Assembly (NCBI RefSeq): GCF_006345805.1
Contig: NC_043007.1
Span: forward strand, 58,590,001-58,654,000
From: Octopus sinensis
Taxonomy: Eukaryota
Direction: 5' to 3'
Length of the DNA: 64,000 nt
The number at the start of each line of letters is the position of its first letter. Within the stretch, counting starts at the first letter, position 1. The translations under genes and the position numbers were made by a program. The notes beneath the pieces are model-generated. The model did not search any database, was not told the DNA's origin, and saw only the letters and a list, made by a program, of their open reading frames with translations. Below are positions 1-64,000 of the stretch, piece after piece.

Positions 1-2099
1 GTATAAAATACTTCTATCATGAAGTAGGCTAGAAAGAGATTTACATTTGTAACAAGTAATCAACAAAACAGTTCAGTGAGCTGTGCATCTATTGTTTATA
101 GCAATGAATTTACCAAGTCATATCAAATTTATTGCTGAACCAGTAACAATTAAGCATCTAGGCAATGGGCAGAGTCCAATAACAAAACTGGCAACTTAAT
201 TTTTACAGCTGCTACAATGATTGCAAATATTTAAAATATTGCCTTTACATGTCACATGAACTGTAAATGGTATCTATTTACAGATAAACTGACTGGGTCA
301 TAGATAGTTCATTGTAGCATGTGAACTATTAACCCTTCAGCCAGCAACTCAATACTCTCTGGAACTATGATATAAATGATAAATATTAATTGTTTAGTAC
401 AAAAACAAATTCCTATTATCTAAAACAGTGTTTCTCAACCATTTCTTTGCCTATGGACACCCTTTAGTTTCTATTTTACTCTGCTGGATCCTCCTATCCA
501 TTTGGGGTTCTAAAAAATCTCGTTTTATGATTAAATATTATTAGGAATTGTATTAAGAAAAATTAAAATATTTTGTGTGTTATTGAAGTATAACCAACTT
601 ATTAGAGGTAAATTTTAACAAAATCTTACATGGACTCCCAAGGGCCATATGGAGTCTGGTCAAGAACCACTGATCTAAAACTTCGTGAGGTCTAAACAGA
701 ATTTTTGTCAATTTCTTACTGTACAGGACTAAGCTAAAACATGCTGAACACAGTATCATGAACAACTGGAACAAGATAACAGCAAGCATTAGATAATAAA
801 ACAGATTGGTGACAGATTTATTTTGCTTTTAAAGTACCTACTTCAGATAGATATTAAAACTTTCAACAGGATGATTCTTCAAATTTCTCTGATATTAATT
901 CACAACTGTCAACTTGGTTAACATAGTTCAGATGGAGAGCATAACATCATATGATTACAAAAACATTAATTCTTTGCACTATAATATTTTATAATTCTAG
1001 AGTACCGAAGTAAATGTACTTAGTTTTGCCTACCTGGGGCATTTTATTTGGGTGACAACTTTCAACCTGCTGAGGTTGCTAAAATTACTAATTATTGAAT
1101 AGCTCACCCTTCCAGTCATGTAGTGTAAAACAGAGTAATTCAATCTTGTACACTCAAATTATTTTGCAATGCCATAATTAAAAATATCTTCCAATATGTA
1201 ATGAGTGGTACAAAGTAGGAATTAAACTTTCAGTAAGCCAAGTTTTTATTCGCTAATTGTAGATATAGGAACAAGCATGGCGATATGATAAGAAGTTTGC
1301 TTCCCAACCATATGGTTCCAGGCTCAGTCCTACTGCATGGAACCTTGGGCAAGTGTCTTCTACTATAGTTTCAGGCCAACTAAAACCTTGTGAGTGGATT
1401 TGGTAGACAGAAACTAGAAAGACCATCATATGTGTGTGTGTGTGCGTGTGCAAAAGAAAAAGAAAACTAATTGGTACCCCAAGGTTGATAAAGTGTGGGT
1501 CATAAAGAGCTCTATTAACACACTGAGATAGCACTGACAGGAAGCCATCACTTTATGAAATGAACTCAGCCTCTAGGTAAACAGTTTTGGCATAAGTTGA
1601 TCAAAGGTTTTGCTTATATCAAAGAAAATACTACTAAAGAAGACATCTTTTAGTAAATTTCTCAGCTAATCTTACTTTTGCAAAAACTATTCTGGTGGTC
1701 ATTAGTAAAAGGAATTCAAGATGTTGGAGAAGATCTATGTTAATTACTCTCATCCCATCACCTTTAATATACTGAATTTGAAAACAATACATAGCTGGTG
1801 AAATCAGGAATTACCCTTCTTGGAAACACTACTGTATTTTACCAAAAGTCAGGATATAATTCTATAAAGAGAAATTGAACAGTTTGAGGCAAGCTTCAAA
1901 CCCAAAATTTTTGGGGAGGGGGAGGCAGTCAATTAGATCGACCCCAGCACACAACTAGCACTTAATTAATCAACCCCAAAAGGATGAAAGTCAAAGATGA
2001 TCTTTGTGGAATTTGAACACAGAACGCAAAGTCAGACGAAATACCACTAAGCATTTCACCCAGCATGCTAACATTTCTGCCAGCTTGCCACATTAAGCT

Positions 2100-2995
2100 T
2101 CAGAGATATTATTACCAGATATTGCTGAGGACATGCGTAAGCTCAAAGGAATGAAGCCAGTACACTCCAATGGATGTGTAACGTCAGTGTGCATACTCAA
2201 CAGAGCGTAAGTACCTTGAGAAAAAAGTTGGACCTAAGAAGCATCAGATGTGGTGTGCAAGAGAGACGACTGTGCTGGTATGGTCATGTGGCAAGAATGG
2301 ATGAGGATAACTGTGTGAAAAAGAGCCACACCCTAGCGGTTGAGGAAACCTGTGGAAGAGGTAAACCCAGGAAGACCTGGGATGAAGTGGTGAAGTACAA
2401 CCTTTGAACTTTAGGCCTCACTGAGGAAATGACTAGTGACCGAGACTTTTGGAAATATGCTGTGTTTGAGAAGACCCAGCAAGCCAAATGAGACCATAAC
2501 CTCGTGGTCTATGCCAGGGGCCTAACCAGCCCACTTATGCATACCTTTCCTTCTTTGGACACTAAACTCTGCTTGCAAAGACCTGCTTACTGGCACTTGT
2601 GCCCTGTGCTAGTTGGGTGCTAAGAGCACCATCCAAGCATGATTGTTGTCAGAGTGGCTAACTGGCTTCTGTGCCGGTGGAACGTAAAAGGTACCATTCG
2701 AGTGTGATCGTTACCAGCGTCGCCTTACTGGCACTTGAACCGGTGGCACATGAAAAAACATTTGAGCGAGGTCGTTGCCAGTACCACCTGACTGGCCCCC
2801 ATGCCAGTGGCATGTAAAAAGCACACACTACATTCTCGGAGTGGTTGGCGTTAGGAAGGGCATCCAGCTCTAGAAACAATGCCAGATCAAGATTGGAGCC
2901 TGGTGCAGCCATCTGGTTCGCCAGTCCTCAGTCAAATCGTCCAACCTATGGTAGCATGGAAAGCAGACGTTAAACGACGATGATGATGATGATGA
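2100..2995 (+). mobile_element. 5'-truncated RTE-clade LINE 3' end with 3' UTR and (GAT)n tail
   Basis: RRLCWYGHVARMDED...GRGKPRKTWDEVV RTE C-terminal motif, followed by a UTR shared with 46572-48088 and 60470-60842. Confidence 0.85.
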
Positions 2996-2999
2996 AAGA

Positions 3000-3365
3000 G
3001 ATACTGTCAGGTCCAATGATTTTGTTGAATAAACCAATCAGTGTTATTTTCACACATGGCAGTGAGCCTGTTGGCATAGAAGAGGATAATTTTGAAGATT
3101 TATCTAATGCAATGTGGAGAGGGATGCAAAAAAATTAGCAAATGTGGAGGCTTTCTCCATACAAGTATTGCTCAGAGAATCATCATGGCTGAATAGTGGA
3201 GGAAAGGAGAATTTCATGAAAATGTCAGCAATCCTTCAGGAAAGTGATCAACAGGAATGGCTACAGTTTGAGAGGTTGGAAAGTTTGAGGACTAAGCACT
3301 ATATGAAGGCATTCTTCAGTTTGGATGATGATATTGCAAGAGTTCTAATCTTGGGTAAGAACCAT
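3000..3365 (-). mobile_element. Degenerate LINE (CR1/Jockey-like) ORF2 fragment between EN and RT
   Basis: The minus strand reads EKASTFANFFASLSTL...IIGPDSI, resembling the 'KAE.FA..F' and 'GPDGI' motifs. Confidence 0.5.
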
Positions 3366-4403
3366 TAAATTTTTAGAGGTAGGTGATTTTCTTCAAGTAT
3401 TTTCAGTTAATTAACTCACTTGAAATTCAATAACTCACTGTCACACACACAAAAACTATACTACCAATAACAGAGTTTCTCACATACATACTATACCTGC
3501 CACTTATACAGAATTGTTTTCTGTAATTAGCATTTTCTTTTAAATAGTGATGCAATTCCTATCAAATCATTGTCTAATCAGTGCTATGAAGAAGTATGCT
3601 TAAAACAATATTAACTTCTTTTAGATACATTCAAACAAGTGGAACAGATTCCCAGAAAGTCTTGGTATTCAAAGAAGTATACCACTTTTGTCTTAGTGGA
3701 TTTGTACAAAGACGTAAGAATGTAGCTTTCGGAGATGTTTCAGACTGCACCTTCTATACTACCTACGTGAACTTTAAACCATCTTAAGGCACAAGTGCTT
3801 CAGAGAAAAATGCGTTTCCATCTTACATTTTAAAATAACTGTAGAGTTTCCTCGGGTACTACTGGTCAAACATTAATGTTAGGAACGACGAAAGCGACAG
3901 TTAAGAAGAGGAAGAGAGAGATGGAGAGAGACACGTGTGTGCACTTAATTACAGAGTAAATAGAAAAATTTCCAAATATGACAAAACACGACTACAAATA
4001 AATGTAAAGTAACGACCACGGGATAGAAGACATATAGCAACAGTGGGGATTTAATTATTAAGTCGGTCACACGGAGACGAACTGAATGAAACAGTTTAAA
4101 CAGAATCAGGTTATACTGACATGACTTTCATAATGAGAATCTCTATTTGACAGGTGTATTTCTTGAGAGGTCAACATTTCTGAAAAGAAATGAGGCAGCT
4201 GTGTCATAATAGAATGAAAGGACGTCGCTCCTGAGTTAAAGAAAGTTTAAATAAGGCCAGATATTAATAAACCAAACCAAATACTAATAAAATATTCCTT
4301 GCCGTTCATTATTACTCACAAACTCTTATAAGAGCACAGTTTTAAAGAATTTTCCGAAAAATTTAATTGTACAATCATCATGTCGTAATTATTTCTAATT
4401 CTA

Positions 4404-4565
4404 AGGCGGCAGAATTGTTAGCACGCCGGGCGAAATGCTTAGCGCTATTTCGTCTGTCTTCTAAGTTCAAATTCTGCCGAGATCGACTTTGCCTTTCGGG
4501 GTCGATAAATTACTGGGGTTGATGTAATTGACTGGCCCCCTCCCCAAAAATTTCGTACCATGTGC
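4404..4565 (+). mobile_element. SINE family B (GGCGG..GGCAGAAT..TTAGCA head; GACTTTGCCTTTC..GGGTCGATAAA core)
   Basis: Further copies at about 1905-2095(-), 33783-33995(+), 34368-34575(-), 50140-50375(-) and 50595-50790(+). Confidence 0.8.
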
Positions 4566-5131
4566 CTCGAGAAGAAAAGATTACTTCTAATTCTATTTAA
4601 GAAAGAAAAACAAAATAAAATAGTATATTTATGCAAGAGATTCAATAGAGTTCGTCAACTGTTGGCGGTTTTCATGTGATAGTTGATACTGCCACTGCTA
4701 GTAACGGTACCAGGGGGCCCACTTGGACTCAGTCTTCTGCGATTAATGTCCTAGAGTATCTTCTGTGGCCTTTGCATTGCAAGTTTTCCACGATAAGAGT
4801 TTTGTTCAGCTTAAGGAGTTGAAATGTGAGCAGACAAACAATTCCAGTGGTGGAGGGGGTGAGTGTTATTGAACAAAATGCTAAGTTGTGCGGTACCTCA
4901 AAAGCAAGACTGTAAAAGAACGACAGCAGCCGAAACTGGATTCTGTATACAATTATTCAGAAAGAGAAACCACAAAGGTAGCAGAAGATGAGAGAAGAAG
5001 CAACACGTCTATTAAACAGTAGTTGATGCCTATATTTATTGGTGAGTGAATCTCTTAATTAACCAGATTTTTTCAGGGAGGAACACGCAAACATCTTTCT
5101 ACTAATAAATAAATAAATAATTGTTACTCAC

Positions 5132-5276
5132 CACCAATTGTCCACTTGTATGTCCCTCGGAAAGTGTTATTAATATACCTCTGAACAAACGATGTCTTGC
5201 CTACATTCGGGTCCCCAATTATGAGAACTTTGAGAAGTATTTCGGTTTCAGACATCGAGGCTGGCAAATCGAACAT
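5132..5276 (-). CDS. RAB29: First coding exon of a Rab29/Rab7L1-like small GTPase (Rab32/38/29 family); downstream exons not found in window
   Basis: Manual translation gives (MFDLPAS)MSETEILLKVLIIGDPNVGKTSFVQRYINNTFRGTYKWTIG|V. It has a P-loop GDPNVGKTS and a G2 Thr, and ends at a phase-1 GTGAGT donor (5131). It is 124 nt from the ATG at 5255, the same intron position I recall for human RAB29. An in-frame upstream ATG is at 5276 and a candidate acceptor at 5312-5313. Confidence 0.85.
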
Positions 5277-8200
5277 AAATATAAATTATATATATAAAAA
5301 AAAATAACAAACTGAAATGTCGTGTGATGTGGAGAAAGTGTCCGACATCTACAGTAATAAATTAAGTATGAAATATTAGGTCAATCCCAAAATGTTAGCA
5401 ACTATATAGAATCACAGATTCCATTCTCAGAAAATTTATTACAGTTTGAGCAAGGTCATCATTTTATAGTAATAGTATAGTCGTGTGTTACTTAACAGAC
5501 TACAGGTCAAATCCGGCTCGCTGACTTAAATATATATGCGTTTCAGACAAAAATGTTTGTTTTATCTGTCTGGTTGGCGAACAAAAATAATTGTACAGAT
5601 AAAAAGAAAATGTCTCATTTCTGTTATGATTTCAAATGACATTTTTTTTATATATTACACACAAAAAAAAAGGCGGCGTCATCCTAAAACACATAAGCTT
5701 TCACGAACAGCGATATTGTAAGCAGTAAATGCGATTACCTTCCTAATTATATGGAGCAAATGAAGCAAACGGCGTTTCATATATTGTGGCATTATAATTT
5801 CCGTGAACGATGCAGTAACAAAAAATTATTTAAGTATCAGTCGAAAAAAGGAAATAAATTGGCTCAAACCACTTTATCCCAAACCCACAACTATCTTCAT
5901 TCAGTCGAACTAAAAACGTTCACAACAATTATAACCCACTGATGCCCTTACTCACACAAGATACAAAGTTAGCATTGGGCTATAGACTCATGAGGTTCCC
6001 CCCCTCTCCGGTAGACCCTGCCCCGTATATCTCGGTTCATAAGACGTAACTGCTTTTATAATAATGGTTTCATTTGGTAATCGCTTTGACCCGTAAGCCA
6101 GTCATTTCCAATTTGTTCCCTAGTATTTGCGACATCTGATGTAGTTTACTGGATTTTCCCCTAAAATCAGTTAATAAACTTTGAAAGAATGAAATGCAAT
6201 GTTGATACTCGCGTAATTTGAAGTCAGGATAGTGTGGTGTTGATTTATATATAACCAATCTAAAACTACTTGAATAGTGGATCAGTATTAATAGGGAAAA
6301 TGAAAGAAATGGTGTCAGTTTGAGTTGTGAGAAAATATTTGGATTTTCAAACCAAAATCATTTTAAATCGACTATCCCACTCGCTCTAAAAACTACTAGC
6401 CTTGTGCCAAAATTTGAAACAATTGTTTTCATTTGTTTGCGAAGAGTACCGTATTTTCAAAAGTAATGTCATGGAAATCACAGACAAACTTGCAATATAA
6501 ATTTTACAGAGAAACAACTTAACTCAGTGCCCTATGGAAATGCATGACCATCACACCTTTCTTCTAACCAACAGAAAGATTTTAATCTACTGAAGAAAAA
6601 AAAATATTGTTTAAATGACGGAAAATTAACAGAAACGGTAAAACATTAAGCTAAGGGTCTTGCAATATTTATTAGAATCTGAGGAAAATAGTTACGGTCT
6701 GCATTGACAAATAGAAATGGAAAGTTCAAATAGTAGAATAAATTTCATTCCATGAGAAAGAAATCTAAATATTCAGGCAGAAACTTCCACTGGACAGAGA
6801 TGAAATGTTTACTAGTATTGTCAGATAAATAAATTGGGAATCTATTGATCATTTCGAGACTAGTAAATGGTTATACGTTCATCTCTCTTCGACGACGTGT
6901 CATCTCCGAAACTTTAGACTCATCTTCCCCTAATGAAATTTCTTCTTACAGTACTTAATTTCTTCCAAGTGAGTTCGAATTCCCTTGGGATCAGTTTTGT
7001 TTTTCATCGCTTAGGAGTAGATAAAATATGTATAAATTATATGCAAGAGACAATTTTCTTGCCTTGACATGTGACCTCGGGACAATGTTCGAACTCAAAA
7101 TTGTTATTACAATTTCACAGACGAACAGAGTTCGCGACTTGGTTTATATTCCAAGTTGCTATTTAATTATGGTGATGATGATGAAGAAAGCTTCCCCGCC
7201 CCACGTCAATACTACAAAATTTCAAGATGTGTGTTTCTATTAGAAACAAATCTGAACTATAGTTATTGAAGCTATAGGACCTCCTCGCTGTTTCTAAAGA
7301 TCACCCTAATTTTTTCCAAACACTGCAAACTCTCGAACTGAATGCTTCTGTAAGAAACAAGTCTTTACCTATAGTTACAGAAGAGGGCCGCAGCACAGTG
7401 AAAAATTCTCCAAAGATACAAGTAATTACGAACTGGTTTCAGTCTGTTTTAGTTCGCCTTCCTCACTAAATAAGGTTGATGTTTACAACTTGACCCGGAA
7501 AATAATTCTGTGGAAATACAATTTGCATCACAGCATTATTTCTCATGAAAAATGAAAGTATCAAACTTAAAAACTGTAAGAAGCCGTACTGATGCACTTT
7601 AGTTTGCTTGTAAGATACTGTATTTTGATAAATTGCACAATATAGTGAAGTCCCGTAGTCTTAAAGCGAAAAAAAATAAATGTGTAATTTCGTTTTTGGA
7701 TTTGATTTGCAAGATTCTTTATGTGAGCTCGTGTGCTGAAGTTTTACCGGTGAGTGTGTTAAATGATAAGGCACCAAAAGAGATTGACTCTCCCCAGACA
7801 CAAAAGAGTACATGTGTAATGTTTTCATTTCTAAAATGATGGTTTGTAATAGAACGAGAAATACACACATCATATATATAATTAAAATTGGACTAAGTAA
7901 ATACTTGTGAAACATTTGGCGAGTATAATAGATAATAAAAGGAAAAAAGCAAATAATCACCTTAGAAATATAGGTAGCTCCTTAACGAAGTTGTCCAGAT
8001 GGTGATAATAATCTAAAAAGAAAAAAGTGTCAAACGGTTCCTGAAAAAGATTCATTCAGCTAAATGTAGTGCCTTGATAAACAAATGAAGTGAACACAGA
8101 GAAATAAGTCGAGAGTAGAAGCAGAAGAAAAGAAGGGAAATAAACATAAACCAAGCGAATAATTGAATATAGTTTATAGTATTTAAGATTAACAGACACG

Positions 8201-8335
8201 TGATATTATTAAATGTCAATAGGTTGGGGAGGTCACATGGGAAACACAATAGCCGGACGAGGGATTTACGAACCGACGTCCTCTCACCCGAAGTACGTCA
8301 TATCTATCTATAGTACAGTTTAATATCTATCTATC

Positions 8336-8367
<32 letters not shown>

Positions 8368-8529
8368 AGTTTAATATATATATATATATATAGTACAGTT
8401 TAATAGTAACTTGTTTATAAAAGTATGTTTCCTGCCGTGCATCTGAAACTGAGGTAAACATACATAAAATACAACTAAAGAAGAAATGCGTGTGTGTGTG
8501 TATATATGTGGAGGGGGTGTGATTTTTGA

Positions 8530-9400
8530 TTGCCTTGAAGTCCCTATACGAATGTCTAGATATTTGTTTGGGTAAATAGTGCTGAGGTGAAACTTTTCAA
8601 CGTGGGTTGTGGACTTCGGTAGGGGTATGTATTGTCAACTCTCCTTTTCATAATTTTTATGAGATGGGTTGACATGCACTGCCGTTGTGGAAGTGTTATC
8701 ACAATCGATGGGTGTATGATTAGTCGGCTAATATTTGCTGGGCTCATCAGAAGGTTATCTCCAGCATAAACTGAAAGGGTTTGCTGCTGAGTGCTGCAAA
8801 ACAGGGACAAGAATTAGTGTTGTGAAGACAGGTATTGGTCCTCTCAAGAAAGTTTTCCCGGTGCGCTGTGAATGTTAGTGGGACATCATTGAGACAAGTG
8901 AAGAAGTTTAAGTAACTGGGGATCATATTCACTAGTGATGGAAAACAGGAGACTCAATTGCCAGCAAAAAATTGCAGGTGCTGGTGCAGTAACATGCCAG
9001 CTCCTGCATTCGATCCTAAGAAGCGAGTTTGGTAAAAAGACAGACTCGCTATTTTCATTTTGTCTTTCGTTCATTTGTCATGAATGTTGGGTAATGGTCA
9101 AAAGAATACGATCACAAATACAAGCAGCTGAAATGGAGATCCTCCAAAGGATCTCTGCAATAACACTTCTCAAACGGTATCTCAGAGATCAGGGGATCTC
9201 TTCGAGTCAAGCTGCTACTTCTCCATATTTGAGGGTTACAACTCCAGTACTACAGATGTGATGAAAATGTCACAGGAAATTTCTAAAAGCCGATCGAACT
9301 GGCTGGACCCTAAGGGTAAACCAAGAACGAACGGGTTAGATAATACCTATAGTCTCATTTAGTCACACTTGAGAATCTAGACGAAAAGTCTAATACTGGC
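8530..9400 (+). mobile_element. Degenerate RTE LINE RT/C-terminal fragment (second family)
   Basis: Remnants of FK*LGIIF and IQAAEMEILQRIS...SQLQYYRC-type RTE motifs; similar copy at 19960-20530. Confidence 0.75.
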
Positions 9401-9992
9401 AGCTTGGGCAAATGTCTTCTACTATAGGCCCGAACTGACCAAAGCCTTTGGTAGACGGAAACTGAAAGAAGCCCGTCGTACATACGTATGTATGAATGTA
9501 GGTGTACTTGTATTTGTCTCCCACCCACCCCCACACTACCTGACAGCCGGTGTTCACATATTTACACCTCTGTAACTTAGTTCGTTAAAAAAAAAGAAAT
9601 GAAATAAGTTTTTTGGTCAATTTGTTCGACTAAACCCTTCAAGGTAGTACCCCAGTACAATCCCAGTCCACTGACTGAAACAGGTGAAAGACAAAAAGGG
9701 GTGTGTATGTACGTGCGTGTACGGTAGAGTATGCTTCTGTTAATATTGAAAACCGATTACACTGAAGACAACCCTGAGGGCATTTCGCTTTGTTTTTAAT
9801 GTAGAAACAGTTTTAATTCAATACTAGACTTACTACCCAGTCTTGCCGGGTAAAGTATTCACAGAATTGTTTCCCAGTTTGTAATCTAACTTCTGGAGTT
9901 ATTTAATTGGAAGTATCCAAATAATAGTAATCAATTTACACGAGTAGAAGCCTTTTTTTAAACAATTTTTATCCTGAAAATTACCTGTTACC

Positions 9993-10233
9993 TTGTTTTA
10001 AAGTGAAAGGGGGGAGTGAAAGATGTAAGAACGTGTGTATGAAATGAACGTGTGTGTGAGAAAGAAAGAGTGTGCCTCTTACACATACATCAGAATACAC
10101 ACGTACAAATAAGATGTACGTATATGTATTGATGTATGTACGTATCTTTTTCTCTCTCTTCCTCACATACAGGTCCATTTCATATACACATACATATATC
10201 TTTCACTTTCTCCTCTCTTTCACTTTAAAACAA
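9993..10233. repeat. Imperfect fold-back (arms about 80 bp)
   Basis: TTGTTTTAAAGTGAAAG...GTGAAAGAT...TATGAAATG at the left end pairs with CATTTCATATA...ATCTTTCAC...CTTTCACTTTAAAACAA at the right end. Confidence 0.8.
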
Positions 10234-11869
10234 AAGTAAATAAATAAATTTTACGGAAATTAACGAACTCTGGATGATGAAATCACATTCAGTTAAAAAT
10301 ATTTCCAAATGATTAAAATATTGTGTACGTCAAAAAGTCAACGGGTTTTTTTTTTTGCTTCTTCGAGATCGCGGAGACAATATGTGTGTATATGTCACAG
10401 ATAGCGAACGTGTGCTTGTGTTGACTGACACGCCATTATATGTGTGTAGTCTGTATGTGTTGACGTCATGGAAGCCATGTATTTTTTTTCAAGAAATAAC
10501 AAAAATTGTATTTAATCACTTAAATAGAGGTCCAAATGTCACAAAAAATTGTACAGCACTGCCGAAGGTAAGTATGAAAATAAATATGTAAAAAAAAAGA
10601 TAAACTATACTGTTTCTGAGATATTTCAGTTTCACACAAACATCCCTAGAGTTTTAGTATTATCAAGATGCACAACTGCAATATATAATTATGAAATCAC
10701 TACCCTTTATATTTATTTATTTAAATATCATTCAGCTCTTGTAACCGATTCGCTTGACCTACCTTTCATCTTTTCCTCGTGTAGGTTACCCATCATGACC
10801 TGTCTCTAACTTCCATTTAGTGACTTACTGCGTATCGTTATTTACGCTACTAAATATACTCGCTGCAATAGACCAACCTACATAGTCAGTACAAGGCTTT
10901 TTAGTCAAAGAAATTGAACCCCTAGTACTGATGAAGATGTTAAAGATGTCTGTTGTGGGGTGACTTGAAATTTATGATCTTAGAGTGTTTCAGCACTGGA
11001 AGAAAGGTACAAGTAGTAATAGAAAAAGACGAATATACATACAGAAATGTACACGTAGATACACACACACACAACAGACATCTTTACCATTTGACTCTGG
11101 ACAATTGTCTAGTTATCTATCTAATAGATCTTTTCAGTCTAAGTTGTCGCAGACTAATGTCGCTATATGGTTAAATACATCGACTTCCATCGGACGAATC
11201 TTGGTAACAATGGCCCTGCCAGTATTGGTTGACACACCACCAGCTTCTTCTTCCAAGTCTTCTATTCATTTTCCTCCCTCTCCTTCCCTTTCTCCCACCG
11301 GTCATTATACATATCCACCCGCTTGATTCTACCCCCTCACATAATTTCTTCCACATAGACCCATCCTGCATACACACTTTTAATATTTTTCCTTTTTATT
11401 TCCTCCCAGTATTTTCATAACAGCAAGCTCTGATAGATGCACAATGTAATAGCATGTCTTTGATGCAAGCCTGAGGAAGTGTCTCTCCGATGCCTAAAAC
11501 CGCATATATTACGTAATTTTTCTTTTAGAATTTTTGTGTGAACTGGCGTTCCAAATTAAGATGATTGAGAAACATGTGCAACTTACGATTAAAGATGTGT
11601 TAAAGAATTTTCTTTATCTTCTTTTCATTGGATTATTTACTCTTCGCCAAATTTGACAGTATAATCGTCATGAAACTTGGATTTTCTACACCAGATGTAT
11701 TCTGGCCTTGTTTTGGATTCCAACAGTGTTAATAGCCCAGTATTTGGGTTGAGTGCTTCTTGCAAAATACCCCAACGTCACATCCAACTGAATTTAGCCA
11801 TTTGCACTATACCAAATACACACTTCGTATATTCACTTTAATCCCAATCAATGTCGGGTATCTCTGCTA

Positions 11870-12034
11870 GTATCGCCTTTAATCGAGCAAATCGACCCCA
11901 GGACTTATTCTTTGGAAGCCTAGTACTTATTCTATCGGCTCTTTTTGCCGAATCGCTAAGTTACGGGGATGTAAACACACCACGATCGGTTGTCAAGCGA
12001 TGTTGGGGGGACAAACACTGACACACAAACATAT

Positions 12035-12071
<37 letters not shown>

Positions 12072-12232
12072 CGACGGGCTTCTTTCAGTTTCCGTCTACC
12101 AAATCTACTCACAAGGCTTTGGTCGGCCGAGGCTATATTAGAAGACACTTGCCCATGGTGCCACGCAGTGGGAATGAACCCGGAACCATGTGGTTGGTAA
12201 GCAAGCTACTTACCACACAGCCACTCCTGCGC
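11870..12232 (-). mobile_element. SINE family A (tRNA-like head, CA/TA linker, 3' body), CpG-intact reference copy
   Basis: The head GGCTGTGTGGTAAGTAGCTTGC...GGTTCCGGGTTCATTCCC has A/B-box-like motifs. More than 12 further copies at about 1276-1430, 9405-9695, 28088-28350, 30176-30990, 32445-32720, 36590-36968, 51500-52262, 54222-54775, 55318-55652, 56150-56415, 57635-58210 and 58235-58590. Confidence 0.85.
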
Positions 12233-12294
12233 CTATTATACACACACATACACACACACACACACATATTTATATATATATATATATATATATA

Positions 12295-13612
12295 CTAGCA
12301 GAATTGCCCGGCGATGCTCGGGGCTGAATTGCTTGAAAGTACTGTTAATGATTGCACTGAATTATGATGATTATTCAGGCAAATATTGATATAAGTTTAC
12401 GGTGGGAGATAAGGACTTAACGATCAAACGTGTGCCATTGCATTGTTTTGGGGGAACCAAATTTCTAATGAGCATTATAGGGGCACCAACTTTAAGTTTG
12501 AGAATGTGTGGTGGTAGTCCGGGGGTCTGAAAGGAATTGAGTACCTCTATTGGATAGTTGATGACGTCCTCTCGGTCAGGAGTTGTATCGATAGACTTAT
12601 ATACATAGACATCCCCAAGAATGAGTTTTAGCATTTCATCATTAATATGGTGAACAGTTTTATTCCTCGGGGCCAGAATAGCCCTTTGGCCAATCCAATC
12701 CATATTCTGATAATTAGCTTGTAGATCTGGGAACACTGCATCTCTGAGATCAGAAGGCGTTTTAACAATGGTACAAATGGAATCGATGGCAATATTACCA
12801 TTTTCATCCCCTGGTATTTTGCCTTCGCCAAGTGCAAGGAGGGTATGAGAAAATGCTGCTGATGTGATATTACGTCGCATATGAGCACGCATATTGGTGT
12901 GAAGCTTGAGAGTCTTCACCAGTGGCCACAATATGGATGACTTAAGACACGCACTTACTGCATCAGTTCTAGTCCCTTTGGGAATAACGGGAAGTGTTTG
13001 TCGGAAGTCCCCTGAAAGAAGAAGTGTTATGCCTCCCATGGGAGCTGAAGAGTGTTTGATGTCTCTGAGAGATCTATCTAGTGCCTCAAGAGCACCTCTG
13101 TGGGCCATCGTGCATTCATCCCAAACGATAAGCTTGCATCGTCTGAAGACTTCTGCCTGATCGGAGCTGTTACTGATGTTGCAAGTTGGTGTCTCAGTCT
13201 TCGCTAAGTCAAGCGGAAGCTTGAAAGTGGAGTGAGCTGTCCTGCCGCCTGGCAACAAAGTAGCCGCAATTCCAGATGATGCCACAGCTAGGGCATTGCC
13301 TTGTGTTCGCCTAATCTCAGCCAATATTAATTTGTTGAGAAAATTTTTCCCAGTGCCCCCAGGATCGTCCAGGAAAAATATCCCCACAGCTTTGGCCCGG
13401 ACTGAATTAACAACGGAGTTGTAAGCGAACTTCTGTTCTGGAAGGAGCTTTGGCTCATTGTCGGCTATATACTCGGCAAGCTCGTCAACATTAAAACATG
13501 TCTCACGCAGCAAATGTGAAGACAGAGTGTTTGTGCCTTCCCGGTTTGTTGAAGGTAGGCCATAGACCGGCAAGGCACTACCGCCCATATCAAGTACAGT
13601 ATCTTCGAACGT
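12295..13612 (-). mobile_element. Helitron remnant 1 (5'-truncated, internally deleted) with an intact 3' terminus
   Basis: The minus strand ends ...CCCGAGCATCGCCGGG (hairpin) CAATTCTG-CTAG|T into a TA run, a canonical Helitron 3' end. It contains the PIF1 helicase ORF and is cut 5' by a SINE head/microsatellite at about 13613. Confidence 0.9.
12371..13588 (-). CDS. Helitron RepHel PIF1-family helicase fragment (405 aa, motifs I-IV; no Rep domain, no C-terminal motifs)
   Basis: FLDDPGGTGKNF (Walker A with T->N), ASSGIAATLL.GGRTAHS.FKLP, IVWDECTM, LLSGDFRQTLPV, RAILAP.N, PPH.LKLKVGAPIML.RNL...CNGTRL. The frame is uninterrupted. Confidence 0.92.
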   Translation of the reverse strand: MGGSALPVYGLPSTNREGTNTLSSHLLRETCFNVDELAEYIADNEPKLLPEQKFAYNSVVNSVRAKAVGIFFLDDPGGTGKNFLNKLILAEIRRTQGNALAVASSGIAATLLPGGRTAHSTFKLPLDLAKTETPTCNISNSSDQAEVFRRCKLIVWDECTMAHRGALEALDRSLRDIKHSSAPMGGITLLLSGDFRQTLPVIPKGTRTDAVSACLKSSILWPLVKTLKLHTNMRAHMRRNITSAAFSHTLLALGEGKIPGDENGNIAIDSICTIVKTPSDLRDAVFPDLQANYQNMDWIGQRAILAPRNKTVHHINDEMLKLILGDVYVYKSIDTTPDREDVINYPIEVLNSFQTPGLPPHILKLKVGAPIMLIRNLVPPKQCNGTRLIVKSLSPTVNLYQYLPE

Positions 13613-14573
13613 AGTTTGTTACCACACAGCCACACCGGCCCCTATGTATGTGTGTGTGTGTGTATAGGTAGATATATTATGCATGTATATATATATATAT
13701 ATGTGTGTGTACATATTACATGTACATCTATATATATATATATATATACATCTACACATAAAATACAAAATACAAAGTTATATCTTGATATCGCTAGTGA
13801 TAACAATACTCAAAATATATAACAAACTGGAATTGTAGGTCCGTCTCTTGCAATTTCGATCAATTGGATCTTGTCCTCCCTCTTGTATAGAAGTGTACGG
13901 CTGCAGCGAAATTCATTTTTGGACTTTCTTCTATCGAAGGCATTTTAACAAAAACGTTTCCGTAAAGACGGTGAAAATATTGTCAATTTCCCCAAACAGG
14001 GACACAATTCAATTTTAAAACAATAACCAAAGCCCCTTCTCCGAAAGGGGGAGGGTTACGGTTTACAATTATTTAACAAATGCAACACAACAACGTTTCC
14101 CTGACGAGGAACCAACAAACGTGATTACAATAGTCAAACAGTAATAATAATAACAACAAACCTTTTTAATGTATACCCATTTATGTGAAACCACTTATTC
14201 AAGTTCAAGTCATTGATGCAATTTTATAGGAATTGCTAGTACACACACACATAATAAGGGTGAAAAATTGAATATTAATTTGATTAATATGAATTGAAAA
14301 CCAGTGGTGTAGCATATAAGACGATAGCGGATCTTCCTCTAGCAAAAAGGATGACCAGTATTAATGGCTCATCCCTTTTATATAAATACTTTCACTTTAA
14401 TTGTTGCACACTTGCAAAGAGAAAGGAGGAGAAAGTGTAGTGGTAATGGTAGGAGTGAAGCACTTGAAATGAAAGAGGGAAATCGTAAAATATTGAGTTT
14501 TCTCGAATTTTTGCTTAATTGGGGGTGAAATTGAAAAAACTTTAGAGAAAATCTGCCTTTTATCATAAGATAT

Positions 14574-14623
<50 letters not shown>

Positions 14624-14624
<1 letters not shown>

Positions 14625-16322
14625 CAGCAGTTTAGCACGGCTTTGCTCGGGATTAAGTCAGTGTTATTAAGCTATTCAAGCGCTTTGTTTCAAACCAAAC
14701 TAAGTTACACCAACGTCAAATTTGAGTGAAATCCATTGACTGAGAACGGATTGCAGAGAATTTGATTGGGAAATCCCATAAGGAATTGATTTATCGATTT
14801 TTCCACTCATCGATTGTTTTTCTTTCTTTCTTTCTTTTTTTTTTGTAGAACTTAAAGCATTCAAATATCCCATAAGTCCTAAGCAATGCCAGCATAAAGT
14901 TTGAACAAAATGTATGAAAATTGGTAAAAAGTTATTGTTGAAAATGGGGTGTAGCCAATTTTAGTGGGAAATCCTATAAGAATCGGTTTATCGATTTTTC
15001 ATCCTGATGGAATGGAAAACCCCATAAGAAATCTATTTATTGATTTTTCACACCAAAAAGGACTTAACAGAACACAACATTGCTGATTCAAAAAATCTAT
15101 ATTTATACTTTGAAGTTAGTTTTCACACCCAACCCAGTTCTGAAGAATCAGTGTCACGACGAGAATGCATGGGTTGGGAGTTTGACCGGCAGAAGTGATC
15201 AGGTTGCACATGCCGGCCCTTTCGAATCCCCCCATCATAATCTAACCCCTTTGGCCCATGGGTTGGGAACCCTTCCAGCAAGGAAAAATAATGCCCAAAA
15301 GGTCTCCCGATCTTCTGTGTCAGAAGAGGTTATGTTCGGATCACAACTAAGCCTTAACCTAAGCCTAAGCTAACCTAATGAAAGGGGGCTCAGGAACCTC
15401 TAAAAGGCAGCGACTAATCTCAATCTAGTCCTAACCCCTCCTCGGGGTACTATCGGTCAAAGCTGCATCGAAGATATGCATTGGAGAAGGTTGCCTCAGA
15501 GATCTGCATCGAAGATATGCATTGGAGAAGGTTGCATCGAAGGTTTGCACTGGATAAGGATGCATCGAAGGTTTGCATTGGAGATCTGCAGTGAAGAAGG
15601 TTGACTCAAAGATTTGGATTGGATAAAGTTGCATTAGAGATCTGCATTGGAGAAGGTTGATTTGAAGGTTTGCATTGGGGATCCAGATTGGAGTAACTTA
15701 GGAAAACTTACCAACAGCCTTAACAAACAAATAAGGAGCCTGGCTCTTCTAGCCTAACTCTATGAACAACTTGGCCAAGCACTGATATCGGCCGAGTGAG
15801 CATTGTTGTTGGAGAAGTCAGCATTGTCCAATAAAGAAGAGGAAGAGTCCATGAGTCATGTTGCCATGGTTTGAGAATATGTCCAGCCAACGCTTCCAGA
15901 TCACTTGTTTATAACCACATTGGCTGCAATGATGACTTGTTCTTCTGTCTACATCTATAAAACTTCGCTATAGACAACATTGCGTATTCTGCCCTGAGAA
16001 GCATATGCAAAAAGAGCGTTTCTACTTCCCACACGGGAGTAGGTCACATAAAGTTGCCCATGTGAAAAGCACGGCTCCCCCAAATGGATACCTGCCACCG
16101 ATAGTGTTTGACCTTGGGATTTGTTGATGGACATGGCCTCACCAGGAACTACGGTCTGCTGAAGTTAAACGGCATTTCTGACCCCGAGGGATAAAGGTAC
16201 ATCCTTGAAATGAAAACATTCCCCTCCCCTTCCACACCCCGTAACAATAGTGGCCTCAATAAAGTGGGGCGTCAGGGACTTGACTACCAAGCGGGACCCA
16301 TTGCACTGTTTAGGCGGATAAA
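14624..16322 (-). mobile_element. Helitron remnant 2: frameshifted helicase C-terminus (15955-16320) plus a long 3' region and 3' terminus
   Basis: PPKQCNGSRLVVKSLTPHFIEATIVTGCG... followed by AMSINKSQGQTLSVAGIHLGEPCFSHGQLYVTYSRVG...NVVYSEVL* (motifs V/VI). The 3' end is a CCCGAGCAAAGCCGTG hairpin plus CTGG|T at 14624. Confidence 0.85.
15348..15690. repeat. Degenerate CCTAA(C) telomere-like repeats followed by a ~25-35 bp minisatellite (GCATCGAAGATATGCATTGGAGAAGGTT-like) inside Helitron remnant 2
   Basis: Repeats visible directly in the sequence. Confidence 0.75.
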
Positions 16323-16831
16323 GCGTGTACTCTTTATCCCATTTGAGTTTTATTGAATGATTATGTAAAATTTTCTTAACAATAGGATATATTGTAAATC
16401 TATACACACTTGGTGTTGTTGTTGTTGTTGTTGCGATACGTGTACTCTTTATCCCATTTGAGTTGTTGTTTTGAGGTGTTCCACTAATTGGATGGTAGGT
16501 TTTTTTGAGGTATAGATTAAAGCAGTGATTTATTTCTGGTATTTTTATATCATCGAAGATTTTATGGCAGGAGATAAGTTTCAGCGAGGGCTACCCTTTG
16601 ATTTGAGTCACGTCAATGATCTATCAGCTGTTAAGGTACAGCGTTCGGTAAATTCCGTATAAATTTCTTATTTGTTTTTTTGTTTTTTTTCATGTGGAAA
16701 CGTACATTTAATTTGATGTCAGCATAAAGTGAAAGAGAGAGAAAATGACAGGGACGTGTGTATATGTTGATGGTGAGGTGCAAGATAGAAAGTGTGTTTG
16801 AGAGAGAGAGAAGGTGTGTGTGAGGGAGAGA

Positions 16832-16917
16832 GAGAGTGACAGCGCACATTTTAAAATTTATTTTTCCTCGCATCTTGTTTTAGTGAGTGATTAACTGAGA
16901 GAAAGAGAGAGAGAGAG

Positions 16918-16954
<37 letters not shown>

Positions 16955-17435
16955 TAGCGTAACACCCCTCTTTCTCTCTCAGTCAAACACACACTAAAAA
17001 CAGATACGAGAAAAAGTAAATAAATTATTCTTATGCTCTCTCTCTCTCTCACACACACATACACACACTTTCTCTCCCTCTCTTTCCGACAACACACACC
17101 TCCCTCTCTTAGTCAATCACTTACACATTCAATCAAAAAAGATGCGAGGAAAAATAAATTTTTAAAATGTACGCTGTTACTCTTTCCCTCACACTGCATA
17201 TATTTTTTAAAATTTATTTCTCCTTTCATCTCTTTTGAGTTTGTGAGTGTTTAACTGAGAGAGAGATAGCGTAAATTTTATTTTACTTTTTCTCACATCT
17301 TTTTTTTAGTGCGTTTGACAGAAAAAGAGAAGAGGTTACGCTATCACTCTCTCTTTCTCTCTCTCAGTGAATCACTCACCCAAAAAATGCAACGAAAATA
17401 AAATTTTAAAATGTATGCTGTCACTCTCTCTTTCA
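16832..17435. repeat. Fold-back element with about 200-bp imperfect arms and an internal extra inverted module
   Basis: 16832-17030 pairs with 17270-17435; a third, inverted copy of the GTGACAGCGCACATTTTAAAATTTATTTTTCCTCGCATC module lies at about 17105-17195. Confidence 0.8.
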
Positions 17436-17439
17436 AGCT

Positions 17440-18775
17440 ACCGCCTGGTAGTATGAAATCGATTTCAGATTACTGGGGGTGGGGTGAGTAATCTGAAACC
17501 AATTTCAAATTACCCCCGTGTTGTTCACATTACCTACTCAATGATTTTACTAAAATAATAAATCATAAGACTTACAACTCCTGATATTTTTATAACATTA
17601 AATATGGATAACATTCAAGATTGTAAACTTTAAATATGAAAATAAGAGAAAAAATACTAGATTTCTTAAAACACTTTTATGATGTGCTGAAAAAAAAACA
17701 TGTCGAATATCAAAGATTCTGTTGTAGGGAATATGGCTGAATAGCTCTGTGGTCAGTGACTAGACCTTTGAAGGTCTAAAGCCGAAAGACCGAGAATAGT
17801 GAAATATTAGCCTATTTATAGGGTTTAGATGGCTCGTGGCTGGTTGGCCTACTCACTGGCGCGAAATAAGTCGAAAGACAAACTGCGCCGAATGCCAACC
17901 AATCAGAGCACTGGACACAACAGGGTCAAACTAGCCAAAGATGGTTGTAATCTCAAACGAGATCATTCTTAATGTGTCTCTCAAACAGTGAAGATATCAG
18001 ATATGCTACACTGTGTTTGCAATTTATTTTAAATAAAAGCATATTTCAAAGGTTGAGCCTCAGGCCATTTGGAAAAGTAATCCATTGCAACAATAACCAT
18101 CATTTGTTTTTGGCAAATCTGTGATGTCGACACCACTTTGGGCCATCATTTCATTTGGCACAGTACAGGATGAAGCTCTCCAACATTAATTTTGTGGGTT
18201 CACTTTTTGACACCGATCACAAGACAAAACGAACTATTTCGTGTCTTTGCCCATATTTTTCCAATAAAACCTCTCTAAAATTTTAGCCCGTGTTCTGTCA
18301 ACACCAAGTTGACTTTCCAAGCAGTTCATCCGGATCGCGAAGACTAAGACTTCTTAGTATTCATTTTCAAAAGTTCTTACTCTCTCTGCTCTGTGACGAG
18401 TAGAGTTAACCACTCTGCACAACATAATGCTTAGAGAGCCTACATAGGTTTCCCTTTTTGTCTGGATATGCTTCTTTCAAATTTCTTCAGCTTTAAGTAA
18501 AACTCCCAACTAAATGAAAGTTCCGACTTTCTCTTTGATTTACATTACTTTCTCTTTCATTTACAAATGTACATTACACATACACACTCATAACAAACAT
18601 CAGCACATTACCTCCCTATTTGCTATCACAGTAACGAACATTTGGGGAAGAATTTTCGGTGGGAGGGTAATCTGAAATCATAGGGTGTAACTTGAAATCG
18701 CTTTCAAATTACCTTCGGCAGTAATCTTAAAACGATTTCAAGTTACCGGGAGGTAATCTGAAATCGCTATACTGG
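17440..18775 (-). mobile_element. Degenerate DDE-integrase element (GIN/Ginger-type transposon or Gypsy integrase remnant) flanked by arrays of a 26-bp palindrome
   Basis: 18040-18320 translates, with stops and frameshifts, to LGVDRTRAKILERFYWKNMGKDTK*FVLSCDRCQK / ELHPV / GVDITDLPKTNDG / VIVAMDYFSKWPEAQPLK. This is an H2C2 zinc-binding domain plus the first catalytic Asp region. No RT, gag or LTR is visible. Confidence 0.7.
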
Positions 18776-19959
18776 TTTCTTGACTTCTGCCGCCACTCTT
18801 CTATTAGTTGCCATGCTTTTTGTGGTGTTATGGGCTGTGATGAGCTATGTGGTGTTTGTGGAGAGGATTGCAGATGAGGTAGACGGAAGTGAAGACTGCA
18901 GGGGCCTGTGGAACAGCCACGGGGCATGTGTGGGCAGTTCAAACAGAGACGGCAGCGTGCAAGGACGTGTTTATTTCTTGACAGTGATCGCTCATCCCGC
19001 CTAGGTCAACAGGTAAGGTCTCTGTATTTCTTTCTCCCGTTTGCTTCTTTTTCTGTTGCCTTCTTCCTCCATCACACTACACTTTTATTGATTTTTGGCT
19101 TGCAATACTGAGATTTTTTTGGTTCTGTATGAATTCATCTTGTCAAGCTTGCAGATATACCTACTAAATTCATTTTCCCACCTCGTTGTATGTGTAGGAT
19201 CTGGTATAAATGAATTTAAAAAGTTTGACACGTCTGGTTTACACAATATGGAATTTCATGTTACAAAGTCTTCAGAAACGTTATCTTTATGTAACACGGA
19301 GTTTACTGAATTTTGTTGATGTTTTTAAGTTTTTGTGATTTTTGAGGGGGGGGGGTAGTCTCTAAAACTCTGGAAAATATATTGAAGAGTTACCTCCCTT
19401 GCTGGCAACTTTTTATTTATTATTACAACAAATACTGTTAAGAATGAGTTGATCACTCAGCTCGCTTCTGCTGTAATCATCTTTTTATAGTAACATCACA
19501 CATCTAGCATATATTTTATATCATGCAATGTCGTACTTCGCTGTCCGAAAACAACATGCACTGTCATTCATTTCGAAGAAACCCTTGTTGTCAACAGCAG
19601 TGTGGAATCCAGTGAAAGTCAATAAATGTTAGTTCTTATCAAAGAATACTAGTTGTCGCACTCGGAAAAGAACACTAGTGATTCCAGGTCCAGGAGCAAA
19701 TTCAAATTGCATATCATCTAAATTAGTTCCCTCCCTATTTTAAAATAAATCAACAACTCAGCCAATGTAATCAATATCTTTACCAACATACTGCTGACCT
19801 TCTGAAAGAGAGTGTGTGCGTGTGTGTATAATCATCATCATCGTTTAACATGTCTTCCATGCATGCATGGGTAAGACAGTTGACAGGAGCCAGCCAGATA
19901 GAAGACTATCCGAGGCTACTGTGTCTGTTTTTACAGCTGAATACCCTTCCTAACAGCAA

Positions 19960-20530
19960 CTGGAGAAGTTTGAGTATTTCAGGGCTGTATTTGCGAGTGA
20001 TGGGAGACAGGAAGTTGAAATGGATGCTAGAATTGTAGGTGCTGGCACAGTAATGCACCAGCTTCAATATTTGATCCTCAGAAGAAAAAAGGTTGGTAAA
20101 AAAGTCAAACGTGCTATCTTCAATTCAGTTCCATGCCTATTGTTACCTATATTCATGAACATTAGGACTAAAATGACTAAAAGAGTAAGTTTGTGAATAC
20201 CAGCAGCCAAAAGGGTTCTCTAAAGGATATATACTCGGAGATCAGGGAGTTTCTCTCTAGGTCAAACTGCTACTTCTCTATATTTGAGAAGTCACAGCTC
20301 CAGTACTACAGATGTGATGAGAATATCACAGGAATGATCACAAAATGGATTCAAGCCAAGCCAACTGGCAGGAGACCTAGGGATAGACTAAAAACAAAAG
20401 GGTTGAATAATACCAGTCTCATTTGGTCACACTTTGGAATCCAGTCGGAAAGTCTAATGCTGGTTACTTCTGATAGGTACCTATGGAGGAGATGCCTGAG
20501 GATTCTACCCCAACGACCTGCCCAGAAATA
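19960..20530 (+). mobile_element. Degenerate RTE LINE C-terminal fragment
   Basis: Parallels 8900-9400 (LLLYxEKSQLQYYRC, GRRPRDR). Confidence 0.7.
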
Positions 20531-22574
20531 GTGGGCAGTGAAAATAGATGAAATCAATGATCAAAAGAAAATTTCTGATATATGTACAAAGCCACAATTA
20601 TTGGGTGCGTGGGTATTGTTGATTAAAATGACTGCTACCTATTTTCTAAACCCCAAAAAGATGACAAAGGGGACCTTAACAGGATTTGAACACAGAACAT
20701 AAGTTTCTTTCAGCACTTCACTGATCACCCTAAACACATATTTCATGAATCCTAAAGATAATTTGTATAAACGAAATGCTGAAAATTGGTAAATATGAAG
20801 AAGACCTGGAGTAAATCTGGAAGGATTAATTTTAATACTAAAAAGTGTTTTTTTCAATTTTAAAACAGTAGCATTCAGCCCACATCAGCCTCTACTACCT
20901 TTATAAATTGTTACATCTTATGCTGATGCAACTTTTAACTGCTAAACTCAAATCCTACTTATTGAAAGCATTAGGAAAATCATAAATGAAAATGTTTAAC
21001 TCATATTGGATTACATTGTATGAAAGGGGTAAAATAGCGACCTGTCCCATTACTGATTACAACCCAAGTACCTCTGGCTATATCCAAGATATAACCAAAG
21101 CACTGCAGACACAGGGTGCTAAATCAAATGACTCACCTGGGAAGGGGAAAAAACACATCTTGCCAGGAGCTTACTCACTGATTAATTGCACACAGACAGA
21201 CATTATAAATTTCTTCAAATATTTACTTACACCAGTTTTTTTTTATTTATTTATATATTCATTTATTTATTTCACTTCTAATTGATAAAGAACAATACAT
21301 TATTGGAATTATTAAAACAGATATTTGTAATCTGGGTTTTATTGCCATTGCTTCACAATATTTTCATAGAGTAAATTTTTTATCTTCTAATGTCGTTTGA
21401 AATGAAATCAGCTAAATCAAATTTAGTAATTACAATTGATTTTGTTTAATAAATTAAAGAAATGAATGAAATAAATACAAAAGCACCAACATGTACACCC
21501 ACATCAAGTCAGTTGCACAGATACACAAAATGATCATATCTGTCACACAAAAAGCCCTTGAGGTCAGTGAAGGAGAATACAAATGGTTGCTCAAAAAGCT
21601 GAAAATAGCAGGTAATCTCATTCAAATTACATTTTACTATCTTTAAAAATGGACATATTGTATAATGTACCCTAAATATATGATCCAGAAAATAAAAAAA
21701 TGGGAAGGTGATGGCTGAACTTCTGTTAATTAGAACAGCCAAAACAATAAATGCATCATGCAGTAACACATACACAGATATATGTGCACGTACAGTCTAA
21801 GAACTCTAAATTAGAATCCAAGATGGATATCTCAAAATCGTAAATTATGAAATATATTTGGGGGTGAAATAGAGAATGTATCGTTCTTTTGTTCTTACTC
21901 TTTTATTTATATTTTTTTTTTTTGTATCATGCATTTAATTAAAAATAGAGAACATAGTTATGTATTTTTCTTAGTTTTTCAGTCAGAATAGTTTGTTGTT
22001 TTGTTTTTCTTTTAACATTTTTAGTGAAATATAGTAACATTTTATTTTTTGATAGGTTTCAGATTGTTTATGTATGCATGCTTCCATGAATCCACAAACA
22101 TGGCTCATTTGATTGCATAAATAAATATCAGTGACTCAAGACATTTATACACTTACAATAAAGACATATATATCATCACTTTATATCTGTTATACAATCT
22201 AGAGCCAGTTAAAGAATAAGTGTTTCTAAACAATTTTATTGTCGTCTGCACTATATATATATATATATGTACACACACATACATACAGACAGACAGACAC
22301 CATATATTTGTTTGGATATACATATGAGTAATAAATTTTTACTTGGTACATATAGAAGACTTAGTTATTCAATGGCTACAATTGTTTCCTGCTGGGTGCA
22401 ACTCATCAGGTAACAAATGAATGAACTTTGTCAACATCCTGAAGGATAGGACACAGTTAATGTAACTAATAAATAAAATGAAAATAATGATATATATGTA
22501 CAACATCTCTGTCTTTTCAGAAGAATTCAACTATGGATAAAGCTTTCCCATCCTTACAACATATATATTCACAC

Positions 22575-22584
22575 ACATACATAC

Positions 22585-22643
<59 letters not shown>

Positions 22644-22771
22644 GATATATATATACATATACATAAATAAATATAAGTATATATATACATATACATAAAT
22701 AAATATAAGTATATATATATATATAATATAAACATAAGTATATATGTATATAAACATATATATTCACACAC

Positions 22772-22803
<32 letters not shown>

Positions 22804-23290
22804 CATACACAAACATACATACATATATATATATATATACATACACAAACATTACATACATTATATATATATATATATATATATATACATACACAAACAT
22901 ACATACATATATATAATATATATATATACATACACAAACATACATACATATATATATATATACATACACAAACATACATACATACATATATATATATATA
23001 CATACACAAACATACATACATACATATATATATATATATAATATATATATATATATACATACACAAACATACATATATATATTATATATATATATATATA
23101 TAATACACAAACATACATATATATAAATAAATATAAGTATAAATATAATATAAACATAAGTATATATGTATATAAACAACATATATATTTACACACAACA
23201 TACACACACACATATATATATACACACATATACAACAAATATATATATAATATATATATATATATTATATATATATATATATATATGCAT
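22575..23290. repeat. Compound TA/CATA microsatellite with a higher-order ~30-bp unit (…ATATACATACACAAACATACATAC…)
   Basis: Visible directly in the sequence. Confidence 0.95.
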
Positions 23291-24056
23291 ACATACACAT
23301 AGCTAGATAATTATAGGGACATACATATACAATACATTCATACATACAAAATGGCGGATCATCTGCTTTGTAAAGTTATACTTTTATTGTATCTGTAGTT
23401 TATAGAAAAAGAAAAGTTACAGTTTAGATACTCAGAACAAAGATTGATTCTGTAATTTTGATGGAGAACACAATGTTTGTTTGTTTATGTGTAAGATAGA
23501 TAAATAATGTATTGTTTATGTTAACTTTTTCTTACTTCGTCTTACACCATGAATCTTTGTTCATTGAAATAACTAATTAGTTCAAAGTTGAACTCAGTAA
23601 CTCAGAGGAAAGATTCAAGTCTGAAGATATTTCTATTTTCTTCTGAATCTATTTTCGCTGTTTGTTTCCTGTTATTGTTGATGTTTTTTTTATGAGTGTG
23701 GGAGGGGAATATGTTCGCCTTATTTTTTTTTTGTTCTTTGTGTTTCTCTTGTTTTACAATTTTTTCATATCTTAATTTCATTGATTATTTTCTTTCTATG
23801 CTTAGGTTATGCCCACCTATTTTTAAAGATGTATTTATTTGTATGTATAAATGTGTGTGTGTGTGTGTGTGTGTGTTGTAATTAAAACTTTTTGGAAAGT
23901 AGTAATTGCTATGTGACATATTACAGAGGAATGAGTGGGGGCTGATGAATGGATGGAGGGAGAAAAAACATTCAACAGAGTCTTCAGAAATCATCCTTTA
24001 GTCCAGTTACAGCTGCTACAATAAAACAATGTCTTTTGCCACATTGCTAGACAGTC

Positions 24057-24312
24057 TCACGAATAACTTTGGTAATAGTCACTGTTGATCTGAAGGACTG
24101 GGTTGCCGATGTGGACACTGGTTGAGTTAATGGACGGATTCATACTGATTTGCTTGTCGAAATGAGTGCTGTCATAACTTCCACTGGCACTACCTGTGTC
24201 ATCGGCATACACCTTCACCTGCGACCCATGGTAAGGCAAGTTGACGGTGTCGTCTTCTCCAGTTTCATCAAGCTGAGGTCTGTAGGAGAAGGGTATGCTG
24301 GGACTGGTAGTC
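24057..24312 (-). CDS. TPRA1: TPRA1 last coding exon (256 nt including the TGA stop)
   Basis: TTSPSIPFSYRPQLDETGEDDTVNLP...SYDSTHFD...SINST...YQSYS*, matching the TPRA1 tail motifs FSYK.QVDET, YSSTQFD and GSINST. The 10 exons total 1281 nt = 426 aa + stop. Confidence 0.95.
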
Positions 24313-25251
24313 CTGAAAGACACAGAAAAGTCATATTTTTTTTCTAATAAATTCTCACAAGATCAAACATTTCAATATCAAAAAAACCTCAAAATTTGCC
24401 TTTTTCTCTCAACAATTTTACATCCATAATATAGTAAAAATAGAATCAGGAGTGTTTTAAAGACAAATATCTTTCCAGTTCAAGTTTTTGTATTTGGTTT
24501 GTTCAAAGAAAATACAGACACACTCAAGTTTAAAATAAGTATGATGGTACAGCATTTTAATAGTTTATAGGTCAAATTGATCCAAACAAAAAAAATAAAG
24601 AAGTCTATGCAGTTGCTTGACATGCATTAATTAGCAGTCAAATCTCTGTCGAATTTCACCTTATTTTCTTAAAAAGAGAAACCCTAGAAACATGTTTGAA
24701 TAAAGATAAGATGATCTTGGCTGGAATACTTTTGATCATAGATTTACTTAATCCAAGTTGATCTGAGACTAATCAACAATAAGAAGAACAGCCTATTACA
24801 CAAAATTTGATAATTATATCACCATGAGCCTGCGAACTAAGAACCTGTTTGTTTCAAAGAAGGGTATTGTTACTGTGTGACAATTCAGCTTCTTTTGAGC
24901 ACTGAATGGTGCACCGAGTTTAGACACATAATAACTAAAATCTATGTTATAAAACACATTGATACTAACATACAATGTGAGAAGAACTATGATGATGATC
25001 AAACTATTATTAAACTATCTTTTTTGAAGGCAGAATGGATCTAAAGTCACATTATCTAATATGTCCTTCCTGTTTAAGACATCAGTGTATGATTTAAGAA
25101 GATTTGACTGCTAATTCTTGCAGGTTGGGCAAACATGTAGAGCCTCCCTCATTGGCGCAATAGATATAGATTTATTTAATTGAAAAACTGATCAATGAAT
25201 TTCAGTTATAGAACAGTAGAGGAAGTATGAAAAAAAGAAATCGATACTTAC

Positions 25252-25332
25252 TCAAAAAGTTCTTTAAGAAATGTTCCATAGACGAGTGGATCAAAAAATG
25301 AGAAATACAAATATGTGGTGATATCAACAATA
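25252..25332 (-). CDS. TPRA1: TPRA1 coding exon 9 (81 nt)
   Basis: (C)IVDITTYLYFSFFDPLVYGTFLKELF(E); cag/gtaagt sites. Confidence 0.95.
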
Positions 25333-25960
25333 CTGAAATAGAAATAAGTAGATGAAAATATGAAAAATACTAAAATATAAATATGTGGTAATATCAACAA
25401 AACTAAAATACATAGAAGGATAGAGACAGGTATCTTACTATACAGGAGATACTTGGCTACCTCAGCAGAAAGAGGAAGGAGAGGTAGAGTTAGAGAGAAA
25501 CAGATGATATGTTAGAGATGCATCAGGACATGCCCCCAAGGTACAGTGAGGGTAAATATAAGCGGTACAGAGGGGATAGAGGGGGATGTCTTATATACAT
25601 ATATATATAAATGTCAAACAATGACAATAAGTGCTCAACACTGCATTGGTGGATAAAATTTCTTTATTTGTGTACTAAGACTACTATTGGTTTCATGTTA
25701 AGAAAAATTTCTTAATATCTCAATAATTTTTCAAGCCAATCACATGGAGATAAATACCATTCCTCCATGTAATCAGCTTTAAAAATTATTAAGATATTTT
25801 TCTGAACATGAAACCAATGGTAGCCTCCCTTCTTTCCTGAGCGTCAATAATACTTTAATTGTTCCACGTCCTGCGTTGCTGTGTTTTTTTTCTTTTTTTC
25901 TTTTTTTCTGTGTTTTCTTGTTTGGATTAACTTTATATATATATATATTATATATATATA

Positions 25961-25995
<35 letters not shown>

Positions 25996-25999
<4 letters not shown>

Positions 26000-27257
26000 G
26001 TTGAGTAAAAAGTAAGCAACGTTTCAAACCATGACGAAGTTGTACCAGATTTTTGCAGAGTTTTGAATCTTTTTTTAAACATTTTTTTGCAATTGTCTAA
26101 TACAGATACAGACTTGCCCAAATACATCAATAAATTAATATTGATATTTTTTTCACCATTGTTACAATCATCTGAAATGGAACTGTCAAAGTGTGATATT
26201 CAAGCAATTTTGCTATTCGACTTCAAAACAGTATGTAAAGCAGCTGAAACTGCTTGTGATATCAATAAATTGTTTGGTGAAGAAATGATCAGTGAGTGGT
26301 CAGCTCGAAAATGGTTTAAACAATTTCGCAGTGGAGACCTGAGCTTTGAAGAGCATGAGTGTAGTTAGTGGATGCCCATCTGTCATCGATGACGGTCAAT
26401 TGAAGACCATCATTGAGAAAATCTACATAAAATCACTCGAGAACTGGCAAAAGAACTTCAAGTTAGCCAGAAAACTGCCTGCAACCATTTGCATGTGATC
26501 AGAAAACCAAAAAAGCTTGACAAATGGATACCACGTAATTTGAATGAAAATCAGAAAATGCACAGATATGAAATTTGCTTGTTGCTTCTTTTCCATAACC
26601 AGATTGATCCATTTCTCTACTGTATTGTAAATTGTAATGAAAAGTGGATTCTGTACAATAATAAAAAACGTTCTTTGCAGTGCTTGGACCAAAATGAAGC
26701 ACCAAAAACCTTCCCTAAGCCCAAGCACTTCAAAAAGAAGGTCATGGTGAATGTTTGGTGGTGTACTGCTGGATCCATCCACTATAACTTCCTAAAACCC
26801 AGAAAAACCATTACTGCAGAAACATATTGGCATGAAATTACCAAAATGAACTAAAAACTGCTACTCCTCCATCCCAGACTGGTCAGCAGAAGAGGGTCAA
26901 TCATTCTTCATGACAATGCTTGACCATCACTAATGATGCCCCAGAAGTTGAGGGAACTTGGCTACAAAGTTCTTCCCCACCCAGCTTATTCCCCAGACCT
27001 TTCTCCTACTGACTACCACTTTTCAACCACCTTGATGGTTTCCTGCGTGGGGAGTTACAAAATCAAACCAATGCTGAAAGTGCATTCAAAGAGTCCATCA
27101 GCTCCAGAACTCCAGATTTTTATGTTACTGGAATAAACAAACTTGTAACTCATTGGCAAAAATGTGTTGATTGTAATGGTACTTACTTTGATGAATAAAA
27201 TTTCCGCATTATTGAATTTCATGTTTCAAAACGTTGGTTACTTTTTACTCAGCCTGA
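25996..27257 (+). mobile_element. Full-length degenerate mariner (DD34D) transposon, 1262 bp, antisense in a TPRA1 intron
   Basis: TIRs TTAGGTTGAGTAAAAAGTAAGCAACGTTT and (rc) TCAGGCTGAGTAAAAAGTAACCAACGTTT with TA flanks. The transposase from ATG 26177 carries WIPRNL, NEKWILYNN (first D mutated), HDNA and SPDLSPTDYH, with multiple stops and frameshifts. Confidence 0.95.
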
Positions 27258-27714
27258 TATATGTGTGTGTGTGTGTGTGTAATTGCAACAATGGAAAACA
27301 AAAATATGAATGGCCCCAGAGAAACTTCAGTGAGTCGTTTGCTTATTTAGTCAGCAGTTTGGTTAGTTAGAGCATAGCTCTAGTTTCATGGCATTACCAT
27401 AAAAGATTAAGCTATCCTTGTACAGAACACTGAGCTTCCATAGATAATATTTACAAAAAGTTATGGTGTTTTCACATTTAAAGTTGATTTATAACAACAA
27501 TAAAAAAAAAGGAAATAGAAATGGAGGTCAAATTTCTCTCAAATCACACTCAACCATCATTTAATATAGTCCAAGATATTTTTTTTTTTAACAAGAGATG
27601 AGATGTTAACATCTATAGCTCTTTCATTGTTTGATCAGGACTAACTTGCAGCTAAATAACAACAACAAGAACAACAAAAGAGAAAGGAAATGTTGATATC
27701 CAGAAAATTCTTAC

Positions 27715-27817
27715 CAAAGCCCACTGATATATTCATAATACAGCATGGCACTTCCTATGGCTTGCAGACAATTTAAAACTGAGAGCAGAGCACAGTAATA
27801 ATAAAAACTTCTCTTGG
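27715..27817 (-). CDS. TPRA1: TPRA1 coding exon 8 (103 nt)
   Basis: KRSFYYYCALLSVLNCLQAIGSAMLYYEYISGL(C); cag/gtaaga sites. Confidence 0.95.
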
Positions 27818-27841
27818 CTGAAGAAAAACAAAAAGAAATAT

Positions 27842-28055
27842 TTAACCTTTTAGCATTCAGATTACTCAGTCAGATCTAATGCTTATTTATTCACATTGTT
27901 TTGAATTAATCATACGTTATCTTGTCACTTTGAGACTTCAATGATATGAGTTTTACTTTTAGAATGATATTGTAGCACAGGCATAAGAGGCCTGATCTAG
28001 CCAATTTAACATAAAATGTAAAATATTTTAGTCAGTTTAAATGCTAAAGGGTTAA
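27842..28055. mobile_element. TTAA-flanked MITE with CCCTTTAGCATT termini (piggyBac-like)
   Basis: TTAACCTTTTAGCATT...AATGCTAAAGGGTTAA. Further copies at about 31649-31866, 31930-32118, 35640-35865 (inverted) and 55755-55869. Confidence 0.75.
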
Positions 28056-28468
28056 AAACCAACTCCATACACACATATTTGTGAGTGCAGGCATGGTCCA
28101 GTGACAAAGAAGTTGGCCTAGTAATCATGTGGTTCCAGATTTAATCCAACAATACAGTGCCTAAAGTTTCTTTTGAGTCTTCTAAATGGAATTTAGTAGA
28201 CAGAAACAATGCAAATGCTGCCAAGTATATACCATTCATTTATTTAGTTTTATATCCTGTTTGCCATGAGGACATGGGTTTAATGAAACTTGTTGAGGCA
28301 GACACTGATTGGTCTGGGGCTTCGGTAGAAGACATACATCCAAGGTACCATACAGTGGAACCAAACTATCAGTGTACCAACAGCATTGCCCAACCCCACC
28401 CCACCCAACATGCATATATTCATTAAAAATTAAGTCATAAAAAACAATAAGGAAATAGTGAAACTTAC

Positions 28469-28529
28469 TTGGTAAAAAGAGTTTGTAACGAATGTTTGTA
28501 TGTGGCAAGACAGTAATAACTGTGTACAC
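28469..28529 (-). CDS. TPRA1: TPRA1 coding exon 7 (61 nt)
   Basis: VYTVITVLPHTNIRYKLFLP(T); cag/gtaagt sites. Confidence 0.93.
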
Positions 28530-29649
28530 CTGATGAAAGAAAATATTTTTTAAATAATTACATATAAATTAAAAACCAGACCAAACAAAAGAGAGATATG
28601 GACAGACAAGCTGCAGGTGGACAGAGACAGATATAAAGACAGATGGAGAGACTAGAAAGGTGATAAACATCCAGATAAATATAAACATCATACTTGTCAT
28701 GTTTGATGATAACAGTATGTTTGGTGAAATCAGCTACGAATAAATTTCCCATTGCTATTTTTACTACTTGTCTAAGTATCATCTGGTATAGTTAAGGGCC
28801 AATCAAAGCCTTATGAATAAATTTAGTAGAGGGAAACTGAAAAAATCTGATTGTTTGTGTATTTGTTTACCTTTACATTCTACAAATCTTACAAGCTATA
28901 ACCAGTGTTTTGTTAATGAATTGTCTATTTGCTTTATGCCTTATAAACTTATAAGAGATCCTTTATGTGAAAAACAGGTAAGGTAGGTGAAGGGAAGGAT
29001 ATCTGTCAATAATATATTATCAAGACAGCTAGCTTATTACCCTTTTTTTAAAAAATATTTTAGCTCTGTTTTAAGTATTAATCAAATGTATCTCTAATAT
29101 TCCATGTTAACCTTTTCTTTCATTTACCTACATTGTACGCTTTCTAGTGCATTGATTCCTAAGTATTTCTAAGTGTTTGTTATAATTCTTTTGTCTCTGC
29201 TTCTGTATCAAGCAGAATATTCATGTTCATAACTTTTTGCTCTCTTCAAGGTTGTCTTATATTGTGATTCGAAGTTCATCAATTCTTTTTACATATCCAT
29301 ATACTATCTACAGCAATGAACTACTTGATGTTATCCATATACAAAAGATGGTTCTACCATAGCATTTGTAATTAGAAATTAACAATATTAAGATAATTTT
29401 TCAGACCGTTATCCATATCTTGATAAAGGATACATACTTCAACATTTACACCTACACTGTATTTTGATCAGTTCGGACTTTGATCATCAAGATTCTTGTG
29501 CCTGGATGTGTCTGTGGTGTTATATAGTGTAGACATAAGCACTAACAAACACATGGACGTAAAAGTCTGAAAAACTATTATCTTAACAATAACAACATAT
29601 CTCAGACATTTAGAAAAATAATAACCAAGTCAATTTTAAGAAGACTTAC

Positions 29650-29778
29650 CAAGAAGAAGAACATTGAACTTGTAAACCAGAACTCCATCCCACCATGGCC
29701 AAACAAATCATAATCTCGTTGTGTTATGTTGTTATGTTTGAATATTGTATCTTTGGGAGGATAAAACTCCAGTACACC
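29650..29778 (-). CDS. TPRA1: TPRA1 coding exon 6 (129 nt)
   Basis: GVLEFYPPKDTIFKHNNITQRDYDLFGHGGMEFWFTSSMFFFL, containing the family GHGG..FW motif; cag/gtaagt sites. Confidence 0.95.
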
Positions 29779-32305
29779 CTGTAATAAATTGAAAAATTAA
29801 ATTAACATTAAAACAAGAAATGGTTGAAGTCAATATTCAGGACCAATTGCATAGGACTGACTTTTTGATACATGTTTATAGATGAACATTTATTTTACTG
29901 AAAATTCTGAAACCTGCAGAATGTGCTGAAGAATGGAAAAATATAACTGACATGAAAATCTTAAGGAAATAGAAAAATCATTATTTTATAAGAAAAATTA
30001 GAAATTCTCCTGCCTAGATAAAACTGCTAAAAATCTATCTAAACATCACAAAAGGTAGATTTTTAAAAATCCTTTGAATGTTTTTCACAAAACTATACTT
30101 TATTCTATGATATCTTTTATATTTATATTTCTTGAAACATTGATTAAATTGATTTGTGTGTGTGAACGTGTGTGAGCATGTGTGGTTGTGTAGTAAGAAG
30201 TTTGCTTCCCAACCACATAGTTATAGGTTCAACCCCATTGCATAGCCCTGGCCCAATCAAAGTCTAGTGAGTGGATTTAGTAGACAGAGGCAGAAAGAAG
30301 CCTGTTGTGTGTGTGTATCTGTGTTTGTCCCCCACCACTGCTTGACAACCATTGTTGGTGTGTTTATGTTCCTGACAAAAGAAACTGATGGAATAAGTAC
30401 CAGGCTTAAAAACTTTTTTTTTAAATGTACTAGGGTTAATTCACTCGATTAAAATTCTTCAAGGCAGTGCCCCAGCATGGCCACAGTCTAATGACTAAAA
30501 CAAGTAAAAGATAACAGACAAAAGATATATATAAATGCAGCCATATATATATATATATATATATATGGTTAAGAAGTCCGTTCCTGAACCACATGGTCTA
30601 GGCTTCACACCCACTGTGTGGCACCTAGGGCAAGTGTCTTCAAACATAACACTGGGCCAATCAAAGCATTGTGAGTGGATTTGGTAGACATGAACTGAAA
30701 GAAGCCCATCATACATATGTATATGTGTGTGTGTGTGGATTACTGAATTGACTTCAAATGATAGTTCTAAATGTATGTTACTATCATGCAAGCAGTATCC
30801 TTCGTTTCCAGTCTTGCATGAAAATATGTCTGGCCATGAGGAATATTACTTGCTTGAAAACAAATGGGAGTTGGTAACAGGAAAGGCATCTGGCTGAAGA
30901 AAAATATGCCTCAGTAAAATTCTGTCTGACCCATGCAAGCAAGTAAATGTGAATGTATGATGATTTTATATACCCTTATTCCTCTTTGTTATCCAAATAC
31001 ACACTATTGGCCTCTCTGAGTTATTTCTCTTAGTTCATTTAATCAAATTACCAAGACTCATATGTTCTACATTTTTTTTTTCTGTTATGTAATTTAAGGG
31101 ACAACTGCTATGCTGATGATATCTTTTAAGGCAGAAATGCTACAAGGAAGCAAAAATGGTAAGTTAGATGGCAATATAAATAGATACTTAACAGGAATTA
31201 AAGAACAAATAGTTGTAATGTTAGGTGATTACACAAGCATGTCATGTCACACACCTAATAGATCAGAGTCATTCAAGTCCATTGGTTAAGCAGGCTAATT
31301 ATGGAGCTAGATGACCATAGTTCAAATGAAGACTCAATACACATGTCAAATAAAAATATTTATCTGTAACAAGAGGCTCTACGGAAAGCTCATCCACTCC
31401 GCAGCTCCAGTGAATAGATGATGACTGGGTGTATTGTGAGTGCACGTTTACAAATTTTGAATACACTGGGTTACTAAATATGATGAGTGAATGCATGTGC
31501 AAGGTTAATTTTGGTAATGATGTAGCAATTTAGGGAAATGGTTGATGCAAGTTCCAGTGAGGGTGTGTGTGTAAAAAGTAATAATGAACCATAAATAATT
31601 AATTAAAAGAAAGATAATAAAAAGATTCTAAGGAATCAAAATCTGAATTTAACCCCTTGGCACTCAAATTACTGTCAAATACAATACATATTTATTCACA
31701 TTGTTTTGAATTAATCATGCATTATTTTGCAGTTTTGAGATTTCAATGATGTACCCATTTATTTTTAGAATGTCATTGTAGGGTAAGCATGAGAAGCCAG
31801 ATCTAGCTGATTTAAACAAAAAAACAGGTAGAATATTTGGGCTGAATATGGCCAATTTAAATGCTAATTGTTCTAACCATTACTGTCAGTAAATCATCAA
31901 AAACAGCTGACAGCTAGTAGCTTAGATTATTCTGGCAAATATAATGCTTATTTATTCATATTGCTTTCAATTCATCATAGCTTTGAGATTTCAACGATGT
32001 GAATGTTTACTGTTAGAATGACATTATAGAGCAAGTCTGAAAGGCTGGATCTGGCCAGTTTGAACATAAAACTGAGTATCTGAGTCAGATATGGTAGGTT
32101 TGAATGCTAAAGGGTTAAGGAAAGATAAAAATTAAAGTAGACACAGAGATAGTATATTGACTAAGAAAATTATAAAAAGATTTCTGTATTTCTTCTTATT
32201 CTAAAAACTATATTAAGAAAGAATGCAAAGAAAATGATTTGAGATCCATTCTGATTTGATGAATCCATGCAAATGTGAATGCTTTCAATAAATAACTTTA
32301 CTTAC

Positions 32306-32385
32306 CTGTGTCGTTGAATAGCATAATGCAATGGCAGAGGTAACAAGTAAGACTCTTTGGATGCTTGTTCGACTATCAAGGTGAC
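32306..32385 (-). CDS. TPRA1: TPRA1 coding exon 5 (80 nt)
   Basis: (G)HLDSRTSIQRVLLVTSAIALCYSTTQ, versus human [27 protein letters not shown] (recalled); tag/gtaagt sites. Confidence 0.95.
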
Positions 32386-33032
32386 CTAAAAGTTGTCAAA
32401 AGAAATTTTTATATATATATATATATACACACACAAGCACAGGCATGACTGTATAGTTAAGAAGTTCACCTCCCTAACATGCATTTTCAGGTTCAATCCC
32501 ACTACACAGTATCTTGGATGAGCATCTTCTACTACTATTGCCCCAGGCTAATCACAGCTTTGTGAGTGGATTAAATAGAAAAAACAGAAATAAGACTACT
32601 GTGTGTATGTGTGTGATCATCATTTAACACCAGTTCTCCATGTTAACACAAGAGAGCTGCATCATGCTCTACACCAGCTGTGGCATAGTTTCTGTGGTTG
32701 GATGCCCTTCCTAACACCAACATGTACTTCACAATTTAGTTGTATCTGGTAGAATGGTATATAATGTATCTGACAGAAATAATAAGACAACAAAGAACAC
32801 TCCACCTGAGAAACAGTGTTGCAATTTTGTACCCTTTTGGTTAAAATGTCATGGAAAGAAGAATAAGACTAAAGTAACAAAGCATGATGATATCATCAGC
32901 AAAGTGTAAAAGTGCTTCAAGAATTACATCGATTCATAAAGAATCTGTAACTTAGGAAGAATTTCTTGTTGGCTATTTAAAAGACAAGACAGACTTTTAT
33001 ATGGATGTAGATCAAGGTAGGAGGTAACTTAC

Positions 33033-33105
33033 CAAAAGCAAATCCAAAAATGACCAATGACAACTCAGTCGTAAGGAGGAAAAATCTTAAAATAAGCCAT
33101 AAAAT
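33033..33105 (-). CDS. TPRA1: TPRA1 coding exon 4 (73 nt)
   Basis: ILWLILRFFLLTTELSLVIFGFAF(G); cag/gtaagt sites. Confidence 0.95.
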
Positions 33106-34757
33106 CTGAAAATGAAACAAAAAAATATTTTAGTTTTTCCTGGGTTTACAAAAAGAAAAAAATTTATAGAAAGGTAGATTCAAAAATTAAGTACAATTTT
33201 TGGATTTTACAATACATAATGCAAGAGCAGTTTTCTGTTTTACTTTTTTTTTTTTGCTTGATTTTTGATTCTACAAACTATGTTTAGAAATAAAATATTA
33301 ACAACTTCAGCAAAAAGCCTTGCAGTCTCATTCTAAATTAAAATTTCAAAAATTAAGTTTATATTAATAAGTCACAAGAACAAAAATATTCATTTTATCA
33401 GCAAATAAAATTTTTCATAAGAATTAAAGAAAATAATGAGAAATTAATCCTTATCATTACAAAATGCATTTGATGGTGAGGCTCTAGCTTAGGTGTTCAG
33501 TTTTCTTTCAGATGACCACCCTTTGCAGTGGGTTCTCTTTACTCCACCATCACACAACATAATTAACAAGCTAATGAGGAAACCCTTATGCCTGTCAAGA
33601 AATGCCAGCTAAATCTCCCTCAAATAATACCCTACCATCTTAAAAAAGGGTACATCAGATTATAGGATTATGGATATGTGAAAAAGTCAGGATGGTTCTG
33701 GCTGGAATGGCTTTAGTCACAGCTCTGCAATTACAACAACAATTAAGTGTTACTAAAGTTACCCAAATATTTCATACATTTAAGGCGGTGAGCTGGCAGA
33801 ACCTTTAGCATTTCGGGCAAAATGCTTAACAGCATTTCGTCCATCTTTAAGCTAGAGCATACGTTCAAATCACACTGAGGTTGACTTTGTCTTTCATCCT
33901 TTTGGAGCCAATAAAATAAGTACCAGCTGAGTAGTAGGGTTGTTGAAATTGACTTATCCCCTCCCTCAAACTTGCTGGCCTTGTGCCAAAATATGAAACC
34001 AAGATTTCATACATTTCAAAATTTGGATTATAAAGTGGAAAATATTTTCTACTTCTAAAGTAACAGATGTATATCAATATAAGTTGAATCACTGCTTTAA
34101 ATAAATTAAGATCTTAATTTAAAGATTTATATTTTATACTTTACTTAATTAAACTCATGTTCTATTTATAAAGTGCATTGCATTTTTAATTAATTCTTTT
34201 GTTTCTATCCTTTATTACTATCAGTGTGTTCAAGCTCCACCTATGTTGGCTTTTGTTTATACCTCCAAGGTAAAAAAAAATGTAAGAGCCAGTGATATAC
34301 TTGATTGAATTCAATTTACTTGATAAATCTTTCTCCAATAAACTAAGAAAACAATCATTATTAGTTTCAAATTTTGGTACAAGGCCAGCAAATTCAGGGG
34401 AGGGAACAAGTCAATTACATCAACCCCAGTGCTTAACTGGTACTTATTTTATCAATCCCAAGAGGATGAAAGGTAAAGTCGACCTCAGCAGAATTTGAAC
34501 TCAGAACATAAAGACAAACAAAACGCTGCTAAGCATTTTGCCCAACATTATTTATGATTCTGCCAGCTCAATGCCTTAAAGAAAACAATCTTTGTTATTG
34601 TTAAATTCCACCATGGGAATCATTACCTTTCATTATTGCACAGTCAGAAGAATAAGCTGGTAATCCAGAGCTTATCTACTCAGTTATTTTGTCTTTACAA
34701 GAATATAAATAAATAGATGAGAAAAATGAAGAGGAAAAGCAAAAGTAATCTCCTTAC

Positions 34758-34847
34758 CTTGTCAGCATCATCACCAGCTTCCAAGGATGCATTGACAGTC
34801 ATGGCTACGACACAGCGTAAAATACTTATACCAACAACCAATACCAC
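34758..34847 (-). CDS. TPRA1: TPRA1 coding exon 3 (90 nt)
   Basis: VVLVVGISILRCVVAMTVNASLEAGDDADK; tag/gtaagg sites; phase 0/0. Confidence 0.95.
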
Positions 34848-37630
34848 CTATACAATTAGAAAAATCAAGTTAATATAATAAAAAAATTTGTGCTGAAAGT
34901 AAGAATTTACAGAACTGCTATATTCTTATTCTAAAACTTAGATAGAGAAGAGGGAAGACAACACTAATGACCTTTTGCTGAGCCCCTAATATTGGTGAGA
35001 GAAAGTATTCCTAAAACTGGAGACCTGGCCCAAATACTTGCAACATAACAAACTCTACTAAAGCCACCCAAGGACCCCACACAGATTCTCTCAACCAAAC
35101 TTTGCTAACAAAGTCTTAGTCAACTTGAGGTTACTAAGAAGAATCTTACCCAGGATGTTATGCAATGGAATCAATGCCCAAAAACCATGGAGTTGTGAAG
35201 TGAATTTCTTAACAAGAAGCAAAATAAAAGGTAAAAGTTAATCAAACTTAATATTTTCACTTCAATAACAAATATATTTTAATATTTTTTCAGCATTGTA
35301 GAGATTTTCTTCAGTTTTCTTTTCTTGAAAATTAGTAACATTTTCAATCTATTCCATGCCAACATTAGCAAAATATTTTATTGTGTTTGGGGAGAGTCAT
35401 TCTGTTTTAATGCCTTATTAATTAATACACTCACCTGTTCAATTTCCACTCATTTACCTATTTATATTTTTTTCTAAAATTTTCATTGCTTCTTGCAATC
35501 TTTTCAATAATGGTGCTGGGTGGCTTGCCTTGAGATTATCTGAGGAGATTATCCAAGACTATGTGAGGATGTTAAAAAATATCATTAGATCCAACATGAA
35601 TAAAATGGAGCAAATCACTTTTATAACAGGGTATTCTGTGCTCCCTAAGAATTTAAGCTGGTCATATCCAGCCCAGATATTCTACCTATTTTATGTTCAA
35701 AATAACCAGGTCTGACCTCTCACACTTACCCTATAATATCATTCTAAAATTAAACAAGCAGATCATCGAAATCTCAAAGCTATAAGACAATGCATGATTA
35801 TTTCAAAACAGTGTAAATAAATAAGAAATACATTTGATAGAGTAATCTGAATTCTAAAGGGTTAATAATGAAATAGAAATGGAGTCTCTTATTAACCAGT
35901 TGAACTAAAGCAAGTACTGCAACATATATTGCACAGGAGTCTAACATACAAACTATAATGAAATTTGAATTCATGATCAGTTTGACTATGGGAAACAGTT
36001 TAACAACATAATTTTCACAGTTACAGCACTTATCAAAACAGAGTGGATCAAATTTGAAAGAGTTTGGATTTTCTTACACAGATTGATTTTATAATGGAAT
36101 TAAAGAGCTTCTGATAGTCTGCAAAAGGGGGCTGAGATAGTTTATAATTCAAGATCAGTTCTCTTATTTCCTCCTTTTAAATGTGTTAACACTTCCTGTT
36201 TTTGACAGCGAGGTTCTTATCCATATACAGAGCATAGGTTGCAAGGAAGAAAGACATTTGCATTTGAGCATTTTCATCATTATCTTTATTTTAATGGTTT
36301 TTCTCTACTAATATAAGACAGTTCAATAATAAATCATCTTCCCTTGTACTGCTACACCATGCTATTGCACCTGTGCACTCCATTTTATTCAGGTTGGACC
36401 TAATGATATTTTTTAACATCCTCACATAATCTCAGATAATCTCAGACCAAGCCACCCAGCACCACTAATTATAATGTAAATAATTACTTTCATTACCAAC
36501 ACACATACACAAGCTTTGTTGCACTGCCAGAAAACAGATGCTTCTCTTGCACTACAAGACAGCTAGCTGACTTTTCAAATTTTGGTTATCTTTTCTTTTA
36601 CTTGTTTCAGTTGTTAGACTGCAGCTAAGCCGGGGCATCACCTTGAAGAATTTTTAGTTGAATGAATCAACCCCAGTACTTTTTTGTTAAGCATGGTGTT
36701 TATTCTATTGTTCTCTTTTGCCAAACTAAGTTACAGTGATGTAAACACACCAACACCAGTTGTCAAGCAGTAATGGGAGACAAACACAAAGACACACACA
36801 CACACATATACATACAATGGGCTTCTTTCAGTTTCTGTCAACCAAATTCGCTCACAAGTCTTTGGTTTGTCTGAGCTATAGTAGAAGATACCTGCCCAAG
36901 GTGCCATGCAGTGGGACTAAACCTGGAACCTGTGACTGGGAAACAAGCTTCTTACCACACAGACATGCTTATATATGATTATTGGAGCATGTCTTTATAT
37001 AATGAGTGTTCTAACATTTAATGGCAATTGGAGTTGTTAGTTTTCCCTATGAATGAACTGAAGTACATAAAATGTTAGACTTTAGTGAAAAAACTGTAAA
37101 AAAATTGAATTTATGAATTTAGGATATTCTAATATTGAAATTACAAGAGACCAGATATTCAAAGGGGATAAGAAATTTGAAATCCTAGTTAATTAAAACG
37201 TTATTCTGTAAAAAAATATTTAAGTTAAATATATTTCCTACTTGCCACCTTAACTGTCACCAGATTGAATAGCAAAAAAAGAATGTTTCAACATTACAGA
37301 ACATTAGACTGGCTTAATAAGACATGTAATCTGAAAAGAGGCTTCAATGTTCATGAACTAGGTGCTGTTCTGCTATGAATATTGTAAAGGACTGCTCAGT
37401 TAGAGGTGTAAAGCAAAATAAACTTTTTGTGAGTGTATACTTGTATATTTGTGCATATGTGTATATATGCTTATGTATATGTATGTGCATCATATATATA
37501 TATTATATATTATATATATATATATAATATATATATAAATAATATTAGGGTAATAAGAATTATAGAAATTATTATTACCAGTGGCCTAGCACAAAAAAAT
37601 TAGTCAATAGACTATATATTATTCACATAA

Positions 37631-37972
37631 AAATATTGTGTACATTAAAACACATTAAGAGACTTCCAAATAGGAAAGCCTTGTGCTAGAAAGTGCAGTA
37701 GAAAACTCAAACCACTAATTAGGGATAAATTCTCGAAAAGGAATGAAAATTAAAAACGTTTACCATCTAATTTAGTTCCTAGACCATGGTTTCTGACTAA
37801 TTTCAGGAAAAAAATTATTTACTGGTCTAGGAACTAAATTAGATGGTAAACGTTTTTAATTTTCATTCCTTTCGAGAATTTATCCCTAATTAGTGGTTTG
37901 AGTTTTCTACTGCTCTTTCTAGCACAAGGCTTTCCTATTTGGAAGCCTCTTAATGTGTTTTAATGTGCACGA

Positions 37973-37977
<5 letters not shown>
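37631..37977. repeat. Near-perfect long inverted repeat (arms about 155 bp, 36-bp spacer)
   Basis: 37631-37786 is the reverse complement of 37823-37977, with about 4 substitutions and 1 indel by eye. Confidence 0.95.
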
Positions 37978-38011
<34 letters not shown>

Positions 38012-38012
38012 C

Positions 38013-38043
<31 letters not shown>

Positions 38044-38094
38044 TACTATATATATATATATATATATATACATTATATATATAATATATATACA

Positions 38095-38126
<32 letters not shown>

Positions 38127-38165
38127 CATATATATATATATACATATATACATATATATATATAT

Positions 38166-38216
<51 letters not shown>

Positions 38217-38498
38217 ATACATATATATATATATATATACATATATACATATATATATATATACACACATATAACATATATATATATATATATACACACA
38301 TATATACATATATATATATACACACACATATATATACATATATATATATATACACACATACATATACATATATATATATATACACACATACATATACATA
38401 TATATATATATACACACACATACATATACATATATATATATACACACATACATATACATATATATATATACACACATACATATATGTATATATACACA
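37978..38498. repeat. Compound (TA)n/(CA) satellite between the two palindromes
   Basis: Visible directly in the sequence. Confidence 0.95.
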
Positions 38499-38677
38499 CA
38501 AAATTAAGAGGAATGACCACTAAAGTGGACACTAAACATAGTGCTAAACATAGGCGTCAAATCACCATTACCATGAAGAGTGCGTTCTCAAGAACACACT
38601 CTTTGTGGTAATGGTGATTTGATGTCTATGTTTAGCATATTAGGTGTCCACTTTAGTGGTCATTCCTCTTAATTTTG
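38499..38677. repeat. Hairpin/fold-back (arms about 90 bp, 2-nt loop)
   Basis: CAAAATTAAGAGGAATGACCACTAAAGTGGACAC...GTTCT-CA-AGAAC...GTGTCCACTTTAGTGGTCATTCCTCTTAATTTTG. Confidence 0.95.
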
Positions 38678-39269
38678 CATGTAACAATTTTTAATCTTTG
38701 GATTTTTTAAATATGCTAAGCCATTGGTTTCAATTGATTAATATCAATTTCTACCCTTATTATATATATATATATCATCAGTAAAACATAAATCCGAAAA
38801 AGAAGCACACTATAAGTTATATGGCAGTATATTATATAGATAAGGTTAAAGTAATCCCATAAACCTGCCTTGTCTAACTTTATCTATCTATCTATATATT
38901 TATGTATATAATATATATACATACATACATACATATATATTATAATGTCTGTCTTCCTCTAATTCTACTACAAATTCAGCTCTAAGAGCAAGATTATCAT
39001 AGTGGCATGCCATGGATAACCAGTCTTAAATTCCTGGTATGGCTTGGAAGAAAATGATGAATAGGAGGGGATTGAGGAACAAGTCCTAGTATACTCTAAC
39101 CTGCACACTGAATTCATTGCTGTATACACTACTAACTCTCACCTTACTAACAGCATTCCTGTACATAGTTAGAATGGCTTTCACCAGCCAATTGTCTACT
39201 CGTAGCTTCCATAGTGAACATCAGATCAGGGAATGAAGGACCTTGTTGAAGGCTTCCTCTAGTTCAATT

Positions 39270-39880
39270 ATTACCAAATACTATGGCTTACTTTTGGTTA
39301 AAAACTTCTACAGATTCCTTATTACATAAGTGAGCACAAAACCAAACTACATAAAACCCTGGCACAAAACCTTACTACATCTAATCTAGGCTCACTCTCT
39401 TCCTGTAACTTTTATGATCTGGTCCAGTAATCTGATACCTCTGTAATTACTTGTTTCTAAGGCATTCTCCTTTATCATCATAACAACTAGCTGTAATGCA
39501 GTTGCACCAGCCATTAGTCATGATATCTTCCTGTACAACTTGATTAACTATACTTATCCCATTTTGCCAGATATTTTAAACATCTTGGCAGCAGTTTCTG
39601 GTGGACCAGGGGCTTTACCTGTCTTCATGATTTTAATTGCTTAATCTATCATACTTACTGTTGATTAAAATGGTTGGTCCCTCTATCACATGCACAATAG
39701 GAAAACTCTCTTTCTTGCATGCATTCTCCATATTTAATAATAGAAGCATTTCCATGCCTCTTTCTGTCCAGAATCAATAAGTACAAGTGGGCCATTATCC
39801 ATTCATACTTCTCACACACAATGTCTTGACTGTCTCTTACACACTGTCTTGTCTCGCAATCCAGAACATCTCTTGTAGAA
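39270..39880 (-). mobile_element. Old RTE RT-domain fragment
   Basis: Degenerate GKAPGP motif and related RT-region remnants on the minus strand; multiple stops. Confidence 0.5.
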
Positions 39881-40027
39881 CAGTGGTTCTCAACCAGGGC
39901 CCATAGAAGATTTTGTTGTTAAAATTTATGTGCAATAAATTGCTTATACTTTTACAATGCACAAAATATAAAATTTTTTTTTTTTATACAATTACTAATA
40001 AAATTTATTTCGCTAAATATTATTAAT

Positions 40028-40352
40028 GAAGGCATGTGGCTTAGTAGTTAGGCTATTTGGATCACAACTGTAAGCTCGTGAGTTCAATTTCCAGTAACGT
40101 GTTGTGTTGTTGAGCAAGACACTTTATTTTATGTTGCTCCAATCCACTCAGCTGACAAAAAATGAGTAGTACTTGTATTCCAAAGGGCCAGCCATGTCAC
40201 ATTTTGTGCCATGCTGAATCTTCCTGAGAACTACATTAAGGGTACATGCATCTGTGGAGTGCTCAGCCACTTGCACATTAATTTCATGAACAGACTGTTC
40301 TGTTGATCAGATCAACTGGAACCCTTGTGGTTGTAACCAACAGAGTGTCAGT
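40028..40352 (+). mobile_element. SINE family C (GAAGGC..GTGGCTTAGT head)
   Basis: Colinear copy at 53353-53662; a copy with the same head and a different tail at 45232-45545. Confidence 0.8.
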
Positions 40353-40495
40353 TATAGTTATATTTAATTATAAAAAAAAACAAAAAACAGTAGAATTATT
40401 TTATATGCATTGAATGGGTATGGAGGTCCAGTAGAGTAAGGAGTCCATTGGCAAGAAATGGTTGAGAAACACTGCTGATCTTCAAGCTGTATAAC

Positions 40496-40545
<50 letters not shown>

Positions 40546-41216
40546 GTGTTTGTGTATAATCCTAATAAATCAGGATTATTTACCCTGTGTGATGTAATGA
40601 CAATAATACAAGTCTTCATTTAAAGGCTAGGTGAAGAGTGGTCATTGTGACATCTGGTTAATAATATCAAAGTAAAAGAATACAATCAGTTGTTGGCTGA
40701 TGATCAAAACCCACTTCACCTATCCAGTAAAAAACTGAGTACAACCAATTCATGGTGAAGCATGGTTTGTGATGAAATGAATGCTTAATTGTGTAGGTAA
40801 TGGAACAACAACCCTGAAATATTCAGGTTGTCATGTTATACACTAACATTAATGTTCACCTTCACATGAAATAATTGCTATAAACCAAAGAATAATGTTA
40901 TTCATGCAGCATAAACCAATTAATTCATTCGTGATCCAAACAAACTCACACCAAGTGTTCTTTAGTATATATCTACCAACTCACAACATTTTACATCATC
41001 CAACATACATTAACCATTACCACAGTTTCCATGTAACAAGCAACAAGTCTCTCTCTCTCTTTCTCTTGTATACACACATGCATGAACATAAACACAACTT
41101 CTTTCTCAATTAACTAGCACAGAGTCCATCTCCTGTCTTCATTGCTATACAAACACAGTAAATGGATTCAGTGCTCGGGTTTTCTGACTGACCTTTGTTT
41201 TAAACAAAGTGTATCA

Positions 41217-41429
<213 letters not shown>

Positions 41430-42484
41430 TCAAGCAAACAAAAGCAAATATGTAGCATTATTTAGGCTGAGTCATTACAAACATAGTCTGAGTAGATTTA
41501 TTTATGAAAAACCACAATCATTAAAGTCTATACTCTTGCTTTTATTTAATTTTTATGAATCTGTAATTAAATCACAAGTCTGCTCAATCATATACTTTGA
41601 CTGTGTTTAAACATGTAAACTTTATTTTATGTAAGATTTCAATGTGTCCATAGTAACTGTGAGCAAATGGATGAAAACATTGAAATTCTATGCAAGGTAA
41701 AGATCAATATATTTAATCCCAGACTAAGCTAAATATAACAAATACAGTATCTGATATGAAATAGAGAGCAAGCTGATCACAATACAGTGTTAGTATCACA
41801 CAAAAATATATCATATTACCATTCTGCATCGCCAACTACCTGTAACAAAATATCGGATATCAAGGATCTTATGCCCCAACCAAATCCACTTTAGTTTCAA
41901 AATCTATTGAGTCACTGCCAAGTTTTTAATTGGCAGTCTCTCTCCCATAGATCTATTCAAGCAGAGTATAGTATGACAACTATTATGTCATTGAAACCCT
42001 ACAACTATCAATTACAACAGAAATTACTCTCAACATGTCTTTAAAAAAAAGAAAAAAACAAGGGATATATTGGATGGTCTAGTCCTACGTAGATTGTGTC
42101 TAAATAAGAGACAGAATGGTGAGGACTGGAATGCCTTGTATCACAGGTTTGCTGGATCAGGACTAACCTGGAACTAAAAATAGCAGCAACACTGCTACCA
42201 CTACAAATACTAACTGCATAAGCTTAGGCACAATTGAATCATCATCATTATCTAATATGCATGGTCTTCCAAAATGTTTCCAAGCGCTGGATCAGCTTGA
42301 TTTCATGTGTCTAAGTCTAATCAAATACAGGTGAAAAGGTTATTTAATCACAGCAACTACAGTTGCTAATATGACACAGTTTTGGAGCAAAATATCAAGC
42401 AAATTGTTATGAAATAAAATGGAACAATGTATATGGCATGTAAAAATACTGAACAGAATTATATAAATTTTTACACTTCCTAAC

Positions 42485-42759
42485 CTCTCCTTTATATCTT
42501 TGTAAAGGACTTGTAAGCAAAATGGTTCTTCTTGGAAAGTTGTATTAGCAAAGGGCTCAAAATTGGGAGTTGTGTGAGCATCAGTTGTTGATGTCGTCAG
42601 TGTGGTCATTGCTCCTGTTGTTACAATCGTGGAAGTCATTGTAGCATTGGTACTATCTAGATATTTCAGTGGACTGTTGGAGAAGAATACATGTGATGTA
42701 GCTGTTGCCTTGGCCATCATATGCACATTGAAACTGTCAAATTTCTTTGCGTCACCCAT
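42485..42759 (-). CDS. TPRA1: TPRA1/GPR175 coding exon 1 (275 nt)
   Basis: ATG in AAGATGG context. Encodes MGDAKK...EEPFCLQVLYKDIKE(R), matching the TPRA1 'CLLLLYEDIG' region. Phase-2 donor AG|GTTAGG at 42484; the exon acceptor ttttag is at 42811. Confidence 0.9.
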
Positions 42760-45700
42760 CTTTGTACTGCAGTATGTGTGCAGCTACAACTTCTTTCAAC
42801 TCATTGCCCCCTAAAAGAAGTTTAAAAAAAAATTTATGTGGATTAAAAAAAAAGATTTATATATCGATTAAAATTTTCTTTTAAAATAACCTTATATTTG
42901 ATGTACACTCACTCAAATCATTCTCTAATATAATACAAAAGAAATATTTAATCCAGTAATACACAAATAATGAATGCAAACAAAAATAGCTTTTGACAAT
43001 GAAATTCTGTGGGTTTTGTATCAGGTGGATGATAGAATCAGTAGAGCATCAAACAAAATATATTGTGGTACTCTGTGAAATCCTTTTACATTCTGAGTTA
43101 AAATGTTACTCAAATCCACATTACATTTCATCTTTCCAAGGTCAATGTAATTGACAATATTTTAGAGATCAGTATCCCAGCATGACCAAAAACCAATGAA
43201 AGAAACCAGTAAAAGAGAAAAAACAGTATGTACTTCATGACTAATAGAACTAACAAAATCTAAAAGTGTATTGCCATAGAACTATATAAGTCCATTTCAT
43301 TTAACTGATTTCATTTTACATAACTGAAATTTCTATTCTATTTCTTCTTGTATGAGTAGCTGGTTTTATTTTATGTCCACCTTCTGTGATATGTGGAATA
43401 GAGCATATATGTTGAATTGTCCTGGGTTGCATACTTAATAAGCAAATAACATGATTGAAAAAAAAATGCTTGAAATATAAAGCAATAATTTTTTTTTATA
43501 TGGTTAAATTTCTTTGGCTTAGTAATTAGTAATGAAAACAAGTGCATTTCCTAGCTTCTAAGACACCAGGGATGAGACAAATTAATCAATCAAGGAAACA
43601 AACATGACAAATCAGTCGCACCTAATTGCTTGGTGTTTGGAAGTTAGATGTAAGGTGAGAGATATGAAATTGGTTGCTAATGTGATGTTAAACGTGAAGT
43701 GGGAAAGTGTGTTTAGTCATGTCAGTGTTATCAACTACCCTAGCTATCTATATCATAGCAGATTAAATGTCAATGTTCATGTATAATACTCTTAGCAGTA
43801 AAAGCAATTCCCAGTCAAATATTTCATACTTTATTTTTATCTGTGTTTGTTTAATTCCATGTGCAATTGTCCATCTATCTACCTGTATATTGGCAAGGAT
43901 CAGTTAATCAATGTTCTTGAAATGTTGGACTATTGTCACAACCAAACACTAATAGAAAACGTTGGTGGCAAACACTTTGAAGTAAGAGACTTAAGGTCCT
44001 AGCAAGTCAAACAAGCAATTCGATTCAAACTTCCAATTTTTGACTGAAGGTTGCATAAGAAATATTCATGGGAAAAGCATATACATCAAAACTTCACATT
44101 TCAAATAATCCAAGGCATTGTGATTATTTGAAATATGATATTGTGATGCTCATATTTTCATCTTTCATTCCTTTACCAGTTTCAGATATTAGATTGCAGC
44201 CATGTTGCTCCAGTGCCTTCAGGGGTTTTATTACTGAAAGGGCTTAATATTTTGTCCGGGACTTGAATTAGGAGAAGGGCAAGCAAACATGACCTGAACA
44301 TTAAAAGGACATAACTGAATATTACGTAGATTTTTTAGTTCAACTTACTGCCATTTCTGCTATCATAGTCTATATAGGTGACAGGCTTCTGCACAATTTC
44401 TGTCTATGAAATTTCACCTGTGAAGTTTTGGTTGACCTGACACTATGGTAGATATACATGATGCAGTGAGATATTATTTAAGAAATTAACATCATTTTTC
44501 ATAGAGGTATGAAGCCCCAACATAGCTCAACTTGAACAGGCATAACCAAAAGTTATGATGTCCATGCATTAGATGAATGTGTGCAAGATTACATGTATTT
44601 GTGAGTATGTAAATGGCAACAGCAATAATAAAGAGTAATTCTAGAAAAGCTATGTTGAGATTCCTGATAGGGAGTAAAGAAAACTTTGCTTTCCAATACC
44701 AAGAAGGGTCTCATTAACAATGACCAAATAGTCAAAGTTAAGAGGTCATACCTATCTTCCGACACATGAACAGGAATAGAGTAGAAAGAGTCACCACCTG
44801 ATACCTGCCTCCTAAGAAACATCAACTGGTATTAGCATCATCTATATTTCCCTAAGAAACTTTCTCATTATATGATCAACAATTTCTATCAGTACACCAC
44901 TGGAAGAATTCCTTATTAATATGTGTTCCACTACAGACTGAAAAGGATAACAACAGAAAGGGAAAACTGCACTGAAAATCATTTGTGTTCCACTTATCTT
45001 CAAGCTAAATATTTACTAGTGTTGCTATACAAAAAAACAGCAAGCAATATTGTCTCAGGCAATAGCCACTAAAGGTATATGTAACTAGACAATATCTAGT
45101 TAACATTTTTCATACCAACCCACCTGTGACTTCACCAGGTTCTTTGATACAAACTTCATGTTTTAGTGATCTGAATCAAAATCTTCCATTAAAATCTCAT
45201 GTTTATTTCTGTCCCAAATATCAGCTTAACATTGGATGGCTCAGTCATTAGAGTATCAGGCTCACAATCATGAGATAATGAGTTTGATTTCTGGACCAGG
45301 CTGTGCGCTGTGTTCTTGAGCAAGATATTTTATTTCACGTTGCTCCAGTTCACTCATCTGTAGATATGAGTTGCGATGTCACTGGGGTTAAACTGTATCG
45401 GCCATTGGTGGCATGGAGAGGGGAGGCTGGTATGCATGGGCAACTGTTGGTCTTCCATAAACAGCCTTACCAAGACTTGTGCCTTGGAGGGGAACTTTCT
45501 AGGTGCAATCTCATGGTCATTCAGGACCAAAGGGGGTCTTTACCCTTCTTTATTGCACACAAAATATACATACTAAACACACAGACAAGTACGCACATAC
45601 AGACACAGATGCAAATGCATGCACAGATAAGGATACACACCATAGAAAGACAGAATAGACTAAACAGCACAGGAGGAGACACATGGGATGGAGAGTTGCT

Positions 45701-46289
45701 GGAGAGGTCACAGGTTGTGTGATGAAAGATTTCAGACAATGGACACTAAAATAAAAATAATAATATAACAATAAAGCTGAAGTGAAGACCAAGTGCATGT
45801 GGTTAATTGGCAAAAAGAAAAATATGACTATACCCAAATATAACAATATTGACCAATTTATTTTACTAAATCATTCATTGCAAAATTATTTATGTTCCAA
45901 ATATCAGCGTAATACTGAATAGTTATTTTACCAAATCATTCATTGCAAAATTATATTATATTATTCACTACTACATCCTTTTTGCTGCACTAAACCAATA
46001 AGCTGAATTCATAGAATATATGACCACTTTCACTTTCAAAGTTAGTTAATAGATATTCCAATGTTGAATGAATGAAACAGAACTACAGATAGCATCCTAA
46101 ATGCATACACATGTGCATGCATGCATGTAAGGCATCAACATATAGTACTGTTTACCTTACATATAACAGGCATACATAAGACTCAACACATTTATAACAA
46201 TTATATATCTTATAACAAGGATGTATTCAGGACTTTTATGTTTTTATGCCAGAAATTAAAGCATGCATATATATATATATATATATATA

Positions 46290-46503
46290 CAGGGTTGGCC
46301 AAAAGTCACCTGACAATAAAAAATATTTAATTCCAAGATTTATTTATGTTTAACAACTGAATGATTTTAATAACAGCATCTAAATATGAAACATGAAAAT
46401 TGTTCAAACTGAAGTACTTGAGCAACATATGTTTCCATTTGAGTCAATACAGAATTATAGATAGTATTTATAGAATTTTAATTTACTGTCGGGTGACTTT
46501 TGG
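46290..46503. mobile_element. Tc1/mariner-type MITE (right TIR clipped by a GT microsatellite)
   Basis: TA|CAGGGTTGGCCAAAAGTCACCTGACAATAAA at the left end; TTTACTGTCGGGTGACTTTTGG at the right end is its reverse complement. Confidence 0.75.
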
Positions 46504-46523
46504 TGTGTGTGTGTGTGGTGTGT

Positions 46524-46571
<48 letters not shown>

Positions 46572-46572
<1 letters not shown>

Positions 46573-48088
46573 CATCATCATCATCGTTTAACGTCCGTTC
46601 TCCATGCTAGCATGGGTTGGACGGTTCGACCGGGGATCTGGGAAGCCAGAAGGCTGCACCAGGCTCCAGTCTAATCTGGCAATGTTTCTACAGCTGGATG
46701 CCCTTCCTAACGCCAACCACTCCGTGAGTGTAGTGGGTGCTTTTTACGTGCCACCTGCACAGGTGCCAGGCGAGGCTGGCAACGCCCACGGTCGGATTGG
46801 TGCATTTTACGTGCCACCGGCACGGAAGCCAGTCGAGGCGGCGCTGGCATCGGCCACGAGTCGGATAGTGCTTTTTACGTACCACCAGTCCAGGGGTCCT
46901 GGCTGGTTCAATTCGATTTCGATTTCACTTGCCCCAACATGTCTTCGCAAGCAAAGGGGGTTGGCATGGGTGCCTGTCGTCGGATGAGGTTCTATATCGA
47001 CTTCACTTGCCTCAACAGGTCACCGAGACGGAAGCCAGTCGAGGCGGCGCTGGTACCGGCCACGATTCGGATAGTGCTTTTTACGTATCTCCGGTCCAGG
47101 GGTCCTGGCATCTGCCGGGTGCCAGTCATAGGACTGGTTCAATTTCGATTCCGATTTCACTTGCCCCAACAGGTCTTCGCAAGCAAAGGGGGATTGGCAT
47201 AGGTGCCAGTCGTCGGATGAGGTTTGATATCGACTTCGCTTGCCTCAACAGGTCTTTGTGTGTCCAAGGGAGGAAAGGCATGCATAAGTGGGCTGGACTC
47301 ACTTGTCCTGCCTGGTCTTTTCACGCACAGCATATTTCAAAAGGTCTCGGTCGCTGGTCATTTCATCAGTGAGACCTAAAGTTCGAAGGTCTGCTTCACC
47401 ACCTCGTCCCAAGTTTTCCTGGGTCTACCTCTTCCATGAGTTCCCTCAACTGCTAGGGATTGGCACTTTCTCACACACCTATCTTCATCCATTCTCGCCA
47501 CATGACCATACCAGCGCAATCGTCTTTCTTGCACACCACAACTGATGCTTCTTAGGTACAACATTTCTCTCAAGGTACTAACGCTGTCGAGTATGTACAC
47601 TGACATTACACATCCATCAGAGCATACTGGCTTCATTCCTCATGAGCTTACGCATGTCCTCAGCAGTCACGGCCCATGTTTCACTGCCATGTAGCATGGT
47701 TGTTCGTACACATGCATCATACAGTCTGCCTTTTACTCTGAGCGAGAGGCCTTTAGTCACCAGCAGAGGTAAGAGCTCCCTAAACTTTGCCCAGGCTATT
47801 CTTATTCTAGCAGTTACACTTTCAGCGCACCCAACCCCACTACTGACTTGGTCACCTAGATAACGGAAGCTATCAACTACTTCTAGTTTTTTCCCCTGGA
47901 AAGTGACGGAAGTTGGTTTCTGCAGATTTTCGGAGGTTAATGCTCCCGAGCATCTGCCACATACAAAAACTATCTTCCCAGTTAGCCTACCTTTGACATT
48001 GCTGCACCTCTTATGTGTCCATAGCTTACACTGGGTACATCTTATAGAATTTCTACCTACACCTTTTCTACAGATCGAGCAGGGCCAT
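46572..48088 (-). mobile_element. 5'-truncated RTE LINE (RT C-terminal half with embedded C4HC3 finger, repeat-expanded 3' UTR)
   Basis: EVVDSFRYLGD, RIAWAKFRELLP, LHGSETW, RLRWYGHVARM, GRGRPRKTW motifs; (GAT)n tail at about 46572. Confidence 0.9.
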
Positions 48089-48125
48089 CATATATATAAA
48101 TATATATATATCACACACACATATA

Positions 48126-48987
48126 CAGGGTGTAACGGGTAAATTGTTGCCATTTTATATTTTCAATTTTGTGCATGCACATTGTTTTGTTTTTGTTTTG
48201 TCAACTACAAAGTATAGTAGGGTTGACTGGGCATTGTCTATGAGAAAAACAGCACCATGACGCAGTTCACTCTTCCAGAAATTTGGAAATGACATGCTGT
48301 ACTGCTTGGCATTCACGCTGGAAGCTCTAATATGAACATTTCAGAGTGCTTGGATGTCAATCTGAGGAGATGTACCAAGAGTGATAAAAAATCAAACATT
48401 CAGTCAACATCATAGTGTTTAGAGTGATCACTAGTGATAGCAATGTTATTCCTCCATTCATCTTCCCACATGGCCTCAAACTCAACATGGAGGCCTGAAA
48501 TAGGTAGGTAGTGCTGCCCTGAGTCAAAAAGGTGGCTGTTGGAAGACCCTATGTCTGGCAACAGGACTCTGCACCATGCCAGACAAGCAGGAAAACCTAG
48601 TCAAGGCTGTCAAACAATTTCTGCAACCACATCACCCCTAAAATCTGGCCACCTAACTCCCCAGACTGCAACCTCCTCAATTATTTTGTGCAGGGCACGG
48701 TTGAGTGAGAGACCAACAAAACTTATAACACCAAAGATGAACTGAAGGCAAGAATTATGGCAGCATTCACCAACTCAAACAAGGAAAACGTCCAGAAGAG
48801 TTGCAGGAGATCCCAAAGTTGTCTGGAGGCCATGGTTGAAGCCAATGGCAATTTTATAAAATAAATTTACTCTTTAGAATTTCAAGATATTTTTATGTAA
48901 TTTTGGTAAATATATCTGTTAAAATGTGATGTCAGTGTTATTTTTATTTTTGCGTAATTTAGATGACAGTTTATCCATCGCACCCTG
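48126..48987 (+). mobile_element. Internally deleted maT/DD37D-type Tc1/mariner element (862 bp)
   Basis: TIRs CAGGGTGTAACGGGTAAATTGT and (rc) CAGGGTGCGATGGATAAACTGT with TA flanks; remnant motifs YVWQQDSAP and WPPNSPDCN. Confidence 0.85.
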
Positions 48988-49099
48988 TATATACACATAA
49001 TCATTTATTCCTTTGTCATCTTACTTTCTTATATATATATATCGTCAGTAAAACATAAATCCAAAAGAGAAGCACTCTCTAAATTATAGAGCAGTAGAG

Positions 49100-49212
49100 T
49101 ATTTAGAGAAAGATAGTTATGGCAAGTTCATAGGGTTACCCATGGTTTCGCATTCATAAAGCACTTAGCTTTACATGTCTCATCAGACCTTGACTATCTT
49201 TCTCTAAATATA
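49100..49212 (-). ncRNA. Type I hammerhead ribozyme motif with intact core, within a short TA-flanked insertion (49042-49212)
   Basis: Minus strand: GGT-CTGATGA-G(A)CATGTAAAGC/TAAGT/GCTTTATGAATGC-GAA-ACC/ATG/GGT-A|ACC. All core nucleotides are present, and stem I is extended by ATTTAGAGAAA(A)GATAG inverted repeats. Confidence 0.7.
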
Positions 49213-50904
49213 TATATATTTCACTTGGCAACTGCTTCAACAAATTCTGTGTGATCCATGCAAGCATAGAAAAGAATATGTTGAAATGATGATGATGATG
49301 ATTTAGATAGACTGACTGAGAGAAATGCAGTGGGGTTAAATTACTATCGACTGGATGTGTCAAGTGCTTATGAGATTTAAAATCAGTATCAGGTTTTAAA
49401 AAGATAAGCAGGAGAAACTGAACTAAACAGGCAAGCGATAAAAACAGTATAAATACAGCTATCAGCAGATGAGGCCAGGGACATTATCCCAAGGATATCT
49501 TATATGCTCATATAACAATGTCCAATGTGTGTGTGTTAATATCTAACATAGAAGATGAGAAAATGTAACATCACCAACAATATTTGAATGTCAGGTCTAC
49601 TGTAAAATATATAGCTGTGCTAGCAGCTACGCTAAAGCAAACATCACAATATTCACTGACCAAATTAAGAGATTTAACCTAATTAGCTAAGATTATAAAC
49701 CAATGTCCAGTCAACAGAAATCTTAGTCCACACAATATCAAGGTTTGGTATTATACATTTACAAATGATGATATGGAAAATTACTTTTATAATCAACTGA
49801 GTAATGATCACAATTTCAGTATCACACACTCCATTGATGCCACACATCACTGATACTATCAAATAATGTCCAAGTATTTAGAACCATACTGCAAACAGTA
49901 CAAGTTACCATCCCTCTTTCTGTTATCTACAAACACACCATAATAAACTACTGTTAGCTGTATCCATCCCAACTGCTCTGTGCAACTACTTTTATTCTTA
50001 AATCAATATCCACTGCCAAATCCATATATAATTAGTCTCAACAATGAAATTAGGCCTCAAGAGGGGCATATTAATCAACCTGCTTTCTCTTACTTCCAAA
50101 GACGCCAAAAGTAAACTGCAGAAGACTACTTATTGATTTCAAATTTTGGCAGGAGGCCAGCAACTTTAGGGGAGGAGTTAAGTCAATTACATCAACCCCA
50201 GTACTGAACTGGTATGTATTTTATCGACTCTGAAAGGATGAAATGTAGTCAACCTCAGCTGAATTTGAACTCAGAACATAAAGACAAACAAAATACTGCT
50301 AAGTATTTTGCCCAGCATGCCTGTGATTCTGCTAAGTATTTTGCCCAGCATGCCTGTGATTCTGCTAGCTCACCATCTTAAAGACTGCTTGTTAACATGT
50401 AAACAAGTATGAACTTAGACAAAACTCACATAATGGTATAAAGGTTTTGAAAGCATAGGTCATAAGTGATATCCCCTCATGGGGCAAAATTTTCCAGCAA
50501 GACAAAATATGTATAAAATGATCCCACATTATTAATAAGCCATGATATATTGCTACACTAGTAGATATTTTTATTATTAGCAGAGGATAAGGTAGTGAGT
50601 TGGTAGAATCATTAGCATGTCAGGCAAATGCTTAACATTTCTTCCAGCTCTTTAAATTCTGAGTTCAAATCCAACTTTGCCCTTCATATTTTCAAAGTCA
50701 AAAAAGTACCAATTGAGCACTGAGGCTGATGTAATCAACTAACATCTTCCCTCAAAACCATTGGACTTCTGCCAAAATTTTAAACAATTATTAGCAGTAG
50801 ATGGCCTTTTATAGATCTGCGTACTTACATTTCATTGGGTGAAAGAGTATCAGATGCCTAATGTAAAAATTAGCAGTTTATTATACCATCACTACTTCAG
50901 TACT

Positions 50905-51056
50905 GTGTCCATATAGGATTACATCCTACCCTGATGTAATCTCCAGGGATACAGGCATCCAGCAACAGGACCTCCGAAATGCCATGATGGATCGTGAAGT
51001 CTGGCGTAACATGGTAAATTCCATTGTCTCGACCACGGTCGAACAATGATGATGAT
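50905..51056 (+). mobile_element. Short CpG-intact RTE 3' end with (GAT)n tail
   Basis: DTGIQQQDLRNAMMDREVWRNMVNSIVST-like RTE terminus followed by ATGATGATGATG. Confidence 0.6.
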
Positions 51057-51699
51057 GTCTGTGTCCATAACAAAACTTTCAATGACCCAGTTCACCAAAC
51101 TATAAGTGGGTACAATATAGTTGAATGATCATGAGAATGCCGCTCAGGTAACATACTGCACACATTACACAAAATCAAATCTATAGTTGTAACAAAACGG
51201 AGAGTGAAGATAGTACAAACATATCCAGAGGCAACATTGCACTCTACACAATTAACCACTCCAGGTCAAAGTGTGTAATATCATACTCATCAAGGCAAAG
51301 ATATCATATAAGCTGTTGGCTGCCTGTCACAAGGGAAGTTTGATTAATGCTGACCTGGAACTAAAGTGCATAACACTCAGCATGAAATGTTGAACTAGAT
51401 TAATAACGACAACAAATATTTAAAGGCCATTACCTAAGTAGGGTTTCGTCTTGCAGAACACCTTGACAGTCTTCATTTTTAACCATAGTTTTTTTAAAAT
51501 TCTTTTTTAATGGTTTCAGTCATTTGACTGCAGCCATATAAGAGCACCACCTTGAAAGGTTTTTAGTCAAATGAAGTGACCCCAGTACTAATTTCTTTTT
51601 AAAGCCTAGTACTTATCCCATCAGTCTCTTTTTGCCGAAACGCCAAGTTACGGGGACATAAACACAGCAACAATGGTTGTCAAGCAAGTGATTGAACAC

Positions 51700-52088
51700 A
51701 CACACAGAGCGCCTTGTTTCCCTGGGCATGGATTCACTGAAGCTCCGGCGTCTAGCGACGGACTTGGTAAACACCCACAAGGTTATCAACCACCTCACCA
51801 ACAACAACACTGAACACCTTTTTGATCTCCATGTGTCTAACACACGTGGACATGCCTACAAAGTCAGAAAACAGCACAGCTCCCATGACTTTCGGAAACA
51901 TTTTTTCACGCTCAGGGTTGCTGAAGCGTGGAATAAACTGCCTGCATCAGTTGTTGACTGCCATGACCCTGCATCCTTTAAGGCCCTCATGCTTCCCGAA
52001 ATCCGTCGAAACTACACCTGATTATATATACACTTTAGATGAGTTGTAGTGCACCTGAGCACTGTACACAATTATTATTATTATTATA
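51700..52088 (+). mobile_element. 5'-truncated CR1/L2-type LINE 3' end inserted into a SINE
   Basis: SLKLRRLATDL...NTRGHAYKV...RKHFFTLRVAEAWNKLP is a typical CR1 C-terminus, followed by an (ATT)n tail. The two halves of an antisense SINE lie on either side. Confidence 0.85.
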
Positions 52089-52663
52089 TTATATATATAT
52101 ATATATATGACTGGCTTCTTTCAGTTTTCACTCTCAAGGTTTTGGTCAGCCCAAAGCTATAGTAGAAGACACTTGCCCAAGATGCCGTGCAATGGGACTG
52201 AACCTGGAACCATGTGGTTGGGAAGCAAGCTTCTTACCACACAGCCACACCTGTGCCCATACACATCATGGTTCCAATATTGAAGCAGTGTTTTACAGTT
52301 GGACCCTCTTGCTGATACCAAACCCCTTAACTTTTGATTAACAAGCAGGGAGGGATAACATGTGCCTATTCTAAAACCTGGGATAACGAATAGTATGGAA
52401 TGTTATACTGACACTTCTATCAGTGTTTAATGAATAGATAATTAATGAAACAAAAATATTTCATTTTCTAAACCAGCAGAATTAGTTATTGGTAACCCTT
52501 CATCTACTGGCAGAACAACCAATTCATAAAGGGAGAGGTGGAATGTGGAGGTAATAACAATGCTATTGTTAAAGTAACTATCACATGTTCAACAGCTAAC
52601 TCGAAACAATTGTCTCCTATTTCATACTTTTAGGGCAAGTGAGAAAAACTTTCTGTGTGTGTG

Positions 52664-52715
<52 letters not shown>

Positions 52716-55700
52716 TTCTGTATAGCTTACAAAGTTATGCAACAATAACATAATTATACTTGTTAACAAGACCAGATACAGAAACAATTTCTAAAAAAAC
52801 CATGTATTATAATGTTTTTGACTTGGATTAAAATTTTTATGAGTATAAGAGATAAAGTATAGATATATATTTGCACACTTGTGTGTGTGCACGCACGCAC
52901 ACATGCATATTCACCTTAGTGCCTACATATGCACACATATTCTGTAACTGATTCCTTTACACATTTCTATGAAAGGTGTAGTCTTGTCATTTCACATACA
53001 CTATATATTAATATGCACAGCTTCAAATTCAAATATACAGTTAAACATTATCGCAATCAATATTATCTATAAGACCTCCCCCAACATGTGGAAGTGTGAG
53101 AGATCATGATGACTCTCTAAGTATAATTAAAAGATTTGTGCAGCTAGAAATTTTGGGGTTTGTTGTTTTTTAGGAGTGGGGGATGGGCTTGTTTTTGGCT
53201 TTGTGTTTTAAAGCTTGTCCCATTTACAAATCATTAGTTGTTGGGATATTATAATTTTAATAAGTCTTAATGTATGTAAGAAGAGGTTTGAAATCCCAAG
53301 TGAGCATGTACAATCTCTTGACATTCCTTTTTGATAATTATACATTGTTTGAAGGCATGTGTCTCAGTGGTATTCAGCTCACAATTGTAAGGTCATGAGT
53401 TCAATTCTTGGTGGTGCATTGTGTCCTTGAGCAAGATATTTTATTTGACATTGCTCCAGTCCACTCACCTGACAAAAATATGTTGTATCTATATTTCAAA
53501 GAGCCAGCATTGTCACATTGTCATGCTGAATCTCCCTAAGAACTACATTAAGTGTACATATGTCTGTGGAATGCTCAACCACCTGCATGTTAGTTTTACA
53601 AGCAGGCTGTTTGGTTGATCAGATCAACTGGAATCCTCATCATTGTAACCAACAGAGTGCCAGTAGTAGGTAACATTATTTGAGAAGCACATCTCTACCT
53701 TTCCAAGTACAAATTAAAATAATCTCGAAATAAAATAATCTCATGAATAAATTAAATAAATCTCAGAACAAATTAACTATTTAAATATAATATAGGATCT
53801 GTTTAGGTTATTAATCTTTGAACTTAGATTGCTTTGTTTTAAATTGGAATTTATTTCATCATTTGACTTCAGTCTACAATTGCTGTGTTTACTTATGGGT
53901 AACAAAAGTCACCTTTAATATAACAACAGTTTATGTCAAGCTACATTTACCAATATTTCATGATGTGTCAAACATAGAAGCTAGTGGAAGCCATACAAGA
54001 AGTCTGCACTTGTATGCACATCCTGTCCACCACTGAACCATTAAAACACTGGGAATCCATAATTGCAGTATATCAGTGCTAAGAAGACAACAGTATATAA
54101 GTGAAGATCATATATTTGCACCATGGAGGGTCTCCATGACAAACTCAAGAAGTTAAAATATAAACAAATGAAGTCACTTGTTGAGTGGTTAAACAAATGC
54201 CCACAATTAATAATCTTCTATCTTTTGTTTCAGTCATTCGACTACAGCCATGCTGGGGCACCACCTTGAAGAAATTTTTAGTCAAATGAATCAACCCCAG
54301 TACTTTTTTGTTAAGCATGGTGTTTATTCTATTGTTCTCTTTTGCCAAACTAAGTTACAGTGATGTAAACACACCAACACCAGTTGTCAAACAGCAGTGG
54401 AGAACTGACACAAACACAGACACATATATAAAACCCATGCCAGCATGAAAGGTGGACATTAAATGATTATGATATATATATATCATCATCATCACTGTTT
54501 AACGTCCATCCTCTATGCATGCACAGATAGGATAGGAGCCAGTCAGGTAGAAAAACTACCCTGGCTACTGTGTCTGTTTTAGCAGAGTTTTTACAGCTGG
54601 ATGCCCTTCCAAATATATATATAACAGATACTTTTCAGTTTCTGTCTACCAAATCCACTCACAAGGCTTTGGTTGGCCTAAGGCTATACTAGAAGACACT
54701 TGCCCAAGGTGCCATGCAGTGGAACTGAACCCAAAACCATGTTGCTGGGAAGCAAGCTTCTTACCACACAGCCATCCCTTTTTAAAACATTTACATTCAA
54801 TGAATAGACTGATTGTACATCTTTATTCAAGTATAATACATACCCTTTTTCTTGATCTTTAAAACTAAAATTTAGGGGTGCATGTTAAACACAAAAACTG
54901 AATGCCCTGGTCCAAAGTGCATGGCCGTATTTGGAAAACTAACCAATAACTAAATCACTATAATATAAATTTTTCAGTAACAGTGATGATAAATTTTCAC
55001 TATATTTTTTAAGTAAGCATTAATCCTCTTCATCAAAGAGAGTGGCCTTACACTTCTGCTGTGGAGGACGGGTCTTCATGAGTACAGCAAGGTGCCAGAT
55101 ATCTCAGTCCTTTGTCATCTCTTCTAAAGGGTTCAGTGTCCTGAGGTCATTCCTACATTCCAAAAGCTATTATCTAGCATTATAAAAAGGCAGAAATTGT
55201 TGTCAGGGGTCTCTTACCTTAATAGTACAGAGCGCTCAGCCAGAATGTGAGAGGTACAGGGTGTGATTCTCTGTAGAGGCTAGCTGGTCACTTTTTTCCG
55301 TCTTCTAAAGGGTATTTATTTTATTCTTTTACTTGTTTCAGTCATTTGACTGCGACCACACTGGAGCACTGCCTTAACGGGTTTTTTAGTTGAAGAAATC
55401 GACCCCCAGGACTTATTCTTTGTAAGCCTAGTACTTATTCTATCAGTCTCTTTTGCCAAACTGCTAAGATATGGGGACATAAACACACCAACATTGGTTG
55501 TCAAACAATGGTGAGGCAACAAATACAGACAAAGATAAACACATAAATACATACAAGACTTTGGTTGGCCCAAGACTATAGAAGGCACTTGCCCAAAGTA
55601 CCATACAGTGGAACTAAACCTGGAACCATGTAGTTGGGGAGCAAGCTTCTTACCACACAGCCATGTCTGCACCTATTTATTCAATCTTCTAAGTTGTCTT

Positions 55701-57588
55701 CACAGCAACCCTGTGCTCCAGAATTCCTTTATTTTCTGTAGAATTTTGATGTGATTCTTTTATTTTCAGAATGATATTGTAGAGTGAAAGGATAGATGTG
55801 ACCAGTTTGAACATAAAACAGAAAGAATATTTGGGGAGGATATGGTCAGTTTAAATGCTAAAGGGTTAAATATCTAAATTTTATATCTTTAATAGTCATC
55901 ACACATAATTGTTTATATCAGAGATTATATCAATTTGTCCAACTAAATATAGCAAAATTTTACTCATAATTGCTGAGATGAAATAATAAGGAAATGAAAT
56001 TGACATTAGTGCCAATGAAACACTTTTTTTTTAGATATAATTTCATAATCTACAGATGCTGTTTGTCTATGGTATCATCCCATGAAATTACAAACTGAAG
56101 CATTTTTCAGAAAATTTAAAATGTTATCTGAGCTTATTCAGATTTTAAAAACTTGTGAGTGGATTTCGTAGATGGAACCTGAAAGAAACCGTGTGTGTGT
56201 TTCCTCTTACCTAGACATCACATGATGGTTGTAAATGAGCATGATAGAAGTGACATTCTTCATGAAAAATGTCTAGCTATGGGAAAACAATATCTTGCTT
56301 TTAAACAGGTGAGGGTCAGTCACAAGAAAGGCATCTGACCATAGAAAATCTGCCTCAACAAATTCATTCTTACCCATGCAAGCTTAGAAAAGTGGATATT
56401 AAAAGATGATGATGATATTTACTGTCCTCAGAATATCATGCCGCTGCTAAAGAAGTTTCTTTTTAAGCCATTACATTCTCTTTCTCGGTCCAATTTTCAG
56501 TGCAATCTCTAAACTAACTGGACTGAAATAAATATACTAAAGCAATCAACATCCTGCTTGGTATTGAGTACAGCAGCAAATATTCTTTTTTAAATGATCT
56601 CACAGATCTCTCAAAAATGCTTTACTCTTCTACTCAGCACCATCCAATGTTAACTATTAAAGAATATCATCCCAGTACTCTAGGGATTTCATCTCATAGA
56701 AAATACAATCTAGTGTTCAGTTCAGCAGTAAATAGCTTTGTTAATATCTTTGCTATCAACACATTATGTTAATTTGTTATTAATTGGAATTTTTTGTGTA
56801 TCTATGCATGAATTACTATCCAAACATAATTTTTCATTGTTTTCATTGCTGCCATATAAAATCTGTATTCATAACATCTGAGCTCTTTAACTACTTATAA
56901 TTCTAGTACCTCTTAAACTGGAATAGGTTTACATTTTTAGAGCTATGCCATGTATATTAAATAACACAACTTACACAACACATGAATTTCTCAATTGACT
57001 GACACAAACATCATCATTCTCATTTACAACCCATGTTCCATGAAGGCATGCAATATATAAATATCTCTCCCAACAAACACATGCAAATCTGACCATTATT
57101 AATGTTGAATATTTAGCTTCATAATAGCCCGTGTATGAATTACAGTCCAAACACAAGCTGTCTGAATGCTTTGCTGCCAATTTTCAACTTATATTCGCTA
57201 CAAGTGTCAGAATGTGTAATACTTACGTACTTTGAATTCTAGTGCCACTTAAACTGGGTAAGTAAATGGACACTCATACATACAACTTTATTTTTATAAC
57301 TGAGAATCCTTTATTATATAGAGACGTACATGTTTATATATTTACATATATAACATATATACAATACACATATTTATACACATGTATGTGTATATGTGTA
57401 TGTATATATGTATATATATATATATATATATATTGACAATATTAAAAATAAGGATTACTCCGAAGTAGTAATAACATTACCTTTAATTCTGTAATTATAT
57501 ACTGCATTTATTGGATTTATGTTAACTGTTGAATAGCATATTTTGAATATCTGAAAGCAAACTGGTAATTGTTTGGGAGTAATCCCTT

Positions 57589-57627
<39 letters not shown>

Positions 57628-59796
57628 GCACACACACACGTGGCTGTGTAGTGAGAGGCTTGCTTCCCAACCACATGTATCCACGTTCAGTCCTACTGTG
57701 TAGCAACTTTGGCAAGTGTCTTCTGCTACAGCCTCAGGCCAACCAAAGCTTTGTGAGTGGATTTGGTAAACAGAAACTGAAAAAAGCCAGTCGTATATAT
57801 ACATATGTAATGTGTGTGTGTATATATAAGCACAGGTGTGGCAGTATGGTATGAAGTTTCCTTCACAACCACATGATTTGAGGTTCAGTCCCACAGTGTG
57901 ACAACTTGAGCAACCAAAGTCTTGCGAGTGGACTTCATTGAGAGAAACTGAAGGAAGCCAGTCACATGTATGCATGTATCTATGTATGAGTGTGTGTATG
58001 TTTGACATCATGTGGTAGTTGCAAATGAGTATAATTGTCACCTGAGTTATGTCGTTCCCTTCCAATATACTTCAAAGACAAGTCTGGCAATGGGAAAATA
58101 TTAACTTGCTTGAAAACAAGTGAGGGTTGGTGACAGGAAGGATATCCATTCGTGGAAAATCTATTTCAATAAACTCTGACCGCCATGGAAAAATAGCTGT
58201 TAAAATGATGATTATGGTATATAACTTTATGATTTACCTTTTACTTGTTTCAGTCATTGGACTGTGGTCATGCTGAAGCACCGCTTTGAAGGGTTTAGTT
58301 GTACAAATCAACACCAGTACTTATATTTTAAGTCTGGTACTTACTCTATCAGTTTTTCTTGCCAAACATAAATAAAACAAACACCAGTTGTCAAGTGGTG
58401 GTGATGGAACAAAGATACACCACATACACACAACGGTGTTTTAGTTACTGTCTACGAAATCCACTCACAAGGCTTTGATCGGGTCGGGGCTATATAAAAA
58501 GAAAAAAAAAACTACTTGCACAAGGTGCCATGCAGTGGGATTGAACCCAGAACCAGAAGACTGAGAAGCAAACTTCTAACCAAACAGTCAGTATGACACA
58601 CCTAGAAGCGAAATACCTTGTAGTAATTATTCCGGTTGTCTATGTTGTAAACTGAACCCAGCTGATGTCAACTATGTCTTTTGGGACCCATAAATAAGTA
58701 CCAGTAAACGGCGTTAGACTTGTGGGACCGCTGGTGCCGAGTGGGATGCTTTGTATGATATTTGTATCTATCAGCCATCATGGAAAGAACTGGAAATACA
58801 CTACGTACAAGCTCATAGTGAACCATCGAGCAACAGAGTGAGCCACGTTATTCGACCTACTGAGAGCAGACGATACATGATGATGATATAAAAGTACAGG
58901 GAATGTTTAGTGTTCCGAATGATGAAGAATATGTATGTGTGAAGTACCCGATATGGTGTAGAGTTGAAATTACGTCAACAACACTGAGCTTATTTATACA
59001 GCACCAGAGGAGAGTATTTAGAGAAAAGATCAGATGTGATGAGACGAGGTGAAACGCTTTAAAAGGCCTTAACGAAGCGAAACGAAAATACAACTTTCAG
59101 AGGCCACAAAGCATCCACCCCGTTCTTCTGACTAACTAACATTAAGTCCTCAAATGAATATTTAGATACATCAAACAGAAAGTGATGAATATATTTATCA
59201 ATTTTCTACCCATAAATAAGTACATGTGAGTATATATATATATATATATAATCGATGAACTACAATTGTTATCAGGAAAGAAAAATTCAATGGAAAATGA
59301 TTTTTGGTTAAGTTTTGGTGACAAAACCCGGAGAATGAGCTTGTACCTCATATAAGTGCGGCTCATTGAATGGAATATTTCACTAATTCTAAATTTTAGA
59401 GATATTTAATGCCGAAATAATTATTATCTAAAACTTCTTTTTCAAGAATTGTTCATTTATGAAAAAACATTTTAATCATTCATAATCTTAAAAAGCTTCC
59501 TAGTAATTTAAACAAAGCAATATATATTGTTAAAATATACGCTTTTAAAGCCATCATGTGTACAAACACACATTATACATATATATATATATACACACAC
59601 ACACACGTATATCATTATTCTTGCAGGTTTGTTTGGGTTTTGAAACCTAAACTAAAGGTCTGCTTCTCTCAAAAAAATTTTTTTTCGTCTCATGAGTAAT
59701 TTAGTAGTTATATTAATGTATCGATTATGTGTTCATATCCATTGACAAATATCGGTACCTAATTATTGATCGTATTTATAAAGTGTATTTACTTAC

Positions 59797-59960
59797 CAGA
59801 AGCGATGTAGACGACATACGAAGTAAAGATGGTGATTACAACGATAACAAGTAGGCGGAGACCTAAAACTGGAGGAGGTGAGGAGATATCGTGAGAGAGG
59901 GACATATAGACATAGAGAGAGAAGGGGAGAGAAGTAAGAGGCTTGCAGAGACAAATTCAC
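59797..59960 (-). other. TPRA1: Probable first (5' leader) exon of TPRA1; intron 1 about 17 kb
   Basis: Strong donor CTG|GTAAGTAA at 59796, CpG-retaining region immediately downstream of tandem ETS motifs, and the next strong acceptor is the TPRA1 exon at 42810. The linkage and 5' end are inferred. Confidence 0.65.
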
Positions 59961-59974
59961 CACTTCCGCTTCCG
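59961..59974 (-). promoter_or_regulatory. Tandem ETS/GABP-type motifs (CGGAAGCGGAAGTG), probable TATA-less housekeeping promoter
   Basis: Two abutting CGGAAG cores directly upstream of the candidate first exon, in CpG-rich sequence. Confidence 0.6.
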
Positions 59975-60346
59975 TTTAGTGTTACGAAATGAAGCGCAAT
60001 TTTTTTCTCCGAATTTGAAACATAAAAATAAACGAAACGGAATTTCTTAAATTCTTATTACGTCATAAGCTTATATCCTTTTAATTAACATGTTTGAATT
60101 TTTTCTTTGACATATTTTAATTTTTAATTTATTTCTGCTTTTTTAAGGCTAACATATTGGCGAAAATTATCGATATTTCATCCTTGGATATTTTCACCTG
60201 CGATTATTTTTTTCGCAATTTCTTTTTCCGGTCGTTCAATTTTATATTTGTATAAATCAAGTTTGCTTTGGTTACCACTAATTAAGTTTCCTAAGAAACC
60301 ACTTCTTGGAAACTGTGTGTGAAGTTTGATATTTGCAGTGGTGATA

Positions 60347-60379
<33 letters not shown>

Positions 60380-60396
60380 ATGTATGTATGTATGTA

Positions 60397-60438
<42 letters not shown>

Positions 60439-60469
60439 AACACCACACATATATACATCTATTTGTATT

Positions 60470-60842
60470 ATATCATCATCGTCATCATTTAGCGTCCGCT
60501 TTCCATGCTAGCATGGGTTGGACGGCTCAACTGGGGTCTGGGAGGTCAGAAGGCTGCACCAGGCCCAGTCTGATCTGGCAATGTTTCTACGGCTGGATGC
60601 CCTTCCTAATGCCAACCACTCCGTGAGTGTAGTGGGTGCTTTTTACGTCCCAGATGGGGCTGGCAAACGGCCACGGTCGGATGGTGCTTTTTACGTGCCA
60701 CCAGCACGGGGGCCAGGCGAGGCTTACAACGGCCACGATCGGATGGTGTCTTTTACGTGCCACCGGCACGGATGCCCGTCGAGGCGGCGCTGGCAACAGC
60801 CACGTTCGGATGGTTCGCTTACATGCCACCGGCACTGGTATC
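60470..60842 (-). mobile_element. RTE 3'-UTR-only copy (heavily truncated LINE or its SINE partner)
   Basis: Close similarity to 46580-46900 and to the reverse complement of 2700-2990. Confidence 0.8.
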
Positions 60843-61309
60843 ACATATATATATATTTTATATATATATATATATAGTATATATATATATATATATATAA
60901 TATATATATATATATAATATATATATATATATAATATATAAATAGTATATATATATATATATGTAGGTCCCGGGTTGATCCGGGGTTAACCACGTAAGTA
61001 AGTAGTACTCAAAATACATAGCAGAGTAAAATAATTTATATATAGAAGGAGCTTCACAGGACTAGTCTGTTTCATTCAAGAGAAATCTTCAGGAAGCTAT
61101 TTAACAAGAATTGTATTAGCATTTCATATATACATTTAGGCAGGTTTAAGGAGTGGTGGTGGGGGACTTTTTTGGGGGTAGGCATAGCGCAAAATATCAT
61201 AACTGCGGAGGGGAGTGGTCAAGGAGTCAGTGGCAGTAGATGTGAAAGAATAGATAAATAAAAAAATAAAAAATAAAAAATAAAAAATAAAAATAGAAAA
61301 ATAAAAAAT

Positions 61310-62579
61310 AAAATGTGTGCACATACATACATAAAACACATATACATACACACACACAATACGTACACATGTGTGCCTATACATACCTACACATACACAC
61401 ATACACATACATACACAGTATATATATATAAATACATATATATATATATATTATATAATATATATTATACATATATATATATCTATATACACAATCCAAT
61501 ACAGGCCCATTCCCTAATTTAATTTTATTATCTTCATTTATACTTTTGTATCTTTGATCGCTAGATTAGAGTTAAGGATCCTGGCGATGGCAGCATGTCC
61601 AAATTGTCTGTCTACTAGAAGGCAAGTACTCGCCCACACGCACACTCATTAGCACGTACATACACCCATTCGTACACTCATACACATACACGTACGCACG
61701 CGTTATATTCATACATACAAACATCTACATTTGTTCACGTATATACACATACGTACTCGTACCTACAGATTCATGTCTACACTTTAGGAGGCTAGTCTAT
61801 ATTATACACCATAAATATACTATATATATAAGATACATATATATATATACACATAACACATTACACACACACAAACCACACATATATATACTCCTACATA
61901 CAGATACATACCTATATATATATATATATAAACCCACACATACATGTACATATATATATATACATATACATACATATATATATATATTACATTAATAATA
62001 TATATATAAATACATACAACACACACACCCATATATATACACACACATACATACACATATATATACATACCAAACATATATACACACATATATATATATA
62101 TATATATACATATATACACCACATACATACACACAACTAATACATATACACACAAACACATACATACGTAAACATACATACATACCTCCATACATCCATA
62201 CTTACATGCACTTATACGCATACACACCACCCCCCATCTAATATATATATATAACACACTCACACATACATATACAAATATACGCCCACACATACATACA
62301 TACATACACGTATACGCATACACGCACATACACATATACATGCGTACCCATACACGTGCCCACACGCACATGCATCCAATGTATACACACACACACATAT
62401 ATACACGTGTTCAAGCATACATACATACAATACACGCAACACATACTTACATCACATATATGCACACACTTCCACAAATATATACATACACATATACATG
62501 CATACATACATATATGCCATACATACACACACGCGCACTCATATATACATATATATATACACACATTACACACATATAC

Positions 62580-62624
<45 letters not shown>

Positions 62625-62868
62625 TATATATATACACACATACACATACACACATATAACATACATATACACATAACATATATATACACATATACACTAA
62701 ATACATGCACACATACACACACATACACATACACCTACATCATTAATATATATATATATATACACATATATACACACACGTAACATATACACTACATAAA
62801 TACACACTACATACATATGACATTACCACACACCACATACATATATACACGGATACACATACCCATAC

Positions 62869-62899
<31 letters not shown>

Positions 62900-63544
62900 T
62901 ATACACTGCATATATATATCTCACATACTCACATATAATACAAATATCTATATATACACACACACACACATATATACATGTACCACACATACACATATAA
63001 TACATATATACACATACACAACATAATATATAAATAATATACACCTACATATACATATATATACATATATATATATATATAATATATATACATATACCCC
63101 CACATATATACATATATATATATATACACCACATATACACCACACACACACACATACATATACACATATACATGTAACATACGCAATAATGATACACATA
63201 TATACACATACAACCACACAGACAGATGCATATACATACTATATATTATAAAAAATTACATATCTATATAAATACATACATAATACACATATAACACACA
63301 CATATAACACCATATACATACATATATTATATTATATAAATACATACATATATATACATTACATATACAATATATACATATATACATACACATGCACATA
63401 CATATACAAATATACATAACATGCATACACACACCGCGCGCCACATACATACACACCACACATATACAAATACATACATACACACATACACACACACACA
63501 TATATATACATACATGTACACATACACATATAATACAATATAAT

Positions 63545-63577
<33 letters not shown>

Positions 63578-64000
63578 CATAATACACATACATATATATA
63601 TATATCAACAAGGGAGGGTAAAGTTATTAGTTATTAATCAAAATTCACCAAGAATTCAGTATGTAAAGGGACCATTATTATTTTGAGTAAACAATGTTAG
63701 AGGGAAAAATTCTCTAAGTAGGTGGAAGAGGCTAAAAACTTTATTGGCTGCTATTTCTAGAAAGTTTAGTATGTGCAAAGTAATTTATTTTATTTTACTA
63801 AGCCCTAATATATAATATTTTATACATACATACACATACAAAACACATACATTTACAGTATATCCACATATACGTACAAACACATATACATATATACACA
63901 CACACACCGCACACATACAAGCACATACATATATATATAATATATATATATATTCATATATGCAAACATATATATATATATTTTTTTTTTACATGCATAC
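61310..64000. repeat. Long degenerate CA/TA low-complexity satellite field with small unique islands
   Basis: Visible directly in the sequence; the source of many spurious Y/I/C/V/M/H/T ORFs. Confidence 0.95.

What the first reader, a model, noticed from the sequence alone, without database searches (positions are those of the whole stretch)
42752..59905. Spliced upstream ORF encoding a candidate 55-aa single-pass membrane microprotein that overlaps the TPRA1 start (possible bicistronic transcript)
Seen in sequence: the ATG at 59905 in the putative first exon opens 36 codons plus 1 nt up to the donor. Joined in phase 1 to the acceptor at 42810, it stays open to TGA at 42752-42754, giving MSLSHDISSPPPVLGLRLLVIVVITIFTSYVVYIASGGNELKEVVAAHILQYKDG*. 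It has a ~20-residue hydrophobic segment (LLVIVVITIFTSYVVYIAS) preceded by Arg. Its stop overlaps the TPRA1 ATG (ATGGGTGA). The leader also holds a second uORF (ATG 59911, 16 codons) and a Met-Ser-stop mini-uORF at 42804 in frame with TPRA1. Inference: either an unannotated small membrane protein co-encoded with TPRA1, or a strong translational-control arrangement. I do not recognise the peptide. Caveat: pyrimidine-rich leaders give hydrophobic frames by chance, and the direct exon join is assumed.
Basis: partly seen in the sequence, partly recalled or inferred. Interest (0 to 1): 0.7.

Follow-up and report, generated by a model that had tools for sequence, protein, structure and literature searches.

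The report
Ordinary upstream ORF in octopus TPRA1 leader
The 55-codon upstream reading frame and its splice are really there in the leader of the Octopus sinensis TPRA1 gene, but a related octopus breaks the peptide with frameshifts and an early stop, so it is an ordinary non-conserved upstream ORF and not a hidden membrane protein.

Summary
ATG 59905, the donor after 59797, the acceptor at 42810, the TGA at 42754-42752 and the 55-aa peptide are all as stated. The main ORF is the Octopus sinensis TPRA1 homolog (XP_029643012.1/XP_029643013.1, Pfam PF10160). The assumed exon join is confirmed by an mRNA contig from another octopus (L003), which carries the same junction.

The microprotein reading fails the one comparative test available. 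TPRA1 is under strong purifying selection between the two species (dS 0.255, dN/dS 0.064, one in-frame indel). The leader of the other species has a +1 insertion and a -1 deletion. These replace 14 residues of the hydrophobic segment with NHHFYFVCRLHRSW. It also has two amino-acid changes and a TAC>TAG stop, and no synonymous change in the exon-2 part.

The open frame is not unusual for this pyrimidine-rich sequence (P = 0.15). No relative of the peptide was found in any searched database.

The best reading is a non-coding leader with four upstream ATGs. The three in exon 1 have weak contexts, and the TPRA1 ATG has a strong one. The long ORF is a common out-of-frame overlapping uORF with, at most, a mild repressive effect.

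Whether the transcript start lies upstream of 59905 is not shown.

The parts
59797..59950 (-). Non-coding leader exon 1 of the TPRA1 homolog. The 3' end (59797, donor G|GTAAGT) is firm. The 5' end is unknown. The cross-species mRNA evidence reaches only to 59861, and 59950 is a guess from promoter-like motifs.
   Evidence: mRNA contig L003 aligns to 59861-59797 at about 94% identity and continues directly into exon 2.
59961..59974 (-). Tandem ETS-like motif CGGAAGCGGAAGTG. Together with a CRE-like TGACGTAA at 60065-60058, it makes a candidate core promoter just upstream of the leader. This is an inference only.
   Evidence: Read directly. GC content rises to 0.45 at 59800-59999, against 0.2-0.3 in the flanks. 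The motif meaning rests on general knowledge of metazoan promoters and was not tested.
59863..59913 (-). uORF 1: ATG 59913-59911, 16 codons (MSICPSLTISPHLLQF), stop TAG 59865-59863. Weak context (T at -3, T at +4).
59797..59905 (-). Exon-1 part of the 55-codon uORF (codons 1-36 plus 1 nt). ATG 59905-59903 has a weak context (T at -3, T at +4). The hydrophobic segment LLVIVVITIFTSYVVYIAS is encoded at 59854-59798.
42811..59796 (-). Intron 1, 16,986 nt, GT..AG. It contains interspersed repeats and retroelement-like ORF fragments.
   Evidence: The junction is confirmed in L003. O. bimaculoides is colinear with it at 84-92% identity, as far as the window equivalent of 54551.
42752..42810 (-). Exon-2 part of the 55-codon uORF (codons 37-55 plus TGA 42754-42752). 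It overlaps the TPRA1 ATG by 8 nt, out of frame.
42796..42804 (-). Mini-uORF ATG AGT TGA (Met-Ser-stop), in frame with TPRA1. G at -3, A at +4. Identical in all four octopod sequences compared. It also ends the 11-codon uORF that starts at 59817.
24057..42759 (-). TPRA1-homolog CDS in 10 coding exons: 42759-42485, 41406-41274, 34847-34758, 33105-33033, 32385-32306, 29778-29650, 28529-28469, 27817-27715, 25332-25252, 24312-24057. The start ATG 42759-42757 has a strong context (A at -3, G at +4).
   Evidence: The spliced translation equals P0002 = XP_029643012.1/XP_029643013.1 exactly. Pfam PF10160 Tmemb_40, E = 1.8e-64. Locus in GCA_006345805.1 CM016869.1.

Best explanation
The interval is the non-coding 5' leader of the Octopus sinensis TPRA1 (GPR175-family, PF10160) gene. 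A first exon ends at 59797 and is spliced across a 16,986-nt intron to 42810, 51 nt upstream of the TPRA1 ATG.

The leader carries four upstream ATGs. The 55-codon ORF is an out-of-frame overlapping uORF. It stays open, and it reads as hydrophobic, largely because exon 1 is pyrimidine-rich: few stop codons, and T or C at codon position 2. Its peptide is not under protein-level selection.

Likely mechanism (inferred): most scanning ribosomes pass the three weak-context exon-1 uATGs and start at the strong-context TPRA1 ATG. The minority that start at 59905 terminate 5 nt past the TPRA1 ATG and are mostly lost to TPRA1 translation. This would give at most a modest cis-repression that does not depend on the peptide sequence.

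Shown: the sequence features, the gene identity, the splice junction (in a relative), and the lack of peptide conservation. Inferred: the TSS position, leaky scanning, and any repressive effect.
For: - Sequence and frames were verified.
- The gene is the annotated TPRA1 homolog of O. sinensis. The exact CDS was rebuilt from the window.
- The exon1-exon2 junction is present in mRNA contig L003, from the octopus metatranscriptome SRR3401912.
- In L003, a T insertion at codon 23 and a 1-nt deletion at the junction put codons 23-36 in another frame: VITIFTSYVVYIAS becomes VNHHFYFVCRLHRSW.
- The three substitutions in the exon-2 part are E>K, I>T and Y>stop, with none synonymous. The uORF then ends 4 nt before the main ATG instead of overlapping it.
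- Over the same divergence, the TPRA1 CDS shows 60 synonymous and 16 nonsynonymous differences, dN/dS 0.064, and only one indel, which is in frame. Fisher test of the uORF against the CDS gives p = 0.012 to 0.004.
- The frame stays open by chance in 15% of shuffles. TM-grade hydrophobicity is common in shuffles.
- The peptide has no relative among 5.8 billion proteins, in Pfam, or in the PDB.
- Out-of-frame overlapping uORFs are about 14% of all uAUGs across 478 eukaryotes, and uORF peptides evolve neutrally overall (PMC7889888).
Against: - Only one comparison species covers exon 1, and its contig starts 44 nt downstream of the ATG. Conservation of the start codon was therefore not seen.
- The two indels compensate each other, so an ORF in the orthologous frame stays open into exon 2. 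This could reflect selection to keep a uORF.
- The 11-residue core ITIFTSYVVYI is still encoded in L003, in a frame that is open from the contig start. An alternative uATG could in principle still give a hydrophobic peptide there.
- The hydrophobicity score of 2.4 is in the 1.3% tail for its frame.
- The leader is much more conserved at the nucleotide level than synonymous sites (about 5% against 21.6% differences, p about 1e-6). Some constraint therefore acts on it, of unknown nature.
Confidence: 0.8

Rival explanations
1. A selected regulatory uORF. The long uORF is kept open and ends at or next to the TPRA1 start because its translation tunes TPRA1 output, whatever the peptide sequence. It may act together with the conserved Met-Ser-stop uORF.
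For: - The +1 and -1 indels in L003 restore the frame, so the orthologous frame stays open and ends within 9 nt of the main ATG.
- The leader is about 4 times more conserved than synonymous sites.
- The 51-nt exon-2 leader is identical in O. sinensis, O. bimaculoides and the SRR11869385 species, while the flanking intron is 8-12% diverged.
- The mini-uORF is conserved in all four sequences.
Against: - Two 1-nt indels have opposite signs half the time by chance.
- Nucleotide conservation does not point to uORFs specifically.
- The uATG contexts are weak.
- The stop-start overlap is not conserved.
- There is no significant RNA structure (z = +0.5) and no Rfam match.
- There are no translation data.
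Confidence: 0.15
2. A lineage-restricted (O. sinensis/vulgaris clade) single-pass membrane microprotein is translated from the TPRA1 mRNA, which would make the transcript bicistronic.
For: - The ORF is intact in O. sinensis, with a 19-residue segment of Kyte-Doolittle mean 2.4 preceded by Arg.
- The junction is real.
- The score is in the 1.3% tail of shuffles for this frame.
Against: - The peptide is not conserved in a related octopus at dS 0.25.
- The start context is weak.
- No homologue was found anywhere.
- The composition alone explains much of the hydrophobicity.
- There are no expression or translation data.
Confidence: 0.04
3. The uORF is not in the mature mRNA at all. Either the transcription start lies downstream of 59905, or the main transcript uses another leader. 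Two RefSeq transcript variants encode the same protein.
For: - The mRNA evidence reaches only to the window equivalent of 59861.
- Two protein accessions (XP_029643012.1 and XP_029643013.1) share one sequence, which implies two transcript models.
- The ATGs sit only about 50-70 nt downstream of the ETS-like motifs.
Against: The ETS-like and CRE-like motifs, and the start of the pyrimidine tract, lie upstream of both ATGs. This favours a TSS near 59950-59920, but it is inference only.
Confidence: 0.15

Closest known systems
Out-of-frame overlapping uORFs (oORFs) of eukaryotic 5' leaders, as catalogued by Zhang et al. 2021 (PMC7889888)
   Same: An upstream AUG in the leader, a stop inside the main CDS in another frame, a peptide that evolves without constraint, and an expected repressive effect by diverting ribosomes.
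   Different: Nothing substantive. This one spans an intron and happens to read as hydrophobic.
ATF4 uORF2 / GCN4-type delayed-reinitiation leaders
   Same: A long uORF that overlaps the main start out of frame, plus a very short uORF in the same leader.
   Different: The order is wrong. Here the 2-codon uORF lies inside, and downstream of the start of, the long uORF, 36 nt before the main ATG. In the ATF4 type it is 5'-proximal. The switch logic therefore does not apply, and the overlap is not conserved in the related octopus.
uORF-encoded functional microproteins (human MIEF1-MP, ASDURF; plant CPuORFs; fungal arginine attenuator peptide). From my own knowledge.
   Same: Position in a leader upstream of a conserved main ORF, and a similar length class.
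   Different: Those peptides are conserved across orthologous leaders. This one is frameshifted and truncated in a close relative.
Single-pass membrane micropeptides (sarcolipin, phospholamban, myoregulin, DWORF; insect sarcolamban). From my own knowledge.
   Same: About 50 aa with one hydrophobic helix of about 20 residues.
   Different: No sequence similarity, no conservation, and it is encoded in a leader and not as a main ORF.

Membership tests
[quoted passage not shown] | ATG upstream of the main start, with its stop inside the main CDS in a different frame | tested here: met
   ATG 59905. TGA 42754-42752 lies 3 nt after the main ATG 42759-42757, with the frame offset by 1.
[quoted passage not shown] | Both parts lie on one mature mRNA (the exon join is real) | tested here: met
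   mRNA contig L003 from a related octopus joins the orthologous exon-1 and exon-2 sequences at the predicted sites. This was not shown for O. sinensis itself.
[quoted passage not shown] | The upstream ATG lies downstream of the transcription start | not testable with these tools
   The transcript evidence begins 44 nt downstream of the ATG. Only promoter-like motifs upstream of it are available.
Conserved-peptide uORF / uORF-encoded microprotein | The peptide is conserved in orthologous leaders, without frameshifts or stops | tested here: not met
   L003 has a +1 and a -1 indel, which recode 14 residues of the hydrophobic segment, and a TAC>TAG stop.
Conserved-peptide uORF / uORF-encoded microprotein | An excess of synonymous over nonsynonymous change | tested here: not met
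   The exon-2 part has 0 synonymous and 3 nonsynonymous/nonsense changes, against 60 and 16 in the TPRA1 CDS. The number of sites is small.
Conserved-peptide uORF / uORF-encoded microprotein | Evidence of translation (ribosome footprints, peptides) | not testable with these tools
   No Ribo-seq or proteomics data are accessible.
Single-pass membrane micropeptide families | A hydrophobic helix of about 20 residues | tested here: met
   The 19-residue Kyte-Doolittle mean is 2.4. The same threshold class (>=1.6) appears in 22-59% of shuffles.
Single-pass membrane micropeptide families | Sequence relationship to a known family | tested here: not met
   No Pfam family. No candidate among 5.8 billion proteins. 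Only chance 13-14-residue PDB matches.
ATF4/GCN4-type reinitiation leader | A short, reinitiation-permissive uORF lies 5' of a downstream inhibitory overlapping uORF | tested here: not met
   The 2-codon uORF (42804-42796) lies within the long uORF, 3' of its start.
TPRA1/GPR175 family (main ORF) | A match to Pfam PF10160 Tmemb_40 above the gathering score, with orthologs named TPRA1 | tested here: met
   218 bits against a cutoff of 25. The sources name it 'transmembrane protein adipocyte-associated 1 homolog' in three Octopus species, an oyster, a sea star and others.

The most novel reading that the evidence does not exclude
A young, octopus-lineage-restricted single-pass membrane microprotein is translated from the TPRA1 leader. 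A variant of this reading is that the hydrophobic core ITIFTSYVVYI is kept translatable in different species through different upstream ATGs and frames. That would make it a de novo membrane peptide being born inside a conserved leader.
Probability: 0.04. Interest if true: 0.45.

Novelty: new member of a known kind. Interest (0 to 1): 0.1.

Why it matters
It matters little. Upstream ORFs, including ones that overlap the main start, are found in a large share of eukaryotic mRNAs, and most of their peptides evolve neutrally (PMC7889888). The useful result is negative. A pyrimidine-rich leader produced a convincing-looking transmembrane peptide, and one transcript from a related species was enough to show that it is not conserved. 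The one mildly interesting leftover is that the leader is far more conserved at the nucleotide level than synonymous sites of TPRA1. That points to some non-coding constraint, either promoter-proximal or translational.

Tried and rejected
- **Peptide search.** The 55-aa peptide found no candidate among 5.8 billion proteins.
- **TPRA1 exon-1 search.** The same tool returned only a genomic read-through ORF from another species (P0001), not the identical annotated protein. Its word index is therefore incomplete for partial queries, and a negative result from it is weak evidence.
- **Multiplexed search near exon 1.** Eleven ORF translations from around exon 1 were searched together, to pull genomic contigs of relatives. 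3250 candidates were collected and none scored.
- **Exact look-ups.** The 38-aa, 56-aa and 139-aa genomic ORFs are not on record.
- **O. bimaculoides flank.** The 10-kb upstream flank stops at the window equivalent of 54551, 5.2 kb short of exon 1.
- **O. vulgaris.** The protein could not be located.
- **Metagenome scan.** A conserved 25-mer from exon 1 gave 0 hits.
- **Other TPRA1 homologs.** The hits checked (10 of the 13 best after the two octopus entries) are oyster, snail, echinoderm, arthropod and bird proteins, plus one unnamed Logan sequence. No other cephalopod was named, so there is no squid or cuttlefish leader to compare.
- **RNA structure and families.** Rfam gave no hit in the whole window. 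The leader fold has z = +0.5, so a structured RNA element is not indicated.
- **Literature.** Searches for TPRA1 with uORF terms gave 0 papers.
- **Rejected idea: an N-terminal extension of TPRA1.** The uORF is in a different frame.


Full report
**Where the window comes from.** The main ORF that starts at 42759 on the minus strand matches a 426-aa protein exactly over its first two coding exons (P0002). The sources name it 'transmembrane protein adipocyte-associated 1 homolog [Octopus sinensis]', XP_029643012.1 and XP_029643013.1. It hits Pfam PF10160 Tmemb_40 at 218 bits. It is encoded on GCA_006345805.1 CM016869.1, so window position x corresponds to record position 58,590,000 + x.

I rebuilt the ten coding exons from the window with GT/AG sites. 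Their translation equals P0002 residue for residue: 42759-42485, 41406-41274, 34847-34758, 33105-33033, 32385-32306, 29778-29650, 28529-28469, 27817-27715, 25332-25252, 24312-24057.

**Checking the observation.** The minus-strand sequence shows ATG at 59905-59903, then 36 codons plus one base up to G 59797, followed by GTAAGT. The acceptor is TTTTAG|G, with the exon starting at 42810.

The Met-Ser-stop uORF is at 42804-42796, in frame with TPRA1. It reads MSSTSLLGAMS* across the junction.

Start contexts, read:

| ATG | -3 | +4 |
|---|---|---|
| 59913 | T | T |
| 59905 | T | T |
| 59817 | C | T |
| 42804 | G | A |
| 42759 (TPRA1) | A | G |

By the usual purine(-3)/G(+4) rule (general knowledge), the three exon-1 uATGs are weak and the TPRA1 ATG is strong.

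**Is it more than chance?** Exon 1 is 68% pyrimidine. In dinucleotide-preserving shuffles, the 54 codons after the ATG stay open 15% of the time. A 19-residue window with Kyte-Doolittle mean >=1.6 arises in 22% of shuffles in a fixed frame and in 59% in any frame. The observed 2.4 is reached in 1.3% and 4.2% respectively. The length is uninformative and the hydrophobicity is only mildly unusual.

**Is the exon join real?** Yes, at least in a relative. The 90% cluster of P0002 contains a 423-aa Logan protein (P0150). It lies on a 1,418-nt contig from run SRR3401912 (L003). A paper describes this run as the octopus metatranscriptome of the Shi et al. invertebrate virome survey (PMC11662614). L003 has 116 nt of 5' UTR. 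The first 65 nt align to window 59861-59797. The next 51 nt align to 42810-42760. The switch falls exactly at the predicted donor and acceptor. The contig begins 44 nt downstream of the ATG at 59905. It therefore says nothing about the start codon or the transcription start.

**Is the peptide conserved?** No. Relative to O. sinensis, L003 has these differences:
- A T inserted in codon 23 (GTTGTAATC becomes GTTGTTAATC).
- One base fewer at the junction (ATCGCTTCTG|GGGGC becomes ATCGTTCCTGGGGC).
- In the frame orthologous to the uORF, the sequence then reads LRLLVIVVNHHFYFVCRLHRSWGNELKKVVAAHTLQ*.
- Fourteen residues of the hydrophobic segment are replaced by a His/Arg-rich stretch.
- The three substitutions in the exon-2 part are E43K, I49T and Y52stop. 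None is synonymous.
- The uORF ends 4 nt before the main ATG and does not overlap it.

Across the same two species, the TPRA1 CDS has 60 synonymous and 16 nonsynonymous differences (dS 0.255, dN 0.016, dN/dS 0.064) and a single in-frame 3-codon indel. The contrast in substitution type is significant even with so few sites (Fisher p = 0.012, or 0.004 if the exon-1 changes are counted). Frameshifting indels alongside an intact neighbouring CDS are the signature of non-coding sequence.

The peptide also has no candidate relative among 5.8 billion proteins and no Pfam family. It has only chance 13-14-residue matches in the PDB.

**Caveats to the negative result.**
- Only one species covers exon 1, and only part of it.
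- The two indels cancel, so an ORF in the orthologous frame remains open. For two 1-nt indels this happens half the time by chance, but it is also what selection for an open uORF would give.
- The core ITIFTSYVVYI is still encoded in L003, in a frame open from the contig start (SAYLLSLLITIFTSYVVYIVPGAMS*). The T insertion removes the TAA that closes that frame in O. sinensis. If that species has an ATG in that frame, it could also make a hydrophobic peptide. I regard this as another sign that T-rich sequence reads as hydrophobic in several frames. I could not exclude the alternative.

**Nucleotide-level conservation.** The leader differs at about 6 of 114 aligned positions from L003, against 21.6% at synonymous sites (p about 1e-6). 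The 51-nt exon-2 leader is identical in O. sinensis, O. bimaculoides (L004) and the species of genomic contig L001. The adjacent intron is 8-12% diverged (p = 0.008). Something therefore constrains the leader as nucleic acid. It is not a known RNA family and not a stable fold (z = +0.5). The constraint could be promoter-proximal or translational. I leave it unexplained.

**Mechanism.** The most likely picture is a standard leaky-scanning leader. Ribosomes mostly bypass the weak exon-1 uATGs. Some translate the 2-codon uORF and may reinitiate 36 nt later. Those that start at 59905 terminate just past the TPRA1 ATG and contribute little to TPRA1 synthesis.

This is the behaviour expected of out-of-frame overlapping uORFs. 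They make up about 14% of upstream AUGs across 478 eukaryotes, and uORF coding regions evolve neutrally overall (PMC7889888).

It is not an ATF4/GCN4-type switch, because the short uORF lies inside the long one instead of upstream of it.

The TSS is not established. ETS-like (59974-59961) and CRE-like (60065-60058) motifs upstream of the pyrimidine tract suggest a start near 59950-59920. That would include both ATGs but place them close to the cap. This is inference from general promoter knowledge.

**Verdict.** The finding is an ordinary, non-conserved overlapping uORF in the TPRA1 leader, not a hidden membrane-protein gene. Interest is low.

Noticed in passing
window 59861-59797 and 42810-42760 (minus): The TPRA1 5' leader is much more conserved at the nucleotide level than synonymous sites of the CDS: about 5% against 21.6% differences to the SRR3401912 octopus. 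The 51-nt exon-2 leader is identical in three species whose introns differ by 8-12%. There is no Rfam match and no significant fold. The cause of the constraint is unknown.
   Followed up: partly
window 42784-42766 (minus): A small hairpin, GCTGCA-N7-TGCAGT, ends 7 nt before the TPRA1 ATG. It appears in the centroid fold. The two nearby substitutions in L003 fall in the loop and just 3' of the stem. It is too small to be judged.
   Followed up: no
window 5255-5133 (minus): First coding exon of a Rab-7L1 (RAB29-like) gene lies about 19 kb downstream of TPRA1 on the same strand, 100% identical to O. bimaculoides XP_014789470.1 residues 1-41. An O. vulgaris model (CAI9730211.1, 549 aa) fuses TPRA1 residues 1-379 to Rab-7L1. 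This is probably a read-through or a mis-merged annotation.
   Followed up: partly
window 12374-13618 (minus): A 415-aa open frame with a PIF1-like helicase domain and a Pif1 2B domain (E = 1.8e-65) lies between TPRA1 and Rab-7L1. It is most likely a Helitron-type transposon remnant.
   Followed up: partly
window 26489-26854 (plus): A mariner-type transposase fragment (Pfam Transposase_1, E = 3e-19) lies inside a TPRA1 intron.
   Followed up: partly
window 60500-60900 and 46600-47400: A GC-rich (up to 62% GC) interspersed repeat. Its translations share motifs such as LDALPNANHSVSVVGAFYVP. One copy sits about 600 bp upstream of leader exon 1. It has no Pfam match.
   Followed up: no
window 22517-23298, 37960-38532, 61800-63640: Long TA/CA-type microsatellite tracts give runs of '[10 protein letters not shown]' pseudo-ORFs on both strands, with strong GC skew.
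   Followed up: no
window 47376-47636 (minus) and 51692-52021 (plus), inside intron 1: ORF fragments that resemble the C-terminal tails of LINE-type reverse-transcriptase proteins (for example RLRWYGHVARM). This is my recollection. Pfam gave no hit.
   Followed up: partly
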